Below are positions 1 to 62,877 of a DNA stretch of 62,877 nucleotides, in pieces. Made by a program: the position numbers and the translations under genes. Position 1 is the first letter of the stretch; every line of letters starts with the position of its first letter. The stretch is from Blastocatellia bacterium. Its GTDB lineage: Bacteria; Acidobacteriota; Blastocatellia; Chloracidobacteriales; JADJPF01. The notes below the pieces were generated by a model. The model was not told the DNA's origin. It was given only the letters and a program-made list of their open reading frames with translations, and made no database searches. Location: contig JBDIBI010000015.1 of NCBI GenBank assembly GCA_039812885.1, forward strand, positions 1-62,877, given 5' to 3'.

Positions 1-107
1 ACTACATTCTTGTCTCTTCCCTCTTCACCATTGGCATAGGAAGATACAACTGTACCCATCCAAAATAGTGCTAATGTAATTGCGATAGCTAAAGTTTTGA
101 GTTTCAC
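1..107 (-). CDS. Partial secreted protein; the N-terminus lies in the window and the gene runs off the left edge
   Basis: Minus-strand translation from GTG at 105-107 gives VKLKTLAIAITLALFWMGTVVSSYANGEEG. This is a classic signal peptide with an AxA-like cleavage site. It lies downstream of pstS on the same strand. No mature domain is visible. Confidence 0.35.
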   Translation of the reverse strand, partial: MKLKTLAIAITLALFWMGTVVSSYANGEEGRDKNV

Positions 108-256
108 TTTTTTCTCCTAAGCTAGGTTTGGCTTGGGTTATTATAATTTTGTTTTTGTAAAACCAAAATTTTCAGGAATTTTTATAACCCAGCTAAACTA
201 ACTACTTTTTTATCAATTGTTTTGTTTTACTAACAACCATTTGAGTTTATAGAGTT

Positions 257-1354
257 TTATAAAGCTAGGGCTTCGCCTTTAGCTTTTAAGCCCTTAACTT
301 TATCCTCAACTTTTTTAACTACTTCTGCTGGGAGTGGAGCATAATTAAGATCTTTAGCTAATTTTTGACCATCACTCATTGCCCATTTAATAAATTTAGC
401 CAAAGCTTCAGCTTTAGTTTTGCTGTCCATATCTTGGTAAACAAGTAGGTAGGTGTAGCTAGATATTGGATAAGCTCCATCACCTTCTGCATCGGTAATT
501 GAGGTTCTCATATCATCTGGAAGTTGAGCTACTGTGCCACTAGCTGCCGCAGTAACTGAATCTGGACTAGGAACAACAAACTTTCCAGCTTTGTTTTTTA
601 TAGAGGCAACAGGCATTTTATTTTGTACTGCATAAACTAATTCAGTATAACCAATAGCGCCTTCTACTTGTTTAACTTGACCTGTTACACCTTCGTTACC
701 TTTTCCACCTAAACCTACAGGCCAGTTTACAGAAGTACCTTTACCAACTTTATCTGCCCAAGTTTTACTAACTTTGCTTAAATAATCTACAAATACTGCT
801 GTAGTACCGCTACCATCTGAACGATGTACTACTGTAATTTCTTTATCTGGCAATTTAAGATCTTTATTATCTTCTACAATTTTAGGATCATTCCATTTCT
901 TAATATCCCCTAAGAAAATACCTGCTAGTACATCAGAAGTAAGTTTAAGTTCACCATTTACACTAGGTAAGTTATAAGTTGCTACAACAGCCCCTAAAGT
1001 AGTTGGAATATGAACTATTGGCTTTTTCAAAGTTTTTTGTTGATCATCTGTCATTGGAGCATCTGAAGCACCAAAATCTACTGTTTGCTCAGTAATTTGC
1101 TTGATACCACCACCAGATCCTATTGATTGATAGTCTATTTTAACATTTGGGTTTGCTTTGTTATATTCACTAATCCATTTAGAATAAAGAGGATAAGGAA
1201 ATGTTGCACCTGCTCCTTGTAAGGAAATTGTATCACCTTTTCCAGCATTACCACCATCTGTCTTTGTTCCAGAATCATCTGGCGCACCAGCGCAAGCTGT
1301 CCAAATTAATGAAAAAAGCATCGTTACTAAAACAAGATAAAATTTCTTTGACAT
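257..1354 (-). CDS. pstS: Phosphate ABC transporter substrate-binding protein PstS
   Basis: 365 aa with an N-terminal signal and lipoprotein-like Cys. Carries the motif GAGATFPYPLYSKWISEYNK and a TSDGSGTT-like region typical of the PstS family. Sits divergent from phoU. Confidence 0.85.
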   Translation of the reverse strand: MSKKFYLVLVTMLFSLIWTACAGAPDDSGTKTDGGNAGKGDTISLQGAGATFPYPLYSKWISEYNKANPNVKIDYQSIGSGGGIKQITEQTVDFGASDAPMTDDQQKTLKKPIVHIPTTLGAVVATYNLPSVNGELKLTSDVLAGIFLGDIKKWNDPKIVEDNKDLKLPDKEITVVHRSDGSGTTAVFVDYLSKVSKTWADKVGKGTSVNWPVGLGGKGNEGVTGQVKQVEGAIGYTELVYAVQNKMPVASIKNKAGKFVVPSPDSVTAAASGTVAQLPDDMRTSITDAEGDGAYPISSYTYLLVYQDMDSKTKAEALAKFIKWAMSDGQKLAKDLNYAPLPAEVVKKVEDKVKGLKAKGEALAL

Positions 1355-1434
1355 AAAAACCTTTCTATTTATCTACCTACTTTTATTTGAATTAAGAGTG
1401 CTTTAATTTATTTGTCTGTAGTCTAATGAATGGT

Positions 1435-1494
1435 TGTAAAGTGTCTGTTAAGCGACTGTAAAAAGTCTGTAACAGTCATGTAAAATTTATGTAA
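1435..1494. promoter_or_regulatory. Array of six phased 11-bp direct repeats with core TGTAA, a candidate PhoB/PhoP (Pho box) binding array in the pstS/phoU divergent promoter region
   Basis: TGTAA or TGTTA occurs at 1435, 1446, 1457, 1468, 1479 and 1490, an exact 11-bp periodicity equal to one helical turn. The units are gtctgttaagc, gactgtaaaaa, gtctgtaacag, tcatgtaaaat and ttatgtaaata. On the pstS strand they read TTACAG or TTACAT, resembling TT(A/T/C)ACA PhoP-type boxes. The E. coli Pho box is likewise a CTGTCAT direct repeat with 11-bp phasing. Confidence 0.5.
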
Positions 1495-1595
1495 ATAAGG
1501 GATTTACTGCTAATTTTACCTATAGAAGTACTAGCAGAAAGCTTAAAAAAAAAGTATCCTTTAGCACGTAATCATTCTACTTTTGGAGAGGTAAA

Positions 1596-2255
1596 ATGCC
1601 GTTTGAAGATGATGCACTTAATCTGCTGCGTGATAAAATTCTCCTCTTAGGTGGTGCAGCAGAAGCAGCAATTGCTAATGCGACTCAAGCTCTTTTAGAA
1701 AGAGATGCAGAGCTAGCAGAAACAGTTATTGCTGAAGATGATGAGATTGATCGGATGGAAAACGAAATTGATCAATATTGTAGTGATCTTTTAATTAATA
1801 AATTTTCTGTGAATTTAGATGCACGCTTTGTTATTTCTATCTCACGAGCGGCTCAAATAATTGAAAGAATAGCCGATCATGCAGTAAATATTGCTAAGCA
1901 TGCACTTGTATTAATTGACGAACCTAACCTTAAAACTCGGTTAGAAATAGCTAAACTAGCTGCTATTGCTCAAGAAATGCTCTTAGGTAGCTTAGATGCT
2001 CTTACTCGTTCAGATTGCCAATTAGCTTTTAACACTATTCATAAAGATGACTCAGCAGATCAGCTTTTTCATACCATTTATAACCAATTAATAGCTACAA
2101 TGGAACAAGACTCTAAAACTATAAGAAGAGCTGTCGAATTATTATTTACAATAAAACATCTAGAAAGAATTGCTGATTATGCAACTAATATTTGTGAAAT
2201 GGTAATTTATCTAGTAGAAGGTCGATTAATTAAACATACTCCAGAAGCAAAATAA
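1596..2255 (+). CDS. phoU: Phosphate signalling complex protein PhoU
   Basis: 219 aa. The duplicated PhoU-domain helices with acidic and His motifs (ERIADHAVNIAKH and ERIADYATNICE) are diagnostic of PhoU. Confidence 0.85.
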   Translation: MPFEDDALNLLRDKILLLGGAAEAAIANATQALLERDAELAETVIAEDDEIDRMENEIDQYCSDLLINKFSVNLDARFVISISRAAQIIERIADHAVNIAKHALVLIDEPNLKTRLEIAKLAAIAQEMLLGSLDALTRSDCQLAFNTIHKDDSADQLFHTIYNQLIATMEQDSKTIRRAVELLFTIKHLERIADYATNICEMVIYLVEGRLIKHTPEAK

Positions 2256-2298
2256 CTATCTGGAATTACGTAAAATAATCTATTGTGTAAAGTAAGTT

Positions 2299-3009
2299 AT
2301 GCTAAATAAAAACCGTATTTTAGTTATTGAAGATGATGAAGATATAGCCAATAATATTAAGTATAATCTAGAGCGTGGTGAGCCACATGAAGTTCTAATT
2401 GCTTTAACAGGTGAAGCAGGATTAGAACTTTGTGAAGGCAATGATTATGATTTAATAATACTTGATCTTAACCTCCCTGGAATGAGTGGTTTTGAATTAT
2501 GTAGGGCACTTAGACGAAGACAACGCACTTCACATGTACCAATTTTAATGCTTTCTGCACGTAGTAGCGAAGATGATAAAGTACATGGTTTTGATCTAGG
2601 AGCAGATGACTATGTAACTAAACCTTTTAGCATGCGTGAATTAAAAGCACGGGTTACAGTTCTGCTTAAACGTCGTAGCGAACCAATTAAAGCCACACCT
2701 TTTGATGATGGGCAACTAATGGTAGATTTTGAACAAATGTCTGTTCGTTTCCGTGGTCGTCCTGTTACTCTTACCCGTAAAGAATTTCAACTCTTAAAAT
2801 TACTATTAGAAAGCCGTGGGCGCATCCTTACCAGAGAACTATTACTAGAACGTGTATGGGGGTTAGAATATTTAGGCGAATCACGAACCATTGATGTGCA
2901 TGTTTCTCGTTTACGTCAAAAGTTAGGTGGAGATGAATATATCCAAACTGTAGTTGGGCTTGGGTATCGTTTTAAAGATCCTAAACAGGTAGAAGAATTT
3001 GATGAATGA
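2299..3009 (+). CDS. phoB: OmpR/PhoB-family response regulator (receiver domain plus winged-helix DNA-binding domain)
   Basis: Receiver domain carries the phospho-acceptor region DLIILDLNLPGMSG. The C-terminus has the OmpR-family winged helix (TRKEFQLLKLL...VWG...RTIDVHVSRLRQKL). Its position between phoU and a PAS histidine kinase supports a PhoB role. Confidence 0.7.
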   Translation: MLNKNRILVIEDDEDIANNIKYNLERGEPHEVLIALTGEAGLELCEGNDYDLIILDLNLPGMSGFELCRALRRRQRTSHVPILMLSARSSEDDKVHGFDLGADDYVTKPFSMRELKARVTVLLKRRSEPIKATPFDDGQLMVDFEQMSVRFRGRPVTLTRKEFQLLKLLLESRGRILTRELLLERVWGLEYLGESRTIDVHVSRLRQKLGGDEYIQTVVGLGYRFKDPKQVEEFDE

Positions 3010-4108
3010 AAATATTCTTAGCTCTTCAAATAGTAGCAAAATCAGGGAAGAGGTAACCAATAACCCTCTACTTAGAGCTTTGCTAGATGTAGTGCGTGAA
3101 GCTGTTTTAATAGTAGATTTAGACACTAAAATTGTCTTTACCAATCGTGCTGCCCGTGAGATATTTGCTTTTCCCACTAGTGATCAACCAGGGTTGCGTT
3201 TAACAGATGTAACTCGCAACAAAGAAATTTACACTTGTTTTACTACTTGCTTAAAAGAAAAAAATCTTTTTGAAAAAAAGATACACCTTCATACTAATAG
3301 TGGTGAACGGAAATTGGATCTTAAAGTAGAATCCATTACAACTACGGATTTAAGTGGTATAGAAAAAATTATAGGTGTAGTAGGAACATTTTTTGATAAC
3401 ACAAAGTTGGAAGCATTAGAACAAATGCGTCGAGAATTTTTTGCTAACCTTTCTCACGAATTACGAACACCTCTTACATCTATTGAAACCTATGCTGAGA
3501 CTTTGCTTTCTGGTGCACTTTATGACAATGAAAACAATGTAAAGTTTGTGGAAATAATTGCTAAACATGCAGCACGAATGCGCAATCTAGCCCAAGATAT
3601 TTCAGATCTAGCCGCAATAGAATCAGGCAAAGTGGCTATGCGTCCGCAACGAATAAAGATTACTCAAACAGTTCGTGAAGTGGCAGAACTCTTAAAAGAC
3701 GCTATTAACTCTAAAAAAATCTTATTTTCTAACCAAGTTCCTGAAGATTTATATGTTTTTGTAGATGCTAAAGCCTTAGAGCAAATTCTTTTTAACCTAG
3801 TACAAAACGCAGTAAATTTTAATCAGCCTAATGGCTCCATTACTGTTACAGCTAACCCTTGCGGGGATTATCAATTAATTAAAGTAACTGATACTGGAAT
3901 TGGTATAGAAAATAAACATATTCAAAGAATCTTTGAGCGTCTCTACAGAGTTGATGAATCTCGTTCAAGAAAAGAAGGTGGAACAGGTCTTGGTCTGGCA
4001 ATTGTTAAGCATTTAGTTCAAGCTCAAGGAGGAGCAATTTTTGTAGAAAGCACTCCTAATCAAGGTAGTACGTTTTCAGTCTCACTACCAACTTTTAAGA
4101 CAAGTTAA
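2999..4108 (+). CDS. phoR: Sensor histidine kinase, PhoR-like (PAS, HisKA and HATPase_c domains)
   Basis: H-box FFANLSHELRTPLTSI, N-box QNAVNF, G-boxes DTGIGI and GGTGLGLAIVKH. The start overlaps the upstream regulator by 11 nt. The PAS-like N-terminal region appears to lack long transmembrane helices. Confidence 0.65.
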   Translation: MMNENILSSSNSSKIREEVTNNPLLRALLDVVREAVLIVDLDTKIVFTNRAAREIFAFPTSDQPGLRLTDVTRNKEIYTCFTTCLKEKNLFEKKIHLHTNSGERKLDLKVESITTTDLSGIEKIIGVVGTFFDNTKLEALEQMRREFFANLSHELRTPLTSIETYAETLLSGALYDNENNVKFVEIIAKHAARMRNLAQDISDLAAIESGKVAMRPQRIKITQTVREVAELLKDAINSKKILFSNQVPEDLYVFVDAKALEQILFNLVQNAVNFNQPNGSITVTANPCGDYQLIKVTDTGIGIENKHIQRIFERLYRVDESRSRKEGGTGLGLAIVKHLVQAQGGAIFVESTPNQGSTFSVSLPTFKTS

Positions 4109-4345
4109 CAAAATTCTTGTAACTCATTATATACCAACAATAAAGCATTACCTTATTAGAGGTTTATCTAATAAGTATTTATTTCCTGTATTTTTGGAAC
4201 AAATATCTTACTCCCCCGTTTAACTCCTAAGACTGTTTTAATAGTCTTTAAAAACTTTCCGTTTTATTAAATAAGTATTTTAGTTTATTATTTTTTATTA
4301 ATTAAAATTTTGTAAATTTTATTAAAACTTCACTAGGATTTTATA

Positions 4346-5638
4346 ATGTCTACTCAATTGCCTATAGCATCGAGCAAAAAGAAGATTTTATGGCTTTCTC
4401 CTTTAATCATAATAGCTTTATTAATTCCTATAGTATTAAAAAGTGGCATTTCTTTTAATCCAAACAATATGTTTGCTAGTTTTTCCTCTTTACCTAAATT
4501 AGGTAAAACACCTCCAAAACTAGAAACTGTTACTATAGAAAAAGGAAAACTAGAAAAAACGTTTATACTAGATGGTGAACTACGTGCAGTAAGAGCAAGA
4601 TCTGTTTTTGCTTCTGGTGATAATGAAAGCAAAATCACTTATATGCCACTTGAAGGAACTAATATAAAAACTGGAGAGCGTTTAGTTGAGTTTGATAACT
4701 CCCCTGTTTCTAATAAGGTTCGTGAAGTTAAAGAGAAAATTATTTCGGCAGAAAATGAACTAGTTGAAATGAAGTCTAAGCATGAGTCTGAACTTCGTGA
4801 TTTGCAAGTAGATTTAAGCCGCTATTGGCTAGCTTATGAACAAGCTAAAATTGAGGCTAATGTTCCAGAAAATTTAATTGCTCGCCGAGATTATCAAGAA
4901 CGCCAACTTAACTTAGAAAAAGCTAAAACTGAGCATTCTAGCCATTTAGCTAAAATTGATAAGAAAAAACTAGAACAACAATCAGAATACCAAGCTAAAA
5001 ACCTAGAAAAAGAAAAACTAGAAGTAGATTTGCGTAAACTAGAAAGTCAGTTAGAGAGCCTTAATATCAAAGCTCCAACAGATGGAATTGTTATTTATGC
5101 AGATCATATTTTTGAGCCTCGCAAAGTTCAGATTGGAGATGTAGTTTGGAGTGGTTTTCCTGTAATCAATTTACCTGATTTAAGTGAATTAGAAGTTCTA
5201 TCACAAGTTAATGAAGTTGATGGACCAAAACTTTCTGTAGGCCAAAAGGCTCAAGTATCTTTAGATAGCTATCCTGATATTAAAATTAACGCCAAAATAA
5301 AAGAAATCTCTCAAACAGCAGCTAAATCCCGAACTACACGTTCAGATACCACTAAGATCTTTAAAGTAGTGTTCTCTCTAGAAAACACTTTAACAGATAT
5401 AATGAAACCCGGTATGTCCACACAAATTGTTATTAACCTAACAAATACAGAAGCACAAATACTAGTTCCCCGTTCCGCTGTAATATTTAGCAATAACCAA
5501 GCTCAAGTAACAAAGCTAGTTGGTGAACAATTACAAACATTTACAGTTAATATTTTAGATTCTGATACACATTTTTATGCAATCGCTCAAGATAACAAAT
5601 TACAACAAAGTGATAAACTTGTTATATCTCAAAACTAA
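4346..5638 (+). CDS. HlyD-family periplasmic adaptor (membrane fusion) protein, paralog 1
   Basis: N-terminal transmembrane anchor LWLSPLIIIALLIPIVL, a long coiled-coil, then a beta-barrel or lipoyl-like region (APTDGIVIY, QIGDVVWSG). Confidence 0.7.
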   Translation: MSTQLPIASSKKKILWLSPLIIIALLIPIVLKSGISFNPNNMFASFSSLPKLGKTPPKLETVTIEKGKLEKTFILDGELRAVRARSVFASGDNESKITYMPLEGTNIKTGERLVEFDNSPVSNKVREVKEKIISAENELVEMKSKHESELRDLQVDLSRYWLAYEQAKIEANVPENLIARRDYQERQLNLEKAKTEHSSHLAKIDKKKLEQQSEYQAKNLEKEKLEVDLRKLESQLESLNIKAPTDGIVIYADHIFEPRKVQIGDVVWSGFPVINLPDLSELEVLSQVNEVDGPKLSVGQKAQVSLDSYPDIKINAKIKEISQTAAKSRTTRSDTTKIFKVVFSLENTLTDIMKPGMSTQIVINLTNTEAQILVPRSAVIFSNNQAQVTKLVGEQLQTFTVNILDSDTHFYAIAQDNKLQQSDKLVISQN

Positions 5639-5641
5639 CTT

Positions 5642-6892
5642 ATGGGATTTACTATGATTAAAAAGCTTCTTAAAACCTTTTTTACTCTAGTACTTTTAGC
5701 TGCTGTTGCTATTTCAATATTTTTTCTTTCTACAAAGTTCTTTCCAATGCCTAAAGCAGTAACTAATGTAGAAGAACTTTTGATTGTTCCTAAAAAAGTT
5801 AAACTCTCGGTTGACTCAAATGGAGTGTTAAAAGCAGAGCAAGTTCAAAATTTTGGTGGCCCTCCAGCTTTTGAAAATCACTGGCAGTTTAAAATTAGCA
5901 ATATGATTGCTGAAGGCAAAGTAGTGAAAAAAGATGATTTATTGCTTTATTTTGAAGCTCAAGGAACATTTGAAGAACTTCAACAAGCACAAAACGAACT
6001 AGATCAAGCTAAAAAACAAGAAGAAAAAATGAAGGTTCAAATAGCTTTAGAAGAAGAAGGTCTTAAAGCTAAAGTAGCTGAAGCTCAACACAAATATGAA
6101 AGTGCAAAGCTAAAACAACAAACTAATGCTGAATTAGCAACTTCAAATACCATAGAAAAAGACCGCTTAGCCGTTGAGCAAGCTCGCCAAGAACTTGCTG
6201 CTTTAGAGGAAAAACTACTTTGGTATAAAAAATCTAGTGAAGCTAGTTACAACATAGTGGTAAGCCGTAAAGCTCGCGCTGAAAACAAAGTAAATAAAGT
6301 CCAAGCAGGCATGGCTCAGCTACAAATCAAAGCAGATCGTGAAGGTGTAGTAGTTTATAAAACCCGTTGGAATGGGGAAAAATTTCAGCTTGGAGAAAAT
6401 GTTTGGTCTGGTCAACCAATTATGGAAATTCCGGACTTAAAAACTATTTTTGCTCAAGCTTATGTTCCAGAAGTTGATATAGGTAAAATTAAGGTAGGAC
6501 AACCTGTAGACGTTAACATTGACGCTTTACCAGGACAAACTTACACAGGAAAAGTAAAGTCTATTGGTAGGCTGATTCATTCTAAATCTTGGGATATTCC
6601 TAACAAAGTTTTGGATGTTGAAATTGCACTAGACAATATTGACAGTGTTGTTATGCGTCCTGCAATGAGCTTAAAAGCCAAATTTGAAACGGCTAGTTTA
6701 GATAACGCTATTGCTATACCTCTTAGTGCAGTGCAAGTTGGAGCTATTGGGAATTTGGTAAAAATAAAAACTCCCAATGGTTGGCAAGAAAAACAAGTAA
6801 AACTAGGTGAATATACTGGCACAGATGTAATTGTTAATGAAGGACTTAGTGCTGGTGATAAAATTGCTAGTGACTTTACTAAAGCAAAATAA
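5642..6892 (+). CDS. HlyD-family periplasmic adaptor protein, paralog 2
   Basis: Transmembrane anchor FFTLVLLAAVAISIFFL, coiled-coil (QELAALEEKL) and a C-terminal barrel (KVGQPVDVNIDALPGQTYTGKV). The more likely start is the ATG near 5654. Confidence 0.7.
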   Translation: MGFTMIKKLLKTFFTLVLLAAVAISIFFLSTKFFPMPKAVTNVEELLIVPKKVKLSVDSNGVLKAEQVQNFGGPPAFENHWQFKISNMIAEGKVVKKDDLLLYFEAQGTFEELQQAQNELDQAKKQEEKMKVQIALEEEGLKAKVAEAQHKYESAKLKQQTNAELATSNTIEKDRLAVEQARQELAALEEKLLWYKKSSEASYNIVVSRKARAENKVNKVQAGMAQLQIKADREGVVVYKTRWNGEKFQLGENVWSGQPIMEIPDLKTIFAQAYVPEVDIGKIKVGQPVDVNIDALPGQTYTGKVKSIGRLIHSKSWDIPNKVLDVEIALDNIDSVVMRPAMSLKAKFETASLDNAIAIPLSAVQVGAIGNLVKIKTPNGWQEKQVKLGEYTGTDVIVNEGLSAGDKIASDFTKAK

Positions 6893-6894
6893 TT

Positions 6895-8169
6895 ATGCAA
6901 ATAATAAAAAAAATTCTTTCTATCATCTTTGTTGTTCTACTCTTATCAATAGGTGCTGTAGCAGGATTTAGAAAAGTTCAAGAATTTCTAGTCCCTGCTA
7001 AAACTCTGTATGTTCCACTTACTCTACAACTTACACCTCAAGATTTTGCAGTTAAAATTCAAGCTCCTGGAGAACTCCAATCCTCAGAAACCACTAAATT
7101 AGTTGTACCTAATGTCCCAGCAGAAAACCTTCGTATTGCAACAGTTGCAGCCGATGGGAGCTATGTTAACAAAGGCGATCTGTTAGTAGAATTTGACCCT
7201 ACACAATTAAACTTACAATTTCTAGAACAAAAATCTAATTTAGAAATAGCAAATCACAAAATAAGCAAAAGTGAATTGGCTGCCGAAGTAGATAGGTCTG
7301 ACTTAGTCAAAGAAAAAAAAGTTAGTCAGTTAGAGCTAGATAATATCTCACAATTTCAGCCAAAAGATGAGCTTATTTACTCTAAACGTCAAATTCTAGA
7401 AGGAGAATTAAACAAAGATTATACTGAGAAAAAAATTCTTCTAGCTAATGCTCGTCTAGAATTAAAAGGCAAAGTTTATTCATTAGATGAAGCTATTTTG
7501 CTTTTAGAACAACAACAAGCCAATGCCAAAATTAACCAAGCAGAAAAGGCTCTTTCTTCACTTAAGCTCACTTCTCCAACAGCTGGAATTGTTGATTATA
7601 AAGACCGTTATAGTGGTTTTTGGGCAATAATGCCAGGCCGCAATGTTTACCCTGGTATGGCCTTATTTGACCTGATAAACCCTAACAAAATGGAAGCTAA
7701 GTGTTATGTTTTAGAAAAAGATGCTGGACAACTAAAAATTGACCAAAAAGTTATAGTTACACTAGATCCTTTCCCAGGAAAAGAATTTACTGGAAAAGTG
7801 AAAAATATTGATAATCTTGCCCGCCCCATTGACCGTGATTCTCCTGTAAAGTATTTCCAAACTGTTATTTCATTAGATACTAATGAACCTGCGTTGATGA
7901 AACCAGGTATTAAACTCAAAGCTAATATTCAAGCAGAAGAAATAAAACAAGCTTTAGTTGTTCCTAGAAGTGCCTTACTAGAAAAAGATGGTAAGTATTT
8001 TGCTTATGTTCAAGTAGGAACTCAATTTGAAACTAAGCCTGTTACGCTTGGACAAGGTGATTTAATTCAAGTAGTTATAACCGAAGGTCTAAAATCAGGT
8101 CAAACTATTGCATTAAATCCACCTAATGCTAAACAAAGTTTTTCACAAAAAGATCCTAATAAAAAATAG
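6895..8169 (+). CDS. HlyD-family periplasmic adaptor protein, paralog 3
   Basis: Transmembrane anchor ILSIIFVVLLLSIGAVAG, coiled-coil, SPTAGIVDY and FPGKEFTGKVKNI. Same architecture as the two preceding genes. Confidence 0.7.
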   Translation: MQIIKKILSIIFVVLLLSIGAVAGFRKVQEFLVPAKTLYVPLTLQLTPQDFAVKIQAPGELQSSETTKLVVPNVPAENLRIATVAADGSYVNKGDLLVEFDPTQLNLQFLEQKSNLEIANHKISKSELAAEVDRSDLVKEKKVSQLELDNISQFQPKDELIYSKRQILEGELNKDYTEKKILLANARLELKGKVYSLDEAILLLEQQQANAKINQAEKALSSLKLTSPTAGIVDYKDRYSGFWAIMPGRNVYPGMALFDLINPNKMEAKCYVLEKDAGQLKIDQKVIVTLDPFPGKEFTGKVKNIDNLARPIDRDSPVKYFQTVISLDTNEPALMKPGIKLKANIQAEEIKQALVVPRSALLEKDGKYFAYVQVGTQFETKPVTLGQGDLIQVVITEGLKSGQTIALNPPNAKQSFSQKDPNKK

Positions 8170-8212
8170 AAGTTAATTTAACTAACTCTAAACTTAAGTT
8201 GGGTTTACATAA

Positions 8213-9451
8213 ATGGCATATTTATCAGACTTAAAATTAGCAATAGGAAATCTTCAAACCCATAAATTACGCACTTTTCTAACTATGTTAGGCATGATTT
8301 TTGGAGTTGGGGCTGTAATAGCAATGCTTTCCATTGGTGCAGGTGCAGAACAAGAAAGCTTACGTATTATTGACACTATGGGAGTGCGTAATATTATAGT
8401 AAAGGATAAAGAGTTTAAGGACGAAGATTTAAAGAAAATCAGAGAAACATCTCTAGGTTTATCACTAAGAGATGTTCAAGCAATTCAATCTGTAACTCCA
8501 CAATTAGAAACCTATTCAGCTAAAAAGAAGGTTAAAACTTTTCAAATATTTTCTTTTTCTGGGAAAGCAGATGATTCAAATGTTCTTGGTGTAAGCCCTA
8601 CGTATTTTAGATTAGCTAAATATAATTTATTAGAGGGGGGCTTTTTTTCTGAAATAGATGAGAAAAACTATGAACAATTTTGTGTAATAGGTTCAAGAGT
8701 TAGGCAAAAGCTTTTTAACAAAGTTTCCCCTATAGGTAAACAAATTAAAATCAATAAGTTATGGTTTACAGTTATTGGAGTTTTAACCGATAATAATTTA
8801 GGCAAAGATGAATTTGAAGGTGTTAAACTACAAGACTTTAGCAATGATATTTATATTCCTATCACAACAGCACTTAAGAAATTTGATCTTAAGCGTCTAG
8901 AATCTGAACTAGATGAGCTTATTTTAAGTGTTAAAACAACAGATACACTTAAGGCAAGTGCTGTGCTTATCAATCAAGTAATAGTTAATACTCATAACAA
9001 AGCTGAAGATTTTTCCATAGTGCTTCCTCGTGAGTTATTAGAACAAAATCAAAAAACCCAAAACATTTTTAACATTGTAATGAGTTGTATTGCTGGCATT
9101 GCGCTTTTAGTAGGTGGTATAGGAATCATGAATATTATGCTAGCAAATATTCTAGAACGAACTCGTGAAATAGGCATTCGCCGAGCTATTGGAGCACGTA
9201 GGCGAGATATAATGCTGCAATTTCTTATGGAAGCTCTGACAATAAGCTTATCTGGTGGAATTTTAGGTATAGTCTTTGGCTTTGGAGCATCTCGTTTAGT
9301 AGCTATTTATGCTGATTGGACAACAGTTGTAACTAGCACTTCAATTATTATGTCTTTTGGTGTATCAGCTAGTGTAGGGTTGATTTTTGGAATTTACCCA
9401 GCTATTACAGCATCCCGTTTAAACCCAATAGATGCACTACGTTATGAATAG
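8213..9451 (+). CDS. ABC-transporter permease of the MacB/FtsX family (MacB-like periplasmic domain plus FtsX 4-TM domain), with no ATPase domain
   Basis: N-terminal transmembrane helix LRTFLTMLGMIFGVGAVIAML, a periplasmic domain of about 200 aa, then a C-terminal FtsX domain (IGIRRAIGARRRDIMLQFLMEAL). There is no Walker A or B motif in this ORF or adjacent to it. Confidence 0.75.
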   Translation: MAYLSDLKLAIGNLQTHKLRTFLTMLGMIFGVGAVIAMLSIGAGAEQESLRIIDTMGVRNIIVKDKEFKDEDLKKIRETSLGLSLRDVQAIQSVTPQLETYSAKKKVKTFQIFSFSGKADDSNVLGVSPTYFRLAKYNLLEGGFFSEIDEKNYEQFCVIGSRVRQKLFNKVSPIGKQIKINKLWFTVIGVLTDNNLGKDEFEGVKLQDFSNDIYIPITTALKKFDLKRLESELDELILSVKTTDTLKASAVLINQVIVNTHNKAEDFSIVLPRELLEQNQKTQNIFNIVMSCIAGIALLVGGIGIMNIMLANILERTREIGIRRAIGARRRDIMLQFLMEALTISLSGGILGIVFGFGASRLVAIYADWTTVVTSTSIIMSFGVSASVGLIFGIYPAITASRLNPIDALRYE

Positions 9452-9531
9452 AAAACAGAAACTCCTAATCTAAACAGCATTTCTATTTTCTATTTAGATT
9501 AGGAGTAAATCTAGTAAAAAAACCTAAGGAG

Positions 9532-10632
9532 TTATTGTACTGCCAACATACGATCTAAAGCTACTCTAGCCCAATGAGCAACTGTTTCTGGAACTTTGAT
9601 TTGATTAACGATTGTACCAGCTTTTAAGTTATCCAATGCCCAAAGAATATTTTCTGGAGCAATACGAAACATAGTTGAACACATGCAAAGATCTGGAGCA
9701 AGTAATCTAACAAAACGATCTGGATATTCATTCTTTAAGCGGTTTACTAGGTTGACCTCTGTTCCAACTGCCCATTGGCTACCTACAGGACTATTAGCAA
9801 TAGTCTTAATAATATATTCTGTTGAACCAACAAAATCAGCTTTTTGCACTACACCCCAAGAACACTCAGGATGAACTAATACATTAATTCCAGGATGTTC
9901 TTTTCTTACTTCATCAACATGCCAAGGTTGGAAACGTGCATGTACAGAGCAATGCCCTTTCCATAAGATAATCTTAGCTTTCTCTAATGCTTCTGGAGTA
10001 TTTCCACCTAATTCTTGATATGGATCCCAAACCACCATATCATCTAAAGAAACCCCTTTAGCATAAGCGGTATTGCGTCCTAAGTGTTGATCTGGAAAGA
10101 AGAAAATCTTTTCTTTTTGTCCCCAAGCCCAATCAAAAATGCCTTTAGCATTAGAAGAAGTACAAACAGCTCCACTTCTTTCTCCACAAAAAGCTTTTAC
10201 TGCTGCTGTAGAGTTCATATAAGTAATAGGCAACACAGAGTTAATCCCCAAATCATCTAACTCATCCCAAGCAGCTTCTACTTGCTCTATCGTAGCCATA
10301 TCAGCCATTGAACAACCTGCTGCTAAATCAGGCAAAATAACTTTTTGATGTGGTTTGCTTAGAATATCTGCGGATTCAGCCATAAAATGCACACCACAAA
10401 AAACTATAAATTCAGCAGATCTTTGTGATGCCATCTCTGAGAGCTTAAAAGAATCTCCTCGTAAATCTGAATGGCAAATCACATCATCACGTTGATAGTG
10501 ATGTCCTAAAATGACAAGCTGTTGACCTAACTCACGACGTATTGCTTCTATTCTTTGACCTAATTCTGGTTGATTAATACTAAAATAGGCTTCGAAAGGA
10601 CGTGCAACTCGTTTTAATTGTGCTACTTGCAT
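9532..10632 (-). CDS. nadA: Quinolinate synthase NadA
   Basis: 366 aa NadA family with conserved Cys ligands and HFMAESADI-like motifs. It is the correct length for NadA. Confidence 0.8.
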   Translation of the reverse strand: MQVAQLKRVARPFEAYFSINQPELGQRIEAIRRELGQQLVILGHHYQRDDVICHSDLRGDSFKLSEMASQRSAEFIVFCGVHFMAESADILSKPHQKVILPDLAAGCSMADMATIEQVEAAWDELDDLGINSVLPITYMNSTAAVKAFCGERSGAVCTSSNAKGIFDWAWGQKEKIFFFPDQHLGRNTAYAKGVSLDDMVVWDPYQELGGNTPEALEKAKIILWKGHCSVHARFQPWHVDEVRKEHPGINVLVHPECSWGVVQKADFVGSTEYIIKTIANSPVGSQWAVGTEVNLVNRLKNEYPDRFVRLLAPDLCMCSTMFRIAPENILWALDNLKAGTIVNQIKVPETVAHWARVALDRMLAVQ

Positions 10633-10970
10633 AGTTGCTCCTAATACCCTGAGAGTATCGCTTTGCTTTACCCCAGATTAATATATTTTTATATAACCAA
10701 TGTCTTTCAACACTTATTTGCTTATATAATTACTTGTCAAGCTTGAGAAAATTTTCACTAGCTCTATATTTATTATCCTATGTTAAGAGTTAGGTGTCAA
10801 GTGAAAAAAATCACAATCTCCTAATTGATTCTTTAAAATGGTTTTAGGCAAGATATTACAAAAAGTTACTTTAATTTTTCGCACTTAGTGTGAAATAATT
10901 GATCTGTTTAAATAAATTATGGGTAAGAACAAGACATACACTAAGCAAACTAAGTAGGAAATAAAAGACA

Positions 10971-11966
10971 ATGTTAACAAAAAAAGCTGATGATATTAAA
11001 AGCAGCGAAATTACAGAGGAAAAGTTATATTTTTCTCGTCGCAATTTTATTCGTGCTGGAGCTTTAGCAGCAAGCACTTTAGCTACAGGGTTTGCCTATA
11101 GACAGCTTTTTATTCCAGAACAAAAAATTGTTCTTAATGAACAAGAAATTCCAAATATTCAGCCTTCTTCTATTAAATTACCTTTAGCTAATAATGATAA
11201 ACCTAATGATTTTACAGATATTACTAGCTACAATAATTTTTACGAATTTTCAACTTCTAAATCAGGTGTTGTCAGAGCATCAAAGAACTTTGTTGCCCGT
11301 CCTTGGACATTAACAGTGGAAGGACTAGTTAATAAGCCCAAAACTTTTGATTTAGATGAGCTTTTCAAAATTAGCCCTTTAGAAGAACGTACTTACCGCA
11401 TGCGTTGTGTAGAAGCTTGGTCAATGGTAATTCCCTGGGTAGGCTTTCCGCTAGCTAAAATACTAGAAAAAGTTGAACCTTTATCTACTGCTTCCTATGT
11501 AGCTTTTGAAACTCTTTATGATCCTGAAAGAATGCCTAACCAATATAAAAGCCCTGCTTCTTTGTTTAGTGTGCTAGATTGGCCTTATGTAGAGGGTTTA
11601 AGGATAGATGAAGCAATGCATCCACTTACAATAATGGCAGTAGGACTTTATGGAAAAATTTTACTTCCTGCTAATGGTGCACCTATACGTTTAGTTGTAC
11701 CTTGGAAATATGGCTTTAAAAACATTAAATCTATAGTAAAAATCAAGCTAGTAGATCATCAACCAAGAACAACTTGGAGTTCAGAAGCTCCTAGTGAATA
11801 TGGCTTTTATGCCAATGTTAATCCAGAAGTCTCACATCCTCGCTGGAGCCAAGCAGAAGAAAGGCGCATTGGTGATTTTACTTATCGGCCTACTTTACTT
11901 TTTAATGGTTATGCTGAGCAAGTAGGAAACTTATATAGTAAGATGGATTTACGTACATTTTTTTAA
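10971..11966 (+). CDS. msrP: Protein-methionine-sulfoxide reductase catalytic subunit MsrP (YedY, molybdopterin oxidoreductase) with a Tat signal
   Basis: Twin-arginine signal [14 protein letters not shown]. Mo-cofactor domain motifs [20 protein letters not shown]. Paired with the msrQ-like gene downstream. Confidence 0.85.
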
Positions 11967-11985
11967 CATATGAATCAAAAGTAAA

Positions 11986-12597
11986 ATGAATAGTGACATA
12001 AAATTTAATAAGGCAATTATTTTTATCAACGGTATCATACCTGTGCTTTTACTAGCTTGGGATGCTTATCATCAAAGGCTGGGAGCAAATCCACAAGAAT
12101 TTGTTATTCACACTTTAGGCACTTGCACAATAATTTTCTTGCTCATCACTTTATCTATAACACCCTTACGTAAGATAACCAACTGGCATACTTTAACTCG
12201 TTATCGTCGGATGTTAGGTTTATTTGCCTTTTTTTATGCCTTTTTGCATGTATTTTTCTATGGTTGGTTTAACAAGTTCTTTAATCTTAGCAAAATCCTA
12301 GAAGATATATTTAAGCGTCAATTTATTTTTATTGGAATGATTAGCTTTACTATTTTGTTAGTTCTAGCCATTACTTCATCAAACAAAATGGTTAAGCGCC
12401 TAGGAGGTCAGCTTTGGCGCAAAGTTCATCGTTATGTTTATCATGCTAGTTTTTTAGGAATTGCACATTATTGGATGTCAGTCAAAGCAGATACTAGCCG
12501 ACCAATGATATTTATGATAATAATAATAGTTCTGCTTGGCTATCGTTATTTTACATCTCGACCAGAGCAATCTAACCTTCGAGGCATCGCTCGTTGA
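11986..12597 (+). CDS. msrQ: Heme-binding membrane subunit MsrQ (YedZ, ferric reductase-like transmembrane protein)
   Basis: 203 aa with about six transmembrane helices and conserved His pairs for heme b (HVFFYGW and HYWMS). Lies immediately downstream of msrP. Confidence 0.8.
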   Translation: MNSDIKFNKAIIFINGIIPVLLLAWDAYHQRLGANPQEFVIHTLGTCTIIFLLITLSITPLRKITNWHTLTRYRRMLGLFAFFYAFLHVFFYGWFNKFFNLSKILEDIFKRQFIFIGMISFTILLVLAITSSNKMVKRLGGQLWRKVHRYVYHASFLGIAHYWMSVKADTSRPMIFMIIIIVLLGYRYFTSRPEQSNLRGIAR

Positions 12598-12660
12598 TAT
12601 GAGTTCGCGCTTGCCCACTACAACCTAGGATCGCAAATGTGAGAGAACATATTTCTTTGA

Positions 12661-14022
12661 ATGAAAGGAAAACATATGACAGCAGTAACAATCGGCGCAA
12701 TGTCCGCTGATGAGATGATAGATCTTTGTAAACGCCATAGTATTTATGAATGGTCAGCGCAATCTGCAATTAACCCAATTCCTGTAGCAAAAGCTAAAGG
12801 CGTCTATTTTTGGCAACCAGATGGAAAACGCTTTATTGATTTTAACTCCCAATTAATGTGTGTAAATATTGGTCACGGTGATGAGCGTGTTATTGAAGCT
12901 ATAAAAAAACAAGCTGATACCCTTCCCTATGCCAATCCCTTTATGGCAACTGAAGTGCGTGCTCGTTTAGGACAAGTACTTTCAGAAATTACACCTGGAA
13001 ATCTTAATAAATTCTTCTTTACTTTAGGTGGAGCAGAAGCTACTGAAAATGCAATCAAAGCTGCTCGTCTTTATACTGGAAGACATAAATTAATAGCTCG
13101 CTATCGTAGCTATCACGGTGCTACAGCTGGAGCAATGACCCTAACAGGTGATCCCCGCCGTTGGGCAAATGAACCTGGGATTTCTGGGGTTTTAAGAGTA
13201 TTTGATCCTTATCGTTATCGTTGCAACTTCTGCAAAATGGCTGAATCTTGTACTTTAGACTGCTTAAACCATGTTGAAGAAGTACTTATGTATGAAGGGC
13301 CTCACACTGTAGCAGCTATTTTTGTTGAATCTGTTACTGGAACAAATGGTATTATTGTGCCTCCAGATGGTTATTTACAAGGCTTGCGCTCTCTTTGCGA
13401 TAAATATGGAATCTTACTAGTCTGTGACGAAGTTATGAGCGGGTTTGGACGTACTGGAGAATGGTTTGCTGTTGATCATTGGAAAGTTGTACCTGACTTA
13501 ATGCCTATGGCTAAAGGCTTAACAAGCGCTTACTTACCTATGGGTGCTTTAGCAATGAAGGAAGAAATTGCTGAACATTTTAATAATAAAGTTTTTGCTG
13601 GTGGCTTAACTTATAATTCTCATCCAATGTCTTGTGCTGCTGCATTAGCTACAATTGATGTATATAAACAAGATAATCTAATTGAAAATGCTCGCAAAAT
13701 GGGTCAAGTCTTAAAGCGTGAGATGGCTAGATTAACTGAAAAACACCCATCTATAGGCGAAACTCGTTCTATTGGATTATTTGGCATAGTAGAATTAGTA
13801 CGTAATCGTAAAACTAAAGAACCTATGGCACCATTTAATGGAACATCCCCTGAGATGACCAAACTTGCTGCATTCTTCCGGGAAAATGGGCTATATACCT
13901 TTGTACGTTGGAATAATTTCTTTACCAACCCACCACTTTGCATAACTGAAGAGCAATTGATGGAAGGTATTGATATCATTGATCGTGGTTTAGAAATCAC
14001 TGATCAAGCTGTTGTTGCATAA
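12661..14022 (+). CDS. Class-III (omega) aminotransferase, PLP-dependent
   Basis: 453 aa. Typical of the aspartate-aminotransferase superfamily class III (LVCDEVMSGFGRTGEWFA and the PLP-lysine region PDLMPMAKGL). The substrate cannot be assigned from sequence. Confidence 0.75.
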   Translation: MKGKHMTAVTIGAMSADEMIDLCKRHSIYEWSAQSAINPIPVAKAKGVYFWQPDGKRFIDFNSQLMCVNIGHGDERVIEAIKKQADTLPYANPFMATEVRARLGQVLSEITPGNLNKFFFTLGGAEATENAIKAARLYTGRHKLIARYRSYHGATAGAMTLTGDPRRWANEPGISGVLRVFDPYRYRCNFCKMAESCTLDCLNHVEEVLMYEGPHTVAAIFVESVTGTNGIIVPPDGYLQGLRSLCDKYGILLVCDEVMSGFGRTGEWFAVDHWKVVPDLMPMAKGLTSAYLPMGALAMKEEIAEHFNNKVFAGGLTYNSHPMSCAAALATIDVYKQDNLIENARKMGQVLKREMARLTEKHPSIGETRSIGLFGIVELVRNRKTKEPMAPFNGTSPEMTKLAAFFRENGLYTFVRWNNFFTNPPLCITEEQLMEGIDIIDRGLEITDQAVVA

Positions 14023-14029
14023 CCCAATC

Positions 14030-14058
14030 AGCCTGAAGCAAAAATTTTGCTTCAGGCT
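14030..14058 (+). terminator. Hairpin downstream of the aminotransferase, a candidate intrinsic terminator
   Basis: agcctgaagc (14030-14039) pairs with gcttcaggct (14049-14058), a perfect 10-bp stem around an A/T loop. There is no strong U-tract after the stem, so this call is weak. Confidence 0.35.
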
Positions 14059-14103
14059 ACAATACATAATTCAACTTATTTTTAAGAAAGTTCAGTATTA
14101 TCT

Positions 14104-15192
14104 ATGGAATCTTTTGATTTAGTAAAATTAGGTTGGAATGATTTTTTTGCCCAGCATTTTTCCTCACTAAAACTAAAATCTGCAAGTTTTGAAATTGGCA
14201 GAGTAGCATTAGAAAATCGACATCAATACTTACTTTATACAAAATCTGGAGAAATTATTGGAGAAACTACTGGTAGGCTTTTACATCATGCTGATACCAA
14301 TGCGGATTTACCTAAAGTAGGAGATTGGGTAGCCTTCACTCCATTTCCAGAAGAAGAAAAAGCAATTATCCATGAAGTATTGCCTAGAAAGTCAATTTTT
14401 TCCCGCAAAGTTGTAGGACGCAAGGTTGAAGAACAAGTGGTAGCAACCAATGTTGACACAGTTTTTATTGTCCAAGCACTAGATAATGATTTTAATCTAC
14501 GAAGGTTAGAACGCTATTTAATAATGGTTCATGAGGGAAAAGCTAAACCTGTAATAGTCCTTAACAAAATAGATCTTTGTGAAAACCCAGAAGAAAAAAT
14601 TGAGGAGCTAAAAAAAGCTGTTGGTACTACTCCGGTTATTTCAGTTAGCGCTAAAACAGGAATAGGAATATCTGAGCTAAAATCCTTTATTTACGAGGGT
14701 TTGACCTATGCTTTTACTGGCTCTTCAGGAGTTGGTAAATCTACTTTGCTTAATAAACTGTTTGCACAAGAAATTCAAAAAACTCATGATGTTAGAGAAA
14801 GTGATTCTCGTGGCCGACATACCACAACTACAAGAAAAATGTTTATTTTACCAGAAGGTGGCTTATTAATTGATACTCCTGGAATGCGTGAATTACAACT
14901 TTGGTATGGTGAAGAAGGATTATCAGACACTTTTTCAGATTTTGATGAACTATCAACAACTTGTCATTTCTCTAACTGTACACATACTAAAGAGATAAAA
15001 TGTTCTGTTCTAGAAGCTTTAGCACAAGGTGAGCTTTCAGCAGAACGCTATGAAAGCTTTATGAAATTACGCAAAGAATCAGAAGCACTTGCAGCTAAAC
15101 AAAGTGTTAGCAAATACATAGAGAGAAAACAAGAAACTAAGCGTGCACAAAAAGCTTATAATAAAAATAAGCGATATAAAGATGAAGATTAA
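14104..15192 (+). CDS. rsgA: Ribosome small-subunit-dependent GTPase A (RsgA/YjeQ)
   Basis: Circularly permuted GTPase with G4 NKIDL before G1 GSSGVGKSTLLN, a DTPG motif, and a C-terminal zinc finger CHFSNCTHTKEIKCSV. Confidence 0.85.
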   Translation: MESFDLVKLGWNDFFAQHFSSLKLKSASFEIGRVALENRHQYLLYTKSGEIIGETTGRLLHHADTNADLPKVGDWVAFTPFPEEEKAIIHEVLPRKSIFSRKVVGRKVEEQVVATNVDTVFIVQALDNDFNLRRLERYLIMVHEGKAKPVIVLNKIDLCENPEEKIEELKKAVGTTPVISVSAKTGIGISELKSFIYEGLTYAFTGSSGVGKSTLLNKLFAQEIQKTHDVRESDSRGRHTTTTRKMFILPEGGLLIDTPGMRELQLWYGEEGLSDTFSDFDELSTTCHFSNCTHTKEIKCSVLEALAQGELSAERYESFMKLRKESEALAAKQSVSKYIERKQETKRAQKAYNKNKRYKDED

Positions 15193-15335
15193 ATGATGTG
15201 TTATCTAATAGTTACACTTCTTTATCTTACGTATTAGCTAAATATTTTAAAAATCTGCCTAATATCGTTTGGCCTCACCATTGCATAAAATCTATAATTC
15301 AAAAAATTCTCTTTCTGAAATAATAAAAGGATATT

Positions 15336-18300
15336 TTGTTACTTATGAAAGCTAGGCTAACTATACTAATAGCTCTATTTATTGCTGCGTTATCTTTTCC
15401 ACTGCTAAAACCTCAAGCTTATCTGCTTAACTCAAAAGATGCTGATAGAAAAGCCGTTTCTCAGTGGCTCAAAGCTCGTCTAAAAGCTCAAATGGCAGGA
15501 AATAGCTCCGAATTATGGCAAAGAGAAATACCTAAAGATTCCTCTTCTAAAACCTCTAAACATTCAAAAACTCTTAAAAACTTTCCGGTTATCAGACAAA
15601 ATTTATTTAATTTATTTCCTAACACACAAATTGATTTTTTTAATTCTTTGGAAAGTGATTTGTTTAATCAAACAACACAAGAAGCAATAGTAGCAGGAAA
15701 TGAAAACATTCAACTTAATGATCCAAATCAAGAATCTGGCTCAAGAGTACAAAACAACACCTCTAGTGCAGTTAGTGGTAACAACATAGTAGTGGCCTAC
15801 AATGACATAGGTACAGAAATTGGAGCCGTTAGTTACTCTAATGATAATGGCGTAAACTGGAAGACTACGCATATACCTCAAGTTCCCGGCGGTAGAAACT
15901 TTGGAAGTGGTGTAGTAGCAGCTAGTGGTAAAACCTTTTATTATACTGGATTAGGGGTTAATAGCATTGGAGTTTCTGCTATATTTATTTCCCGTTCTAC
16001 CGATGCTGGACAAACTTGGAGCGTTCCAAGTTTTATTGCTGTTCCACTTAGTAATAATTCTTTTCAAGACAAGCCTTGGATTGCTGTAGATACAACCAAC
16101 ACAGTTACAGGAGGTAATGTATATGTTGGTTGGACTGATTTTACAATTACAGGTATAAACAACGGCTCTAAAATTGTTTGTGCGGTTTCTAATGATGGAG
16201 GCTTAAGCTTTTCCCCTCCTGTTACAGTATTTTCTGTTGATCCTTCTGTTAATGTTCAAGGAGTTACAATTGCTATTGGAGCTAAAGGAGAAGTAAATCT
16301 TGCTTGGGGAAATGATTCTGTATCAGGAATTACTTTTTCACGCTCTACTGATGGTGGACAAACCTTTTCTAGTCCAGTAATTGCTGCCAAAATTAAAACT
16401 TATGAGCTACTAGGAACAATACTTAATAGTCATTTTTCAGTTAATGGTCTTCCTAGTTTAGCTGTTGATAACAGTTCTTCTGCAACTCAAGGAAATATTT
16501 ATGTAACATTTAATGCGCCATCTACAAGCAATCCACAGGATTTAGCAGATGTTTTTCTAGCTCGCTCTACAGATCAAGGGATAAGTTGGAGTGAACTTAT
16601 AAAGGTCAATGATGATAAAACTTCCACAGACCAATTTATGCCATCTGTTGCTGTAACTATAGATGGTACGGTTGGAGTTATGTGGTATGACCGTCGCAAT
16701 GACTCTTTATACAATGGTATGTTAGATGTTTATGCAACAACTTCAACCGATGGTGGAAAGTCATTTAACCCTAGTGTACGCATCAGTACAGCGAATTGGG
16801 GAGTACTTACTACTCCAATTGGAATACGTAGTAATTATCATGGTGATTACAATCAAATAAGTGCATTGACTAATCAAGCAGGGTTTTTCTTTAACTGGGG
16901 AGATGATCGTAGTGGTAAAGATCCTGATGTATATGGCTTAAAACTACTATCTCCACTATCTAATGCTAATAATTTTGCAATGTCTCCAATTACTCCATCT
17001 CAAACAATTGTAGCTGGGCAAAAAGCAGAATTTTTATTACAGCTACTCAATAACACAAGGACTATTAATATAGTTGCAAATTCTGATAGTGATACAATTA
17101 ATTTTGAGTTTGAAAATCGAGGTCAGCAAATTGTAGTACGGCCTCGAACTAGTGCTACAACACCAGTTGGAACTCATCCAATAAATGTAACGGTTACAAA
17201 TGCTAGTGGAGTTAAAACCTCTATAACATTGCGATTAAATGTTCTAGCACAACAAAACTTTCCTAGTTTACCAATAAATATTTCCCAATCTGTAAGCCAA
17301 AGCATTGAGCCACATACAGCCATTGATCAGCAAGGAACAATGACTGCTGTTTGGGTTGACAATACAACTAGAAATTTTCGTGTTTATCTATCGCGTTCCA
17401 TAAACAATGGAAATTCTTTCTCTCCTCAAATAGATATTTCAAAAAGTGATAACTTAAGTATTAACCCAAAAGTGGCAGTTGGCCCAGATAAAGTCATTCA
17501 TGTGATTTGGCAAGAATGCCCTGATGATTCTTGTCAAGTGATGTATAGCCGTTCTACAGATCAAGGAAGCAGTTTTTCTAAACCTAAGCTTATATCTCAG
17601 GATATAGAGTTTTCTGAGCTTCCAAACATTATTACTAACCCTAACGGTGAAGTAGTTATTTTTTGGGATGGAGCAAGAACTTTAAGTGGAGCTAAATTTG
17701 AGGTTTTTGCTAGTAAATCTAATGATAGTGGGGAGCGTTTTTCATTTCCAACTTCTTTAATTAGTGACAGTGCAAGAAATCTTTTTACTACAGCATCCAC
17801 AAGTGATGGAAAAGGTAATAGTTACTTAGCTTATGAAAGTTGTAAAAATGGCAATTGTCGCATTGAGTTTAAGCGTTCTAGCAATGGATTTGATAGCTTT
17901 ACAGATGGAGCAATCGCTTCTGGAGATTTAAGTTTTGCCATTCGCCCAAGTTTAAGTACATCTGGAAATGGTGTTGTACAAGTTGCTATGACTGTAGCTT
18001 TGGAGGGTCAAGGAAATCGCTTTGAAATTTTCCAAGCAAATTCATTTAACAATGGAGCAAGTTTTAGTTCACCTAAAAATATTTCTAAAAGTGTTCAAAC
18101 TTCCAATGACGCAAGTGTTCTAGCTATAAATCAACAAGTCTATGTAGCTTGGAGAGATTTATCTTCTGGAAATCCAGATATTTTCTTAGCTAAATCCACA
18201 GACCAAGGAAATAGCTTTTCACCTGCAATCAATGTAACTAGTAATAATACTATTTCAGTAATTCCAACTTTAATTAGTGATTCAGCTAATCGTGTATATC

Positions 18301-18908
18301 TTTCTTATCAAGATGAGTTAAATGGAAATGATGATATTTATTATCTTAGAGTAGATGGAACTCCACTTCCAACGACACTTGATAACTTTTCACCTACTAG
18401 TGGGCCAGTTGGCACAACCATAACAATTACAGGTCAAGAGCTAGCGCAAACAACTGCGGTTAGTATTGCAGGAGTAGCAGCTAAATTCTTTTTCTCTAAA
18501 CCTACAGAAATTTCTGTTGTTGTTCCTGATGGAGCTAAAACTGGAGTTATTTCCCTTACTACAACTAGTGGAACTATAACTAGCAAAGATTCTTTTACAG
18601 TAGTAACACCAATAATCAATATAATTAGTCCATTAGGTGGCGGAGTTTTAAGAGGCGGAAATGATTTTATCATCAAATGGCAAGTTCAAGGTGTTGAACC
18701 AGCTAGCTTTGATTTATTGCTTTCAACAGATGGTGGAGCAACGTTCTCTATGCCTATAGCAATGAATTTATCTGCAAGTGATAGAATGTTTACTTGGGCA
18801 GTTCCTAAAATGAAAGTAAAAATGGCTCGTATACAGTTAGTTACACGTACTAGTAATGGAGTAAGTTTTTTAACTAATAGTAATACTTTTAAGATTAAAG
18901 CCAAGTAA
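15336..18908 (+). CDS. Large secreted BNR/Asp-box repeat protein (sialidase-like beta-propeller fold) with a C-terminal IPT/TIG-like Ig domain
   Basis: Signal peptide. At least 10 Asp-box motifs S-x-D-x-G-x-[ST]-[WF] (STDAGQTW, SNDGGLSF, STDGGQTF, STDQGISW, STDGGKSF, STDQGSSF, SNDSGERF, STDQGNSF, STDGGATF). C-terminal FSPTSGPVGTTITITG resembles IPT/TIG. Confidence 0.65.
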   Translation: MLLMKARLTILIALFIAALSFPLLKPQAYLLNSKDADRKAVSQWLKARLKAQMAGNSSELWQREIPKDSSSKTSKHSKTLKNFPVIRQNLFNLFPNTQIDFFNSLESDLFNQTTQEAIVAGNENIQLNDPNQESGSRVQNNTSSAVSGNNIVVAYNDIGTEIGAVSYSNDNGVNWKTTHIPQVPGGRNFGSGVVAASGKTFYYTGLGVNSIGVSAIFISRSTDAGQTWSVPSFIAVPLSNNSFQDKPWIAVDTTNTVTGGNVYVGWTDFTITGINNGSKIVCAVSNDGGLSFSPPVTVFSVDPSVNVQGVTIAIGAKGEVNLAWGNDSVSGITFSRSTDGGQTFSSPVIAAKIKTYELLGTILNSHFSVNGLPSLAVDNSSSATQGNIYVTFNAPSTSNPQDLADVFLARSTDQGISWSELIKVNDDKTSTDQFMPSVAVTIDGTVGVMWYDRRNDSLYNGMLDVYATTSTDGGKSFNPSVRISTANWGVLTTPIGIRSNYHGDYNQISALTNQAGFFFNWGDDRSGKDPDVYGLKLLSPLSNANNFAMSPITPSQTIVAGQKAEFLLQLLNNTRTINIVANSDSDTINFEFENRGQQIVVRPRTSATTPVGTHPINVTVTNASGVKTSITLRLNVLAQQNFPSLPINISQSVSQSIEPHTAIDQQGTMTAVWVDNTTRNFRVYLSRSINNGNSFSPQIDISKSDNLSINPKVAVGPDKVIHVIWQECPDDSCQVMYSRSTDQGSSFSKPKLISQDIEFSELPNIITNPNGEVVIFWDGARTLSGAKFEVFASKSNDSGERFSFPTSLISDSARNLFTTASTSDGKGNSYLAYESCKNGNCRIEFKRSSNGFDSFTDGAIASGDLSFAIRPSLSTSGNGVVQVAMTVALEGQGNRFEIFQANSFNNGASFSSPKNISKSVQTSNDASVLAINQQVYVAWRDLSSGNPDIFLAKSTDQGNSFSPAINVTSNNTISVIPTLISDSANRVYLSYQDELNGNDDIYYLRVDGTPLPTTLDNFSPTSGPVGTTITITGQELAQTTAVSIAGVAAKFFFSKPTEISVVVPDGAKTGVISLTTTSGTITSKDSFTVVTPIINIISPLGGGVLRGGNDFIIKWQVQGVEPASFDLLLSTDGGATFSMPIAMNLSASDRMFTWAVPKMKVKMARIQLVTRTSNGVSFLTNSNTFKIKAK

Positions 18909-18920
18909 TGTTTAACTTTG

Positions 18921-18950
18921 TAGGGGCAAAGAGTTTTGCCCCTATATTTA
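18921..18950. terminator. Hairpin between convergent genes, a probable bidirectional intrinsic terminator
   Basis: taggggcaaa (18921-18930) pairs with tttgccccta (18935-18944) around loop gagt. A T-rich run lies on the + side (tatttaatt) and an A/T-rich run on the - side. Confidence 0.5.
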
Positions 18951-18974
18951 ATTATCAACATTTCCTCAACTCAA

Positions 18975-20132
18975 CTAATTAATACTACCATAATTTGCTA
19001 AGGCCAAAGCATAAGCCATCCAAGCTTGAGACCAACGGAGATAAGATATTTTGTTAACTGAGTAACTAGATTTTTGAAAGTAGAAAAATCCTGATTTATC
19101 CAGCATATTTTTTATTGTCCAACCTAAAACTTTGTCTATATGTTGTTTATAATCAGGAATTAAATCTTTTAAGTACACAAAAGTAACTATAGCTTGTGCA
19201 GCAGAATGTATATCTATTGGATAAGTGTTATTGTGGTAATACTTAGGTGTACCATCATCAAGAAAAAAATTATCTAAATAGTATTTTAGACCTTTATTTA
19301 GAATAGATTGCCATTGCTGAGCTTCACAGTTTTGAATAACCACATTTAGTGAAACTAAATTAAAACCTGTGTGAAAACTATCAATCCAAGTTTGATTGCT
19401 AGCCATACCATATGGCCAAGAGCCATCCTGAGATTGCCTATTTACACTAAAACGAGCTGAAGCTATTGCAGCTTCAATTAACTCTATTTCATGAGTAAAC
19501 CTAGCAGTTCTAGCTAATAATTCTGAGCCTAACAAATTAGCATTATGGACTTGGCTTTTATCTAAAGGAGTATAGCTAAAACAAAACTCCTCTTTACCTT
19601 CACTTCTATTTAGATCTTGCAGTACAAATTGACAAGCAGAGCGTGCTGCTTCTAATGAACTAGGTTCTTTGAAAAGCTGATAGTGATCTAGCCAGGCTTG
19701 AGCAACAAAAGTTGTGCATACAATTGATGGAGTATTTTTAGGTACAAAAAAGGCTCGTGATTGCCAATCAAAGTTATATCCCCAACACATTCTCTCATCA
19801 TAACCTGGAGAGCGCAACGCCCATAATCTTTCTAATAATTCTTCTGCATCACGACGATATTTTTCTTGCTTTGTAGCCTGATAAGCACTTAGTAAAGCTC
19901 GAACAAACAAAGCTAAACCTTTAGGGTTTTCGCCCTTCTCTACACCTACTAAAGGCCGAAAATTTATTGGAGATCTTTTTATTACTTGAATTAAAGCAAT
20001 TCGCAAAAACTTAGAATTTGGCATTATTTGATAAAGAGAACTATTTAAACCATCATATGGGTCATAGCCCTGCCAATCTTCCTTACGACAATATTCTAAT
20101 AAATTATCAAAATGATCTTGATATATAAACAA
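18975..20132 (-). CDS. Hypothetical protein, possibly an (alpha/alpha)6-barrel enzyme of the N-acylglucosamine 2-epimerase / glycoside-hydrolase-like superfamily
   Basis: 385 aa with no signal peptide. Trp-rich repeated helical segments (WQGYDPYDG, CWGYNFDWQS, DGSWPYGM). Assigned by motif resemblance only, and the call is weak. Confidence 0.3.
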   Translation of the reverse strand: MFIYQDHFDNLLEYCRKEDWQGYDPYDGLNSSLYQIMPNSKFLRIALIQVIKRSPINFRPLVGVEKGENPKGLALFVRALLSAYQATKQEKYRRDAEELLERLWALRSPGYDERMCWGYNFDWQSRAFFVPKNTPSIVCTTFVAQAWLDHYQLFKEPSSLEAARSACQFVLQDLNRSEGKEEFCFSYTPLDKSQVHNANLLGSELLARTARFTHEIELIEAAIASARFSVNRQSQDGSWPYGMASNQTWIDSFHTGFNLVSLNVVIQNCEAQQWQSILNKGLKYYLDNFFLDDGTPKYYHNNTYPIDIHSAAQAIVTFVYLKDLIPDYKQHIDKVLGWTIKNMLDKSGFFYFQKSSYSVNKISYLRWSQAWMAYALALANYGSIN

Positions 20133-20357
20133 GTTTGTGCCTTTCTAACAAACGCTTATTTTAACTTTAACAATCTAAAGCTAGTTTTATGAAATATTAA
20201 ATTAGCAAGGGATTCTACTATAGCTTGAATCTAGTCACTAGCCCAGCTAAGCAAATTAATAGATAAACAATAATCTGTGGATACAGTTGACAAAAGGCTT
20301 ATGCTATTATTTCCCTACAAATCAAAACTGCCACTAAAGTTCAAGGAAATAGTAGTT

Positions 20358-22592
20358 ATGTTAATAAGTTTGAGAGCAAAAAGTCTTGGATCTACTTACT
20401 TTTTTGTTTGCCTTTGGCTTGCTTTGTTTTTGGTTTCCTCCGGATTTGGTCAACAAGCTGAAACTAATTTGAGAAAACGCCGAATTGCTGATCAAACAAG
20501 CACCATATTATCAAAGAACAATATTATTACTCAAAGCAAGCTAAAAATAGGAGAAAAACATAACTATGAAATTAAGCTAACTCAAGGAGAATATTTACAT
20601 TTAGCAGTTATTAAAAATGATGCTGATGTAGTTGCAACTCTTTTTGATCCAAATAATAAACAACTAATTAAAGTAGCCAGCACGGATCGCCCACAAGATC
20701 CAGAAGTAGGAATATTTGTACTAGTAGAAGTTACAGGTACATACACATTAACTATTATGCCCAGTCCTCTTAATCCTAATAACATAGTTAGCTATGGACT
20801 AAAAGTTAAAGATATCCACCTAGCTACCAAAGACGATAAAATCCGAATTACTTTACATTCGGCATATAGCGAAGCAGAACGCTTAAGATTAGAAAATACT
20901 AAAGAATCCTTGCAAAAGGCTTTTAGTCTATATACAGAAATTCTACCACAATGGAAACAAGTGAATGATTTGGAAGGAGAAGGAGCAACTCTTAATGCTA
21001 TTAGCACTATTTACTATAACTTTGGACAATACCAAGAAAGTCTACAAACCTTTGAACAATCTCTAAAAATCTGGCAACAACAAAATAACCCTTTATGGGA
21101 AGTAGCAACTCTTAATGCTATTGGAACAGTCTGCAATGTCATAAAAGAAAATCGTCGTGCTCTTTATTATCATCTGAAAGCTCAACAAATTGCAAATAAA
21201 CTAAAAGATCCTCAGTGGCTTATACTTAGTCTAAATGGATTAGGTAAAACCTGTACAGATTTAGGCGAATATCAACAAGCACTTAATTACTATCAACAGG
21301 TTAGAACTCTTAAAAAATCTCTAGGAGATAAGCGAGGAGAAGCTATTTCCTTAAGTAATATTGCGAACATTTATACAACTTTGCAAGACCATGACAATGC
21401 CTTAGCATACCATAAAGAAGCATTAGCAATATTTAAGTCTGTTGGGGATACTACTGGGGAAGCATCCACACTAAATAACCTAGGTAGAAGTTATATGCTA
21501 TTAGGAAATTATGATGATTCTTTAGAAGAATTTGAAAAGGCATTGGATAAAAAACGTTCTATAGCTGATTTGCGCGGAGAAGCAACAACGTTTAACAATA
21601 TTGGATATCTTTATATGGTTCGTAGTGAGCAAAAGAATAATAGATATTTTATCCATGCAACTTACTTTGGCTATATTTATAAAACAAAAGCTTTAGAAAA
21701 GTTTAAGCAAGCAGTATCTATTTGGCAAAAGATTAACGATCCTGTAGAAGAACAAACTTCTTTATCCTTAATTGCCAAAACTTATAAAAGTTTAGGTGAT
21801 AATAAAAGTGTAAATGAAGTCTCTCAACAAATACTGGCACTCGATAAATATATTAAAAACCTTAAAAGTGCTTCTGAATCTTTAGTAAAAGAGCAAACTT
21901 ATAAACAAACAACTGAACAAACAACTAACAATTATAATACTAATAACTTACCTATTAATAACTCATCTGCTAGTAATAGTAACAAATCTACTACTAATTT
22001 ACCGACTAATAATATAGATACAGATAATTCTATTTCTAAGAACTCCATTACAAGCAATTCTAGTAGTCAAAATTCTCAAACAACTCCTGTAGTACTACCT
22101 AAAATCCAAACAATTCCAATTTCAGAGCTTCCAAGTGTTTCAAGAAGAAAAACTTCAGAAAAAACTCAAACTAAGGCAAGCAAAACTGCTTCTAACACAG
22201 AAACAGAAAAAACAGATAGATCTGTTATAGATAAAAAAGATGATACAGCTATAGCAACAAACAAAAAGGAAACTACTGTAAACCCTACACCTACAACAAA
22301 AATACCTAATCAAATTGAGAAGAATGAATCTATTACAGAAAAGTTATCTACAGGAAAAGGAAATTTTAGTATCCAAGTAGGAGCTTTATCAAAACGAGAA
22401 GAAGCTGAAGTATTATCTAATCAGTTACGTAATAGTGGGTTACCAAGTTATGTTGCAGAAGGAAATGCTGGAGGGAAAACAGTTTTTCGGGTTCGTATGG
22501 GGCGATTTACAAGTATGGAAGAAGCTAAAAAAGTTGCAGCACAACTAAAAGCCAAAGGAGCAATTAAAGACTACTTTGTCACTTCACAGTAA
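20358..22592 (+). CDS. TPR-repeat protein with a C-terminal SPOR (septal peptidoglycan-binding) domain and a long N/S/T-rich disordered linker
   Basis: The ORF-track start at 20277 is GTG. The more likely start is the ATG at 20358, preceded by aaggaaat and followed by the signal-like MLISLRAKSLGSTYFFVCLWLALFLVSSGFG. There are multiple TPR units. The C-terminal FSIQVGALSKREEAEVLSNQLRNSGLPSYVAEGNAGGKTVFRVRMGRFTSMEEAKKVAAQLK is a canonical SPOR domain. Confidence 0.7.
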   Translation: MLISLRAKSLGSTYFFVCLWLALFLVSSGFGQQAETNLRKRRIADQTSTILSKNNIITQSKLKIGEKHNYEIKLTQGEYLHLAVIKNDADVVATLFDPNNKQLIKVASTDRPQDPEVGIFVLVEVTGTYTLTIMPSPLNPNNIVSYGLKVKDIHLATKDDKIRITLHSAYSEAERLRLENTKESLQKAFSLYTEILPQWKQVNDLEGEGATLNAISTIYYNFGQYQESLQTFEQSLKIWQQQNNPLWEVATLNAIGTVCNVIKENRRALYYHLKAQQIANKLKDPQWLILSLNGLGKTCTDLGEYQQALNYYQQVRTLKKSLGDKRGEAISLSNIANIYTTLQDHDNALAYHKEALAIFKSVGDTTGEASTLNNLGRSYMLLGNYDDSLEEFEKALDKKRSIADLRGEATTFNNIGYLYMVRSEQKNNRYFIHATYFGYIYKTKALEKFKQAVSIWQKINDPVEEQTSLSLIAKTYKSLGDNKSVNEVSQQILALDKYIKNLKSASESLVKEQTYKQTTEQTTNNYNTNNLPINNSSASNSNKSTTNLPTNNIDTDNSISKNSITSNSSSQNSQTTPVVLPKIQTIPISELPSVSRRKTSEKTQTKASKTASNTETEKTDRSVIDKKDDTAIATNKKETTVNPTPTTKIPNQIEKNESITEKLSTGKGNFSIQVGALSKREEAEVLSNQLRNSGLPSYVAEGNAGGKTVFRVRMGRFTSMEEAKKVAAQLKAKGAIKDYFVTSQ
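21880..22330 (+). repeat. Coding low-complexity region (Asn/Ser/Thr-rich linker) inside the TPR-SPOR gene
   Basis: The translated stretch TTNNYNTNNLPINNSSASNSNKSTTNLPTNNIDTDNSISKNSITSNSSSQNSQTT is compositionally biased, a probable disordered spacer. Confidence 0.6.
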
Positions 22593-22638
22593 GTCAAAAT
22601 ACTTCTTTTGTAGTTATAAAAGATTAAATTTTAAGCCG

Positions 22639-23316
22639 CTAATTTTTATTTTTCTCTGTTGATTCTGTATCAAGTTCTTGTTTATCAGTTTGTGTTGGTT
22701 GATAAAAATAGTCTGTTAAACTTGAGTCATCATCAGATTTTACAACAGTTCCAGAAAGCAACCGAGTTCTAATTAACTCTATTTGAATATCACTAACTCT
22801 AATTTCATCAAGTATTTTTTGTTTTTCTACTTCTAATCGAGACTGTTCTGTTTTGATGCGATCTTTTTCATCTTCTACTTCTTTTCTAATTGCCTTTTCA
22901 CCATCACTACGGTTAAGAAAAGTTCTAGTTAGTAACTCGTTATCAATATTTTTAAGTCTAAAATCTAGTTGTGATTGGCGGGACGTTAAAATATTGAGTT
23001 GAGCCTCAATTGCAGCAAGTTTATCTTTTATTTTATCTGATCGTTCTTGCTCTATTTTGTAAAAAAGCAAGTCTGTAATTCTACGTTGCTGAGCTCCAAG
23101 TTTTCTAATTTCTTTTGTTAACTGGCGTATTTCTTTTGAAAGCTCTACTGCATTTGGTTGGTCAATTTCAGATTTTGGCTTAGCAGTAGTTTCTGTGCGT
23201 TGGGCAATAGGAGCTTGGCGAGGCTGTTGTAAAGCAAAAAGCCAAACATTACCATCAATAAATGGACAACAAAACATTAACACTACAGCGGCAACCAACA
23301 GTTTTCTTCTGAGCAT
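22639..23316 (-). CDS. Secreted or periplasmic coiled-coil protein, hypothetical
   Basis: Signal peptide MLRRKLLVAAVVLMFCCPF followed by heptad-rich charged sequence. No enzymatic motif. The start is taken at the second Met of the ORF-track protein. Confidence 0.4.
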   Translation of the reverse strand: MLRRKLLVAAVVLMFCCPFIDGNVWLFALQQPRQAPIAQRTETTAKPKSEIDQPNAVELSKEIRQLTKEIRKLGAQQRRITDLLFYKIEQERSDKIKDKLAAIEAQLNILTSRQSQLDFRLKNIDNELLTRTFLNRSDGEKAIRKEVEDEKDRIKTEQSRLEVEKQKILDEIRVSDIQIELIRTRLLSGTVVKSDDDSSLTDYFYQPTQTDKQELDTESTEKNKN

Positions 23317-23538
23317 CACCTTATCCTCCCAAGACCATAAGAGCAATAAATAAAGCCTCTATAGATTTCAACCATTGAAAAGCAAAAAAGTTCCCAAAAT
23401 ATTTAGCTAATAAGGAAAATTTTTCCATAATTTCTGCAAGCTATTAGTTACCAAGTCTTGCAGTTGGCTTGCAATTAAACTATCTTAAAGGGTTGTTGAT
23501 TTTTATAGATTTTAACTAAAGGCTGGAAACTAAAATCC

Positions 23539-26178
23539 ATGACTGGACATGAAATTAGACAAAAATTTTTAGATTTTTTTGCTTCTAACCAACATCGCAT
23601 TGTTAAAAGCTCTCCTCTTTTACCTGCAAACGACCCTACCCTGCTTTTTGCTAATGCAGGAATGAACCAATTTAAGGATGTATTCTTAGGTTCAGAGTTA
23701 CGTGATTACACTCGCGCAACTACATCTCAAAAGTGTATTCGTGCTGGTGGTAAACATAATGATTTAGAAGAAGTAGGAAAAACTGCTCGTCATCATACTT
23801 TTTTTGAAATGTTAGGCAATTTTTCTTTTGGAGATTATTTTAAAGAAGAAGCCATCGTATTTTCTTGGGATCTACTCCTAAAAGAATTTAAACTCCCATT
23901 AAATAGACTTTGGTTTACAGTCTACAAAGATGATGATGAAGCTTTAGAGCTTTGGAAAAAGGTAGGAGCACCAGCCGATCGGATTTTAAAATTTGCTGAA
24001 AAAGATAATTTTTGGCAAATGGGTGATACTGGCCCTTGTGGCCCTTGTTCAGAAATACACTACTATATGGGCGATGACCTTTCTCTACAACGTGCAGATA
24101 TGGTCAACGGGCCAGGCGACGACATCATGGAAATTTGGAATCTAGTCTTTATGCAATTTAACCGTGATGCAAGCAAAACACTTCACCCTCTACCTAAACC
24201 TTCTGTTGATACAGGAATGGGTTTAGAACGTATCAGTGCTGTACTTCAAGGTGTTAAAAGCAATTATGATACAGATTTAATTAAACCAATCCTTCATTTT
24301 ATAAGTGATCTATGCAAACAAGAATATGTAGCAAATACTCCTGAAGGAATGTCAATGAGAGTACTTGCTGATCATGCTCGTGCTACAGCATTTGCTATTG
24401 CAGATGGGATTTTACCAGGAAACCTTGGGCGCAATTATGTATTACGCAAAATTATGCGTAGAGCTATTTATCATGGCAGCCATAGATTAGGTTTATCAGA
24501 TATTTTCTTCCACAAAATTATAGATTTTGTTACCCATATGATGGGAAATGCTTATCCAGAGCTTTTTACAGCTCGTAATTTTACAGGTCAAATTGTTGAA
24601 GGTGAAGAACGACGTTTCCGCAACACTCTAAAAACTTGTTTACCTAAATTCCATGATTTAGTAGAACGTCATGCTGGTGAAATGCCTCCATATAAAGAAC
24701 TTGCTCGTCTTTATGATACTTTTGGTATGCCTCAAGATTTAATGAAGGTAATGTTAGAGCAACAAAATCATCAATGGTCAGAAGAGGCTTTTGAACAAGC
24801 ATTAGAAGAACTTCAAAAAACAACTATGGTAGCCTGTGCAACTCCAGCACAAGCTAAAACTAAACCTATTTATCAACAACTCTCTGAACGCATTAAGACA
24901 ACTTTTACCGGCTATCAAGGCACAGAACTTCTTGGAGCTAAGGTTGTAGCAATACTAGCTAAAGATCAAGAAATTAACGAGTTAAGTGCAACTACAAGTG
25001 AGGCTGAAGGAGAAGTAATTTTAGACAGAACTCCTTTTTATGCTGAATCTGGTGGTCAAATTGGAGACACAGGAATCTTTGAAAATGAGTCTACTTTAGT
25101 AAAAGTACTTGATACTTATGCTTCTATGCCAGGTCTCTCAATTCACAAAGTAAAAGTTGAAAAAGGCTCTCTAAAAGTAGGGGATGAAGTTGCTGCTTTG
25201 GTTGATGATGAACGCCGTCGCCGCATTATGCTCAATCATACATCTACACATTTGCTACATGCAGCATTAAAGGAAGTGTTAGGACAACACATAAAACAAG
25301 CTGGTAGTCTTGTTGCTCCTGATCGCTTACGATTTGACTTTACACATTATGCAGCACTAACAGATTCAGAAATTGCTGAGTTAGAACGTTTGGTAAATGA
25401 ACAAATCCAACATAATGCACAACTTTCTAAAGAGGAAATGGAGCTAGAAAAAGCTCTTGCTTCAGGTGCAGTAGCATTATTTGGAGAAAAATATTCTAGC
25501 AAAGTTAGAGTTATAAGCGTTCCCGGTTTTAGTACAGAACTTTGTGGCGGAACTCACGTATCAGCAACAGGAGACATTGGTTTATTTAAGATAGTCTCTG
25601 ATAGTTCGGTAGCTGCTGGAATTCGCCGCATTGAAGCAATTACTGGCCCTGCGGCAGTAGAACGCTACCAACAAGCTTATAATTTACTTGATGGTTTATC
25701 TGTAGCCTTCAAATCTAGTTGGAACGATATTCCATCACAAATTGAACGGTTGCAATCTGCGCTTAAAGCGGCAACATCACAAATTGATGGCTTAAAGCTC
25801 AAATTAGCAACTCAATCAGCTTCTAATGCTCTTGAACAAGCTAAAACTGTTGGTAATGTAAAAGTTTTAGCTCAAAAAGTTGAAGATTTAGATCGCAGTG
25901 GAATGCGCCAACTAGCTGATACACTTAGCCAAAAACTTGGTTCAAGTGTAGTTGTTTTAGGCTTGGCAGAAGAAGGTAAAGCAGCACTTTTGGTTAGAGT
26001 ATCTAATGACTTAACCAAGCAGTTTAATGCAGGTAAAATAGTTAACGAATTAGCTACTATAGTTGGAGGAAGAGGTGGTGGAAAACCTGATCTAGCAGAA
26101 GCAGGAGGAAAAGACCCTTCTAAACTTGGGGAAGCTTTAACTGCTAGTTATGAACTTGTAGAAAGAATGTCAAACTAA
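23539..26178 (+). CDS. alaS: Alanine--tRNA ligase AlaS
   Basis: 879 aa. Conserved AlaS N-terminal catalytic motifs (FANAGMNQFK, GDYFKEEAI), editing-domain HxxxH zinc motifs (HTSTHLLHAALK) and a C-terminal DHHA1-like GGRGGGKPDLA. Confidence 0.9.
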   Translation: MTGHEIRQKFLDFFASNQHRIVKSSPLLPANDPTLLFANAGMNQFKDVFLGSELRDYTRATTSQKCIRAGGKHNDLEEVGKTARHHTFFEMLGNFSFGDYFKEEAIVFSWDLLLKEFKLPLNRLWFTVYKDDDEALELWKKVGAPADRILKFAEKDNFWQMGDTGPCGPCSEIHYYMGDDLSLQRADMVNGPGDDIMEIWNLVFMQFNRDASKTLHPLPKPSVDTGMGLERISAVLQGVKSNYDTDLIKPILHFISDLCKQEYVANTPEGMSMRVLADHARATAFAIADGILPGNLGRNYVLRKIMRRAIYHGSHRLGLSDIFFHKIIDFVTHMMGNAYPELFTARNFTGQIVEGEERRFRNTLKTCLPKFHDLVERHAGEMPPYKELARLYDTFGMPQDLMKVMLEQQNHQWSEEAFEQALEELQKTTMVACATPAQAKTKPIYQQLSERIKTTFTGYQGTELLGAKVVAILAKDQEINELSATTSEAEGEVILDRTPFYAESGGQIGDTGIFENESTLVKVLDTYASMPGLSIHKVKVEKGSLKVGDEVAALVDDERRRRIMLNHTSTHLLHAALKEVLGQHIKQAGSLVAPDRLRFDFTHYAALTDSEIAELERLVNEQIQHNAQLSKEEMELEKALASGAVALFGEKYSSKVRVISVPGFSTELCGGTHVSATGDIGLFKIVSDSSVAAGIRRIEAITGPAAVERYQQAYNLLDGLSVAFKSSWNDIPSQIERLQSALKAATSQIDGLKLKLATQSASNALEQAKTVGNVKVLAQKVEDLDRSGMRQLADTLSQKLGSSVVVLGLAEEGKAALLVRVSNDLTKQFNAGKIVNELATIVGGRGGGKPDLAEAGGKDPSKLGEALTASYELVERMSN

Positions 26179-26189
26179 CCCTCAAAAGC

Positions 26190-26526
26190 TCTACTTGATC
26201 AACCTAGGGTTAGTTTAACACTAACTCTAGGTTTCCCACTTAAATAAACCTTCTCTTCAAAATCATAACTAGTCAACTACCTACCCGTAAACGGGTAGGC
26301 TTGAGGGCGTAAAAGCCAACAAGCCCAGTTGAGCAGACTAAGCTTAGAAATAAGCTACGTTACGAAGAGAGTTAAAGAACGCACCCTAGAATGCGAGCCA
26401 GTTCTAGGCTCTGTAACTTCTAAGTTAAACAGACGTAAGGGTATAAAGTCAGTGCCTAGAAGAAATACTGATTCGTAACATTGTCGAGGCAAACATAACC
26501 ATAGAAATATGAGGTTTTTACTAACT
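26190..26526 (+). ncRNA. Candidate omega-RNA of the IscB locus: a structured non-coding region immediately upstream of iscB in the same orientation
   Basis: About 330 nt with no credible ORF, packed with stem-loops. (1) 26202-26232 is a 12-bp stem with one G·U pair. (2) CCTACCCG-TAAA-CGGGTAGG at 26280-26299 is a perfect 8-bp stem. (3) ggctt/aagcc at 26298-26317. (4) AGCTTA-GAAA-TAAGCT at 26341-26356. (5) CCTAGAA(26385-26391)/TTCTAGG(26402-26408). In addition, cctagaag recurs at 26454-26461, giving alternative, pseudoknot-like pairing. Its position relative to iscB matches the known organisation of omega-RNA followed by iscB. Confidence 0.55.
26202..26232 (+). other. Imperfect palindromic hairpin just after the alaS stop: either the alaS terminator or the IS200/605-like left-end subterminal hairpin
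   Basis: ACCTAGGGTTAG-tttaaca-CTAACTCTAGGT gives 12 pairs including one G·U. It is followed by tttccc, which is not a strong U-tract. Confidence 0.4.
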
Positions 26527-27822
26527 ATGCAAAAAGTATTTGTACTAGATACCAAGGGAAAACAACTAGATATGTGTCATCCTGGACAAGCTAGAAGGCT
26601 TTTGAAAGCTGGACAGGCAGCAGTGTATAAGCGTTTTCCTTTTACAATTAAACTTAAACGAGAAGTATGTAAGGCAGACTTACAAAACTATCAACTAAAG
26701 TTAGATCCTGGCAGTAAAAAAACAGGTGTTGCAATTGTTAACCAAGAAACAGGAGAAGTAGTCTTTGCTGCTAAAATAGAACATCGTGGACAAACTATTA
26801 AAGTTAGTTTAGATAATCGTCGTGAAGTTCGTCGTAATAGGCGAAACAGAAAGACTCGTTATCGTAAGTCTAGGTTTCATAATAGAACTCGCTCTAAAGG
26901 TTGGTTAGCACCTTCTCTACTGAGTAGAGTAGCTAATGTAGAAACTTGGGTTAGAAAGCTAATACAGTTGTGCCCAATAAGTGGAATTAGCTTAGAACTT
27001 GTTAAATTTGATACTCAGTTAATGCAAAATGCTGAAATTAAAGGGGTTCAATACCAACAAGGGACTTTAGCTGGTTATGAGCTGCGCGAGTATCTACTGG
27101 AGAAGTACAAGCGTAAATGTGCTTATTGCAAGAAAGAAAATATCCCTTTACAGATAGAGCATATAGTTCCAAAAAGCAGAGGTGGTAGTAATAGAGTGAC
27201 AAACCTAACTTTGGCTTGCGAAAAATGCAACTTAAAGAAAGCTAATAAAACTGCTACAGAATTTGGTTATCCTGAAGTTCAAGCTCAAGCTAAATTACCA
27301 TTAAAAGATGCTGCTGCTGTAAATAGTACAAGATGGGAAATATACAATAGGCTAAAGGGATTTGCTTTGCCAATAGAAACAGGTAGTGGTGGACTAACTA
27401 AGTTTAATCGTGCTAGCCAAAACTTACCTAAGACACATTACATAGATGCAGCATGTGTTGGAATAAGCACACCATTACTAAAACTAGATAAAGTACAAGT
27501 ACTAGAGATAAAAGCTACAGGACAGGGCACTCGCCAAATGTGTAAAGTAGATAAAATAGGATTTCCTCGCACTAGCGCAAAAACAGCAAAGAAGTTTTTT
27601 GGTTTTCAAACAGGAGACATAGTTAAAGCAATTGTTACTAGTGGTAAAAAAATTGGTACTTATATTGGTAAAGTTGCGGTTCGTGCTACGGGCTTTTTTG
27701 CCATTATCACTACTTCTGGCAAGGTCGATTCCATTAAGCATAACTTTTGCAAACTACTCTTTGCTTGTGATGGTTACTCTTATTCTTACTCTATATCAAA
27801 TGGCAATTCCTCCACAGCCTAA
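26509..27822 (+). CDS. iscB: IscB, an OMEGA-system RNA-guided endonuclease (Cas9 ancestor). It has a PLMP-like N-domain, split RuvC, an Arg-rich bridge helix, an HNH zinc finger and a C-terminal TAM-interaction-like domain
   Basis: The 437-aa ORF probably starts in reality at the ATG at 26527 (MQKVFVLD...). N-domain motifs KRFPFTIKL. RuvC-I LKLDPGSKKTGVAIV with Asp66 (nt 26704-26706). Bridge helix RREVRRNRRNRKTRYRKSRFHNRTR. RuvC-II ISLELVKFD with Glu163 (26995-26997). HNH CAYC...IEHIVPKSRGGSNRVTNLTLACEKCN with His218 (27160-27162) and CxxC...CxxC. RuvC-III THYIDAACVG with His310 and Asp313 (27436-27447). The whole order matches characterised IscB proteins such as OgeuIscB. Confidence 0.85.
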   Translation: MRFLLTMQKVFVLDTKGKQLDMCHPGQARRLLKAGQAAVYKRFPFTIKLKREVCKADLQNYQLKLDPGSKKTGVAIVNQETGEVVFAAKIEHRGQTIKVSLDNRREVRRNRRNRKTRYRKSRFHNRTRSKGWLAPSLLSRVANVETWVRKLIQLCPISGISLELVKFDTQLMQNAEIKGVQYQQGTLAGYELREYLLEKYKRKCAYCKKENIPLQIEHIVPKSRGGSNRVTNLTLACEKCNLKKANKTATEFGYPEVQAQAKLPLKDAAAVNSTRWEIYNRLKGFALPIETGSGGLTKFNRASQNLPKTHYIDAACVGISTPLLKLDKVQVLEIKATGQGTRQMCKVDKIGFPRTSAKTAKKFFGFQTGDIVKAIVTSGKKIGTYIGKVAVRATGFFAIITTSGKVDSIKHNFCKLLFACDGYSYSYSISNGNSSTA

Positions 27823-27832
27823 AGTCTGTGGA
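27811..27832 (+). other. Hairpin overlapping the iscB stop codon, a candidate right-end structure of the element or a terminator
   Basis: TCCACAG(27811-27817)-cctaaagt-CTGTGGA(27826-27832) is a perfect 7-bp stem with no U-tract. It lies 25 nt before the kinase-gene ATG. Confidence 0.35.
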
Positions 27833-27856
27833 CTCCTTGCCGAAGATTGTTGAATA

Positions 27857-30800
27857 ATGAGCAATAATATGATGGATCCAATAATTGGGCGCGCATTAGG
27901 GGATTTTCTAGTTAAGGAAAAGCTAGGAGAAGGTGGATTTGGAGCTGTTTATAAAGCAAGTCAAATTACTTTAGACCGTGAAGCTGTAGTTAAAATTCTT
28001 CATACTCGCCATCGTACTGACATAAACATAATAGAACGTTTTAAGCGAGAAGCCCGTCTAGCTTCGCGTTTAGAACATCCATATTGTGCTCATATTTATT
28101 CATTTGGAGCTGAAGAGGATGGATTATTATGGATTGCGATGGAATTAGTTGATGGAACTCCATTAAATGAAATAGTTAAATCCCAAGGCCCATTACCATT
28201 AGAACGCTTTATCCCTTTGTTAGATAAAATTTGTGAAGTTGTTCATACTGCACATGAAACAGGCATAGTTCATCGAGATATTAAACCTGCTAATGTTATG
28301 GTTATTTCTAGAGCTGGACGACTTTTACCTAAACTCCTAGATTTTGGTATTGCTAAGGATCTATCCCTTCAAAATGGCTCATTTGATAAAACTAGTGAAC
28401 TATCTACAGATAAATTACCTGATTTAATAAATGAATTTGATAGCTTAAAAAACACCCTTAGAAAAAACTCTTTGCAACTTGCTGAATCCAAACATCCAAC
28501 ATTATTTGTTAATACTTTGTTAGCTAAAGAAACTGATGAACAAAACCTTGACCTAGCTACAAATAAAATTACTCATCTTGTAAAAACACATGGAATAATG
28601 GGCTCACCTAGCTATATGGCTCCTGAACAGTGGAAAAATGCTGTTACAGCAGATGCTCGTAGTGATATTTATGCCTTAGGAGTTACTGCATATGAACTGC
28701 TTACGGGTAAATTGCCTTTCAAAGGCTCTATGAATACATTGATGAATGCACATCTTAACAAGCCTATTCCAACTTTAGCTACAACATTTGCAGAAAAGTT
28801 TGATCCAATAATTGCTAAAGCTATGGCTAAAAATGCTGAAGATCGCTATCAAACAGCTTTAGAGTTTGCTAAAGATTTCCGTGAAGCAGCTAATTTTACT
28901 CAAGAACAAATAATCCTACCTCATCTAGATGAAATACTTAAAGAAAATTTATTAACCAATGCCCCAAAACCTTTAGCTGATATGGTTGCAAGCCTTGTAG
29001 CGGCTCGCAATGCTTATCAATTTAGAGATAGATTATTTTTGGTGTTGCATGTTTTAATACGGTACATAAGCATATTAACCCTAGCAAGCTATGCAAGTAC
29101 TATTACAAATGAGCAAACTTCTGAGTTAATTACTAAAACAATAGCTAATTTACGTCATAATAGTTTAACTGATTTAGAATGGTTAGAACTTTCGAGAGAA
29201 CTATGCAGACCTTTTGCTAAAAAAAGAGATGCTTTTCCTATCCCAGAACTAATAACTGTATTTTTTGCAATAGATAGTGAACATCTTAACTTTCTAAATG
29301 AAACATTTCTTAAGCTCTTGCAAATGCAAGATGAAATAAATTCCAATGCTTCACTAAAAGAAGAGCAGCTAGTAACTTTACTGGCTCATTTCTTAACTAA
29401 ACTTACTTATTTATTAAAAGCTACAGCTTGGTTAAGTGATTATTACTTAGTACTTCCAGAAGCCAATAGAGCAACTAAATGGATGGGAATAGCTAAAGAG
29501 ATAAGTTCAATAAGTTTAAAAACCAGCAATATAACTAACCAAAAGGCTATTTTGGTAGATGCACAAGGGCATTTTGTCTTAACACTTTGGCCATTAATAG
29601 AAATAGTTGAACCTACCCCAGGAATGTCATTAGAAGTTTTTCTACTAGAGCGCAAAGGTCGTAATTCAGCAAAATTAGTTTCATTTCCTGATGGATTTGA
29701 AATAGAAACTGAAGCTCCTTGGGACTGGTTAAAACAACACTTTATTACAGATGAAGAAAAGGCAAAAACAGCAAAGCTGATAGAAAAATCTCCATATCTA
29801 GGTTTAGCTACCTTTTCAGCAAAAGACTCAAATTTGTTTTTTGGGCGAGAAAAAGAAACAGAAAACTTTCTAAATCGTTTGCGTATTCAACCATTACTTG
29901 CAGTTGTAGGGCCATCAGGAGCAGGAAAAAGTTCTTTTATTCAAGCTGGTGTTGTGGCTGGGCTTGATGAGAATTGGCAAGTTATAACAGTTCGCCCTGG
30001 ACTTTCCCCTATTGCTACATTAGCTAGCAAACTTTCAAAAGTAGGTATTGAGCTAGTAGATTTAAAAATTAAATTACAAAAAGATATAAATTTCCTAGGT
30101 AATAGCTTACGTCAATTTGCTAGTGAGCAAAATAGTCAAATCTTATTAATAATAGATCAATTTGAAGAAATCCTAACACTCTGTTTAGACAAGCAGGAAC
30201 AACAACTCTATGTAGAAGCAATAGTTTTAGCCGCACGCTCTGAAGAAGATCCTATTAGAGTTGTACTAACAATGAGAGATGATTTTTTGGTAAAAGCTAA
30301 AAAGCTAAAAGCTCTAAAAGATCGTCTTAACCAAGCATTAGAAATACTCACAACTCCAGCATCTACAGAACTTATTAAAATCCTTACAGAACCAGCTAGA
30401 CAAGCAGGCTATGAGTTTGAAGATCAAGAACTTCCTGTAGAAATTGTAAATGAAGTTACAGAACAAACTAGTGCCTTACCATTACTAGCATTTACAGCAG
30501 CAAAACTTTGGCAACAACGAGACAAAGAGTTTAAGCAACTCAGGCGCAGAAGTTATGAAGCAATGGGAGGTGTAGGAGGTGCATTAGCACGTCATGCTGA
30601 AAGTATGTTGTTGCAAATGACTCATATAGAACAATCTCTTGTTCGTGAAGCATTTCGTCATTTGGTCACAAGTGAAGGAACAAGAGCCGTTCTAACTCGT
30701 CCAGAGATATTGCAATTGTTAGGCAAAAGTGGCGAAAGTGAAGCTGTATTAGAAAAATTAATTTCCGCTAGGCTTCTAGTTGCAACTGAAGGAGAAAAAG

Positions 30801-33193
30801 GAGTTGATAGAATTGAAATTGTTCATGAAGCATTGCTCTCAGCTTGGCCACGGTTAATCAAATGGCAACAAGAAGATGCAGAAGGTGTACGTCTTAGAGA
30901 TCAACTTCGTTCTGCTGCTAGGCAATGGCAAGAAAAAAACTACTCTAGAAGCTTATTATGGCGAGATGAAGCATTGACAGAATACCAACTTTGGCGAATA
31001 CACTATAAAGGAAAACTTACTGAACTAGAAGAAAGTTTTGCTCAATCTAGCTTATCAGAAGCCAATCGACGCCAATTTATAAGAAGAAGCTTAATCATAA
31101 CAGCAATGGTTGTTTTACTAATAGTTTCTGCTGTGATGTATTATCAAAGACAACAAACACAAGAACAACTCTCACAAACTTTAGTACTTTATGAAGAACA
31201 AGCCCGAAAGGAAATACTAAAACAAAACTATGAAGGGGCTGCTGTTTACCTTAATGAAGCATACTTAAAAGGAGCAAATAGTCTAGCATTAAGGTATATG
31301 TTAGCTGTAGCTTTGGCAAAAGTAGAAAATCATCCCCCTATTACCCTATCAAATCATACAGATACAATAACCACAGCGACTTTTAACCCAACTGATGATT
31401 TAGTAGCAACAGCTAGCAAAGATAAAACAGCTAGAATCTGGCAAGTAGCTGATGGAAAAGAGCTTTTTACTCTCAAAGGCCATCAAGATGTAGTAGTATC
31501 TACTAGCTTTAGCCCTGATGGAAAATTACTACTCACTGCAAGTCTAGATAAAACGGCTAAGCTTTGGAAAGTAGCAGATGGAACTCTGATAACAACACTT
31601 ATTGGACACAGTGATGCTTTAAGAACTGCCCAATTTAGCCCTGATGGACAACAAATACTAACAACAAGTTATGATCATACAGCCAAAATTTGGGATACTA
31701 ATACAGGGAAGCTCTTAAATACGCTACAAGGACATCAAGCAACTATTTATGCAGCTTGTTATAGTAAAACTGGAAAATTAATAGCTACAGCTTCTGCTGA
31801 TAAAATAGTTAGTCTTTGGGACAGCAACAGCGGAGAGTTAAAAACAACTTTGAAAGGTCATCAAGCTGCTGTAATAAATGTCTCATTTAGCCCTGATGAA
31901 AAACTACTATTGACAGCCAGCATAGACCAAACAGCACGTATTTGGCAATTATCAGACGGACAACAACTTAATATTTTATCTAGCCATCAATCAGCAATAA
32001 CAAATAGTAAATTTAGTCCTGATGGAAAAGAAGTTTTAATTATGTGCAGTGATGGAAAGAGCTATCTTTGGGAAACAGCGACAGGCAAATTGCATGCAAC
32101 TTTAGAAGGTCATCAAGCTGACATAGTAAGTGGGGATTTCAGTAAAGATGGAAAACTAATAGTTACAACATCTTATGACAAAACCGTTAGAGTATGGGAA
32201 AGAGCTACAGGTAAATTTCTGGTAGCATTTGCAGAACATGAAGCATCAGTATTAAGTGGAATATTTTCTAATAAATGTGACAAAATTCTCAGTACCAGTG
32301 AAGACAAAACTGCCAAGATTTGGCCGCTAGTAGTAGAAACTAGATCCCCTATGGAAATAAATACCTTGGTTAAAGCTAAAGTTCCGATTTATTTAAAAGA
32401 AGGAAGACTTATAAACCCACAACTTCCTGTAAAGAAAGTAGAAACACCTAACCCCCAAAAAGAAGAAACCCCTCCTGAAAACCTTTATATAGAAGATTTA
32501 GGAAATAGTGTAAAAATAGAAATGGTGAAAATAAAAGCAGGTGAATTTATGATGGGTTCACCCTCTACATCAAAAGAGCATAATAATAATGAAACTTTAC
32601 ATAAAGTAACAATATCAAAAAGTTTTTATATGGGAAGATATGAAGTAACACAAGCTCAATGGAAAGTTGTAGCATCATTACCATCAATAAATATGTCTTT
32701 AAGTTCAGATACTTCACAAAATAAAGGAGATAATCTACCGGTAGAAAATATAACTTGGGATGAAGCCATGGAATTTTGCGCTAGATTATCAAAAGTGACA
32801 GGAAAACATTATAGTTTACCTACAGAATCACAATGGGAGTATGCAGCTAGGGCAGGAAATAGTAATGAATATCCAGAAAATTTAGATGAAATAAGTTGGT
32901 ATAATAAAAACTCTGAAGGTAAAAGCCATCCAGTAGGCCAGAAAAAAGCAAATTCCTGGGGATTATACGATATGTATGGAAATGTATTTGAATGGTGCTT
33001 AGATTTGTATGGAAATTATCCAACCACTCCTTCAGTAGATCCAATTGGAGCAGTTTCAGGAACAAATCATGTTCTTCGTGGTTCTGGTTATAATACCTAT
33101 GTAGCGGGTTCTCGACCAGCAGATCGCAGTAATGCTGTACCTAGCTATCATATAAGTTATCTAGGGTTTCGCCTAGTTTTAAACAGCGAATAA
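27857..33193 (+). CDS. Giant multidomain signalling protein of 1778 aa: Hanks-type Ser/Thr kinase, STAND/NACHT-like P-loop NTPase, a single TM helix, TPR-like helices, an eight-blade WD40 propeller and a C-terminal formylglycine-generating-enzyme (FGE-sulfatase/SUMF1) domain
   Basis: Kinase: GEGGFGAVYKA, HRDIKPANVM, DFGIAK, GSPSYMAPE. NTPase: Walker A VVGPSGAGKSS, Walker B LLIIDQFEEI. Transmembrane helix: LIITAMVVLLIVSAVMYY (about nt 31090-31140). WD40: eight units of GH...WD. FGE: WEYAARAG, GLYDMYGNVFEWCLD, RGSGY. Confidence 0.8.
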   Translation: MSNNMMDPIIGRALGDFLVKEKLGEGGFGAVYKASQITLDREAVVKILHTRHRTDINIIERFKREARLASRLEHPYCAHIYSFGAEEDGLLWIAMELVDGTPLNEIVKSQGPLPLERFIPLLDKICEVVHTAHETGIVHRDIKPANVMVISRAGRLLPKLLDFGIAKDLSLQNGSFDKTSELSTDKLPDLINEFDSLKNTLRKNSLQLAESKHPTLFVNTLLAKETDEQNLDLATNKITHLVKTHGIMGSPSYMAPEQWKNAVTADARSDIYALGVTAYELLTGKLPFKGSMNTLMNAHLNKPIPTLATTFAEKFDPIIAKAMAKNAEDRYQTALEFAKDFREAANFTQEQIILPHLDEILKENLLTNAPKPLADMVASLVAARNAYQFRDRLFLVLHVLIRYISILTLASYASTITNEQTSELITKTIANLRHNSLTDLEWLELSRELCRPFAKKRDAFPIPELITVFFAIDSEHLNFLNETFLKLLQMQDEINSNASLKEEQLVTLLAHFLTKLTYLLKATAWLSDYYLVLPEANRATKWMGIAKEISSISLKTSNITNQKAILVDAQGHFVLTLWPLIEIVEPTPGMSLEVFLLERKGRNSAKLVSFPDGFEIETEAPWDWLKQHFITDEEKAKTAKLIEKSPYLGLATFSAKDSNLFFGREKETENFLNRLRIQPLLAVVGPSGAGKSSFIQAGVVAGLDENWQVITVRPGLSPIATLASKLSKVGIELVDLKIKLQKDINFLGNSLRQFASEQNSQILLIIDQFEEILTLCLDKQEQQLYVEAIVLAARSEEDPIRVVLTMRDDFLVKAKKLKALKDRLNQALEILTTPASTELIKILTEPARQAGYEFEDQELPVEIVNEVTEQTSALPLLAFTAAKLWQQRDKEFKQLRRRSYEAMGGVGGALARHAESMLLQMTHIEQSLVREAFRHLVTSEGTRAVLTRPEILQLLGKSGESEAVLEKLISARLLVATEGEKGVDRIEIVHEALLSAWPRLIKWQQEDAEGVRLRDQLRSAARQWQEKNYSRSLLWRDEALTEYQLWRIHYKGKLTELEESFAQSSLSEANRRQFIRRSLIITAMVVLLIVSAVMYYQRQQTQEQLSQTLVLYEEQARKEILKQNYEGAAVYLNEAYLKGANSLALRYMLAVALAKVENHPPITLSNHTDTITTATFNPTDDLVATASKDKTARIWQVADGKELFTLKGHQDVVVSTSFSPDGKLLLTASLDKTAKLWKVADGTLITTLIGHSDALRTAQFSPDGQQILTTSYDHTAKIWDTNTGKLLNTLQGHQATIYAACYSKTGKLIATASADKIVSLWDSNSGELKTTLKGHQAAVINVSFSPDEKLLLTASIDQTARIWQLSDGQQLNILSSHQSAITNSKFSPDGKEVLIMCSDGKSYLWETATGKLHATLEGHQADIVSGDFSKDGKLIVTTSYDKTVRVWERATGKFLVAFAEHEASVLSGIFSNKCDKILSTSEDKTAKIWPLVVETRSPMEINTLVKAKVPIYLKEGRLINPQLPVKKVETPNPQKEETPPENLYIEDLGNSVKIEMVKIKAGEFMMGSPSTSKEHNNNETLHKVTISKSFYMGRYEVTQAQWKVVASLPSINMSLSSDTSQNKGDNLPVENITWDEAMEFCARLSKVTGKHYSLPTESQWEYAARAGNSNEYPENLDEISWYNKNSEGKSHPVGQKKANSWGLYDMYGNVFEWCLDLYGNYPTTPSVDPIGAVSGTNHVLRGSGYNTYVAGSRPADRSNAVPSYHISYLGFRLVLNSE

Positions 33194-33221
33194 CTTACTA
33201 TAAACTACTAGCTTGTTTTTA

Positions 33222-35174
33222 CTATTTTTCTCTTAATTCTCCTAAAATAAGAGCACTATAAGCAGGTACAGTAATTTTACCTCTAAAGAATTTAACACGA
33301 GAGTTTTTAATTGGATGTACACCAGCTTGTTTATCATCAACAAAGATATCCCATTTGCCTAAAGGCAGCATAAATTCTTCTTGCTTAGAATTAGCATTAA
33401 AAAATAGTAAGGCTCGTGTCCAAGAATCAGTATCAGTAACATCACGTAATATATACATTATAGTTTTTTCTGGTAAACTCACACCTAAATCTGTATCTAG
33501 GAATCTAATAGCTTCTCTTACCTGTTCTTCTGTAGCAAGTCTAAAGAGTGGATGAGCTTTACGCAGAGCTATAAGGCCACTATAGTATTGAAATAAATCA
33601 TGGTTAATTAGCTTTTCTTGCCAACGTAACATATTGACAGCATCAGGTTTATTGTAAGTATTGTCCATTCCTTTTTTAGAGCGAGCAAATTCTTGACCAC
33701 TTTGCATAAAAGGAATGCCTTGAGAGGTAAAAAGTATTGCAGCACCTAATTTATTCATTGCCCTTCTATCTTGATCCGTAATGCTAGCGTCATCTAAGGT
33801 AGAAAGCAGTATACGATCAGCAAAAGTATGGTTGTCATGACATTCCATATAATTGATTGTTTCTATTGGAGCACTAGCAAAATCATCTATAGCACCTTTT
33901 ATTCCCTGCTTAACACGATCAACATTTACACCAGACTGGACAAAGCCTCTTTCACGAGCATGAAAAACACTTCCCTTTATTGCATCTCTAAAATGATCAT
34001 TAAATACAGAAAACCCTTTTTCTCTTTGTTTACCTTTAGTAGTAATTCCTATAGGAGTATCTCCACCAGCCCAAGGTTCTCCATAAATTAGCAAATTAGA
34101 ATCAATTTCTTTCAATTCTTTTACTAGCTCTGTCATAGTGCCTAAATCTATCAAACCCATTAAATCAAAACGAAAACCATCTATACCATATTCTGTAACC
34201 CAATATTTTGTTGAATCTATGATAAAGCGTTTTGCCATAGGGGCTTCAGAACGAAACTCATTACCTACACCAGAACCATTCCAATAGCTACCATCTAACT
34301 TACGTCGGTAATAATAGCCTGGCACTAATCCCTCAAAACTATAAACTCTTTTATTTAGACTTTCATAGGTATGGTTATAAACTACATCTAGAACAACCTT
34401 TATACCTCGACGATGCAAGGCATCTATCATTTGTTTAACTTCTTTGACTCGGCGTCCATCAAAGCGTTCTGTAGCATACCATCCATCAGGGCTATTGATA
34501 TGTGCAACATCATAACCCCATCCATATTCATCTAAGCTTTCTTCATTATGAAATTCCCCTATAGGCATTAACTGCACTGTATTAACACCTAAATCAGATA
34601 AATGTTCAAGTCCTGTACTAATATCAGGACGATTTATTAGATGGGTATTTTCTTCAGTAAAAGCTAAGTATTTGCCTCGTTTTTGGACGCAAGAATCTGG
34701 GTCAATAGTAAAATCTCTTATATGAAGTTCATAAATAATAGCGTCTTGTGGAGGAAATGTAGGTCTAGGAAAGACCTGAAAATCATCATAAACTACAATG
34801 GCTCGGCCATTATGGGCTGTTACAGCACGGGCATAGGGATCTATTAGTTCTCTGTTTGGATCAAATCCAGGATCATCTCCTTCAGCAGTAAAAGTATAGT
34901 AATAACCCAAACAATTTTTAGGAACTTTAATATCCCAACTTCCATCCACAGGATTTTTCACCATTGGGAAAACTTCTGCCTGAGTATTTGTAGGAGCTTG
35001 ATAAAGCCGCAAAGTCAATTGACTAGCAGTAGGGGCAAAAGTGCGAAAAGTAGTTGCTTGAGGAGTATAAATAGCTCCTAAAGGTTGCAAGCAAATATAC
35101 TTATCTGCTGGGTGTGGAAGTTGTTTGGTTAATGAACCTGTTATACCGGTGCTAAATTTTGTCGAGATCTTCAA
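33222..35174 (-). CDS. GH13 alpha-1,6-glucosidase of pullulanase type I or glycogen-debranching type (CBM48 plus GH13 catalytic domain)
   Basis: N-terminal CBM48-like region [16 protein letters not shown]. Catalytic regions [16 protein letters not shown] and YMECHDN. The YGWGYD motif is typical of pullulanases. Confidence 0.7.
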
Positions 35175-35183
35175 ACTACTTTT

Positions 35184-36185
35184 TTATTTCTCCATTGCAT
35201 TAGTAACTTTTATCTTGCCAGATATAATATCTTCTTTAGCTTTTTTAACTTTTTCTATTGCTTCAGGTGATATTAAGTTGCGATTGTAATCATCTATGGC
35301 AAAATCTACACCTTCATTTTCCAAACCATAGACATGAATACCACTCTTAAAGCGTTTTTCTACAATATCCTTGATTACACTATAAACAGCCACATCTACT
35401 CGTTTAAGCATACTAGTTAGAATAAAACCTGGTTTAATACCATTTTGGTTAGAATCTACACCAATTGCCAATTTTTTTGTTTCTTCTGCTGCATCAAAAA
35501 CACCCATTCCAGAATTACCAGCAGCATGAAAGACTACATCACATCCATTTTCATACTGATTTTTAGCTAATTCTTTACCCTTAGCAGGATTATTCCAAGC
35601 AGCATCTGTAATACCCACATAGTTTTCAACTATTTTGATGTTGGGGTTAACATATTTTGCACCCTCTTCATAACCTACAGCAAACTTGTGAATAAGTGGA
35701 ATATCCATTCCACCAACAAAACCTATTTTGCCTGAAGTACTTTTACCAGCAGCTAACATTCCAACCAAAAAAGAACCCTCATGCTCTTTAAAAAGTAATG
35801 GAGAGACATTAGGTAATAAAACAAAACCATCAATAATGGCAAAGTTAACATTAGGATAATCTTTTGCAACTTGTTCAATTATTGGAGATTGAGCAAAACC
35901 TACACCAATAACAAGATCATATTTAAGCTCTGCAAAGGCACGAAGAGAAGGTTCTATTGAAGTTGGATCCCCTGGCTCAGCATCCCGCAATTTAATTCCT
36001 AGTTCATTGCGAGCACGTTTTACACCTTCCCAAGCAGCAGCATTAAAAGATCTATCATCTTTGCCACCAATATCATATACAATTCCAACACGAACTTGCC
36101 CAGGTTTTTCATTTTCAGAAAAAACTCCTGTACAACCAGAAAAAACTAAAATAGCTAATAAACAAAATAAGATTACTCGTTTCAT
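35184..36185 (-). CDS. BMP-family (Med/PnrA-like) ABC-transporter substrate-binding lipoprotein
   Basis: Lipoprotein signal FSGCTG, then VRVGIVYDIGGKDDRSFNAAAWEGVKRA and GVGFAQ motifs of the basic membrane protein family. Confidence 0.7.
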   Translation of the reverse strand: MKRVILFCLLAILVFSGCTGVFSENEKPGQVRVGIVYDIGGKDDRSFNAAAWEGVKRARNELGIKLRDAEPGDPTSIEPSLRAFAELKYDLVIGVGFAQSPIIEQVAKDYPNVNFAIIDGFVLLPNVSPLLFKEHEGSFLVGMLAAGKSTSGKIGFVGGMDIPLIHKFAVGYEEGAKYVNPNIKIVENYVGITDAAWNNPAKGKELAKNQYENGCDVVFHAAGNSGMGVFDAAEETKKLAIGVDSNQNGIKPGFILTSMLKRVDVAVYSVIKDIVEKRFKSGIHVYGLENEGVDFAIDDYNRNLISPEAIEKVKKAKEDIISGKIKVTNAMEK

Positions 36186-36292
36186 TTTTCTTAAAAACCA
36201 AGATACTTGCTATAATAATAAATTTCACAATAACAAACTAGTAGCACCAATAAACTATCTATATTCAATTAGTTACTAACTATTATTTTAGC

Positions 36293-37309
36293 TTATTCTA
36301 CTTCAACACAAATATTTGTAACAGGAAATTTCTCTGTTTGTTGGTTATTTTTTTGTATTTTTTTTGCCCAAACTACTATTGTATAAATGCCTTTGGGACT
36401 TTTAGAAAATTTAACTATACCAGAAAATTTACCTGAAGATTTTTGATATTCAAATTCTCCTCTAGAGCCATCTGTATAAATAGCATTTCCATAAAGCATT
36501 GGTCTTAGTATTATAGTCTCTACTTCTGGAAGAGAATACCCTTTTCTTTTGTTAAGTTCTTCTATTTCTAGCATAGTTGGATTAGGTTCATAGAAGAGGC
36601 TTATTCTAACTATTTCAAATTCTTTAGGGTTTAGTGTTTTGCCTACTATTTCTATTGACTCTCCAGATTTTATTTTATGAGGAAGAGGTCTAACTTCCAC
36701 ATAACGATCTATAAATTCTTCTGCAAGTTTAACTTTTCCTTCATTAAATGCTATACCAATACCAACATGTGTGTGTGGAGGATATAAAATATTTTGCCGA
36801 TGCCCATCATTAGGAGGCTCTTCTTCAAACATATGAAGATGCATTTCTACTAAAGCCCCTTCTAATGTTGTTAATGTATTATAAAATGGCCCTCCTTCGG
36901 CAAAAGAAAGATTTTCTGATATTAAATCTGTACCATTTGCTTGAGAGTAACGCATATAGGGTTTTAAGCCAAGGATATTCCAATGGCTAAAGTAATTTTC
37001 TTTTAGCATTTCCTGACAATGCTCTTCACCAACTTGACCAGCTAGTTCATCTAATTCAACAGGGTTAAGTCCTTTGCTTTGTCTATTTTGATTTATTAAA
37101 TTAACTAATTTCTGTTTTATTTGGACTAAATCAGTTTTAGAAATTGTATTTTCTTGTGCATACAAACTATTAGTTGAAATAAACGATAAAAATAGCCAAA
37201 TACATGCATACTTACAAAGCTTTATTTGTAATTTATTGATTTTGAAAAAAGTATCTGCAAGGAATTTTACACTACCAAAAAAGTTATCTAATAAGGGCGA
37301 AAAAACCAT
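36293..37309 (-). CDS. Secreted CAP/SCP (cysteine-rich secretory protein / PR-1-like) domain protein with a C-terminal beta-rich domain
   Basis: Signal-like hydrophobic segment, then a CAP-domain region (NQNRQSKGLNPVELDELAGQVGEEHCQEMLKENYFSHWN...GHRQNILYPPHTHVGIG). The start is placed at the internal Met to avoid overlap with the upstream gene, so the 5' end is uncertain. Confidence 0.55.
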   Translation of the reverse strand: MVFSPLLDNFFGSVKFLADTFFKINKLQIKLCKYACIWLFLSFISTNSLYAQENTISKTDLVQIKQKLVNLINQNRQSKGLNPVELDELAGQVGEEHCQEMLKENYFSHWNILGLKPYMRYSQANGTDLISENLSFAEGGPFYNTLTTLEGALVEMHLHMFEEEPPNDGHRQNILYPPHTHVGIGIAFNEGKVKLAEEFIDRYVEVRPLPHKIKSGESIEIVGKTLNPKEFEIVRISLFYEPNPTMLEIEELNKRKGYSLPEVETIILRPMLYGNAIYTDGSRGEFEYQKSSGKFSGIVKFSKSPKGIYTIVVWAKKIQKNNQQTEKFPVTNICVEVE

Positions 37310-37343
37310 AGTTTTTGATAATCTCTTTTCACAAAAGCAATTA

Positions 37344-38660
37344 TTAAAAAGCAAATTCAATAACTTTATCTCCAGTTTTTTCTTCTGCTTTTAAGCCTAT
37401 TTTATCAAACTCTCTGTAAAGATTTATTCGCAATGTATTTATTTCAGAATTTTTAGAATCTACTAAATCAGCTTCTTGCAAATAAGAAAAAGCTTTTCTA
37501 GCTGAATCTTGTAGCTTATTGCTATCTTCTGGTTTCCAATTTTTTATAGGCTGATAAATACGTTCTATTCTTTCTTTAACCGCATATATTTGCATCAAAT
37601 CTGTAACATCATTAGCATATAAAGTAGCCAATTTTATATAAGAATCTGTTTGGTTTTCTATTGTTTGACCAGAAAGATGGGCTCTAGAAATTAACCATTG
37701 TTCATGTTCTGTTCGATTGCCAATAGTCTTATAAATATTTGCAAGTTCACGATATATTTCATCTTTCTTTTTTATATCATTTGTCCTTTGCAAAATATCT
37801 CGAAATTCTGTTACAGAACGATCCAAAATAGATTTGTTAAGCTGTTTGTCTGCATTTATATCATTAACATATTGTGCCCATATAGAACGAGCATAGTAAA
37901 TATGTGCATCTAGATTATTAGGATTGTTGGATATGGCTTTTGCAAATAAGCTTTCTGCTTTAGAAAAATTACCTACGTTAAATTCTCTTTGTCCTTTTGC
38001 ATAATTATCCCAAAACATAGGTAATGCCATTGCTCCGCTATAAGCAATAGTTACACCTAAAACAGCCATGATTAAGAAAGCTCCTGCACTTTTGCCTAGA
38101 GCTAACTTTATATCCCTATAAGATTCTTCAATTCTTGAATCCGTTAACTCTTTAAGGTAAGAAAGCCTAAGCCAACAACGAATACCAAGCCAAAGAGTTC
38201 GTAAAAATAAAATAAAGGAAGCTATTGATGTTATAGGAGTAAGAATAAGTAAAGGGAAAAACCAAAAGTGAAATTTAAAAAAATCTAAACTTAATCCTGA
38301 GGCAGATTTACAACCATTAACCCGGTCAAAGGTTTCATTTAAAAACTTTTCTGTTTCAACAGCTTGTGCAGATTCTTCGAGCCTAACATATGTTCCACAA
38401 TGACGACAAGATCTTTCACGGCTCATAATGAACTGGTTACAATTATTACAACGAATAGCAGTATTAGTACTAAGACGACGAGCTAAGAACTCTGGTAATG
38501 GAGCAGCATTAACTTTTTCTTCATTACTAACCTTAACTAAGGCAATATGCTGACAACGACCACAAAATTGGGTTTCTGGATCAAACATGTCCGATTGGTG
38601 GCACACTTCACACCGCTCTTGGACATTAACACTTTTGATCTTTATGTTATTGTCCGCCAT
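37344..38660 (-). CDS. Membrane protein with two N-terminal zinc-ribbon motifs, TM helices and C-terminal TPR-like repeats; hypothetical
   Basis: CEVCHQS...CGRCQH and CNNCNQF...CRHCG zinc ribbons. Hydrophobic helices FWFFPLLILTPITSIASFILFL and AFLIMAVLGVTIAYSGAMAL. TPR-like helices (NFSKAESLFAKAISNNPNNLDAHIYYA). Confidence 0.45.
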   Translation of the reverse strand: MADNNIKIKSVNVQERCEVCHQSDMFDPETQFCGRCQHIALVKVSNEEKVNAAPLPEFLARRLSTNTAIRCNNCNQFIMSRERSCRHCGTYVRLEESAQAVETEKFLNETFDRVNGCKSASGLSLDFFKFHFWFFPLLILTPITSIASFILFLRTLWLGIRCWLRLSYLKELTDSRIEESYRDIKLALGKSAGAFLIMAVLGVTIAYSGAMALPMFWDNYAKGQREFNVGNFSKAESLFAKAISNNPNNLDAHIYYARSIWAQYVNDINADKQLNKSILDRSVTEFRDILQRTNDIKKKDEIYRELANIYKTIGNRTEHEQWLISRAHLSGQTIENQTDSYIKLATLYANDVTDLMQIYAVKERIERIYQPIKNWKPEDSNKLQDSARKAFSYLQEADLVDSKNSEINTLRINLYREFDKIGLKAEEKTGDKVIEFAF

Positions 38661-38920
38661 TTTTACCTCCTAAAACTACAAGGTTTCTAAGTATTATTAG
38701 TATTATTAACTGTATTGTTAACAAGATGGTAGGAAATTTCGTTTACTAAAGCATACAGCAATATTTTATCAACCGCAATTAATTAAAATAACTTCAATAT
38801 AGCTTAAAACTCTCCCAAAATGAGCTTATAGCCAATTTCTCTGCTATGATAAGATATTAAAAATTTTAATCTATGCATATTTTAACAAAATATCTTGTAA
38901 CTAAAATATAATTAACTTAT

Positions 38921-39691
38921 ATGAGTATATTGAGTAGTTATAGTTTCTATAACAAAACTTGGGTTGAAATTTCAAAATACCCAAAAGAAAAAACTGTGTT
39001 ACTTCTTCCAATAGGCTCAACTGAGGCACATGGCCCTCATTTGCCGCTTTCTACTGATAGCATTATATCTCAAACAATGGCTTCTATTGCTGCTGATAAA
39101 CTTACAAAAACAGGGAAATTTGCTCTAGTCCTGCCTACTATTTCTTACAGTGTAACAGATTTTTCAAGTGATTTTCCTGGGTCAATTTCCCTAGGTTTTA
39201 ACACTGCTATTGCAGTAATAAAAGATATTTGTGTTTCACTATTTAAACAAGGGTTTCGCTATATCTGTGTAGCTAACAGCCACCTTGAGCCTGAACATAT
39301 AAAATCTATTGAAACTGCTTGTCAAAAAATAATGATGGAAACTACAATGAAAGTTTGTTTTCCAGATAAATGTAGAAAACGTTGGGCAACGAAACTTCCT
39401 AAAGAATTTCGTTCTGGAGCTTGTCATGCAGGTTCTTACGAAAGTTCACTAGTAATGGCAGCAACCCCTGAGCTAGTAAAAGAAGAAATAAGAAAGACTA
39501 TGCCTGCTAATAATATTAGTCTTTCTAAAGCAATTAGAGCAGGAATCACAACATTTAAAGAAGCTGGTGGAGATCAAGCATATTTTGGTATGCCAGCAGA
39601 AGCCTCTGTTGAAGAAGGCAAAAACTCTTATCAAATATTGGCAGATATGCTAGTTGAAGCTATCTTAGAAACATATCCAGAACTTAGTTAA
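38921..39691 (+). CDS. Creatininase-family amidohydrolase
   Basis: 256 aa. LLLPIGSTEAHGPHLPLSTD and ANSHLEPEH match creatininase-family metal-binding motifs. Confidence 0.7.
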   Translation: MSILSSYSFYNKTWVEISKYPKEKTVLLLPIGSTEAHGPHLPLSTDSIISQTMASIAADKLTKTGKFALVLPTISYSVTDFSSDFPGSISLGFNTAIAVIKDICVSLFKQGFRYICVANSHLEPEHIKSIETACQKIMMETTMKVCFPDKCRKRWATKLPKEFRSGACHAGSYESSLVMAATPELVKEEIRKTMPANNISLSKAIRAGITTFKEAGGDQAYFGMPAEASVEEGKNSYQILADMLVEAILETYPELS

Positions 39692-39704
39692 ATTAGGGTT
39701 GTGA

Positions 39705-40424
39705 TTGATGGTAGATAAAAAAAAATGCACTGATATTATTTCTTCACATTCAATTTTAATAGGTTTAACTCCTGTTATACCTATCCCTTTTGCTGATGAT
39801 ATTGCTAAGTCTTATTTTCAGCGTCGTATGGCTCGCAAAATTGCTAGTGAGTATGGACAAAACTTAAGTAATGAAGACCTAAAAGCTTTAACTAGTGAAA
39901 AAAAATCTGGATGTTTAACCGGATGCTTAACTTCAATTTTATTTTATCCGCTAAAAGTGATTTTTCGTAAAATATTCTTTTTTCTAGAAATTAAACGGTC
40001 AGTAGATACTATTAGTCAAGCCTACCATCAAGGTTACTTGCTAGAATGCGCATTTGAACAAGGTTTATGCCAGCCAATCGGCCAATACAATGCTCAACAA
40101 ATACATGATGCAATAGAAGCAACTTGTCAGGAAGTAGGTACAAATCCAATAGAAAAAGCTGTTCAAGCTACTGTCAAGCATTCTAAAAAAGCTTTAAAAG
40201 ATGTAGCTGAAATTTTATGGAAAAATTTATCTCGTGTAACTGGTCAACCAAATGAAGAACAGTTATTAGAAGCAGCTGAATCAGCTGAATCAGTTGAGCA
40301 ACAAACAGGTATCACACAAGAATTAAAACAAGCTTTAGTTGATGTTCCACCAGATTATTTTCAAGAGTTAAATGAAAAATTCGTTTTTCATCTTAAAACC
40401 CCTAAAAATACTCAAAAGAAATAA
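39705..40424 (+). CDS. Hypothetical protein
   Basis: 239-aa ORF in an operon-like position 13 nt after the creatininase gene. It has a hydrophobic N-terminal segment and an acidic C-terminus, with no recognisable catalytic motif. Confidence 0.4.
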   Translation: MMVDKKKCTDIISSHSILIGLTPVIPIPFADDIAKSYFQRRMARKIASEYGQNLSNEDLKALTSEKKSGCLTGCLTSILFYPLKVIFRKIFFFLEIKRSVDTISQAYHQGYLLECAFEQGLCQPIGQYNAQQIHDAIEATCQEVGTNPIEKAVQATVKHSKKALKDVAEILWKNLSRVTGQPNEEQLLEAAESAESVEQQTGITQELKQALVDVPPDYFQELNEKFVFHLKTPKNTQKK

Positions 40425-40449
40425 ATTAGATAAACAATTAAACTTTTAT

Positions 40450-41043
40450 CTATCGCTTTCTAGCATAAGTTCCCATTAAGCTACATTCAGCTAGAATATG
40501 GCCTTTCATTGCTGCTAATAGCTTTTCTTTTGTTAGGCCTGAAGCTAAATTTAGCTCAGTATCTAATGCATATAGCTTGAAGTAATATCTATGTGGATTT
40601 CCTTTTGGAGGACAAGGCCCTCCATAACCTATTTTCTTAAAATCATTAATTCCCTGTTTAGCGTTATCTAAAACTTGTTCAGTTGTTGCAACAGCTTGAG
40701 GAAGTTCTTTTGTATTTGCTGGTAAATTATACAAAACCCAATGTACCCAAACACCTACAGGAGCATCAGGATCATCACAAATTAAGGCAAAACTCTTTGT
40801 TGTATCTGGTGCATTACTCCAACTTAGTTGAGGAGATATATTTTCTCCATCGCAAGTATATTTTGTATCAATTGGGTTTCCTTCACTAAATGCGTTACTT
40901 GTTATCTTCATTGTGCTTACACCTTTTGATTGTTCTATTGTTGTTTCTGTTTGCATTGTTTGCTTGGAGCAACTTGCAAAAATGCTCAGTACTAGTAACA
41001 GCACTAGGTAAAATATTAAAACCTTCTTGTTATTTAACTTCAT
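40450..41043 (-). CDS. YbhB/YbcL-family phosphatidylethanolamine-binding protein (PEBP, Raf-kinase-inhibitor-like), secreted
   Basis: Signal peptide plus lipobox-like FASCS. TCDGENISPQLSW...DDPDAPVGVWVHWVLYNLP is the PEBP signature. Confidence 0.75.
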   Translation of the reverse strand: MKLNNKKVLIFYLVLLLVLSIFASCSKQTMQTETTIEQSKGVSTMKITSNAFSEGNPIDTKYTCDGENISPQLSWSNAPDTTKSFALICDDPDAPVGVWVHWVLYNLPANTKELPQAVATTEQVLDNAKQGINDFKKIGYGGPCPPKGNPHRYYFKLYALDTELNLASGLTKEKLLAAMKGHILAECSLMGTYARKR

Positions 41044-41076
41044 ATAGATTTATATTACTTAAATATAACTTAGTAA

Positions 41077-42309
41077 TCAAAAAAACTCCTGTAAAAATGG
41101 CTTAGGTAATTTTAGAGCTTCACTTAGCCATTCCACCACTGATGGCTGATTAACAGACACTAAACCTAAAAAATCAGCCTTTTTTAAGCTTATTGCTCCT
41201 GAATAAATCTGAGAAAAAACACCTATAGATAATTTAATACAGGCATTTTTTATTTTAACTCTACTCACTTCTATTTTGCCATTTAGAAAAGTAAGCTGAA
41301 AAGTGCCATTATTTTCTGGAATTTGTTCATCTTCTATCTCTAAAGTAACGGTTCCTGTTACATTATTATAGTTAGCACGTGACTTAAGTGTTTCTTCTAT
41401 ATGCAAAACTCTTAACATATAACTAAGCCCATAATTTCCTGTTTTAGAAACTAGACCTCCTAACATAGGCTTTTCTACATTTCTTGGATCTTTTAATAGG
41501 TAATGAAAGGCTTCTTCAACTTGTGCCCAGTAACGAATAACAGCTACTTGATCAGATATGGTAGCTAAAAAACCTAACAACCCTTGATAGCTCTCTTTAT
41601 CTTCATAAATTAGTTCACTTACAATAACTTCTTGAGAAAGCATCTCTTGACCTGATTTAAAGCTAAAATTCAAATAACCAGTAATTTTCCCATCTCTTTC
41701 ATACACCATCAAAATAGCTTCACGATCTTGAATACTTTTTAGTTTACCTTGCCAAACTGTTATCGGACGTTCAGCTAAACAATTATGTTTTTCTACAAAT
41801 CTTTGATAACAATTCATAAGCAGTTCTAAGTCATTAGTATTAAATCTACGGACATTTTTATGGTTTTCATAAGCAATAAGGTTTTTTGGACTAAATCGGT
41901 ATTCTATTAGCTCACCTATTGCACCCCAGCCTAACTTTTTATAGAAATCATAGCGAAATGGATAAAGAATAGAGATTAAGTAACCTTGCTCACGACCCCG
42001 TTTTATAGCTTCAATACAAAGTTTAGAAGCATAACCCTGGCGACGCGCGTCTAAAGCATTTGCAACTCCAGCAATGCCAAGCATTGGTAAGGTTGTACCT
42101 CCTAACCAAATTGTATAAGGAATAGCACTTAAGGAAACAACCATTCTACCATCAACTTCACCTACTAGAACGTCTCTTTCTAGCTTACGTCTAGGGTGTT
42201 CTTTATAAAGTTTTAATCGTTCTTCATAACCATAGCCAGAAGGAAAAGATTCACATCCCATTTGAGTTAAAGTTGCTAAATCAAGCTCCGTAGCTGTCCG
42301 AATCTGCAT
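41077..42309 (-). CDS. GNAT-family acetyltransferase of Eis-like architecture (GNAT plus SCP2-like C-terminal domain)
   Basis: 410 aa. The acetyl-CoA-binding region RRQGYASKLC lies in the GNAT fold. The length and tandem-domain layout resemble Eis-family proteins. Confidence 0.55.
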   Translation of the reverse strand: MQIRTATELDLATLTQMGCESFPSGYGYEERLKLYKEHPRRKLERDVLVGEVDGRMVVSLSAIPYTIWLGGTTLPMLGIAGVANALDARRQGYASKLCIEAIKRGREQGYLISILYPFRYDFYKKLGWGAIGELIEYRFSPKNLIAYENHKNVRRFNTNDLELLMNCYQRFVEKHNCLAERPITVWQGKLKSIQDREAILMVYERDGKITGYLNFSFKSGQEMLSQEVIVSELIYEDKESYQGLLGFLATISDQVAVIRYWAQVEEAFHYLLKDPRNVEKPMLGGLVSKTGNYGLSYMLRVLHIEETLKSRANYNNVTGTVTLEIEDEQIPENNGTFQLTFLNGKIEVSRVKIKNACIKLSIGVFSQIYSGAISLKKADFLGLVSVNQPSVVEWLSEALKLPKPFLQEFF

Positions 42310-42392
42310 ATGTACCTTCTTTATTTACAAGTAATTACATTGTTTGTTTTACATTAGAAGCAAATAATAAGAAAACAAAATATAGATGCTAT

Positions 42393-43988
42393 TTATAAAT
42401 TCCTCAATAGCTCTATTATTTCTTCGTTCTCGTTTTTTTCTGCAATATCTAAAGCCGTTAAACCTTCACTATTTTTAGCTTTTGTATCTACACCTTTAGC
42501 AAGTAATGTTTTTACAGCAACTACATTTTGGCTTGAGACTGCATTTAATAACGTAGTATTACCACTAGCAAGTTTAGCATTTACATCAGCACCAGCAGCA
42601 ATCAAATCATTGAAAATAAGAGTACTCTTGTTTATAGCTTTCTCAAGTATTTGCTCCAAAGTTAATTTTTCTGTAATTTCCTCACTTGCAAGACCCGTTA
42701 ACTTAGCGGCAAGGGCATAATCAATATCAAAAGCAGTAGCTATAGCAACAGGAGCAATAAGCACAGTTAATAGCGCTGTGCTACCATCATTACCTGCTAT
42801 ATTTACATCAGCACCATTTGCTATTAGTTCTTTGACTATATCAGAAGACAAATTTGCAGTAGCACAAATTAATGCAGTGTATCCATCATTGTTTTGTGAA
42901 TTTATATCAACACCTTTAGATATTATTTGCTTAATTACCTCAAGGTTTTGATTATTAGTAACACAAGCAAAATGTAATATATTGCTACCATTTGCATCTT
43001 TAATGTTTACATCAGTACCGTTTTCAATTAAATCCCTAACAATGTGAGTATCCCAAGTAGTATCAAAAACAATCATTAAAGGAGTTCTACCTTGTTCATC
43101 TTGAACATTTACATTAGCACCATTTCTTATTAGCTCTTTAGCTATATCAAAATGATTCAGCTCAATTGCAACTATTAACAAAGGGCGATCTGCAAAATCT
43201 TTACCATTTACATCAGCACCTAAGCTAATTGTCCATTTCAAAAGCTCAAGATTGTTTTCATGAACAGCCTTTATTAAATCACCTTCTAATTCCAAAGCTT
43301 CCACTGGATCAACTGTTCCATTAACTTTTCTATATATCTCCAAGACTTGTTCACAAAAGGATTTTATTTCATCGTACTTGTTAGCAGCCTTATATATGCC
43401 TATAACATTTTTTAGAAGAAAACAAAAATCCAAGCTTTCTTGGTTAAATAAAAGCTTAGCTATTTCCATTGCTTCATCAATAAGTGGCTTTGCTGTTTCA
43501 AAACCACTTACTTCCCTATAGTTTTCTGCCATAATTAAAAGCCGCCAAACACGTCCCTCATCCTTTTCACAATTTTGTTTTTCAATTGCTAAAATCTCAT
43601 CATAAAGAGGCTTTGCCTTTTCATAAAGGCTAATATTTTTATAAGTATCAGCTATTGGAGTTAGAAATTGAGCTAATTCCAAATCTTTCTTAGTTTTTCT
43701 TCCAACTTCTAAAACTTCATCTATTAGATACTCTACCCTATCAGACTTACCTATCTGATTATAAACAGATGCAACTTGACTTAAATGCTGAAGGTATTCA
43801 GAGCTATCTTTAACATAAATACTTTTGGCAAGTTCTACAGACTCATCAAGAGAAGTTTCAGCTTTATCATGCTTATCTTCATACATAAATGCTGTTGCTA
43901 GATTATTTAACTCTGAGATAAGTTCTCCTACTTTTCCTGAATTACGAAGTTTGTTAATTTTTTTGGTAAGTTTTTGTATTTCTCCCAT
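42393..43988 (-). CDS. TPR-like N-terminal domain plus ankyrin-repeat protein
   Basis: At least six ankyrin units (GADVNGKDFADRPLLIVAIELNHFDIAKELIRNGANVNVQDEQGRTPLMIV, and others). The N-terminal half has TPR-like helical repeats. Confidence 0.7.
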   Translation of the reverse strand: MGEIQKLTKKINKLRNSGKVGELISELNNLATAFMYEDKHDKAETSLDESVELAKSIYVKDSSEYLQHLSQVASVYNQIGKSDRVEYLIDEVLEVGRKTKKDLELAQFLTPIADTYKNISLYEKAKPLYDEILAIEKQNCEKDEGRVWRLLIMAENYREVSGFETAKPLIDEAMEIAKLLFNQESLDFCFLLKNVIGIYKAANKYDEIKSFCEQVLEIYRKVNGTVDPVEALELEGDLIKAVHENNLELLKWTISLGADVNGKDFADRPLLIVAIELNHFDIAKELIRNGANVNVQDEQGRTPLMIVFDTTWDTHIVRDLIENGTDVNIKDANGSNILHFACVTNNQNLEVIKQIISKGVDINSQNNDGYTALICATANLSSDIVKELIANGADVNIAGNDGSTALLTVLIAPVAIATAFDIDYALAAKLTGLASEEITEKLTLEQILEKAINKSTLIFNDLIAAGADVNAKLASGNTTLLNAVSSQNVVAVKTLLAKGVDTKAKNSEGLTALDIAEKNENEEIIELLRNL

Positions 43989-44085
43989 AATACACCATCA
44001 AATCCTTTATTAATAAAGTGTTAGCCTTAAAATAATTTTTTAGTATTCAAACAAAAATCCTACTTATGTATAAGCAAGAAAAGAA

Positions 44086-44109
44086 AAAGCTAGCAAATGC
44101 TAGCCTTTG
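44086..44109 (-). terminator. Intrinsic terminator hairpin downstream of the HD-GYP gene
   Basis: On the minus strand GGCTAGC-attt-GCTAGC(T) is followed by TTTTTCTTTTCTT. It lies just past the gene end at 44145. Confidence 0.45.
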
Positions 44110-44144
44110 TGTTTAACTATTTTCAATTACAAGTTGCTTAACTA

Positions 44145-45818
44145 TTATCCATTAGCCACAGGCATCTCATCATGATCATGTTGAGGGATGAATGTTTCAT
44201 CTTCAACTTTCATTTGTGGGCCAGTTTTTTGATTTTGTCGTTCTTTGAGTTTTTCCATTTCGGCTCTCTTCTTCTGATTAGGAATATACTCTTTGTAGAC
44301 ATATTGTTTAAAAGCCGTCACTACCTCAACATCAAATTTTGCTCCTGCTTGATCATCAATTAACTTTATTACATCTTCTATTGGCATTGGCTCTCGGTAA
44401 TGGCGTTTATGAGTAAGGGCATCAAAGAAATCAGCAACAGCAATAATTTTTCCTCCAAGAGGAATTTTTTCTGAAGTCAGTTTAAATGGATAACCTGTTC
44501 CGTCCATGTGTTCATGGTGGCTAGAAGCAATTAGAGGAATATCTTCAAGTTCTTTTGTAAAGTGTATTTTAGAAAGAATCTTATGAGTATCAAAAGCATG
44601 TTCTCTCATATGATTCATTTCTTCAGGAGTTAACTTACCTGGTTTACAAAGTATTGCTTCACGTGTCCCTATTTTTCCATAATCGTGCAATAAACCTGCA
44701 TAGTAAATTAGCTTAATTTGATCAGGAGGCAATCCCATATATTTTGCACAAGTACGAGAATATTTAGCTACACGGGCAGAATGACCTGCGGTCATAACAT
44801 CTCTAGCATCAATAGATGCAGCTAAAGTGGTAATAAAACTTTCTAAAGTTATTTTCTGTTCATCAATTAAATGAATATTTTCTAAAGCCATTCCAGCTTG
44901 ACGAACTACAGCCATTAGAAACTCTAGTTCTTCTTCTTCAAAGTTCTTTTGTGTATTTAAGTTATCAACATAACAAACACCCCAAACATTGTTGGCAGAA
45001 CTTATTGGAGCACACATAACTGAACGAATAGCTTGAAATATTACACTCTTTTGGGATGCAAACCGGCTATCACTATGCGCATCTACACTTAATGTAGCCA
45101 CATTTTCCTTAAAAACACGATTAACAATTGTAGAGCTAGGTTGAACTGGAGCTTTATTATCAGCATTGCGGTGTTTAGAAGCTTTAATGCTTAGCCCTTC
45201 ACTATCTGCAAGCATTATAACTCCACGCTCAGCCGGTAAAACTTGAAAAACTAGATCTAAAAGCTTTGTTACTAACTCATCTCGACTTCTAATTGAAAGT
45301 ACTGCACTAGTAATTTCATATAATGCTTTTAATCTATTTACAGTAGCAAGAGTATTTAACTTTTGTTGTTGAATTAATGAAGTATTAAGATAGCGGGTTT
45401 GCCTGTGATCTATTACAGACATAACATGAGGAGCATCTTCTTCTTGGGTAATAGGGCTTTGTTCTACAACAGTTCTAGCAATTGAAATAGCAGGTTGTTT
45501 TGCCCATTCAAAGACAAGTTCTATTCCATTGCGTCTACCTAAGTTTACCTTATCTTCTGACCTAAGCGCTTTTTCTGCAACTTTATTACCATTAACAAAA
45601 CTGCCTGAGGTGCTTCCCTTATCTCGAAAAGTGTAGTTTTCTCCATCAAAAATAATTTCTGCATGATGGCGTGAGACATAAGGATCATCAAGTTGTAGAT
45701 CATTATCACCCAACCTACCAATAGTAAAAACCGACTTATACAAGCTAAGAGTTCTTGCTACACCACTTGGATCAGTAAATTTTAATGTTGCCCATTTTTT
45801 ATCTTGTTTCTCAGCCAT
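44145..45818 (-). CDS. FHA-GAF-HD-GYP domain protein (probable c-di-GMP phosphodiesterase with phosphothreonine-binding FHA input)
   Basis: FHA: FTIGRLGDNDLQLDDPYVSRHHAEI...GSTSGSFVNG. Central GAF-like region. HD-GYP: LLHDYGKIG and HHEHMDGTGYP. Confidence 0.75.
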   Translation of the reverse strand: MAEKQDKKWATLKFTDPSGVARTLSLYKSVFTIGRLGDNDLQLDDPYVSRHHAEIIFDGENYTFRDKGSTSGSFVNGNKVAEKALRSEDKVNLGRRNGIELVFEWAKQPAISIARTVVEQSPITQEEDAPHVMSVIDHRQTRYLNTSLIQQQKLNTLATVNRLKALYEITSAVLSIRSRDELVTKLLDLVFQVLPAERGVIMLADSEGLSIKASKHRNADNKAPVQPSSTIVNRVFKENVATLSVDAHSDSRFASQKSVIFQAIRSVMCAPISSANNVWGVCYVDNLNTQKNFEEEELEFLMAVVRQAGMALENIHLIDEQKITLESFITTLAASIDARDVMTAGHSARVAKYSRTCAKYMGLPPDQIKLIYYAGLLHDYGKIGTREAILCKPGKLTPEEMNHMREHAFDTHKILSKIHFTKELEDIPLIASSHHEHMDGTGYPFKLTSEKIPLGGKIIAVADFFDALTHKRHYREPMPIEDVIKLIDDQAGAKFDVEVVTAFKQYVYKEYIPNQKKRAEMEKLKERQNQKTGPQMKVEDETFIPQHDHDEMPVANG

Positions 45819-46023
45819 AAACTCCTCAATACAAGTAGACCCAAATAATACTCACCTTAAAGCTTTTGTTTAATTAGAGTTATAAAATATTAAATATACA
45901 TATATTATGAAGGATAGAGCATTATAACACACTATAACATCTACTGCTTTGAAAAAAACTGATAGCATTCCGGTAACAAATTAACATAGTATTTATATTT
46001 AGATCATTTGGAATAAAGCTAAT

Positions 46024-47427
46024 ATGGAAAACACTTTTCTCTATAAAAAAGTTTGGCATTTTGCTAATACACATCAAATGTTTGATTCAAATTCTTATGT
46101 TTTGATTGCACTTTCTGGAGGGCCAGATTCAGTAGCTTTAGTTTCATTACTTATGGAAATTCAAAAAAATATATTTCCAACTCTAAAACTCTGTTTAGCT
46201 CATCTTAATCATCTATTAAGAGATGAAGAATCTCAAAGAGATGAAATTTTTGTTTGTAGTTTTGCAGAAAAATTAGGACTGCCTATAGTGATTAAACAAA
46301 TTCCCGTAAAAGAGTTTTCCATAGGAGAAAATTTAGAAGCAACTGCTAGAAAATTACGCTATGCATTTTTACTAGAAACAGCTAAAGAAATTGGAGCAAC
46401 TTCTGTTGCTACAGCACACAACTTAAATGATCAAGCAGAGACTTTTTTGATGCGACTTATTAGAGGGGCTGGTATTAGGGGCTTAGGGGCAATGAAACCT
46501 GTGACCAATTTATCAATATCAACTGAATTATCTGCAAAAGTTATCCGTCCTTTGCTTAACACTAATCGCAAAGACATTGAAACCTATATAAAAGAAAAAG
46601 AACTTAATACTTGTATAGATAGCTCAAATTTTTCTACTAAGTTTACACGTAATAAAATTCGACTGGAAATTTTACCTAAGATATTAGAAATTAATCCTAA
46701 AGCCATAGAAAATATTGCTCGTGCTACAGTTTTGCTAACAGAATGGGAAGAGTCTTTAGCTGAAAATCTTTCTCCAATAGCATCAAACAAAGAAGGTGAG
46801 GTTAAAATCTCAGTTAGTGAACTATTAGCCCTTGCACCAATACTAAGACATCAAAAAATAAGAAACACTATTGAACAAATACAAGGAAAACTACAACGCT
46901 TAAGTTCTAAACACATTTTTTCAATTGATAGGTTATTAGCAGAAGGCAAAAGTGGCAAAAAAATTGTGCTACCAGGAAATTTAGAAGTGCTTAGGGAGTT
47001 TGACAAAATTGTTATTCAACCTAAATCTGATTTTAAAGTTACCAAAAAAGAAAACTTTATAACTCTCTCACTTGGTGAAACACTTGAAAACACAATATTT
47101 AATATTATATACAGGGAAGCTACCTTAGCAGAATTGTCTAGCTATGATAAAAATTCTTATATCCTTTTAGATCTTGATAAAGTTGGGGAAAAGTTAAAAG
47201 TTAGAAATAGATGGCCAGGAGACAGTTATCAACCGTTAGGGCATAAAAAGCAAGAAAAACTTAAGAAGCTAATGCTGGAAAAGCGAATTGCTTTTAGCCA
47301 AAGGGATATATGGCCGATAATAACCACATTAGAGAATGAAATAATTTGGGTGCCCAAATTACCAGTAGCAACAAATTTTGCTGCTAACTCAAAAACTAGG
47401 CGCTTTGCAATCATAATAGCAAAGTGA
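46024..47427 (+). CDS. tilS: tRNA(Ile)-lysidine synthetase TilS
   Basis: PP-loop SGGPDS at the N-terminus, TilS length and C-terminal domain. The adjacency with ftsH is widely conserved. Confidence 0.85.
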   Translation: MENTFLYKKVWHFANTHQMFDSNSYVLIALSGGPDSVALVSLLMEIQKNIFPTLKLCLAHLNHLLRDEESQRDEIFVCSFAEKLGLPIVIKQIPVKEFSIGENLEATARKLRYAFLLETAKEIGATSVATAHNLNDQAETFLMRLIRGAGIRGLGAMKPVTNLSISTELSAKVIRPLLNTNRKDIETYIKEKELNTCIDSSNFSTKFTRNKIRLEILPKILEINPKAIENIARATVLLTEWEESLAENLSPIASNKEGEVKISVSELLALAPILRHQKIRNTIEQIQGKLQRLSSKHIFSIDRLLAEGKSGKKIVLPGNLEVLREFDKIVIQPKSDFKVTKKENFITLSLGETLENTIFNIIYREATLAELSSYDKNSYILLDLDKVGEKLKVRNRWPGDSYQPLGHKKQEKLKKLMLEKRIAFSQRDIWPIITTLENEIIWVPKLPVATNFAANSKTRRFAIIIAK

Positions 47428-47582
47428 TAAACTTAGCTATTAGGTTTGTTTGAATTAATTTATAAGATATGTTAGTGAAGTGTTAAGTGAAAATTAATTA
47501 ATAATTCGTTATTTTTTAACAGCATCACTAATTTTTTATGTATGCTAAACTTAAACTTTAAGCTTTTTAGAGCAATAAAAAT

Positions 47583-49529
47583 GTGACTTTCGGAGGTAAG
47601 CAAGCATTGAACTCCACAGTAAAACAACTTCTCCTATGGGGATTTATTTTCGGCGGTGCCATTTTTCTTTGGGTTTGTTTTAAAGGTAACACAGGAGTAA
47701 GAACAGATAATCTTTCTTTTACTCAGTTATCTGAAAAAATAACAAAAGGTGAAATCAAAGAAGCAACTTTTGATGAAAATTCCTTAGAAGGCGAATATAA
47801 AAATAATGATAAAGCTAGATTTAAAATGGATCTTCATAACCAAGAAGTCCAAAGAGATCTAGTTAAACAAATGCAAGAAAAAGGTGTGGATGTAAAATTT
47901 AAATCATCCGCTAGTAGTGCTTGGGTAGGAACACTACTACTTTATTCTCCACTACTACTAATTGCTTGTCTATGGATTTTTATGATGAGACAAATGCAAT
48001 CTGGCGGAAACAAAGCGCTTTCCTTTGGTAAAAGCCGCGCCAAGTTGCTTTCTAATCAAAACAAACGTGTAACATTTAAAGATGTAGCTGGCGTAGAAGA
48101 AGCCAAAGAAGAGCTACAAGAAATTATTGAATTTTTGAAAGAACCTCAAAAGTTTCAAAAACTTGGTGGCCGTATACCCAAAGGCGTTTTAATGATGGGA
48201 CCTCCAGGAACAGGTAAAACTTTGCTTGCTCGTGCTATTGCTGGGGAAGCTAATGTGCCCTTCTTTTCTATTTCAGGTTCAGATTTTGTAGAAATGTTTG
48301 TTGGTGTAGGTGCTTCTAGAGTTCGTGACCTTTTTGAACAAGGTAAAAGAAATGCTCCTTGTATAATTTTCATTGATGAAATTGATGCTGTTGGTCGTCA
48401 TCGTGGAGCAGGCTTAGGTGGCGGACATGATGAAAGAGAACAAACTCTTAATCAACTCTTAGTTGAAATGGATGGTTTTGAATCTAATGATGGAGTGATC
48501 TTAATTGCTTCTACTAACCGTCCTGATGTGCTAGATCCTGCATTACTACGCCCAGGCCGATTTGATCGCCGAGTTGTAGTTAATAGACCTGATGTCAAAG
48601 GCCGTGATGGTATTTTAGCTGTTCACACTAGAAAAATTCCTCTAGGTGATGATGTTGATATTTCAGTAATTGCCCGCGGAACTCCAGGATTTACAGGTGC
48701 AGACCTTGCTAATCTAGTCAATGAAGCCGCTCTTAATGCTGCTCGTTATAATCGAAAAGTAGTTGCAATGTCAGACTTTGAAGCTGCTAAAGATAAGGTT
48801 TTAATGGGTAGTGAACGCCGTTCAATTGTCATTAGCAATGAAGAAAAACGAAATACTGCTTACCATGAAGCTGGTCACGCTTTAGTAGGAATTAAAGTAC
48901 CTAATGCTGATCCAGTACATAAAGTTACTATTATTCCTCGTGGTATGGCATTAGGCTTAACTCAACAGCTTCCAGAAGCAGACCGCTATACCCATACTAG
49001 AGAATATATCCAAGGACAAATTGCTATCTTAATGGGTGGTCGTCTTGCTGAAGAAATATTCCTTAATCACAATACCACAGGTGCTTCCAATGACATTGAA
49101 AGAGCCACAGAATTAGCACGTAAAATGGTTTGTGAATTTGGTATGTCAGAACTCGGGCCACTTACCTTTGGTAAGAAAGAAGAACAAATTTTCTTAGGCA
49201 GAGATATTTCTAGACACCAAGACTATAGTGAAGAAACAGCAATAAAAATTGATCAAGAAGTTAAACGTATTATTCTTGAACAATACACTCGTGCTAAACA
49301 AATTATTGTAGAAAATAAAGAAGCATTAGTTCGTTTAGCAGAAGCGCTTCTAGAACATGAATCTCTAGATGCTATTCAAATCCGTAGAGTTATCGCAGGA
49401 TTACCTTTAGATGATTCTACTAGTAGCTCAAGTTCTGCTAAAGATGATAAGCCTCAAGGAGAACAAAAACCTTCTGTGTTAAAACCAATAATTTCTCCTA
49501 TTGCTGGTGATAATCCTGCTACGGCTTAA
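47583..49529 (+). CDS. ftsH: ATP-dependent zinc metalloprotease FtsH
   Basis: Walker A GPPGTGKT, Walker [12 protein letters not shown], and the zinc motif HEAGHAL. The ORF-track start at 47583 is GTG. A TTG at 47607 preceded by GGAGG may be the true start. Confidence 0.9.
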
Positions 49530-49557
49530 GAAATTAGAATCATTATGTTAAAATCAC

Positions 49558-49590
49558 AGGCGACTCTTTTGGGTCGCCTTTTTATTTATC
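49558..49590 (+). terminator. Rho-independent terminator of ftsH
   Basis: AGGCGAC(49558-49564)-tcttttgg-GTCGCCT(49573-49579) is followed by TTTTTATTTAT. Confidence 0.7.
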
Positions 49591-49616
49591 AACTCTAAAT
49601 TTTTCTAGGTGAAAAA

Positions 49617-51092
49617 ATGTCACAACCAACCACTCTAAAAGACCTTAAAAATAGTGAATTTAGTGAAGAGAAATATCGCAATCGCTCTGTAAAAATAGAG
49701 ATGCGGGAAAACCTAATAAATAAACTAACTAATGGAGAAACTCTTTTTCCTGGTGTTGTTGGCTATGATGATAGTGTTATCCCACAAATAACTAACGCTA
49801 TTCTTGCCCGACATAACTTTATTTTGTTAGGGCTAAGAGGACAAGCTAAAAGCCGCATTCTACGTAATCTTGTTAGCCTTTTAGATGAACACCTTCCTGT
49901 TATCACTGGTTGTGAAATAAATGATAATCCTTATGCCCCACTATGTAGGGCTTGTCGTAACCTAATAGATGAAAGAGGAGACAACATTCCAATCAGCTTT
50001 ATTTCTCGTGATCGTCGTTATGTAGAAAAACTTGCAACTCCTGATGTTACAATTGCGGATCTAATTGGAGATGTTGATCCAATTAAAGCAGCTAGAAGCG
50101 GCTATTTGCTCTCTAGCGAACTTACCATTCATTATGGACTACTTCCTCGCGCTAATCGCGGCATTTTTGCTATCAATGAATTACCTGATTTAGCAGGAAA
50201 AATTCAAGTTGGCTTGTTTAATATCATGCAAGAAGGTGATATCCAAATTAAAGGCTATCCTATAAGATTGCCTTTAGATGTTGAACTGGTATTTTCTGCT
50301 AATCCAGAAGATTATACAGCTCGTGGAAAAATAATAACTCCACTTAAAGACCGTATTGGAGCAGAAATTCACACTCATTATCCATCAACAGTTGAAGCAG
50401 GTATTGAAATTACAAAACAAGAAGCTTGGACTAAACGCTATCCTAAAGACATCATTCAAATTCCTTCTTATATTTTAGAAATAGTTGAACAAATTGCTTT
50501 TATTGCTCGTGAAGATACTAGAATTGATAAACGCTCTGGTGTAAGCCAACGTCTTCCTATTAGTACTTTAGAAAGTATTGTTAGTAATGCTGAGCGCCGT
50601 GCATTAGTTAATAAAAGCGATCTAGTTGTACCTCGTATTAGTGATATTTACGCTTCTTTACCAACTATCACAGGAAAACTAGAACTAGAATATGAAGGTG
50701 AACAGCTAGGAGCTGCCCGTATTGCAAGTGAATTAATAAAACGTGCAGTTGGTCAAGTCTTTATGAAATACTTTGGAAAAACCAACTTTTCTTTGATAGT
50801 AGACTGGTTTAATTTAGGTGGTACTATTAAAACCTCTGATAGCATTAAGGATGAGGATTACATATCTATTCTTAAGTCAATTAATGGTCTATCTCATTTA
50901 CTTAAAAACGTTAAAAACATACATATAGAACATCCTAGTTTATTAGTTTCAGCCGCAGAATTTTTACTTGAAGGTTTGTATGCACAAAAGAAAATCTCTC
51001 GTGGTGAACAAAATATTTATGCAGCAAACAAAGCTGAAAAACCATCTCGTTATAGTGTTGCTGATTGGTCAGATTTAGACGGCGTAAACTAA
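49617..51092 (+). CDS. AAA+ ATPase of the Mg-chelatase ChlI/BchI/MoxR-like clade with an atypical Walker A
   Basis: VVGYDDSVIPQITNAILARHNFILLGLRGQAKSRIL parallels ChlI IVGQEE...GDRGTGKST. The Walker A reads GLRGQAKS, with Ala where the canonical Gly sits. A Walker B-like GIFAINELPDL is present. Contains a Cys cluster CEINDNPYAPLCRAC. Family assignment is by motif only. Confidence 0.5.
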   Translation: MSQPTTLKDLKNSEFSEEKYRNRSVKIEMRENLINKLTNGETLFPGVVGYDDSVIPQITNAILARHNFILLGLRGQAKSRILRNLVSLLDEHLPVITGCEINDNPYAPLCRACRNLIDERGDNIPISFISRDRRYVEKLATPDVTIADLIGDVDPIKAARSGYLLSSELTIHYGLLPRANRGIFAINELPDLAGKIQVGLFNIMQEGDIQIKGYPIRLPLDVELVFSANPEDYTARGKIITPLKDRIGAEIHTHYPSTVEAGIEITKQEAWTKRYPKDIIQIPSYILEIVEQIAFIAREDTRIDKRSGVSQRLPISTLESIVSNAERRALVNKSDLVVPRISDIYASLPTITGKLELEYEGEQLGAARIASELIKRAVGQVFMKYFGKTNFSLIVDWFNLGGTIKTSDSIKDEDYISILKSINGLSHLLKNVKNIHIEHPSLLVSAAEFLLEGLYAQKKISRGEQNIYAANKAEKPSRYSVADWSDLDGVN

Positions 51093-51093
51093 T

Positions 51094-52545
51094 ATGGATG
51101 AGCTATATTACTGGCCTGCTACACAAATAGCTAATGCTATTCTAGAGCGAAAAGTTTCTGCTGTAGAAGTATTAGATATTCATCTTAAGAGAATCTCTGA
51201 ACATAATCCTAAAGTAAATGCAATAATTCTTTTAGATGAAAAGCAAGCTAGAAAAAAGGCAAAAGAAGCTGATGAGGCTTTAGCTAAAGGAGAAATTTGG
51301 GGGCCACTTCATGGTCTACCCTTCACAGCTAAAGATACTTATGTAACTAATGGCCTTCGCACTTGTTTTGGTAACCCACTTTATAAAAATCATATCCCTA
51401 ATTGTGATGCAACCCTTGTAGCAAAATTAAAACAGGCAGGAGCTATACTTTTAGGTAAAACCAATGCTCCAGATTTTTCATTTGATTGGCAAACCAATAG
51501 TTCTCTATTTGGTCGAACTTCTAATCCCTACAACCTAGATTACATAGTTGGGGGGAGTTCAGGAGGCTCAGCAGCAGCACTTGCCACTGGTTTTACTTCT
51601 ATTTGCCTAGGTAGTGATATTGCTGGCTCTTTGCGTGTACCTGCTCATTGTTGCGGAGTTTGTACTATTCGCCCAACTGAACAAGCTTTATCAGACTTCG
51701 GTCATTATATGTTACCAGATCAGCCTAAAATAGGACGTAATATGGTAACCTGTGGCCCTCTAACACGTAATATTGAGGATCTCAAGCTAGCTGTTTCAAT
51801 TTTGTGGGGGCAAGATGATAATAACTGGACAATTGCTCCTGTGAATCTAAAAAACCAGCCTCCAGTAACTTCATTAAAAGGATTAAAGATTGCCTACAGC
51901 TCTACCCTAGGGAATGTTACGGTTTGTCAAGATACTAAAAAAGCTTTAGAAAAATTGTTAGTCCAATTGACTCAAGCAGGTTGTTCTGTTAAAGAAGCCT
52001 ATCCAAAGGATCTTGAGGCTAATTATGCTCAAGAAGTTTGGGGAATAATTTGTGGTGTAGCTGATATGCAATCATCTTTACCTAACTTTGTACCTAAGCT
52101 ACTACCTAAACTTTGGTTGCGTTCTAAATTTTCCCAAGCTAGGTTTGCCAAAAGTTTAATTAAAGGGATTAATAGTTCTTATCGTGACCTTATGTTTGCG
52201 TTAGAAGCGCGTGATAAACTTATTAAAACCTCTACAGAGTTTTTCAGAGAATATGATATATGGATTACTCCCGTAGGTGCAACTACTGCATTCAAACACT
52301 GTAAAACTGGAAGCAAAATTCCTATAGATAACACTTTTATTCCCTATTCAGAAGTTTTTGCACCTTTTAATTGCCCAACAACACTCCTAGCAAATCCTAT
52401 TGTAACAATGCCTATTGGCTTTTCTACCAGTAACTTACCTATAGGCATTCAATTACATGGAAAACGCTGGAATGATTGGAAAACTTTGGAAATAGCTAAG
52501 TTACTAGAAACTTTAATAGGTGGATTTCAACCACCAAAACTTTAA
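51094..52545 (+). CDS. Amidase-signature family amidohydrolase
   Basis: GGSSGGSAAALATG...GSDIAGSLRVPA is the amidase-signature motif with catalytic Ser. Lys near FTAKD. Lies 2 nt after the AAA+ gene. Confidence 0.75.
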   Translation: MDELYYWPATQIANAILERKVSAVEVLDIHLKRISEHNPKVNAIILLDEKQARKKAKEADEALAKGEIWGPLHGLPFTAKDTYVTNGLRTCFGNPLYKNHIPNCDATLVAKLKQAGAILLGKTNAPDFSFDWQTNSSLFGRTSNPYNLDYIVGGSSGGSAAALATGFTSICLGSDIAGSLRVPAHCCGVCTIRPTEQALSDFGHYMLPDQPKIGRNMVTCGPLTRNIEDLKLAVSILWGQDDNNWTIAPVNLKNQPPVTSLKGLKIAYSSTLGNVTVCQDTKKALEKLLVQLTQAGCSVKEAYPKDLEANYAQEVWGIICGVADMQSSLPNFVPKLLPKLWLRSKFSQARFAKSLIKGINSSYRDLMFALEARDKLIKTSTEFFREYDIWITPVGATTAFKHCKTGSKIPIDNTFIPYSEVFAPFNCPTTLLANPIVTMPIGFSTSNLPIGIQLHGKRWNDWKTLEIAKLLETLIGGFQPPKL

Positions 52546-52589
52546 GAATAAATTTTAAAGGTAATTTACACTAAGTCTATTTTAGAGTA

Positions 52590-53597
52590 ATGAAATTTCT
52601 TAATCCTAATTTACTTTGGTTATTACTACTGAATTTAATTATTATTTATATCTGGTATAGTCGCCACTATAGATCAACCACAGTATATATTTCTAATATT
52701 GCCTCGTTACGTGAAGCTAGCCTTAAGTCTAGTTTACGCAAGCAATTAACTAAAGGGCTTATTCTACTAAGAATCTTAGCATTTTCTTGTTTAATTGTTG
52801 CATTAGCTAGACCTCAATCCTTAGATAAAGTTGAAGAAGTCAAAACAGATGTAGTTGATATCATTATAGCTATGGATATTTCCTTAAGTATGGGAGCATT
52901 AGATTTCCAAGACTCAAATAGATTAGCAACAGCTAAAGAAATAATTTCACAATTTATTGATAGACGTCATTCTGATCGTTTAGGATTGATAACTTTTGCA
53001 GCTTATAGCCAACTCAGATCCCCTCTTACGCTAGATTACTCAATGCTACAAGCATTATTAAAAGATGTAGATTTAGTAGATCGCAATGATGTTGAAGGAA
53101 ATGGAACAGCAATAGGTATTGCTATTGCCAGCAGTGTTAATCATTTACGTCATTCTGATGCTAAAAGCAGGGTTATAATATTACTTACAGATGGAGATAA
53201 CAACGTTACAACAATTGAACCTCAAACCGCAGCTGAAATTGCCCATACCTTAGGGGTTAAAGTTTATACAATTGGGATTGGTACTAGCGGAATGGTAAAA
53301 ATGCCTAGCAATAGAATTGGAGATCCTCCTGGAGTATATACCCTACAACCTTCTACTTTTAATGAAACTACTCTACGACAAATTGCTAACACTACTGGAG
53401 GGAAATATTATCGTGCCACTAATCGTCAAGCGTTAGAATCAATTTTTAAAGATATTGATAGCTTAGAACGTACAAAATTACCAATGAAACGCTATGAACA
53501 TTACAAAGAAGAATTTTCTTTTTGGCTAATTATTTCAGCTTGTGCATTTTTATTAGAGCTATTATTACAACATAGCTACTTACGAGTTTTACCTTAA
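52590..53597 (+). CDS. Membrane-anchored von Willebrand factor A (VWA) protein, BatA-like
   Basis: Two N-terminal transmembrane helices, a MIDAS-containing VWA domain (DIIIAMDISLSM...ILLTDGDNN), and a C-terminal transmembrane helix. Confidence 0.7.
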   Translation: MKFLNPNLLWLLLLNLIIIYIWYSRHYRSTTVYISNIASLREASLKSSLRKQLTKGLILLRILAFSCLIVALARPQSLDKVEEVKTDVVDIIIAMDISLSMGALDFQDSNRLATAKEIISQFIDRRHSDRLGLITFAAYSQLRSPLTLDYSMLQALLKDVDLVDRNDVEGNGTAIGIAIASSVNHLRHSDAKSRVIILLTDGDNNVTTIEPQTAAEIAHTLGVKVYTIGIGTSGMVKMPSNRIGDPPGVYTLQPSTFNETTLRQIANTTGGKYYRATNRQALESIFKDIDSLERTKLPMKRYEHYKEEFSFWLIISACAFLLELLLQHSYLRVLP

Positions 53598-53612
53598 AGT
53601 TTTTAAATGTTT

Positions 53613-54773
53613 TTAATGAAAAGTATCTCCTAACTTCTTTTCTAACAATAATTTTTCCATCATTAATCCAGCTTGGCTAATTAAAATTTCTAACTCATCC
53701 AAACTACCTATCCCGCGATCACCTGGATAATTATCTCCATATAAAATGACTCTAGCTTTATTTTCAACTACTAGAGGAATTCCAAAAGCTGTCAAACTTA
53801 AACCTTCTCCACCCATTTGCTTAACAATTTCACGATCATAACTATTAGAATCTAAAGGAGCAATCTGAGTTTTACAAGTTTTAACAACTCTACTTAAAAG
53901 TGAAGGTTGTTCTAAATTAATTACGATGCTGTTATCAGTTGATACACTATCAGCAGACAGTCCAAATTGACCTAAACCCTCCACTTCAAACTCTTTTACT
54001 AAGAAAAGTACCCCTCGGCTACAAACCTCACTAGCAAGTCTCATAATTAACAACGTCACTTCCCCTTGAAATGACTGTTGTTTTAACTCTTCCAACAAGT
54101 ATTTTAAGTGTAATATAGCTTTTTCGGCAGAATTTATACTTTCTAAATCATCCCTAGATCGATTTGCTTCAACATAATCATCTAATTCTTTTAATAAATC
54201 TTCACTACTAGTAGGTGGGGGAGGTAGAGTTTTTTTAATTTCTGGTAAAGTACCATCTCGACGTTTTTCATCTAGTAGTTTGGTAGCTTCTAAAATTAAT
54301 TCATCTATATTTAAGCCTTCTGTATAAACATAATCCTGTGTAATATAAGGTAAGCCTCTACCTATAGGAATAGCATTTAGTTTAATTTCAAAAGTGCCTC
54401 GCTTCCAAGATAACAATTCTGCTATAGAACTTTGAATCTGGCTTTTTATAGCTTTTAATAAATAATCCCTGCTTATTTTACCTTTTTCTACCAAAATTGA
54501 ACCAATAAGCCTAGGTTTGGGCATGGAGTTTTGAATTTCTAAAGCTTCTTCCATTTCTTCATAAGTAATTATTTTATCTTGCACCAAAATTTCGCCTAAA
54601 GAGTAAAGTATAGAATCTGTACTAGCTTGTACTATTTTGCCACGAATAAAAACCAACATCCCTCTTTGACCCTGATCTCCACGCAAAATTAACGTACCTG
54701 TTTTACAACTTAACGCTAAAATCTGTAGAATGTCGGTAAGCGGAAAATCGCTTAACTGTCCAGTTAACTCCAT
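53613..54773 (-). CDS. DUF4388-domain protein (PATAN-like N-terminal domain), hypothetical regulator
   Basis: The N-terminal GQLSDFPLTDILQILALSCKTGTLIL is the hallmark of DUF4388. Confidence 0.55.
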   Translation of the reverse strand: MELTGQLSDFPLTDILQILALSCKTGTLILRGDQGQRGMLVFIRGKIVQASTDSILYSLGEILVQDKIITYEEMEEALEIQNSMPKPRLIGSILVEKGKISRDYLLKAIKSQIQSSIAELLSWKRGTFEIKLNAIPIGRGLPYITQDYVYTEGLNIDELILEATKLLDEKRRDGTLPEIKKTLPPPPTSSEDLLKELDDYVEANRSRDDLESINSAEKAILHLKYLLEELKQQSFQGEVTLLIMRLASEVCSRGVLFLVKEFEVEGLGQFGLSADSVSTDNSIVINLEQPSLLSRVVKTCKTQIAPLDSNSYDREIVKQMGGEGLSLTAFGIPLVVENKARVILYGDNYPGDRGIGSLDELEILISQAGLMMEKLLLEKKLGDTFH

Positions 54774-54998
54774 ATTTTTACCTTTTGAAAATTACTTGTC
54801 CTTACTTGTACTAGAAAAAATACCTACAGATATACCCAAAAACACAAATACCTCTCAAGACTATAGTAGCTATAGCATTATTTCTGAGCAATGCGTTTTT
54901 AGCTTAGTAATTAGTCAAGGCACTAATTTACTTATTTGATCTTACTTAATGAATATTAAGAGCTTGTTACATTTTTATTACTAAGTTAGGATGCCATT

Positions 54999-55673
54999 AT
55001 GTCCAGTAAAAAAGCGAAGACATTTGTCAGACAAACCAAATCCATTGAACCTGAATATATTGCTGAAATAATAGCACGTTTAAGGCAATTTTATCCTAAT
55101 GCACAATGTTCCCTTAACTATAACACAACTTTTGAACTCTTAGTGGCAACCATTCTTTCTGCTCAATGTACTGATGAGCGTGTAAATAAGGTAACAGAGA
55201 CACTTTTTCGCAAATATCGCACAGTGGCAGATTATGCAAATAGCGATCTATCTGAGCTTGAGCAAGATGTTCATCCAACAGGTTTTTTCCGTAATAAGGC
55301 TAAAAATATTCAATCTACAGCAATAAAAATTTTAGAAGAATACAATGGTCAAGTTCCACAAACTATGAACCAATTACTTACTTTACCTGGAGTAGCTCGT
55401 AAAACAGCCAATGTGGTTTTAGGAAATGCTTTTGATCAAGCTGTAGGTATAGTTGTAGATACTCATGTTAGACGTATTTCACAAAGATTAGGTTTAACCT
55501 CTGAAAATAGTCCTGAAAAAATAGAAAAAGATTTAGTAAAAATAATTCCGCAAAATGATTGGATAGATTTCTCTCACTTGCTTATTTATCATGGGCGCAG
55601 CCTATGTAAAGCTGCTAGACCTCAATGTTCAAAATGCTTCTTATCTGATATTTGCCCTAGTAAAGAAGCGTAA
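54999..55673 (+). CDS. nth: Endonuclease III (Nth), DNA glycosylase/AP lyase
   Basis: HhH-GPD motif LPGVARKTANVVL, the catalytic Lys/Asp region, and the [4Fe-4S] cluster CKAARPQCSKCFLSDIC. Confidence 0.85.
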   Translation: MSSKKAKTFVRQTKSIEPEYIAEIIARLRQFYPNAQCSLNYNTTFELLVATILSAQCTDERVNKVTETLFRKYRTVADYANSDLSELEQDVHPTGFFRNKAKNIQSTAIKILEEYNGQVPQTMNQLLTLPGVARKTANVVLGNAFDQAVGIVVDTHVRRISQRLGLTSENSPEKIEKDLVKIIPQNDWIDFSHLLIYHGRSLCKAARPQCSKCFLSDICPSKEA

Positions 55674-55684
55674 TCTATAGCCTT

Positions 55685-56251
55685 ATGCGCACAGAAATAT
55701 TATCTTGGGAAGATTTAACTCTAAATGAGCAAACTGCTACAGCGGCAATATTTCCTAGTCAATTAGAAGCTATTAGCCTTTTTAATTCTCTATCTCAAGT
55801 AGCTCGTGATTCTTTAATTAATATCTACTATCTAATGTCGAGTGAAAAAGTTGCTGGTAATTTATGGCAATATGTCAAATCACTACGTTGGGCAGGGCAA
55901 AATCAAATTGGTATTTATGCTTTTACACTAGATAATATACGCAAGCAAATTGAAATGTCTAATAATTTTATTGCTGATGGGTGGATAACTTGCAATTTCA
56001 AAAACTGTCTTTGGAGCTTACGACAAGTAGAAGTGGATAAAAAGGCTATTTCAGAATATGGACTTCAGGTCTATCGCCCTAATGATCCAGCACAACCTGA
56101 CTTGTTAGTTATAGATATAGACACTATTGTTTTTTCTTCTTGGTTAGCTTGGCCTGAACATGCAATAGATATTTTACGGCCAGACCCATCCTTAAATGAC
56201 CCTTTGCGTGCTCGACGCACATTAATAGCACGAGGCATCTTCCCTCAGTAG
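55685..56251 (+). CDS. Hypothetical protein
   Basis: 188-aa ORF beginning 12 nt after the nth stop. No recognisable motif. Confidence 0.35.
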   Translation: MRTEILSWEDLTLNEQTATAAIFPSQLEAISLFNSLSQVARDSLINIYYLMSSEKVAGNLWQYVKSLRWAGQNQIGIYAFTLDNIRKQIEMSNNFIADGWITCNFKNCLWSLRQVEVDKKAISEYGLQVYRPNDPAQPDLLVIDIDTIVFSSWLAWPEHAIDILRPDPSLNDPLRARRTLIARGIFPQ

Positions 56252-56317
56252 CATCGCTGTGATAATCTGTTGATTTTCATCATAAAGATTTACAACAAAG
56301 AAAGGATATTTTGATCA

Positions 56318-57709
56318 ATGACTAAAATGATCTTTGGGCCAACATTTGCCGAAATGTTAGATCCTTCTCAAATTCCTACAGAAATTCGTAGCCGTGCCTT
56401 AGCAGCTAAAACAGCAGATCCTCTCAACCCTATTAACCTTTACAATCTGACTTGGAAAAATGAATACGGCCGAGTAAATTATATTGTTCTACCTCAAGAA
56501 CTTACGGGAATTGAAGCCAATGTTGTAGTTCTTTATGGAAAAGAGTTTCCAACTGGTAGTCATAAAGTTGGTCCCACCTATTCCATTGCAATGGAAAAGC
56601 AACTAGCAGGGGAAATTGAACCTGGCCGAGATACTTTAGTTTGGCCTTCTACTGGTAATTTTGGAATTGGTGGTGCTTGGGTAGGCCCTAGACTTGGTTA
56701 TGATTCTCTAGTTCTGCTTCCTGAAATGATGAGCCAAGAACGTTTTGATAAAATTACTAGTTATGGAGCAAAATACATTAAGACTGTTGGTTGCGAAAGT
56801 AACGTGAAGGAAATCTACGATAAAACTAAAGAGCTTTCAGCAGCAGATTCTAAAAATAAAATCTTAAATCAGTTTCAAGAATTTGGTAATTACCGCTTTC
56901 ACTATGGTGTTACAGGAAATAGCATAATTGATGCAGTAAAAGATTTAGCCCAACGAGGCAAAGGAAATGGCCGTGTAGCAGCATTTGTTTCTGCAATGGG
57001 TTCTTCTGGCACAATAGCTGCTGGAGATAGAATTAAACAACAATTTTATGAAGCTAAAACAGTTGGTCTAGAACCTATTCAATGTCCAACTATGTACAAT
57101 AATGGTTATGGTGGACATGATATTCAAGGCATAGGAGATAAACATGTTACTTGGATCCATAACGTCTTAAATATGGATGCTATAATGTGTATTGATGATA
57201 TTGAATGTAAAAAAGGTCTTCAACTCCTTACTCACGAAACAGGAATGAAAGTCTTATCAAAGCGTTTTGGTATTCCTACTGAGGTTTTAGAACCTATTTC
57301 CCAAATTTTTGGTATTTCTGGCATTTGTAATGTTTTAGGAGCAATCAAAACAGCAAAATATTTTGAATTAGGTAAAAATGAAAATATTGTAACTGTTGCC
57401 ACTGACTCTATAGACCGTTATCCTTCTGTTTTAAATGAACTAACTAAAACCTATGGACCAATGGATGAGACTGAAGCTGCAATTAGAACAGTTTCTATAT
57501 TTCACAATGTAAAATTAGATTGGATCAAAGAAGGTACAATGGATGTTAAGAAATCTTGGTTGAACCTTAAATATTATACTTGGGTTGAACAACAAGGTAA
57601 AACTGTTGACGAATTAAATGCACAACGTGATCCTGAGTTTTGGCTTGCTCATCAAGCTAAAATAGCTGATATTGATAAGCAAATTCTTGCTAACAGAAGG
57701 TTTTTCTAA
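56318..57709 (+). CDS. PLP-dependent enzyme of the tryptophan-synthase-beta superfamily (fold type II); function unknown
   Basis: FPTGSHKVGP is a candidate PLP-lysine motif, compared with TGSFKDR in threonine synthases. Gly-rich PLP-phosphate loops STGNFGIGGAW and SAMGSSGT. Confidence 0.5.
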   Translation: MTKMIFGPTFAEMLDPSQIPTEIRSRALAAKTADPLNPINLYNLTWKNEYGRVNYIVLPQELTGIEANVVVLYGKEFPTGSHKVGPTYSIAMEKQLAGEIEPGRDTLVWPSTGNFGIGGAWVGPRLGYDSLVLLPEMMSQERFDKITSYGAKYIKTVGCESNVKEIYDKTKELSAADSKNKILNQFQEFGNYRFHYGVTGNSIIDAVKDLAQRGKGNGRVAAFVSAMGSSGTIAAGDRIKQQFYEAKTVGLEPIQCPTMYNNGYGGHDIQGIGDKHVTWIHNVLNMDAIMCIDDIECKKGLQLLTHETGMKVLSKRFGIPTEVLEPISQIFGISGICNVLGAIKTAKYFELGKNENIVTVATDSIDRYPSVLNELTKTYGPMDETEAAIRTVSIFHNVKLDWIKEGTMDVKKSWLNLKYYTWVEQQGKTVDELNAQRDPEFWLAHQAKIADIDKQILANRRFF

Positions 57710-57758
57710 AAATTTATCAATATATCACTTTTTACTTTTAGGTTTTGTTGAGAACAAT

Positions 57759-58175
57759 ATGAAAAACAAAATAATTATTGGCTTAGTAGCTATTATTATT
57801 GTAGTTGCAGCATTAATATTTACACATCCACAATATCTTAGTAATAGTAAAATTCGCATATTAATTACACATTATGATTATCGTCGTGGATATGTTGAAT
57901 TATCAGGTATAGCAGATAACATTGGAAAATCTCCTGTAAAAAGTAATCCCCCGCTTCATGTAAGAATATTTGATAATGAAAAAAATACTATTACAGAAAG
58001 TACAGTCTATTTAATGCAATTACAAAATGATAATCCTGATAAAACTCCTCAATCTTTTGGAGAATTTGATTGTTTAATAAAAATTCCTCCAGGACATGAT
58101 TTTGTTAATTGGGAATTAAATGTTGAAGGTGTGTCTTACATAGTTGAACAAAAAAATAAGCCTTTAACGGAGTAA
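57759..58175 (+). CDS. Small membrane-anchored hypothetical protein
   Basis: The start is taken at the internal ATG giving MKNKIIIGLVAIIIVVAALIF (a signal-anchor). The ORF track began earlier at 57672. Confidence 0.35.
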   Translation: MKNKIIIGLVAIIIVVAALIFTHPQYLSNSKIRILITHYDYRRGYVELSGIADNIGKSPVKSNPPLHVRIFDNEKNTITESTVYLMQLQNDNPDKTPQSFGEFDCLIKIPPGHDFVNWELNVEGVSYIVEQKNKPLTE

Positions 58176-58181
58176 TTTATA

Positions 58182-58586
58182 ATGAAACTAAAATACTTAT
58201 TATTTATATTTTTATCATTAATGTTATTTTTTTCTATTTCTTGTAAAGAACAAATAGAAGACCCAACTCCTGAATGGAAAAAAAATCAAGTAAAAGTAGT
58301 AAATGATTTTTTTGCTCAGATTGTTGCAGGTAAAGATGGAGATAAATTATATTGCCCTGGAGATGGAATAAAAAACAATTTAATTTATGGTGTTCAAAGT
58401 TGGAATATTATTGATGATAAAGGAACTTCTCAACAAGTTGGACAATTTGATGTTCAATTAAATTGTGATCAAAATGGTAAAAAAGTAGTTGAGAAATGGA
58501 CAATCTCATTATTCCGAGTTAGTGAAGATAATTTTGATTATTGTATTTATAAAATTGTTCCATTAGAAGATGAACAAAACAAATAA
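58182..58586 (+). CDS. Small lipoprotein, hypothetical
   Basis: Signal peptide plus Cys (LMLFFSISCKEQ). Confidence 0.4.
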   Translation: MKLKYLLFIFLSLMLFFSISCKEQIEDPTPEWKKNQVKVVNDFFAQIVAGKDGDKLYCPGDGIKNNLIYGVQSWNIIDDKGTSQQVGQFDVQLNCDQNGKKVVEKWTISLFRVSEDNFDYCIYKIVPLEDEQNK

Positions 58587-58635
58587 ATTAATTTCTCTAG
58601 TTTACAATTAGTTTTTAAGGAGTTTTTCGTTATTT

Positions 58636-59505
58636 ATGTTACAAACAATTAAGTCTTTTGTTCCAACACCTGTTAAAGAAGCTATTAAGAGTGGTGGTCG
58701 AGCTGTTACAGGCAATTTAAGATTAATGCCAGACTTTATTGTTATTGGTGGTCAAAAATGTGGTACAACATCTTTATATCATTACTTAATGTCACATCCT
58801 TACATAATTAGTCCAACGATTAAACAAATACATTTCTTTGATAACAATTTTGATAAAGGTGTAACTTGGTATCGTACACATTTCCCTTCTTACTTTTATA
58901 AATACTATTTAGAACAAAAATATAAAAAGCCAATAATTACAGGTGAAGCAACTCCTTATTATATCTTTCATCCAGTCGCTCCTAAACGTATTGCTCAATT
59001 TGTTCCTAAAGCTAAATTTATTCTTTTACTTAGAAACCCTATTGATCGAGCTTATTCACATTACCATCATGAATTACGCAAAGGTACAGAGAAATTAACC
59101 TTTGAACAAGTAGTTGATCAAGAACCAGAGCGTTTAGCAGGTGAACGAGAGAAAATGATTGCTGATGAAACTTACTATAGTGCTAATTATCAACGTTATT
59201 CATACTTAGCACGTGGTATTTATGTTGATCAAATAAATGAATGGTTTAAATATTTTCCTCGCGAACAAATCCTTATTATTAAAAGCGAAGACATGCACTC
59301 TGAACTAAATGCAACTGTAAATCAAATATTAGATTTCCTAAATGTACCTAAACATCCTGACTTTCATTTAAAAAGTGACCAATTTTATAATGTTGGTAAA
59401 TATGACAAAATGGATACTAAGATGAGAGAACGTTTAACAGAGTATTATAGACCTCATAATGAGCGTTTGTACAAATTACTAAATAGAGATTTTGGTTGGA
59501 AGTGA
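58636..59505 (+). CDS. PAPS-dependent sulfotransferase family protein
   Basis: The 5'-PSB motif IVIGGQKCGTTSL and the 3'-PB region LLLRNPIDRAYSHY are typical of cytosolic or carbohydrate sulfotransferases. Confidence 0.7.
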   Translation: MLQTIKSFVPTPVKEAIKSGGRAVTGNLRLMPDFIVIGGQKCGTTSLYHYLMSHPYIISPTIKQIHFFDNNFDKGVTWYRTHFPSYFYKYYLEQKYKKPIITGEATPYYIFHPVAPKRIAQFVPKAKFILLLRNPIDRAYSHYHHELRKGTEKLTFEQVVDQEPERLAGEREKMIADETYYSANYQRYSYLARGIYVDQINEWFKYFPREQILIIKSEDMHSELNATVNQILDFLNVPKHPDFHLKSDQFYNVGKYDKMDTKMRERLTEYYRPHNERLYKLLNRDFGWK

Positions 59506-59560
59506 GATTTACTTTCTAACTTTTCTAATAAACACTTTTTCAGTCTAATTTACAAAATAA

Positions 59561-61003
59561 TTATTTTGCAAAATAATTTTGCAGTGTCATTGTTGTCATT
59601 TGCAACAATTCTTTTATCTTAGATTTTTCTTTTTCATCATAAAATTTTAGTGGTATTAGAATAAACGGCAGCATTATTGCAAAAGGAATTTTAGCTATAA
59701 AAGAAATTATTGGTCTTTCAATAATTATTATTTGACTTAACAAAAATAACACTATAGCTACAATTAATATTTTTGTAATTCTATTCCATTCATAATCAAT
59801 ATGCATTAATTTATCTGATACATAGTATCTAAGACCGCAAATTACTATATAAGAAATCAAAGTTGCAATTCCAGCACCAATCATTCCCATTGAAGGAATT
59901 AAAATAAAATTCAAAACAACATTAACAAGAGCAGAAATTGTCATAAGTATTGGACTTATATAAGACTTTCGCTTTAATCCAATACCAACTCCTAACGTTG
60001 GATTAGCAATATCTAATACAGCAGCAAGTGCTAACCAAGGAACAACCTTAGCTGTGTCCCAATATTTAGCTGTTGCAAAAATTCTTAATACATCTTCAAC
60101 TAACACTGATAATGGTAAAGCTAACAACGTAGATATATAAACAACATATGTTAACATTCTTGCATAATACTCTTTTGCATCTTCATCTTTCATAACTGAC
60201 ACTTGCATATTAGGCCAGATCATACTAAAAGGTGTAGATACTAATAAACTAATTGGTGTTGTTAACTGATTTCCTAAAGTGTAGAGTCCAACTTGACGTA
60301 AATCTGCATAATGTTTAAGAAAAAATCTATCAATCCATTGAAAACATATAGCTGAAAGCCTTCCAAAAATTAACGGCGTTCCAAACGCTAGCATTTTCTT
60401 TAATTCATTATAATTAAAACCCCATTTTAAATAACGAAGCGATAACACAAAAGACATTCCATTTTCTATTACAGCCCCTATTAAATTACCTATTAATATC
60501 CCCTTTATCCCATAATTATAATAAACAACTAATGCAATATTGGTAACTAATTGAAAAATAAACCCAGTTGTTTGACAAATTGAATACTGTACAGAAGCAT
60601 TACGAAGCCTTAACAAAGTATCAGGTACAACATTAAATATTTCTAAGAAAGAAAGTAAATATATTATTTGTAAATGTTCACTATATGTTGGAGTTTCAAA
60701 CAAATACTCTGAAGTTTGTGCAGAAAATAAACTAAATAAAAGTAATATTGGAGCAGAAGTAATAATTAAAAATATAAATACTGTTGTTGCTAATTGAGGT
60801 CTTTGCTCTTCTTCATAATCATACCAAGATCTTAATAAAGCATTACTTAATCCCATTCTTAAAACTAATGGAATTCCTGCCAAAATGATCATTAAAATAG
60901 CTAATACACCATAATCACGGGGTCTAATAAAACGAGTGTAGACAGGAATCAAAAAAAAGCCAAGTGCACGATTTATAACACCACTTAGGCCAAATACTAA
61001 CAT
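59561..61003 (-). CDS. Wzx-like oligosaccharide flippase of the MOP superfamily (polysaccharide biosynthesis protein)
   Basis: 480 aa with about 12-14 transmembrane helices. The composition and length are typical of Wzx/RfbX-family flippases. Confidence 0.6.
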   Translation of the reverse strand: MLVFGLSGVINRALGFFLIPVYTRFIRPRDYGVLAILMIILAGIPLVLRMGLSNALLRSWYDYEEEQRPQLATTVFIFLIITSAPILLLFSLFSAQTSEYLFETPTYSEHLQIIYLLSFLEIFNVVPDTLLRLRNASVQYSICQTTGFIFQLVTNIALVVYYNYGIKGILIGNLIGAVIENGMSFVLSLRYLKWGFNYNELKKMLAFGTPLIFGRLSAICFQWIDRFFLKHYADLRQVGLYTLGNQLTTPISLLVSTPFSMIWPNMQVSVMKDEDAKEYYARMLTYVVYISTLLALPLSVLVEDVLRIFATAKYWDTAKVVPWLALAAVLDIANPTLGVGIGLKRKSYISPILMTISALVNVVLNFILIPSMGMIGAGIATLISYIVICGLRYYVSDKLMHIDYEWNRITKILIVAIVLFLLSQIIIIERPIISFIAKIPFAIMLPFILIPLKFYDEKEKSKIKELLQMTTMTLQNYFAK

Positions 61004-61100
61004 ATGTTTAAATGTTGTTTTTAGCTTCTCGTAAATTTTTTTAAACTCCTTTCACATTTTGTTTTATTTCAAACAAAACTTTTAGTTAATACTATATTTT

Positions 61101-62877
61101 TTACATATTTTTTTTATAACAAAATAGAATTAATCCAACACAAATAATTAATGATATAAAACTAATATATAAACCATAGAAAAAAGATTTTGGATGAAAA
61201 ATTAATTCGATTTTATGATTTCCAGCATCTATAATTAAACCTCTTAATGCATAATCTACTCGTAATATATCTGCTGGTTTATTATCAATAAATGCTTGCC
61301 AACCAGGATAATAAGTATCTGTTAATACTAATAATTTTTTACTGTTTGAACTTGTATTTAACATTACTTGATTATTTTTATAATCTGTAATTTCTATTTT
61401 GTCAGTTGTTTCAACTGATTTTATATCTGTTATATTTATTTTGTCATCTGTAACAATTATATTTGAATAAAAATCAAAATCAGTTTGTTTCATTTTATTA
61501 ATAGTTGTTGATAAATCACTAATTTTTTCTACATTTTTAGCAAAAAATGCTCGTGGCATTACATTTGTGTTTTCATATATTTTAACTCCATTGCTAACAT
61601 GAACTTCTTTATAGTTAAGGTTATTAAAGTTATATTTATCTCTAGTCATTAAATATTTTACTCCAAGAAAATCATATAATGGAGATGATGTTTTCTCAAA
61701 AACAATATGACTTAAATGTTCTTGGGGTTCACTTAGTGATATAAACTCACGATACCATTTTGGAAACAATTGGTCTTTACCATAAATAGTATTAATTTGG
61801 TAAGGTAACATTGTATTTGGAGGAGAAATTACTTTAAATCCAGAAAATTTTTCTGCTTTTCCACCTAATTCAGCAGGTGTAACAACTAAACGATATAATC
61901 CAATATTATTTTTTACAAAATCTGTAGCATCAGTTTTAGGGTAAATTAATGAACTTTGAAAAGTTTTATTATACTGATTACTTTGCCATATTAATTCTGT
62001 TATTAAGATACAAAATAATAATATTATTAATTGTAATTTTTTAGTTTGTTTTTCTTTTATGTAATACCAACAAGTTATTGTTAGTACAAATATAATTACT
62101 ATAGGAATAATCAAATCTATATTTTTATAATAGAAATGTTCATTTAGAGAAATCAAAATTCTTAAGATTAATCGTTTTAATCCAGAGAAATTTTTTGCAT
62201 TTGGCAAGAATCTTCCTAATAAATTAAATCCTACTAAACTAATTAATAGGCTCACTAATAAAAATATTCCAATATGTTGAATTTTTTTCAAAAAATCTTT
62301 TAATTCTAACCAATCTAATTTAGAAAATTTATCTGCTCCATAAGCAACTAATACAGCACTACCAAAAATATAAATGCCGCTAATTCTTGTCACAGCTCTA
62401 ATTGTTTTTAACACTGGAATATATTTTGTTACATGAACATATATAGGAGCAGAAACCATTACTATTAATGCACCTATAGCTAAAATAGCAAAATAATAGA
62501 TTCTTTTATCTATTTCTTGTGATTTAGTACGCCAACATATGATTGCAACAAAAATTAATGAAACTAGCCCTAAATAAATAATATGGTCTTGAGAAACACC
62601 AATATCTACAAATCTTTTAGCAATAGTTGAGTCAAAAGCACGACCAAAAGCACGAGGTAAAATAAGAGTTAACAAATGCCAAGGAGGAAGCCAAATATAA
62701 CCTATTTCTGTAGGAACAATTTTTCGATTAGAATAACTTAACAGTTCAAAAACTGGCCACCAATTTGCAGTTGACAGTCCAAATCCTACAAGTAATGTAA
62801 TTACAAGATATTTTACAGAATATTTTAATTCTTTTAGTTTATCTACAATACAATTGTTTAAATATGGGTAAAGTAAA
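61101..62877 (-). CDS. YfhO-family-like polytopic membrane protein (GT-C-like glycosyltransferase/polymerase); C-terminal part, with the gene continuing past the right window edge
   Basis: The reading frame is open from 62675 to the window end; the 'M' in the ORF track is a TTG. Multiple transmembrane helices, then a C-terminal soluble region. The conserved C-terminal YfhO-type motif TDTYYPGWQAFIDNKPADILRVDYALRGL is followed by a final transmembrane helix. Confidence 0.55.
   Translation of the reverse strand, partial: LLYPYLNNCIVDKLKELKYSVKYLVITLLVGFGLSTANWWPVFELLSYSNRKIVPTEIGYIWLPPWHLLTLILPRAFGRAFDSTIAKRFVDIGVSQDHIIYLGLVSLIFVAIICWRTKSQEIDKRIYYFAILAIGALIVMVSAPIYVHVTKYIPVLKTIRAVTRISGIYIFGSAVLVAYGADKFSKLDWLELKDFLKKIQHIGIFLLVSLLISLVGFNLLGRFLPNAKNFSGLKRLILRILISLNEHFYYKNIDLIIPIVIIFVLTITCWYYIKEKQTKKLQLIILLFCILITELIWQSNQYNKTFQSSLIYPKTDATDFVKNNIGLYRLVVTPAELGGKAEKFSGFKVISPPNTMLPYQINTIYGKDQLFPKWYREFISLSEPQEHLSHIVFEKTSSPLYDFLGVKYLMTRDKYNFNNLNYKEVHVSNGVKIYENTNVMPRAFFAKNVEKISDLSTTINKMKQTDFDFYSNIIVTDDKINITDIKSVETTDKIEITDYKNNQVMLNTSSNSKKLLVLTDTYYPGWQAFIDNKPADILRVDYALRGLIIDAGNHKIELIFHPKSFFYGLYISFISLIICVGLILFCYKKNM

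Follow-up and report, generated by a model that had tools for sequence, protein, structure and literature searches.

A probable non-autonomous ISC2-type IscB insertion sequence between alaS and a kinase gene of a Blastocatellia-like acidobacterium

IscB is the ancestor of Cas9. Among the described elements that encode it, those of the ISC2 type, represented by ISC2-1_KR of Ktedonobacter racemifer and by ISC2-1_MS/ISC2-2_MS of Marinobacter, carry a single iscB of about 430 aa within an element of about 1.6 kb; they have no tnpA, show the 5'-GTCA terminus of ISC elements and bear an imperfect hairpin in a subterminal position at each end, both on the same strand, and a 4-bp NTGR motif directly adjoins their 3' end (Kapitonov et al., 2016; PMC4810608). 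The target sites published for ISC elements are N|ATGA, GT|GA and GT|GG (PMC4810608). In the iscB elements studied by Meers et al. (2023; bioRxiv 10.1101/2023.03.14.532601), among them ISGst of Geobacillus stearothermophilus, the guide lies outside the element and the omega-RNA is delimited by the transposon's right end; tnpA is found nearby for only ~1.5% of iscB genes, and the elements are oriented like the upstream gene. The transposon-adjacent motif (TAM) of GstIscB is TTCAT, the reverse complement of ATGAA (bioRxiv 10.1101/2023.03.14.532601).

The locus described here lies within a 62.9-kb stretch of DNA (hereafter the window, to which all positions refer), and its host, in contrast to those of the ISC2 examples, is a low-GC (34%) Blastocatellia-like acidobacterium. 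According to our analysis, positions 26272 to ~27849 (~1578 bp) very probably represent one intact non-autonomous ISC2-type IscB insertion sequence of the IS200/IS605 superfamily (we put the probability at about 0.85). The identity of the element is not novel: it is a further example of the ISC2/IscB elements already described, and it agrees with the published description in its termini, subterminal hairpins and non-autonomy and, as regards the TGA core, in its target site (PMC4810608). It shares the gene content, size, terminus and end hairpins named above; its motif would fit NTGR but reads TTGA instead of ATGA, GTGA or GTGG. As in G. stearothermophilus, the element is non-autonomous and has the orientation of the gene upstream of it, the guide would be the flank on the 5' side of the scaffold, and the TAM position abuts the left end; however, the TAM position reads TTGAA here and ATGAA (TTCAT) on the iscB strand there, and the excision by TnpA and the donor-joint cleavage that were demonstrated for the G. 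stearothermophilus system are presumed for the window element.

OgeuIscB and the other IscBs solved as omega-RNA complexes (PDB 7UTN, 7XHT, 9K30 and others) are homologous to the window protein (E = 1e-29 to 1e-38, with the best-scoring aligned stretch covering only query residues ~110-315) and also have a HEARO-type omega-RNA. Unlike the window element with its NTGA, OgeuIscB recognizes NWRRNA, according to the abstract of PMC12660989. With IS605-type TnpB elements and the PATE/REP elements, mobilized by Y1 TnpA, the locus has in common strand-specific subterminal hairpins and a short target motif on one side and, by the logic of the superfamily, the absence of target duplication and the frequent loss of tnpA. 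It differs from the IS605-type TnpB elements in that the nuclease is an IscB (RuvC + HNH) whose gene runs on the strand opposite to that of tnpB (PMC4810608), and in that the guide RNA is situated on the 5' side of iscB and not on the 3' side.

Parts and boundaries of the element

The features of the locus are as follows:

23539-26178, + strand: alaS (alanine-tRNA ligase; Pfam tRNA-synt_2c 9.9e-195, tRNA_SAD, DHHA1)
26201-26233, + strand: left palindrome in the host flank (arms 26201-26214 and 26220-26233)
26256-26271, + strand: putative guide segment TTCAAAATCATAACTA, host flank directly 5' of the scaffold
26272-26499, + strand: omega-RNA scaffold (HEARO, RF02033; cmscan 136.4 bits, E = 2e-29)
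26280-26299, + strand: subterminal hairpin of the transposon right end (RE), CCTACCCGT aa ACGGGTAGG, with perfect 9-bp arms
26527-27822, + strand: iscB, intact ORF of 431 aa (Pfam RRXRR 2.8e-68, HNH_5, HNH)
27802-27841, + strand: two-tier hairpin at the iscB-distal end, the transposon left end (LE), recognized by fold, covariation and recurrence
27842-27849, + strand: terminal spacer GAAGATTG of 8 nt, of the same length in the closest relatives
27850-27854, + strand: target or transposon-adjacent motif position TTGAA, host sequence abutting the element end
27857-33193, + strand: gene for a Ser/Thr kinase-nSTAND1-WD40-FGE protein of 1778 aa (Pkinase, nSTAND1 (1.2e-100), WD40, FGE-sulfatase)

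The names given to alaS, iscB and the 1778-aa kinase gene in the initial annotation are correct by Pfam, and its description of the unit as a transposase-less member of the IS200/IS605 superfamily with iscB is supported by the HEARO match, the IscB domains and the absence of room for tnpA: positions 26272-27849 hold the omega-RNA and iscB only, with antisense ORFs of just 66 and 79 aa. The mechanically called ORF of iscB begins at 26509 (437-aa product), whereas the conserved start in relatives is the ATG at 26527, where ACTATG is kept. RRXRR spans residues 10-185 of the protein and HNH_5/HNH residues 204-252. Comparison with PDB chains gave E values from 1e-38 to 1e-25 (TbaIscB 1.9e-38, OgeuIscB 3.4e-29), and the LDPG, IEHIVP...N and HYIDA motifs align between the window IscB and the solved ones. 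Identity amounts to 68-81% with uncultured relatives and to 50-59% with cyanobacterial members, and the best match in the genome collection reaches 75%. An identical 431-aa protein (P0121) is present in a public collection, where it is recorded on 2 contigs; neither it nor the 437-aa product is on record in the contig index. A compact, intact IscB of 431 aa with a simple NTGA-type motif is another candidate for genome-editing screens.

The omega-RNA scaffold is located directly upstream of iscB on the same strand. Its match, against a gathering score of 83, covers model positions 1-211 of 211 and is the single HEARO copy within the window. The first base of the scaffold coincides with the terminus 5'-GTCA (GTCAAC at 26272), i.e., with the transposon right end, and in every pair of copies from different genomic sites similarity begins exactly at GTCA. 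The stretch that precedes the terminus varies between such copies. As a rule, the guide in this family is the flank that adjoins the scaffold on its 5' side and is not part of the transposon, and we infer from this that the guide here corresponds to 26256-26271; the length of 16 nt is assumed by analogy, and the guide is taken as the 16-20 nt before 26272. Both the omega-RNA and this preceding segment had been overlooked in the initial annotation.

The RE hairpin lies 8 nt inside the terminus (DNA fold z = -4.02) and is also the first stem of the omega-RNA, paired in the HEARO alignment. It is the true end hairpin on the omega-RNA side, in place of the left palindrome. Within each subfamily the two end hairpins share their loop type, which is a short TAAA loop in some subfamilies and a long GAGTAC-type hairpin in others.

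On the iscB-distal side, similarity between copies at different sites stops just past (A/G)TGA, ~8-12 nt beyond the hairpin. In the relatives L001, L002 and L087 the outer stem is separated from NTGA by 8-nt spacers (GGGGATTT, GAAGAACT and GGGGATCT, respectively), and from these sequences the last element base is probably 27849. An end at 27856, with the ATGAG of the kinase gene as the motif, was rejected, as the 8-nt spacer of the relatives puts the motif at 27850-27853. Alignment with the closest relatives (68-81% protein identity) places the window ends at 26272 and 27849/27853. The ends were assigned by homology with relatives, to within ~4 nt, because an empty site was not found. The extent of 26195-27835 proposed earlier is thus replaced by 26272 to ~27849, and in the corrected annotation the sequence before iscB is guide RNA rather than spacer, and the left hairpin most likely belongs to alaS.

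Mobility of the copy

The mechanism proposed here is drawn by analogy from the published behavior of the family. Read-out transcription from alaS, the presumed source of the guide and the omega-RNA, would pass through the U-poor hairpin and yield an omega-RNA that carries, as its 5' guide, the 16-20 nt of flank preceding 26272; efficient termination at the alaS hairpin would leave little omega-RNA with a guide. A Y1 TnpA encoded elsewhere would then recognize both end hairpins on one strand and excise the element, IscB with its omega-RNA would cut the resealed empty site (...TTCAAAATCATAACTA|TTGAA...), and recombination with the sister copy would restore the element. The expected empty junction is ...CATAACTA|TTGAATAATG... 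No Y1 transposase was found among the ten ORFs of 134-239 aa scanned in the 62.9-kb window, a common situation for iscB, and one copy of the element was seen there.

Among the 64 unique sites compared, the motif position reads ATGA at 47, GTGA at 8, ATGG at 6 and, in the window only, TTGA at 1. The window motif at 27850-27853 thus keeps the TGA core and carries a first base, T, seen at 1 of the 64 sites. Either the base preceding TGA is free to vary in this subfamily, or a mutation has altered the site and excision and homing have been lost.

The second option would fit a copy that has become fixed or immobilized, or is heading to domestication, as a passenger in an alaS-kinase transcription unit, with the deviant TTGA and possibly the lack of a cognate TnpA blocking excision and donor-joint cleavage. 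We regard such a fate as rather unlikely. The ORF, the catalytic motifs and both end hairpins are intact, as is the full-model omega-RNA (136 bits), and this argues for recent activity or selection; moreover, T may be tolerated at the first motif base, since A and G already vary there among the nearest relatives. The rarity of TTGA and the lack of a detectable tnpA in the window are consistent with fixation, as is the decay in place of the relatives L090 and L130, which have lost the 3' arm of the LE hairpin. The same insertion also recurs in a second sample, an independent assembly (L081; 99.75% identity), which is in line with a fixed copy, whereas the record of the identical IscB on two public contigs may mean a second copy.

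The hairpins at the ends of iscB and alaS

The inner stem of the LE hairpin consists of a perfect 7 bp (TCCACAG, 27811-27817, and CTGTGGA, 27826-27832), and its 8-nt loop holds the stop codon TAA of iscB (27820-27822), so that the hairpin overlaps the last iscB codons; an outer stem of 5 bp (GGCAA, 27802-27806, and TTGCC, 27837-27841) encloses it. The ssDNA fold is significant (z = -4.47; 0/200 dinucleotide-preserving shuffles fold as well). The 7-bp stem alone is within chance, as these 1.75 kb contain 13 inverted repeats that are 7 nt or longer, and the significance of the hairpin follows from its conservation with covariation in relatives. For 12 sequences, with the structure specified by hand, the covariation score was 0.431, compared with at most 0.134 in slid controls; RNAalifold predicted no structure on the same alignment. 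Over 52 distinct sequences, 78.7% of the cells were paired, vs. 51.9% after shuffling. A covariance model (R1) scored the window copy at 61.4 bits (E = 1.2e-14) and located the motif after iscB genes at 79 loci, 41 in genomes and 38 in metagenomes; the hairpin recurs across Acidobacteriota, cyanobacteria and MAGs labelled Planctomycetota, Poribacteria and Clostridia. The initial annotation had regarded this hairpin as a subterminal end hairpin and named a failure to recur at other iscB copies as the result that would speak against it. Since the hairpin recurs there in many genomes with compensatory changes, the interpretation holds.

The left palindrome is likewise real where it had been reported. 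It begins 22 nt past the stop codon of alaS (which ends at 26178), has 14-nt arms that are 93% complementary and a 5-nt loop, and folds as ssDNA with z = -4.47 (0/200 dinucleotide-preserving shuffles fold as well) and as RNA with -18.7 kcal/mol. As an edge of the element it fails: because the copies elsewhere always begin at GTCA (26272), with flanks diverging just upstream of it, the palindrome is placed 38 nt outside. Hairpins this strong occur at 7 of the 44 gene ends in the window, compared with 2% of random 70-mers, and the alaS of relatives without iscB also bears a strong hairpin just past its stop. The stem is followed only by TTT and was not flagged by the terminator consensus scan; the other gene-end hairpins of the window are likewise without U-tracts. 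Most likely, the left palindrome is the native 3' hairpin of alaS, acting as a leaky terminator or as an mRNA-stabilizing stem. The idea of a REP/PATE-like repeated unit was rejected, as no further copy was found in the window and the palindrome is unique there.

It is very improbable that both hairpins are ordinary terminators of alaS and iscB without a role in transposition. Both do stand at gene ends, in a host that uses strong post-stop hairpins, often without a U-tract, and some cyanobacterial relatives have a T-run after the LE hairpin. However, the right hairpin is two-tiered, keeps a fixed distance to the element end across phyla and is built like the hairpin at the element's other end; in the window, the sequence after it is CCGAAGATTG and no U-tract, and the hairpin was not flagged as terminator-like. 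In addition, roughly half of the related elements are placed directly at the start codon of a host gene that runs in the same direction (ftsZ and ruvA homologues are among these genes), and an efficient terminator at LE would silence the genes concerned. Even less tenable is the initial proposal that both palindromes are subterminal hairpins recognized by TnpA, bounding an element of ~26195-27835: both are real and thermodynamically significant, and subterminal imperfect hairpins are indeed a feature of IS200/IS605 and ISC elements (PMC4810608), but copy pairs at different sites diverge directly upstream of GTCA, 26179-26271 cannot be aligned with the flanks of the closest relatives, where the palindrome is not conserved, the architectural partner of the right hairpin is 26280-26299, the element reaches beyond 27835 to ~27849, and the left palindrome falls in the class of host gene-end hairpins.

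Host neighborhood, the kinase gene and start codons

The insertion, co-oriented with both of its neighbors, occupies a former spacer of ~99 nt between alaS and the kinase-STAND gene. The best named homologues of AlaS come from Blastocatellia/Acidobacteriota. The conserved housekeeping neighborhood described earlier holds upstream of the element (outer-membrane protein gene, small ORF, alaS) and not downstream, where it differs: in the five relatives fetched (AlaS identity 81-84%), the gene after alaS encodes a BNR/sortilin protein (one), Uma2 (several) or a peptidase M28 (one), and the kinase gene was absent from this position in all five. A search of metagenome contigs for the empty site, using the exact alaS|kinase junction pattern AAAATCATAACTA-N0-14-ATGAGCAATAATATG, gave 0 matches, and among homologues of the kinase N-terminus the best had 61% identity, with no orthologous junction. 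The locus L002, where a Uma2-like fragment comes after a Blastocatellia IscB, was considered as an orthologous insertion downstream of alaS and discarded, having no similarity to the alaS neighborhoods.

The N-termini of the kinase homologues show a conserved DPIIGR.LGDF after 5-11 residues, which fits a start at 27857. As had been reported, the inner stem of the LE hairpin ends 24 nt before this ATG, and no GGAG, GAGG or AGGA lies between. The suspicion that the element affects the 5' region of the kinase gene was justified, and more strongly than claimed: the ATG is 7 nt past the inferred insertion point, so that the proximal leader is wholly element sequence, and a transposon end now serves as the leader of a gene for a 1778-aa signalling protein. 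Consensus scans for promoters and terminators around the element did no better than shuffles, and no convincing promoter was found in 27823-27856; TGGACT-18-AATAAT at 27829-27858 was dismissed as a promoter for this reason. Given the closeness of the element end to the ATG and the lack of a convincing promoter, transcripts of the kinase gene most likely arise by read-through from alaS and iscB and have LE as their leader, and expression of the kinase gene is therefore probably tied to the transcription of alaS and iscB.

Among the related copies surveyed, the IscB elements of this lineage appear to lie directly at host start codons far above expectation. Of the 59 independent sites that could be evaluated, 29 have an ORF of 100 codons or more whose first codon is the terminal ATG/GTG itself, vs. 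0.8% of random positions in the same loci. Ten of these ORFs were scanned against Pfam, and in 7, which include ruvA, kdsB, sucD and pfkB homologues and genes for an AI-2E transporter and an ABC ATPase, a domain starts within the first residues, at around position 1 of its profile. In the left end, a GGAG, GAGG or AGGA motif lies 4-18 nt before the terminal ATG at 37% of sites, compared with 8% in controls.

We tentatively suggest that the target in this IscB lineage is usually the start codon of a co-directional host gene and that the elements persist by wedging between ribosome-binding site and ATG, although the odds are somewhat against it. A wedged element would replace the leader of the host gene with its own end, expression of the gene would depend on read-through and re-initiation, and transcription of the guide would be assured for the element. 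In the literature searched, we found no statement of this idea. The pattern could still be plain retention bias, with intragenic insertions being lost and the motif itself containing ATG. If it reflects design and not retention bias, it would explain how an element homing to an ATG motif avoids killing essential genes and why the orientation of IscB matches that of its neighbors.

At a further 9 sites, including the window with its distance of 7 nt, a gene start lies within 60 nt of the element. The ftsZ among the ORFs that start at the terminal codon is complete and lies behind an N-terminal extension.

Identity and extent of the IscB element

The unit between alaS and the kinase gene is an ordinary ISC2/IscB element with its omega-RNA, and thus of a known kind; domain assignments confirmed the names initially given to both flanking genes. 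Its protein carries RRXRR (2.8e-68) and HNH domains, and an identical 431-aa IscB occurs in a public collection (P0121). The matches to solved IscB structures (E = 1e-38 to 1e-25), in which the LDPG, IEHIVP...N and HYIDA segments align, make the nuclease look intact. The longest iscB reading frame begins at ATG 26509, whereas the relatives and P0121 start at a conserved ACTATG (ATG 26527). A conserved GAGGT lies ~12 nt 5' of this codon. The "spacer" separating the left palindrome from iscB is filled by a full-length HEARO RNA, the omega-RNA of IscB, which the initial annotation had overlooked. This match, the only one within the window, scored 136.4 bits (E = 2e-29), where the gathering score is 83.

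Features of the element and its flanks
23539-26178: alaS, upstream flanking gene
26256-26271: inferred guide, TTCAAAATCATAACTA, between the left palindrome and the terminus
26272: omega-RNA-side end, from alignment with the nearest relatives
26272-26499, plus strand: HEARO RNA (Rfam RF02033), model positions 1-211 of 211
26280-26299: omega-RNA-side end hairpin, perfect 9-bp arms, z = -4.02, 8 nt inside the terminus
26527: conserved iscB start (ATG; ACTATG kept in relatives), 431 aa
27842-27849: terminal spacer GAAGATTG, after which the other end falls (same alignment)
27850-27853: TTGA at the target-motif position (same alignment)
27857-33193: gene for the kinase-nSTAND1-WD40-FGE protein, 1778 aa, downstream flanking gene

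The ends were placed by comparison with related loci: scans of genome and metagenome contigs yielded 160, and L087-L089 were retrieved through three closer proteins (76-81% identity). According to blastn between loci, many pairs of related elements lie in unrelated flanks, for example the 100%-identical 1676-bp copies L005 and L006 of Scytonema NIES-4073. In every such pair inspected, the matching sequence opens precisely at GTCA(A/G)..., where the HEARO model has its base 1, and stops just past a terminal (A/G)TGA, 8-12 nt beyond a conserved hairpin. These boundaries reproduce the 5'-GTCA terminus and the N|ATGA, GT|GA and GT|GG targets of ISC elements (Kapitonov et al. 2016, PMC4810608). The GstIscB TAM, TTCAT (Meers et al., bioRxiv 10.1101/2023.03.14.532601), reads ATGAA on the iscB strand and likewise fits the terminal (A/G)TGA of the related elements. 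The closest relatives have a spacer of the identical 8-nt length, followed by GTGA or ATGA. The end positions taken from the relatives give an element of ~1578 bp, uncertain by ~4 nt at the ends because no empty site was found. An element was rightly sighted at 26195-27835, but its left boundary was misplaced, since copies begin at GTCA.

Feature by feature, the anatomy is that of the published ISC family, with TTGA as the sole exception: among 64 unique sites the motif position reads ATGA at 47, GTGA at 8 and ATGG at 6, and TTGA in the window only. TTGA may be a mutated site that immobilises this copy, which gives the initial alternative of an element fixed in place one argument; against fixation, all parts of the element are intact. 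The same insertion is found in an independent assembly, the Logan contig L081 (SRR24111727), which corresponds to window positions 21754-26553 at 99.75% identity. This contig ends just inside iscB, 44 nt past the 26509 ATG. Contig breaks of this kind are typical of repeats or strain polymorphism, and this one may be a sign that the element has further copies.

The absence of tnpA from the element, pointed out at the outset, was borne out, there being no room for the gene within the ends; none of ten window ORFs of 134-239 aa that were scanned encodes a Y1 transposase. A neighbouring tnpA is found for only ~1.5% of iscB genes (bioRxiv 10.1101/2023.03.14.532601), and ISC elements are defined as non-autonomous (Kapitonov et al. 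2016, PMC4810608). The absence of tnpA is the normal state for iscB elements.

End hairpins and the palindrome of the host

The right hairpin, present where the initial annotation had placed it, has a perfect 7-bp stem (27811-27817/27826-27832), holds the iscB stop codon in its loop and lies within an outer 5-bp stem (27802-27806/27837-27841). As single-stranded DNA it reaches z = -4.47 against dinucleotide-preserving shuffles. Both stems vary by compensatory substitutions in relatives, the inner one as CCACAG/CTGTGG, CCCGCG/CGTGGG and CTCCGG/CCGGAG, the outer one as GGCAA/TTGCC, CGCAA/TTGCG and GGCGA/TCGCC. For 12 aligned sequences and a structure specified by hand, the covariation score was 0.431, a value reached by 0 of 500 shuffles, against ≤0.134 for slid controls. 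The covariance model R1 built from this alignment scored the window copy at 61.4 bits and detected the motif directly after iscB genes at 41 loci from genomes and 38 from metagenomes. Among 52 distinct matches, whose alignment was fitted to the model and is thus biased towards the structure, 78.7% of cells pair (51.9% when shuffled), both-side changes occur in 167 cells (58 when shuffled), and covariation is 0.516 against ≤0.093 for slid controls. The slid controls argue that the signal is real. Recurring with compensatory changes after other iscB copies, the right hairpin is, as had been proposed, a true end hairpin of the element.

The partner hairpin at the omega-RNA-side end doubles as the first omega-RNA stem. 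The hairpins at the two ends are alike in each subfamily: both have a short TAAA loop, or both are long hairpins of the GAGTAC type; this common architecture is expected if a single Y1 transposase reads both ends.

Further matches to R1, which models the transposon left end (the right hairpin of the window), scored 19-29 bits and lie several kb from the iscB gene through which each locus had been found: L026:12509-12563(-), L005:10721-10775(-), L089:2704-2760(+), L009:10873-10936(-) and L064:2971-3029(+). They could be more elements, solo ends or PATE-like derivatives. The copy closest to that of the window among metagenome loci (80% identity; L090:1450-1500 and L130:3210-3260, JGI Ga0075163 and Ga0075182) has lost the 3' arm of this hairpin. 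Its sequence diverges after GGCCATAAATG, R1 gives no detection there, and the copy looks as if it were decaying in place.

The left palindrome also exists as described (14-nt arms 26201-26214/26220-26233, 93% complementary, 5-nt loop; z = -4.47 by the same measure), but its reading as an element edge did not hold. It starts 22 nt past the alaS stop and lies 38 nt 5' of the terminus, outside the element; it does not align with sequence beside related elements and has no second copy in the window. Hairpins of ≤-17.7 kcal/mol within 70 nt of a stop occur at 7 of 44 window gene ends, alaS included (several of the 7 without a U-tract), while 2% of random 70-mers reach -18. In iscB-less relatives, alaS is also soon followed by a strong stem-loop, of non-homologous sequence. 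The left palindrome belongs to the host. Only TTT follows its stem, and a terminator scan raised no flag. Long perfect hairpins, most without a U-tract, stand at several other gene ends (9452-9531, 18909-18974, 14023-14060 and 49530-49600), two of them common to convergent pairs (8213..9451 with 9532..10632; 15336..18908 with 18975..20132). The pattern points to U-poor hairpins as the signal that usually marks gene ends in this organism.

The guide is the flank 5' of the scaffold, outside the transposon, so that omega-RNA production depends on transcription from the upstream gene (Meers et al., bioRxiv 10.1101/2023.03.14.532601). Since the alaS hairpin lies 5' of the inferred guide, guide-bearing omega-RNA would require read-through of that hairpin.

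Kinase leader and genomic neighbourhood

Kinase homologues conserve an N-terminal DPIIGR.LGDF preceded by 5-11 residues, which makes ATG 27857, 7 nt past the inferred insertion point, a plausible start. The initial suggestion that the element supplies or occludes the promoter or 5'UTR of this gene is justified as to the leader: the 34 nt from the iscB stop to the ATG consist of element end and target motif, so the proximal leader is element sequence. The sole promoter-like match there does not exceed shuffled sequence. The kinase gene would thus be cut off by 1.58 kb from its former upstream sequence, the alaS-kinase spacer having been ~99 nt before insertion, and it is most likely expressed by read-through.

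The neighbourhood had been called conserved and housekeeping. This applies upstream, where relatives keep an outer-membrane protein gene and a 222-243-aa ORF in synteny, but not downstream, where alaS is followed by BNR/sortilin, Uma2 or peptidase M28 genes. As the kinase also has no homologue above 61% identity, the alaS-kinase junction is specific to this lineage. A Uma2-family endonuclease gene lies 3' of alaS in several Blastocatellia relatives (L083-L086, L170); in locus L002 an IscB element precedes a Uma2-like C-terminal fragment, but in unrelated context.

The window has a G+C content of 34%, and its AlaS is closest to Blastocatellia/Acidobacteriota (named matches ≤84% identity, plus one identical Logan sequence). 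The best IscB match in the genome collection is 75%. The nearest IscB relatives (64-81% identity) are found in MAGs that carry the labels Blastocatellia, Clostridia, Poribacteria and Planctomycetota, and cyanobacterial copies are 50-59% identical; this spread suggests horizontal transfer or mis-binned contigs. One 78%-identical element (L088/L091, JACCDR012044120.1) lies among RusA, Rad52/Rad22 and AAA genes, a setting that resembles a prophage-like recombination module.

Start codons at insertion sites

The one lead worth pursuing from the IscB survey is an association with start codons. The sequence after the terminal NTG was examined at the 64 unique sites (related loci L001-L169), of which 59 were evaluable. 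At 32 of 59 sites this NTG opens an ORF of 60 codons or more, compared with 26% of the other [AG]TG[AG] sites taken from the same loci and strand (binomial p = 3e-6); for ORFs of at least 100 codons the count is 29 of 59, against 0.8% of random positions. Seven of ten ORFs scanned have a Pfam domain beginning from profile positions 1-4 within the first residues (residue to profile position: RuvA_N 1 to 1, KdsB-like CTP_transf_3 5 to 2, PfkB 3 to 4, SucD-like CoA_binding 6 to 3, AI-2E transporter 6 to 2, and ABC_tran with profile position 1 at residue 25). FtsZ is complete, with an N-terminal extension. Many of these starts are genuine N-termini, and in L087 and L088 the source annotation starts the downstream gene at the same ATG. 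At about half of the independent IscB sites (e.g., L080:7367, L045:7336, L026:7342, L079:6073, L087:6329 and L088:2946), the terminal ATG or GTG serves as the true start codon of a host gene that runs in the same direction; homologues of ruvA, ftsZ, kdsB, pfkB and sucD are among these genes. At nine further sites, the window included, a gene starts 7-55 nt downstream.

The association is not mentioned in Kapitonov 2016 (PMC4810608), in Meers 2023 (bioRxiv 10.1101/2023.03.14.532601) or in a 2026 OMEGA review, nor did keyword searches return it. It may be a retention bias, given the ATG within the motif and the loss of insertions that fall inside genes, or an adaptation allowing the element to sit before essential genes. 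A T-run follows the hairpin at some cyanobacterial left ends, which calls for caution. Of 63 elements, 23 carry GGAG, GAGG or AGGA at a distance of 4-18 nt 5' of the terminal NTG, where the rate for random positions is 8%; the element end in the window has only GAAGA instead. In many elements a Shine-Dalgarno-like purine run (GGAGG, GGGGG or GAGGG) lies 5-9 nt 5' of the terminal ATG and serves as the 3' arm in the outer stem, and a conserved TTCCTCC between the outer and inner 5' arms resembles an anti-Shine-Dalgarno sequence.
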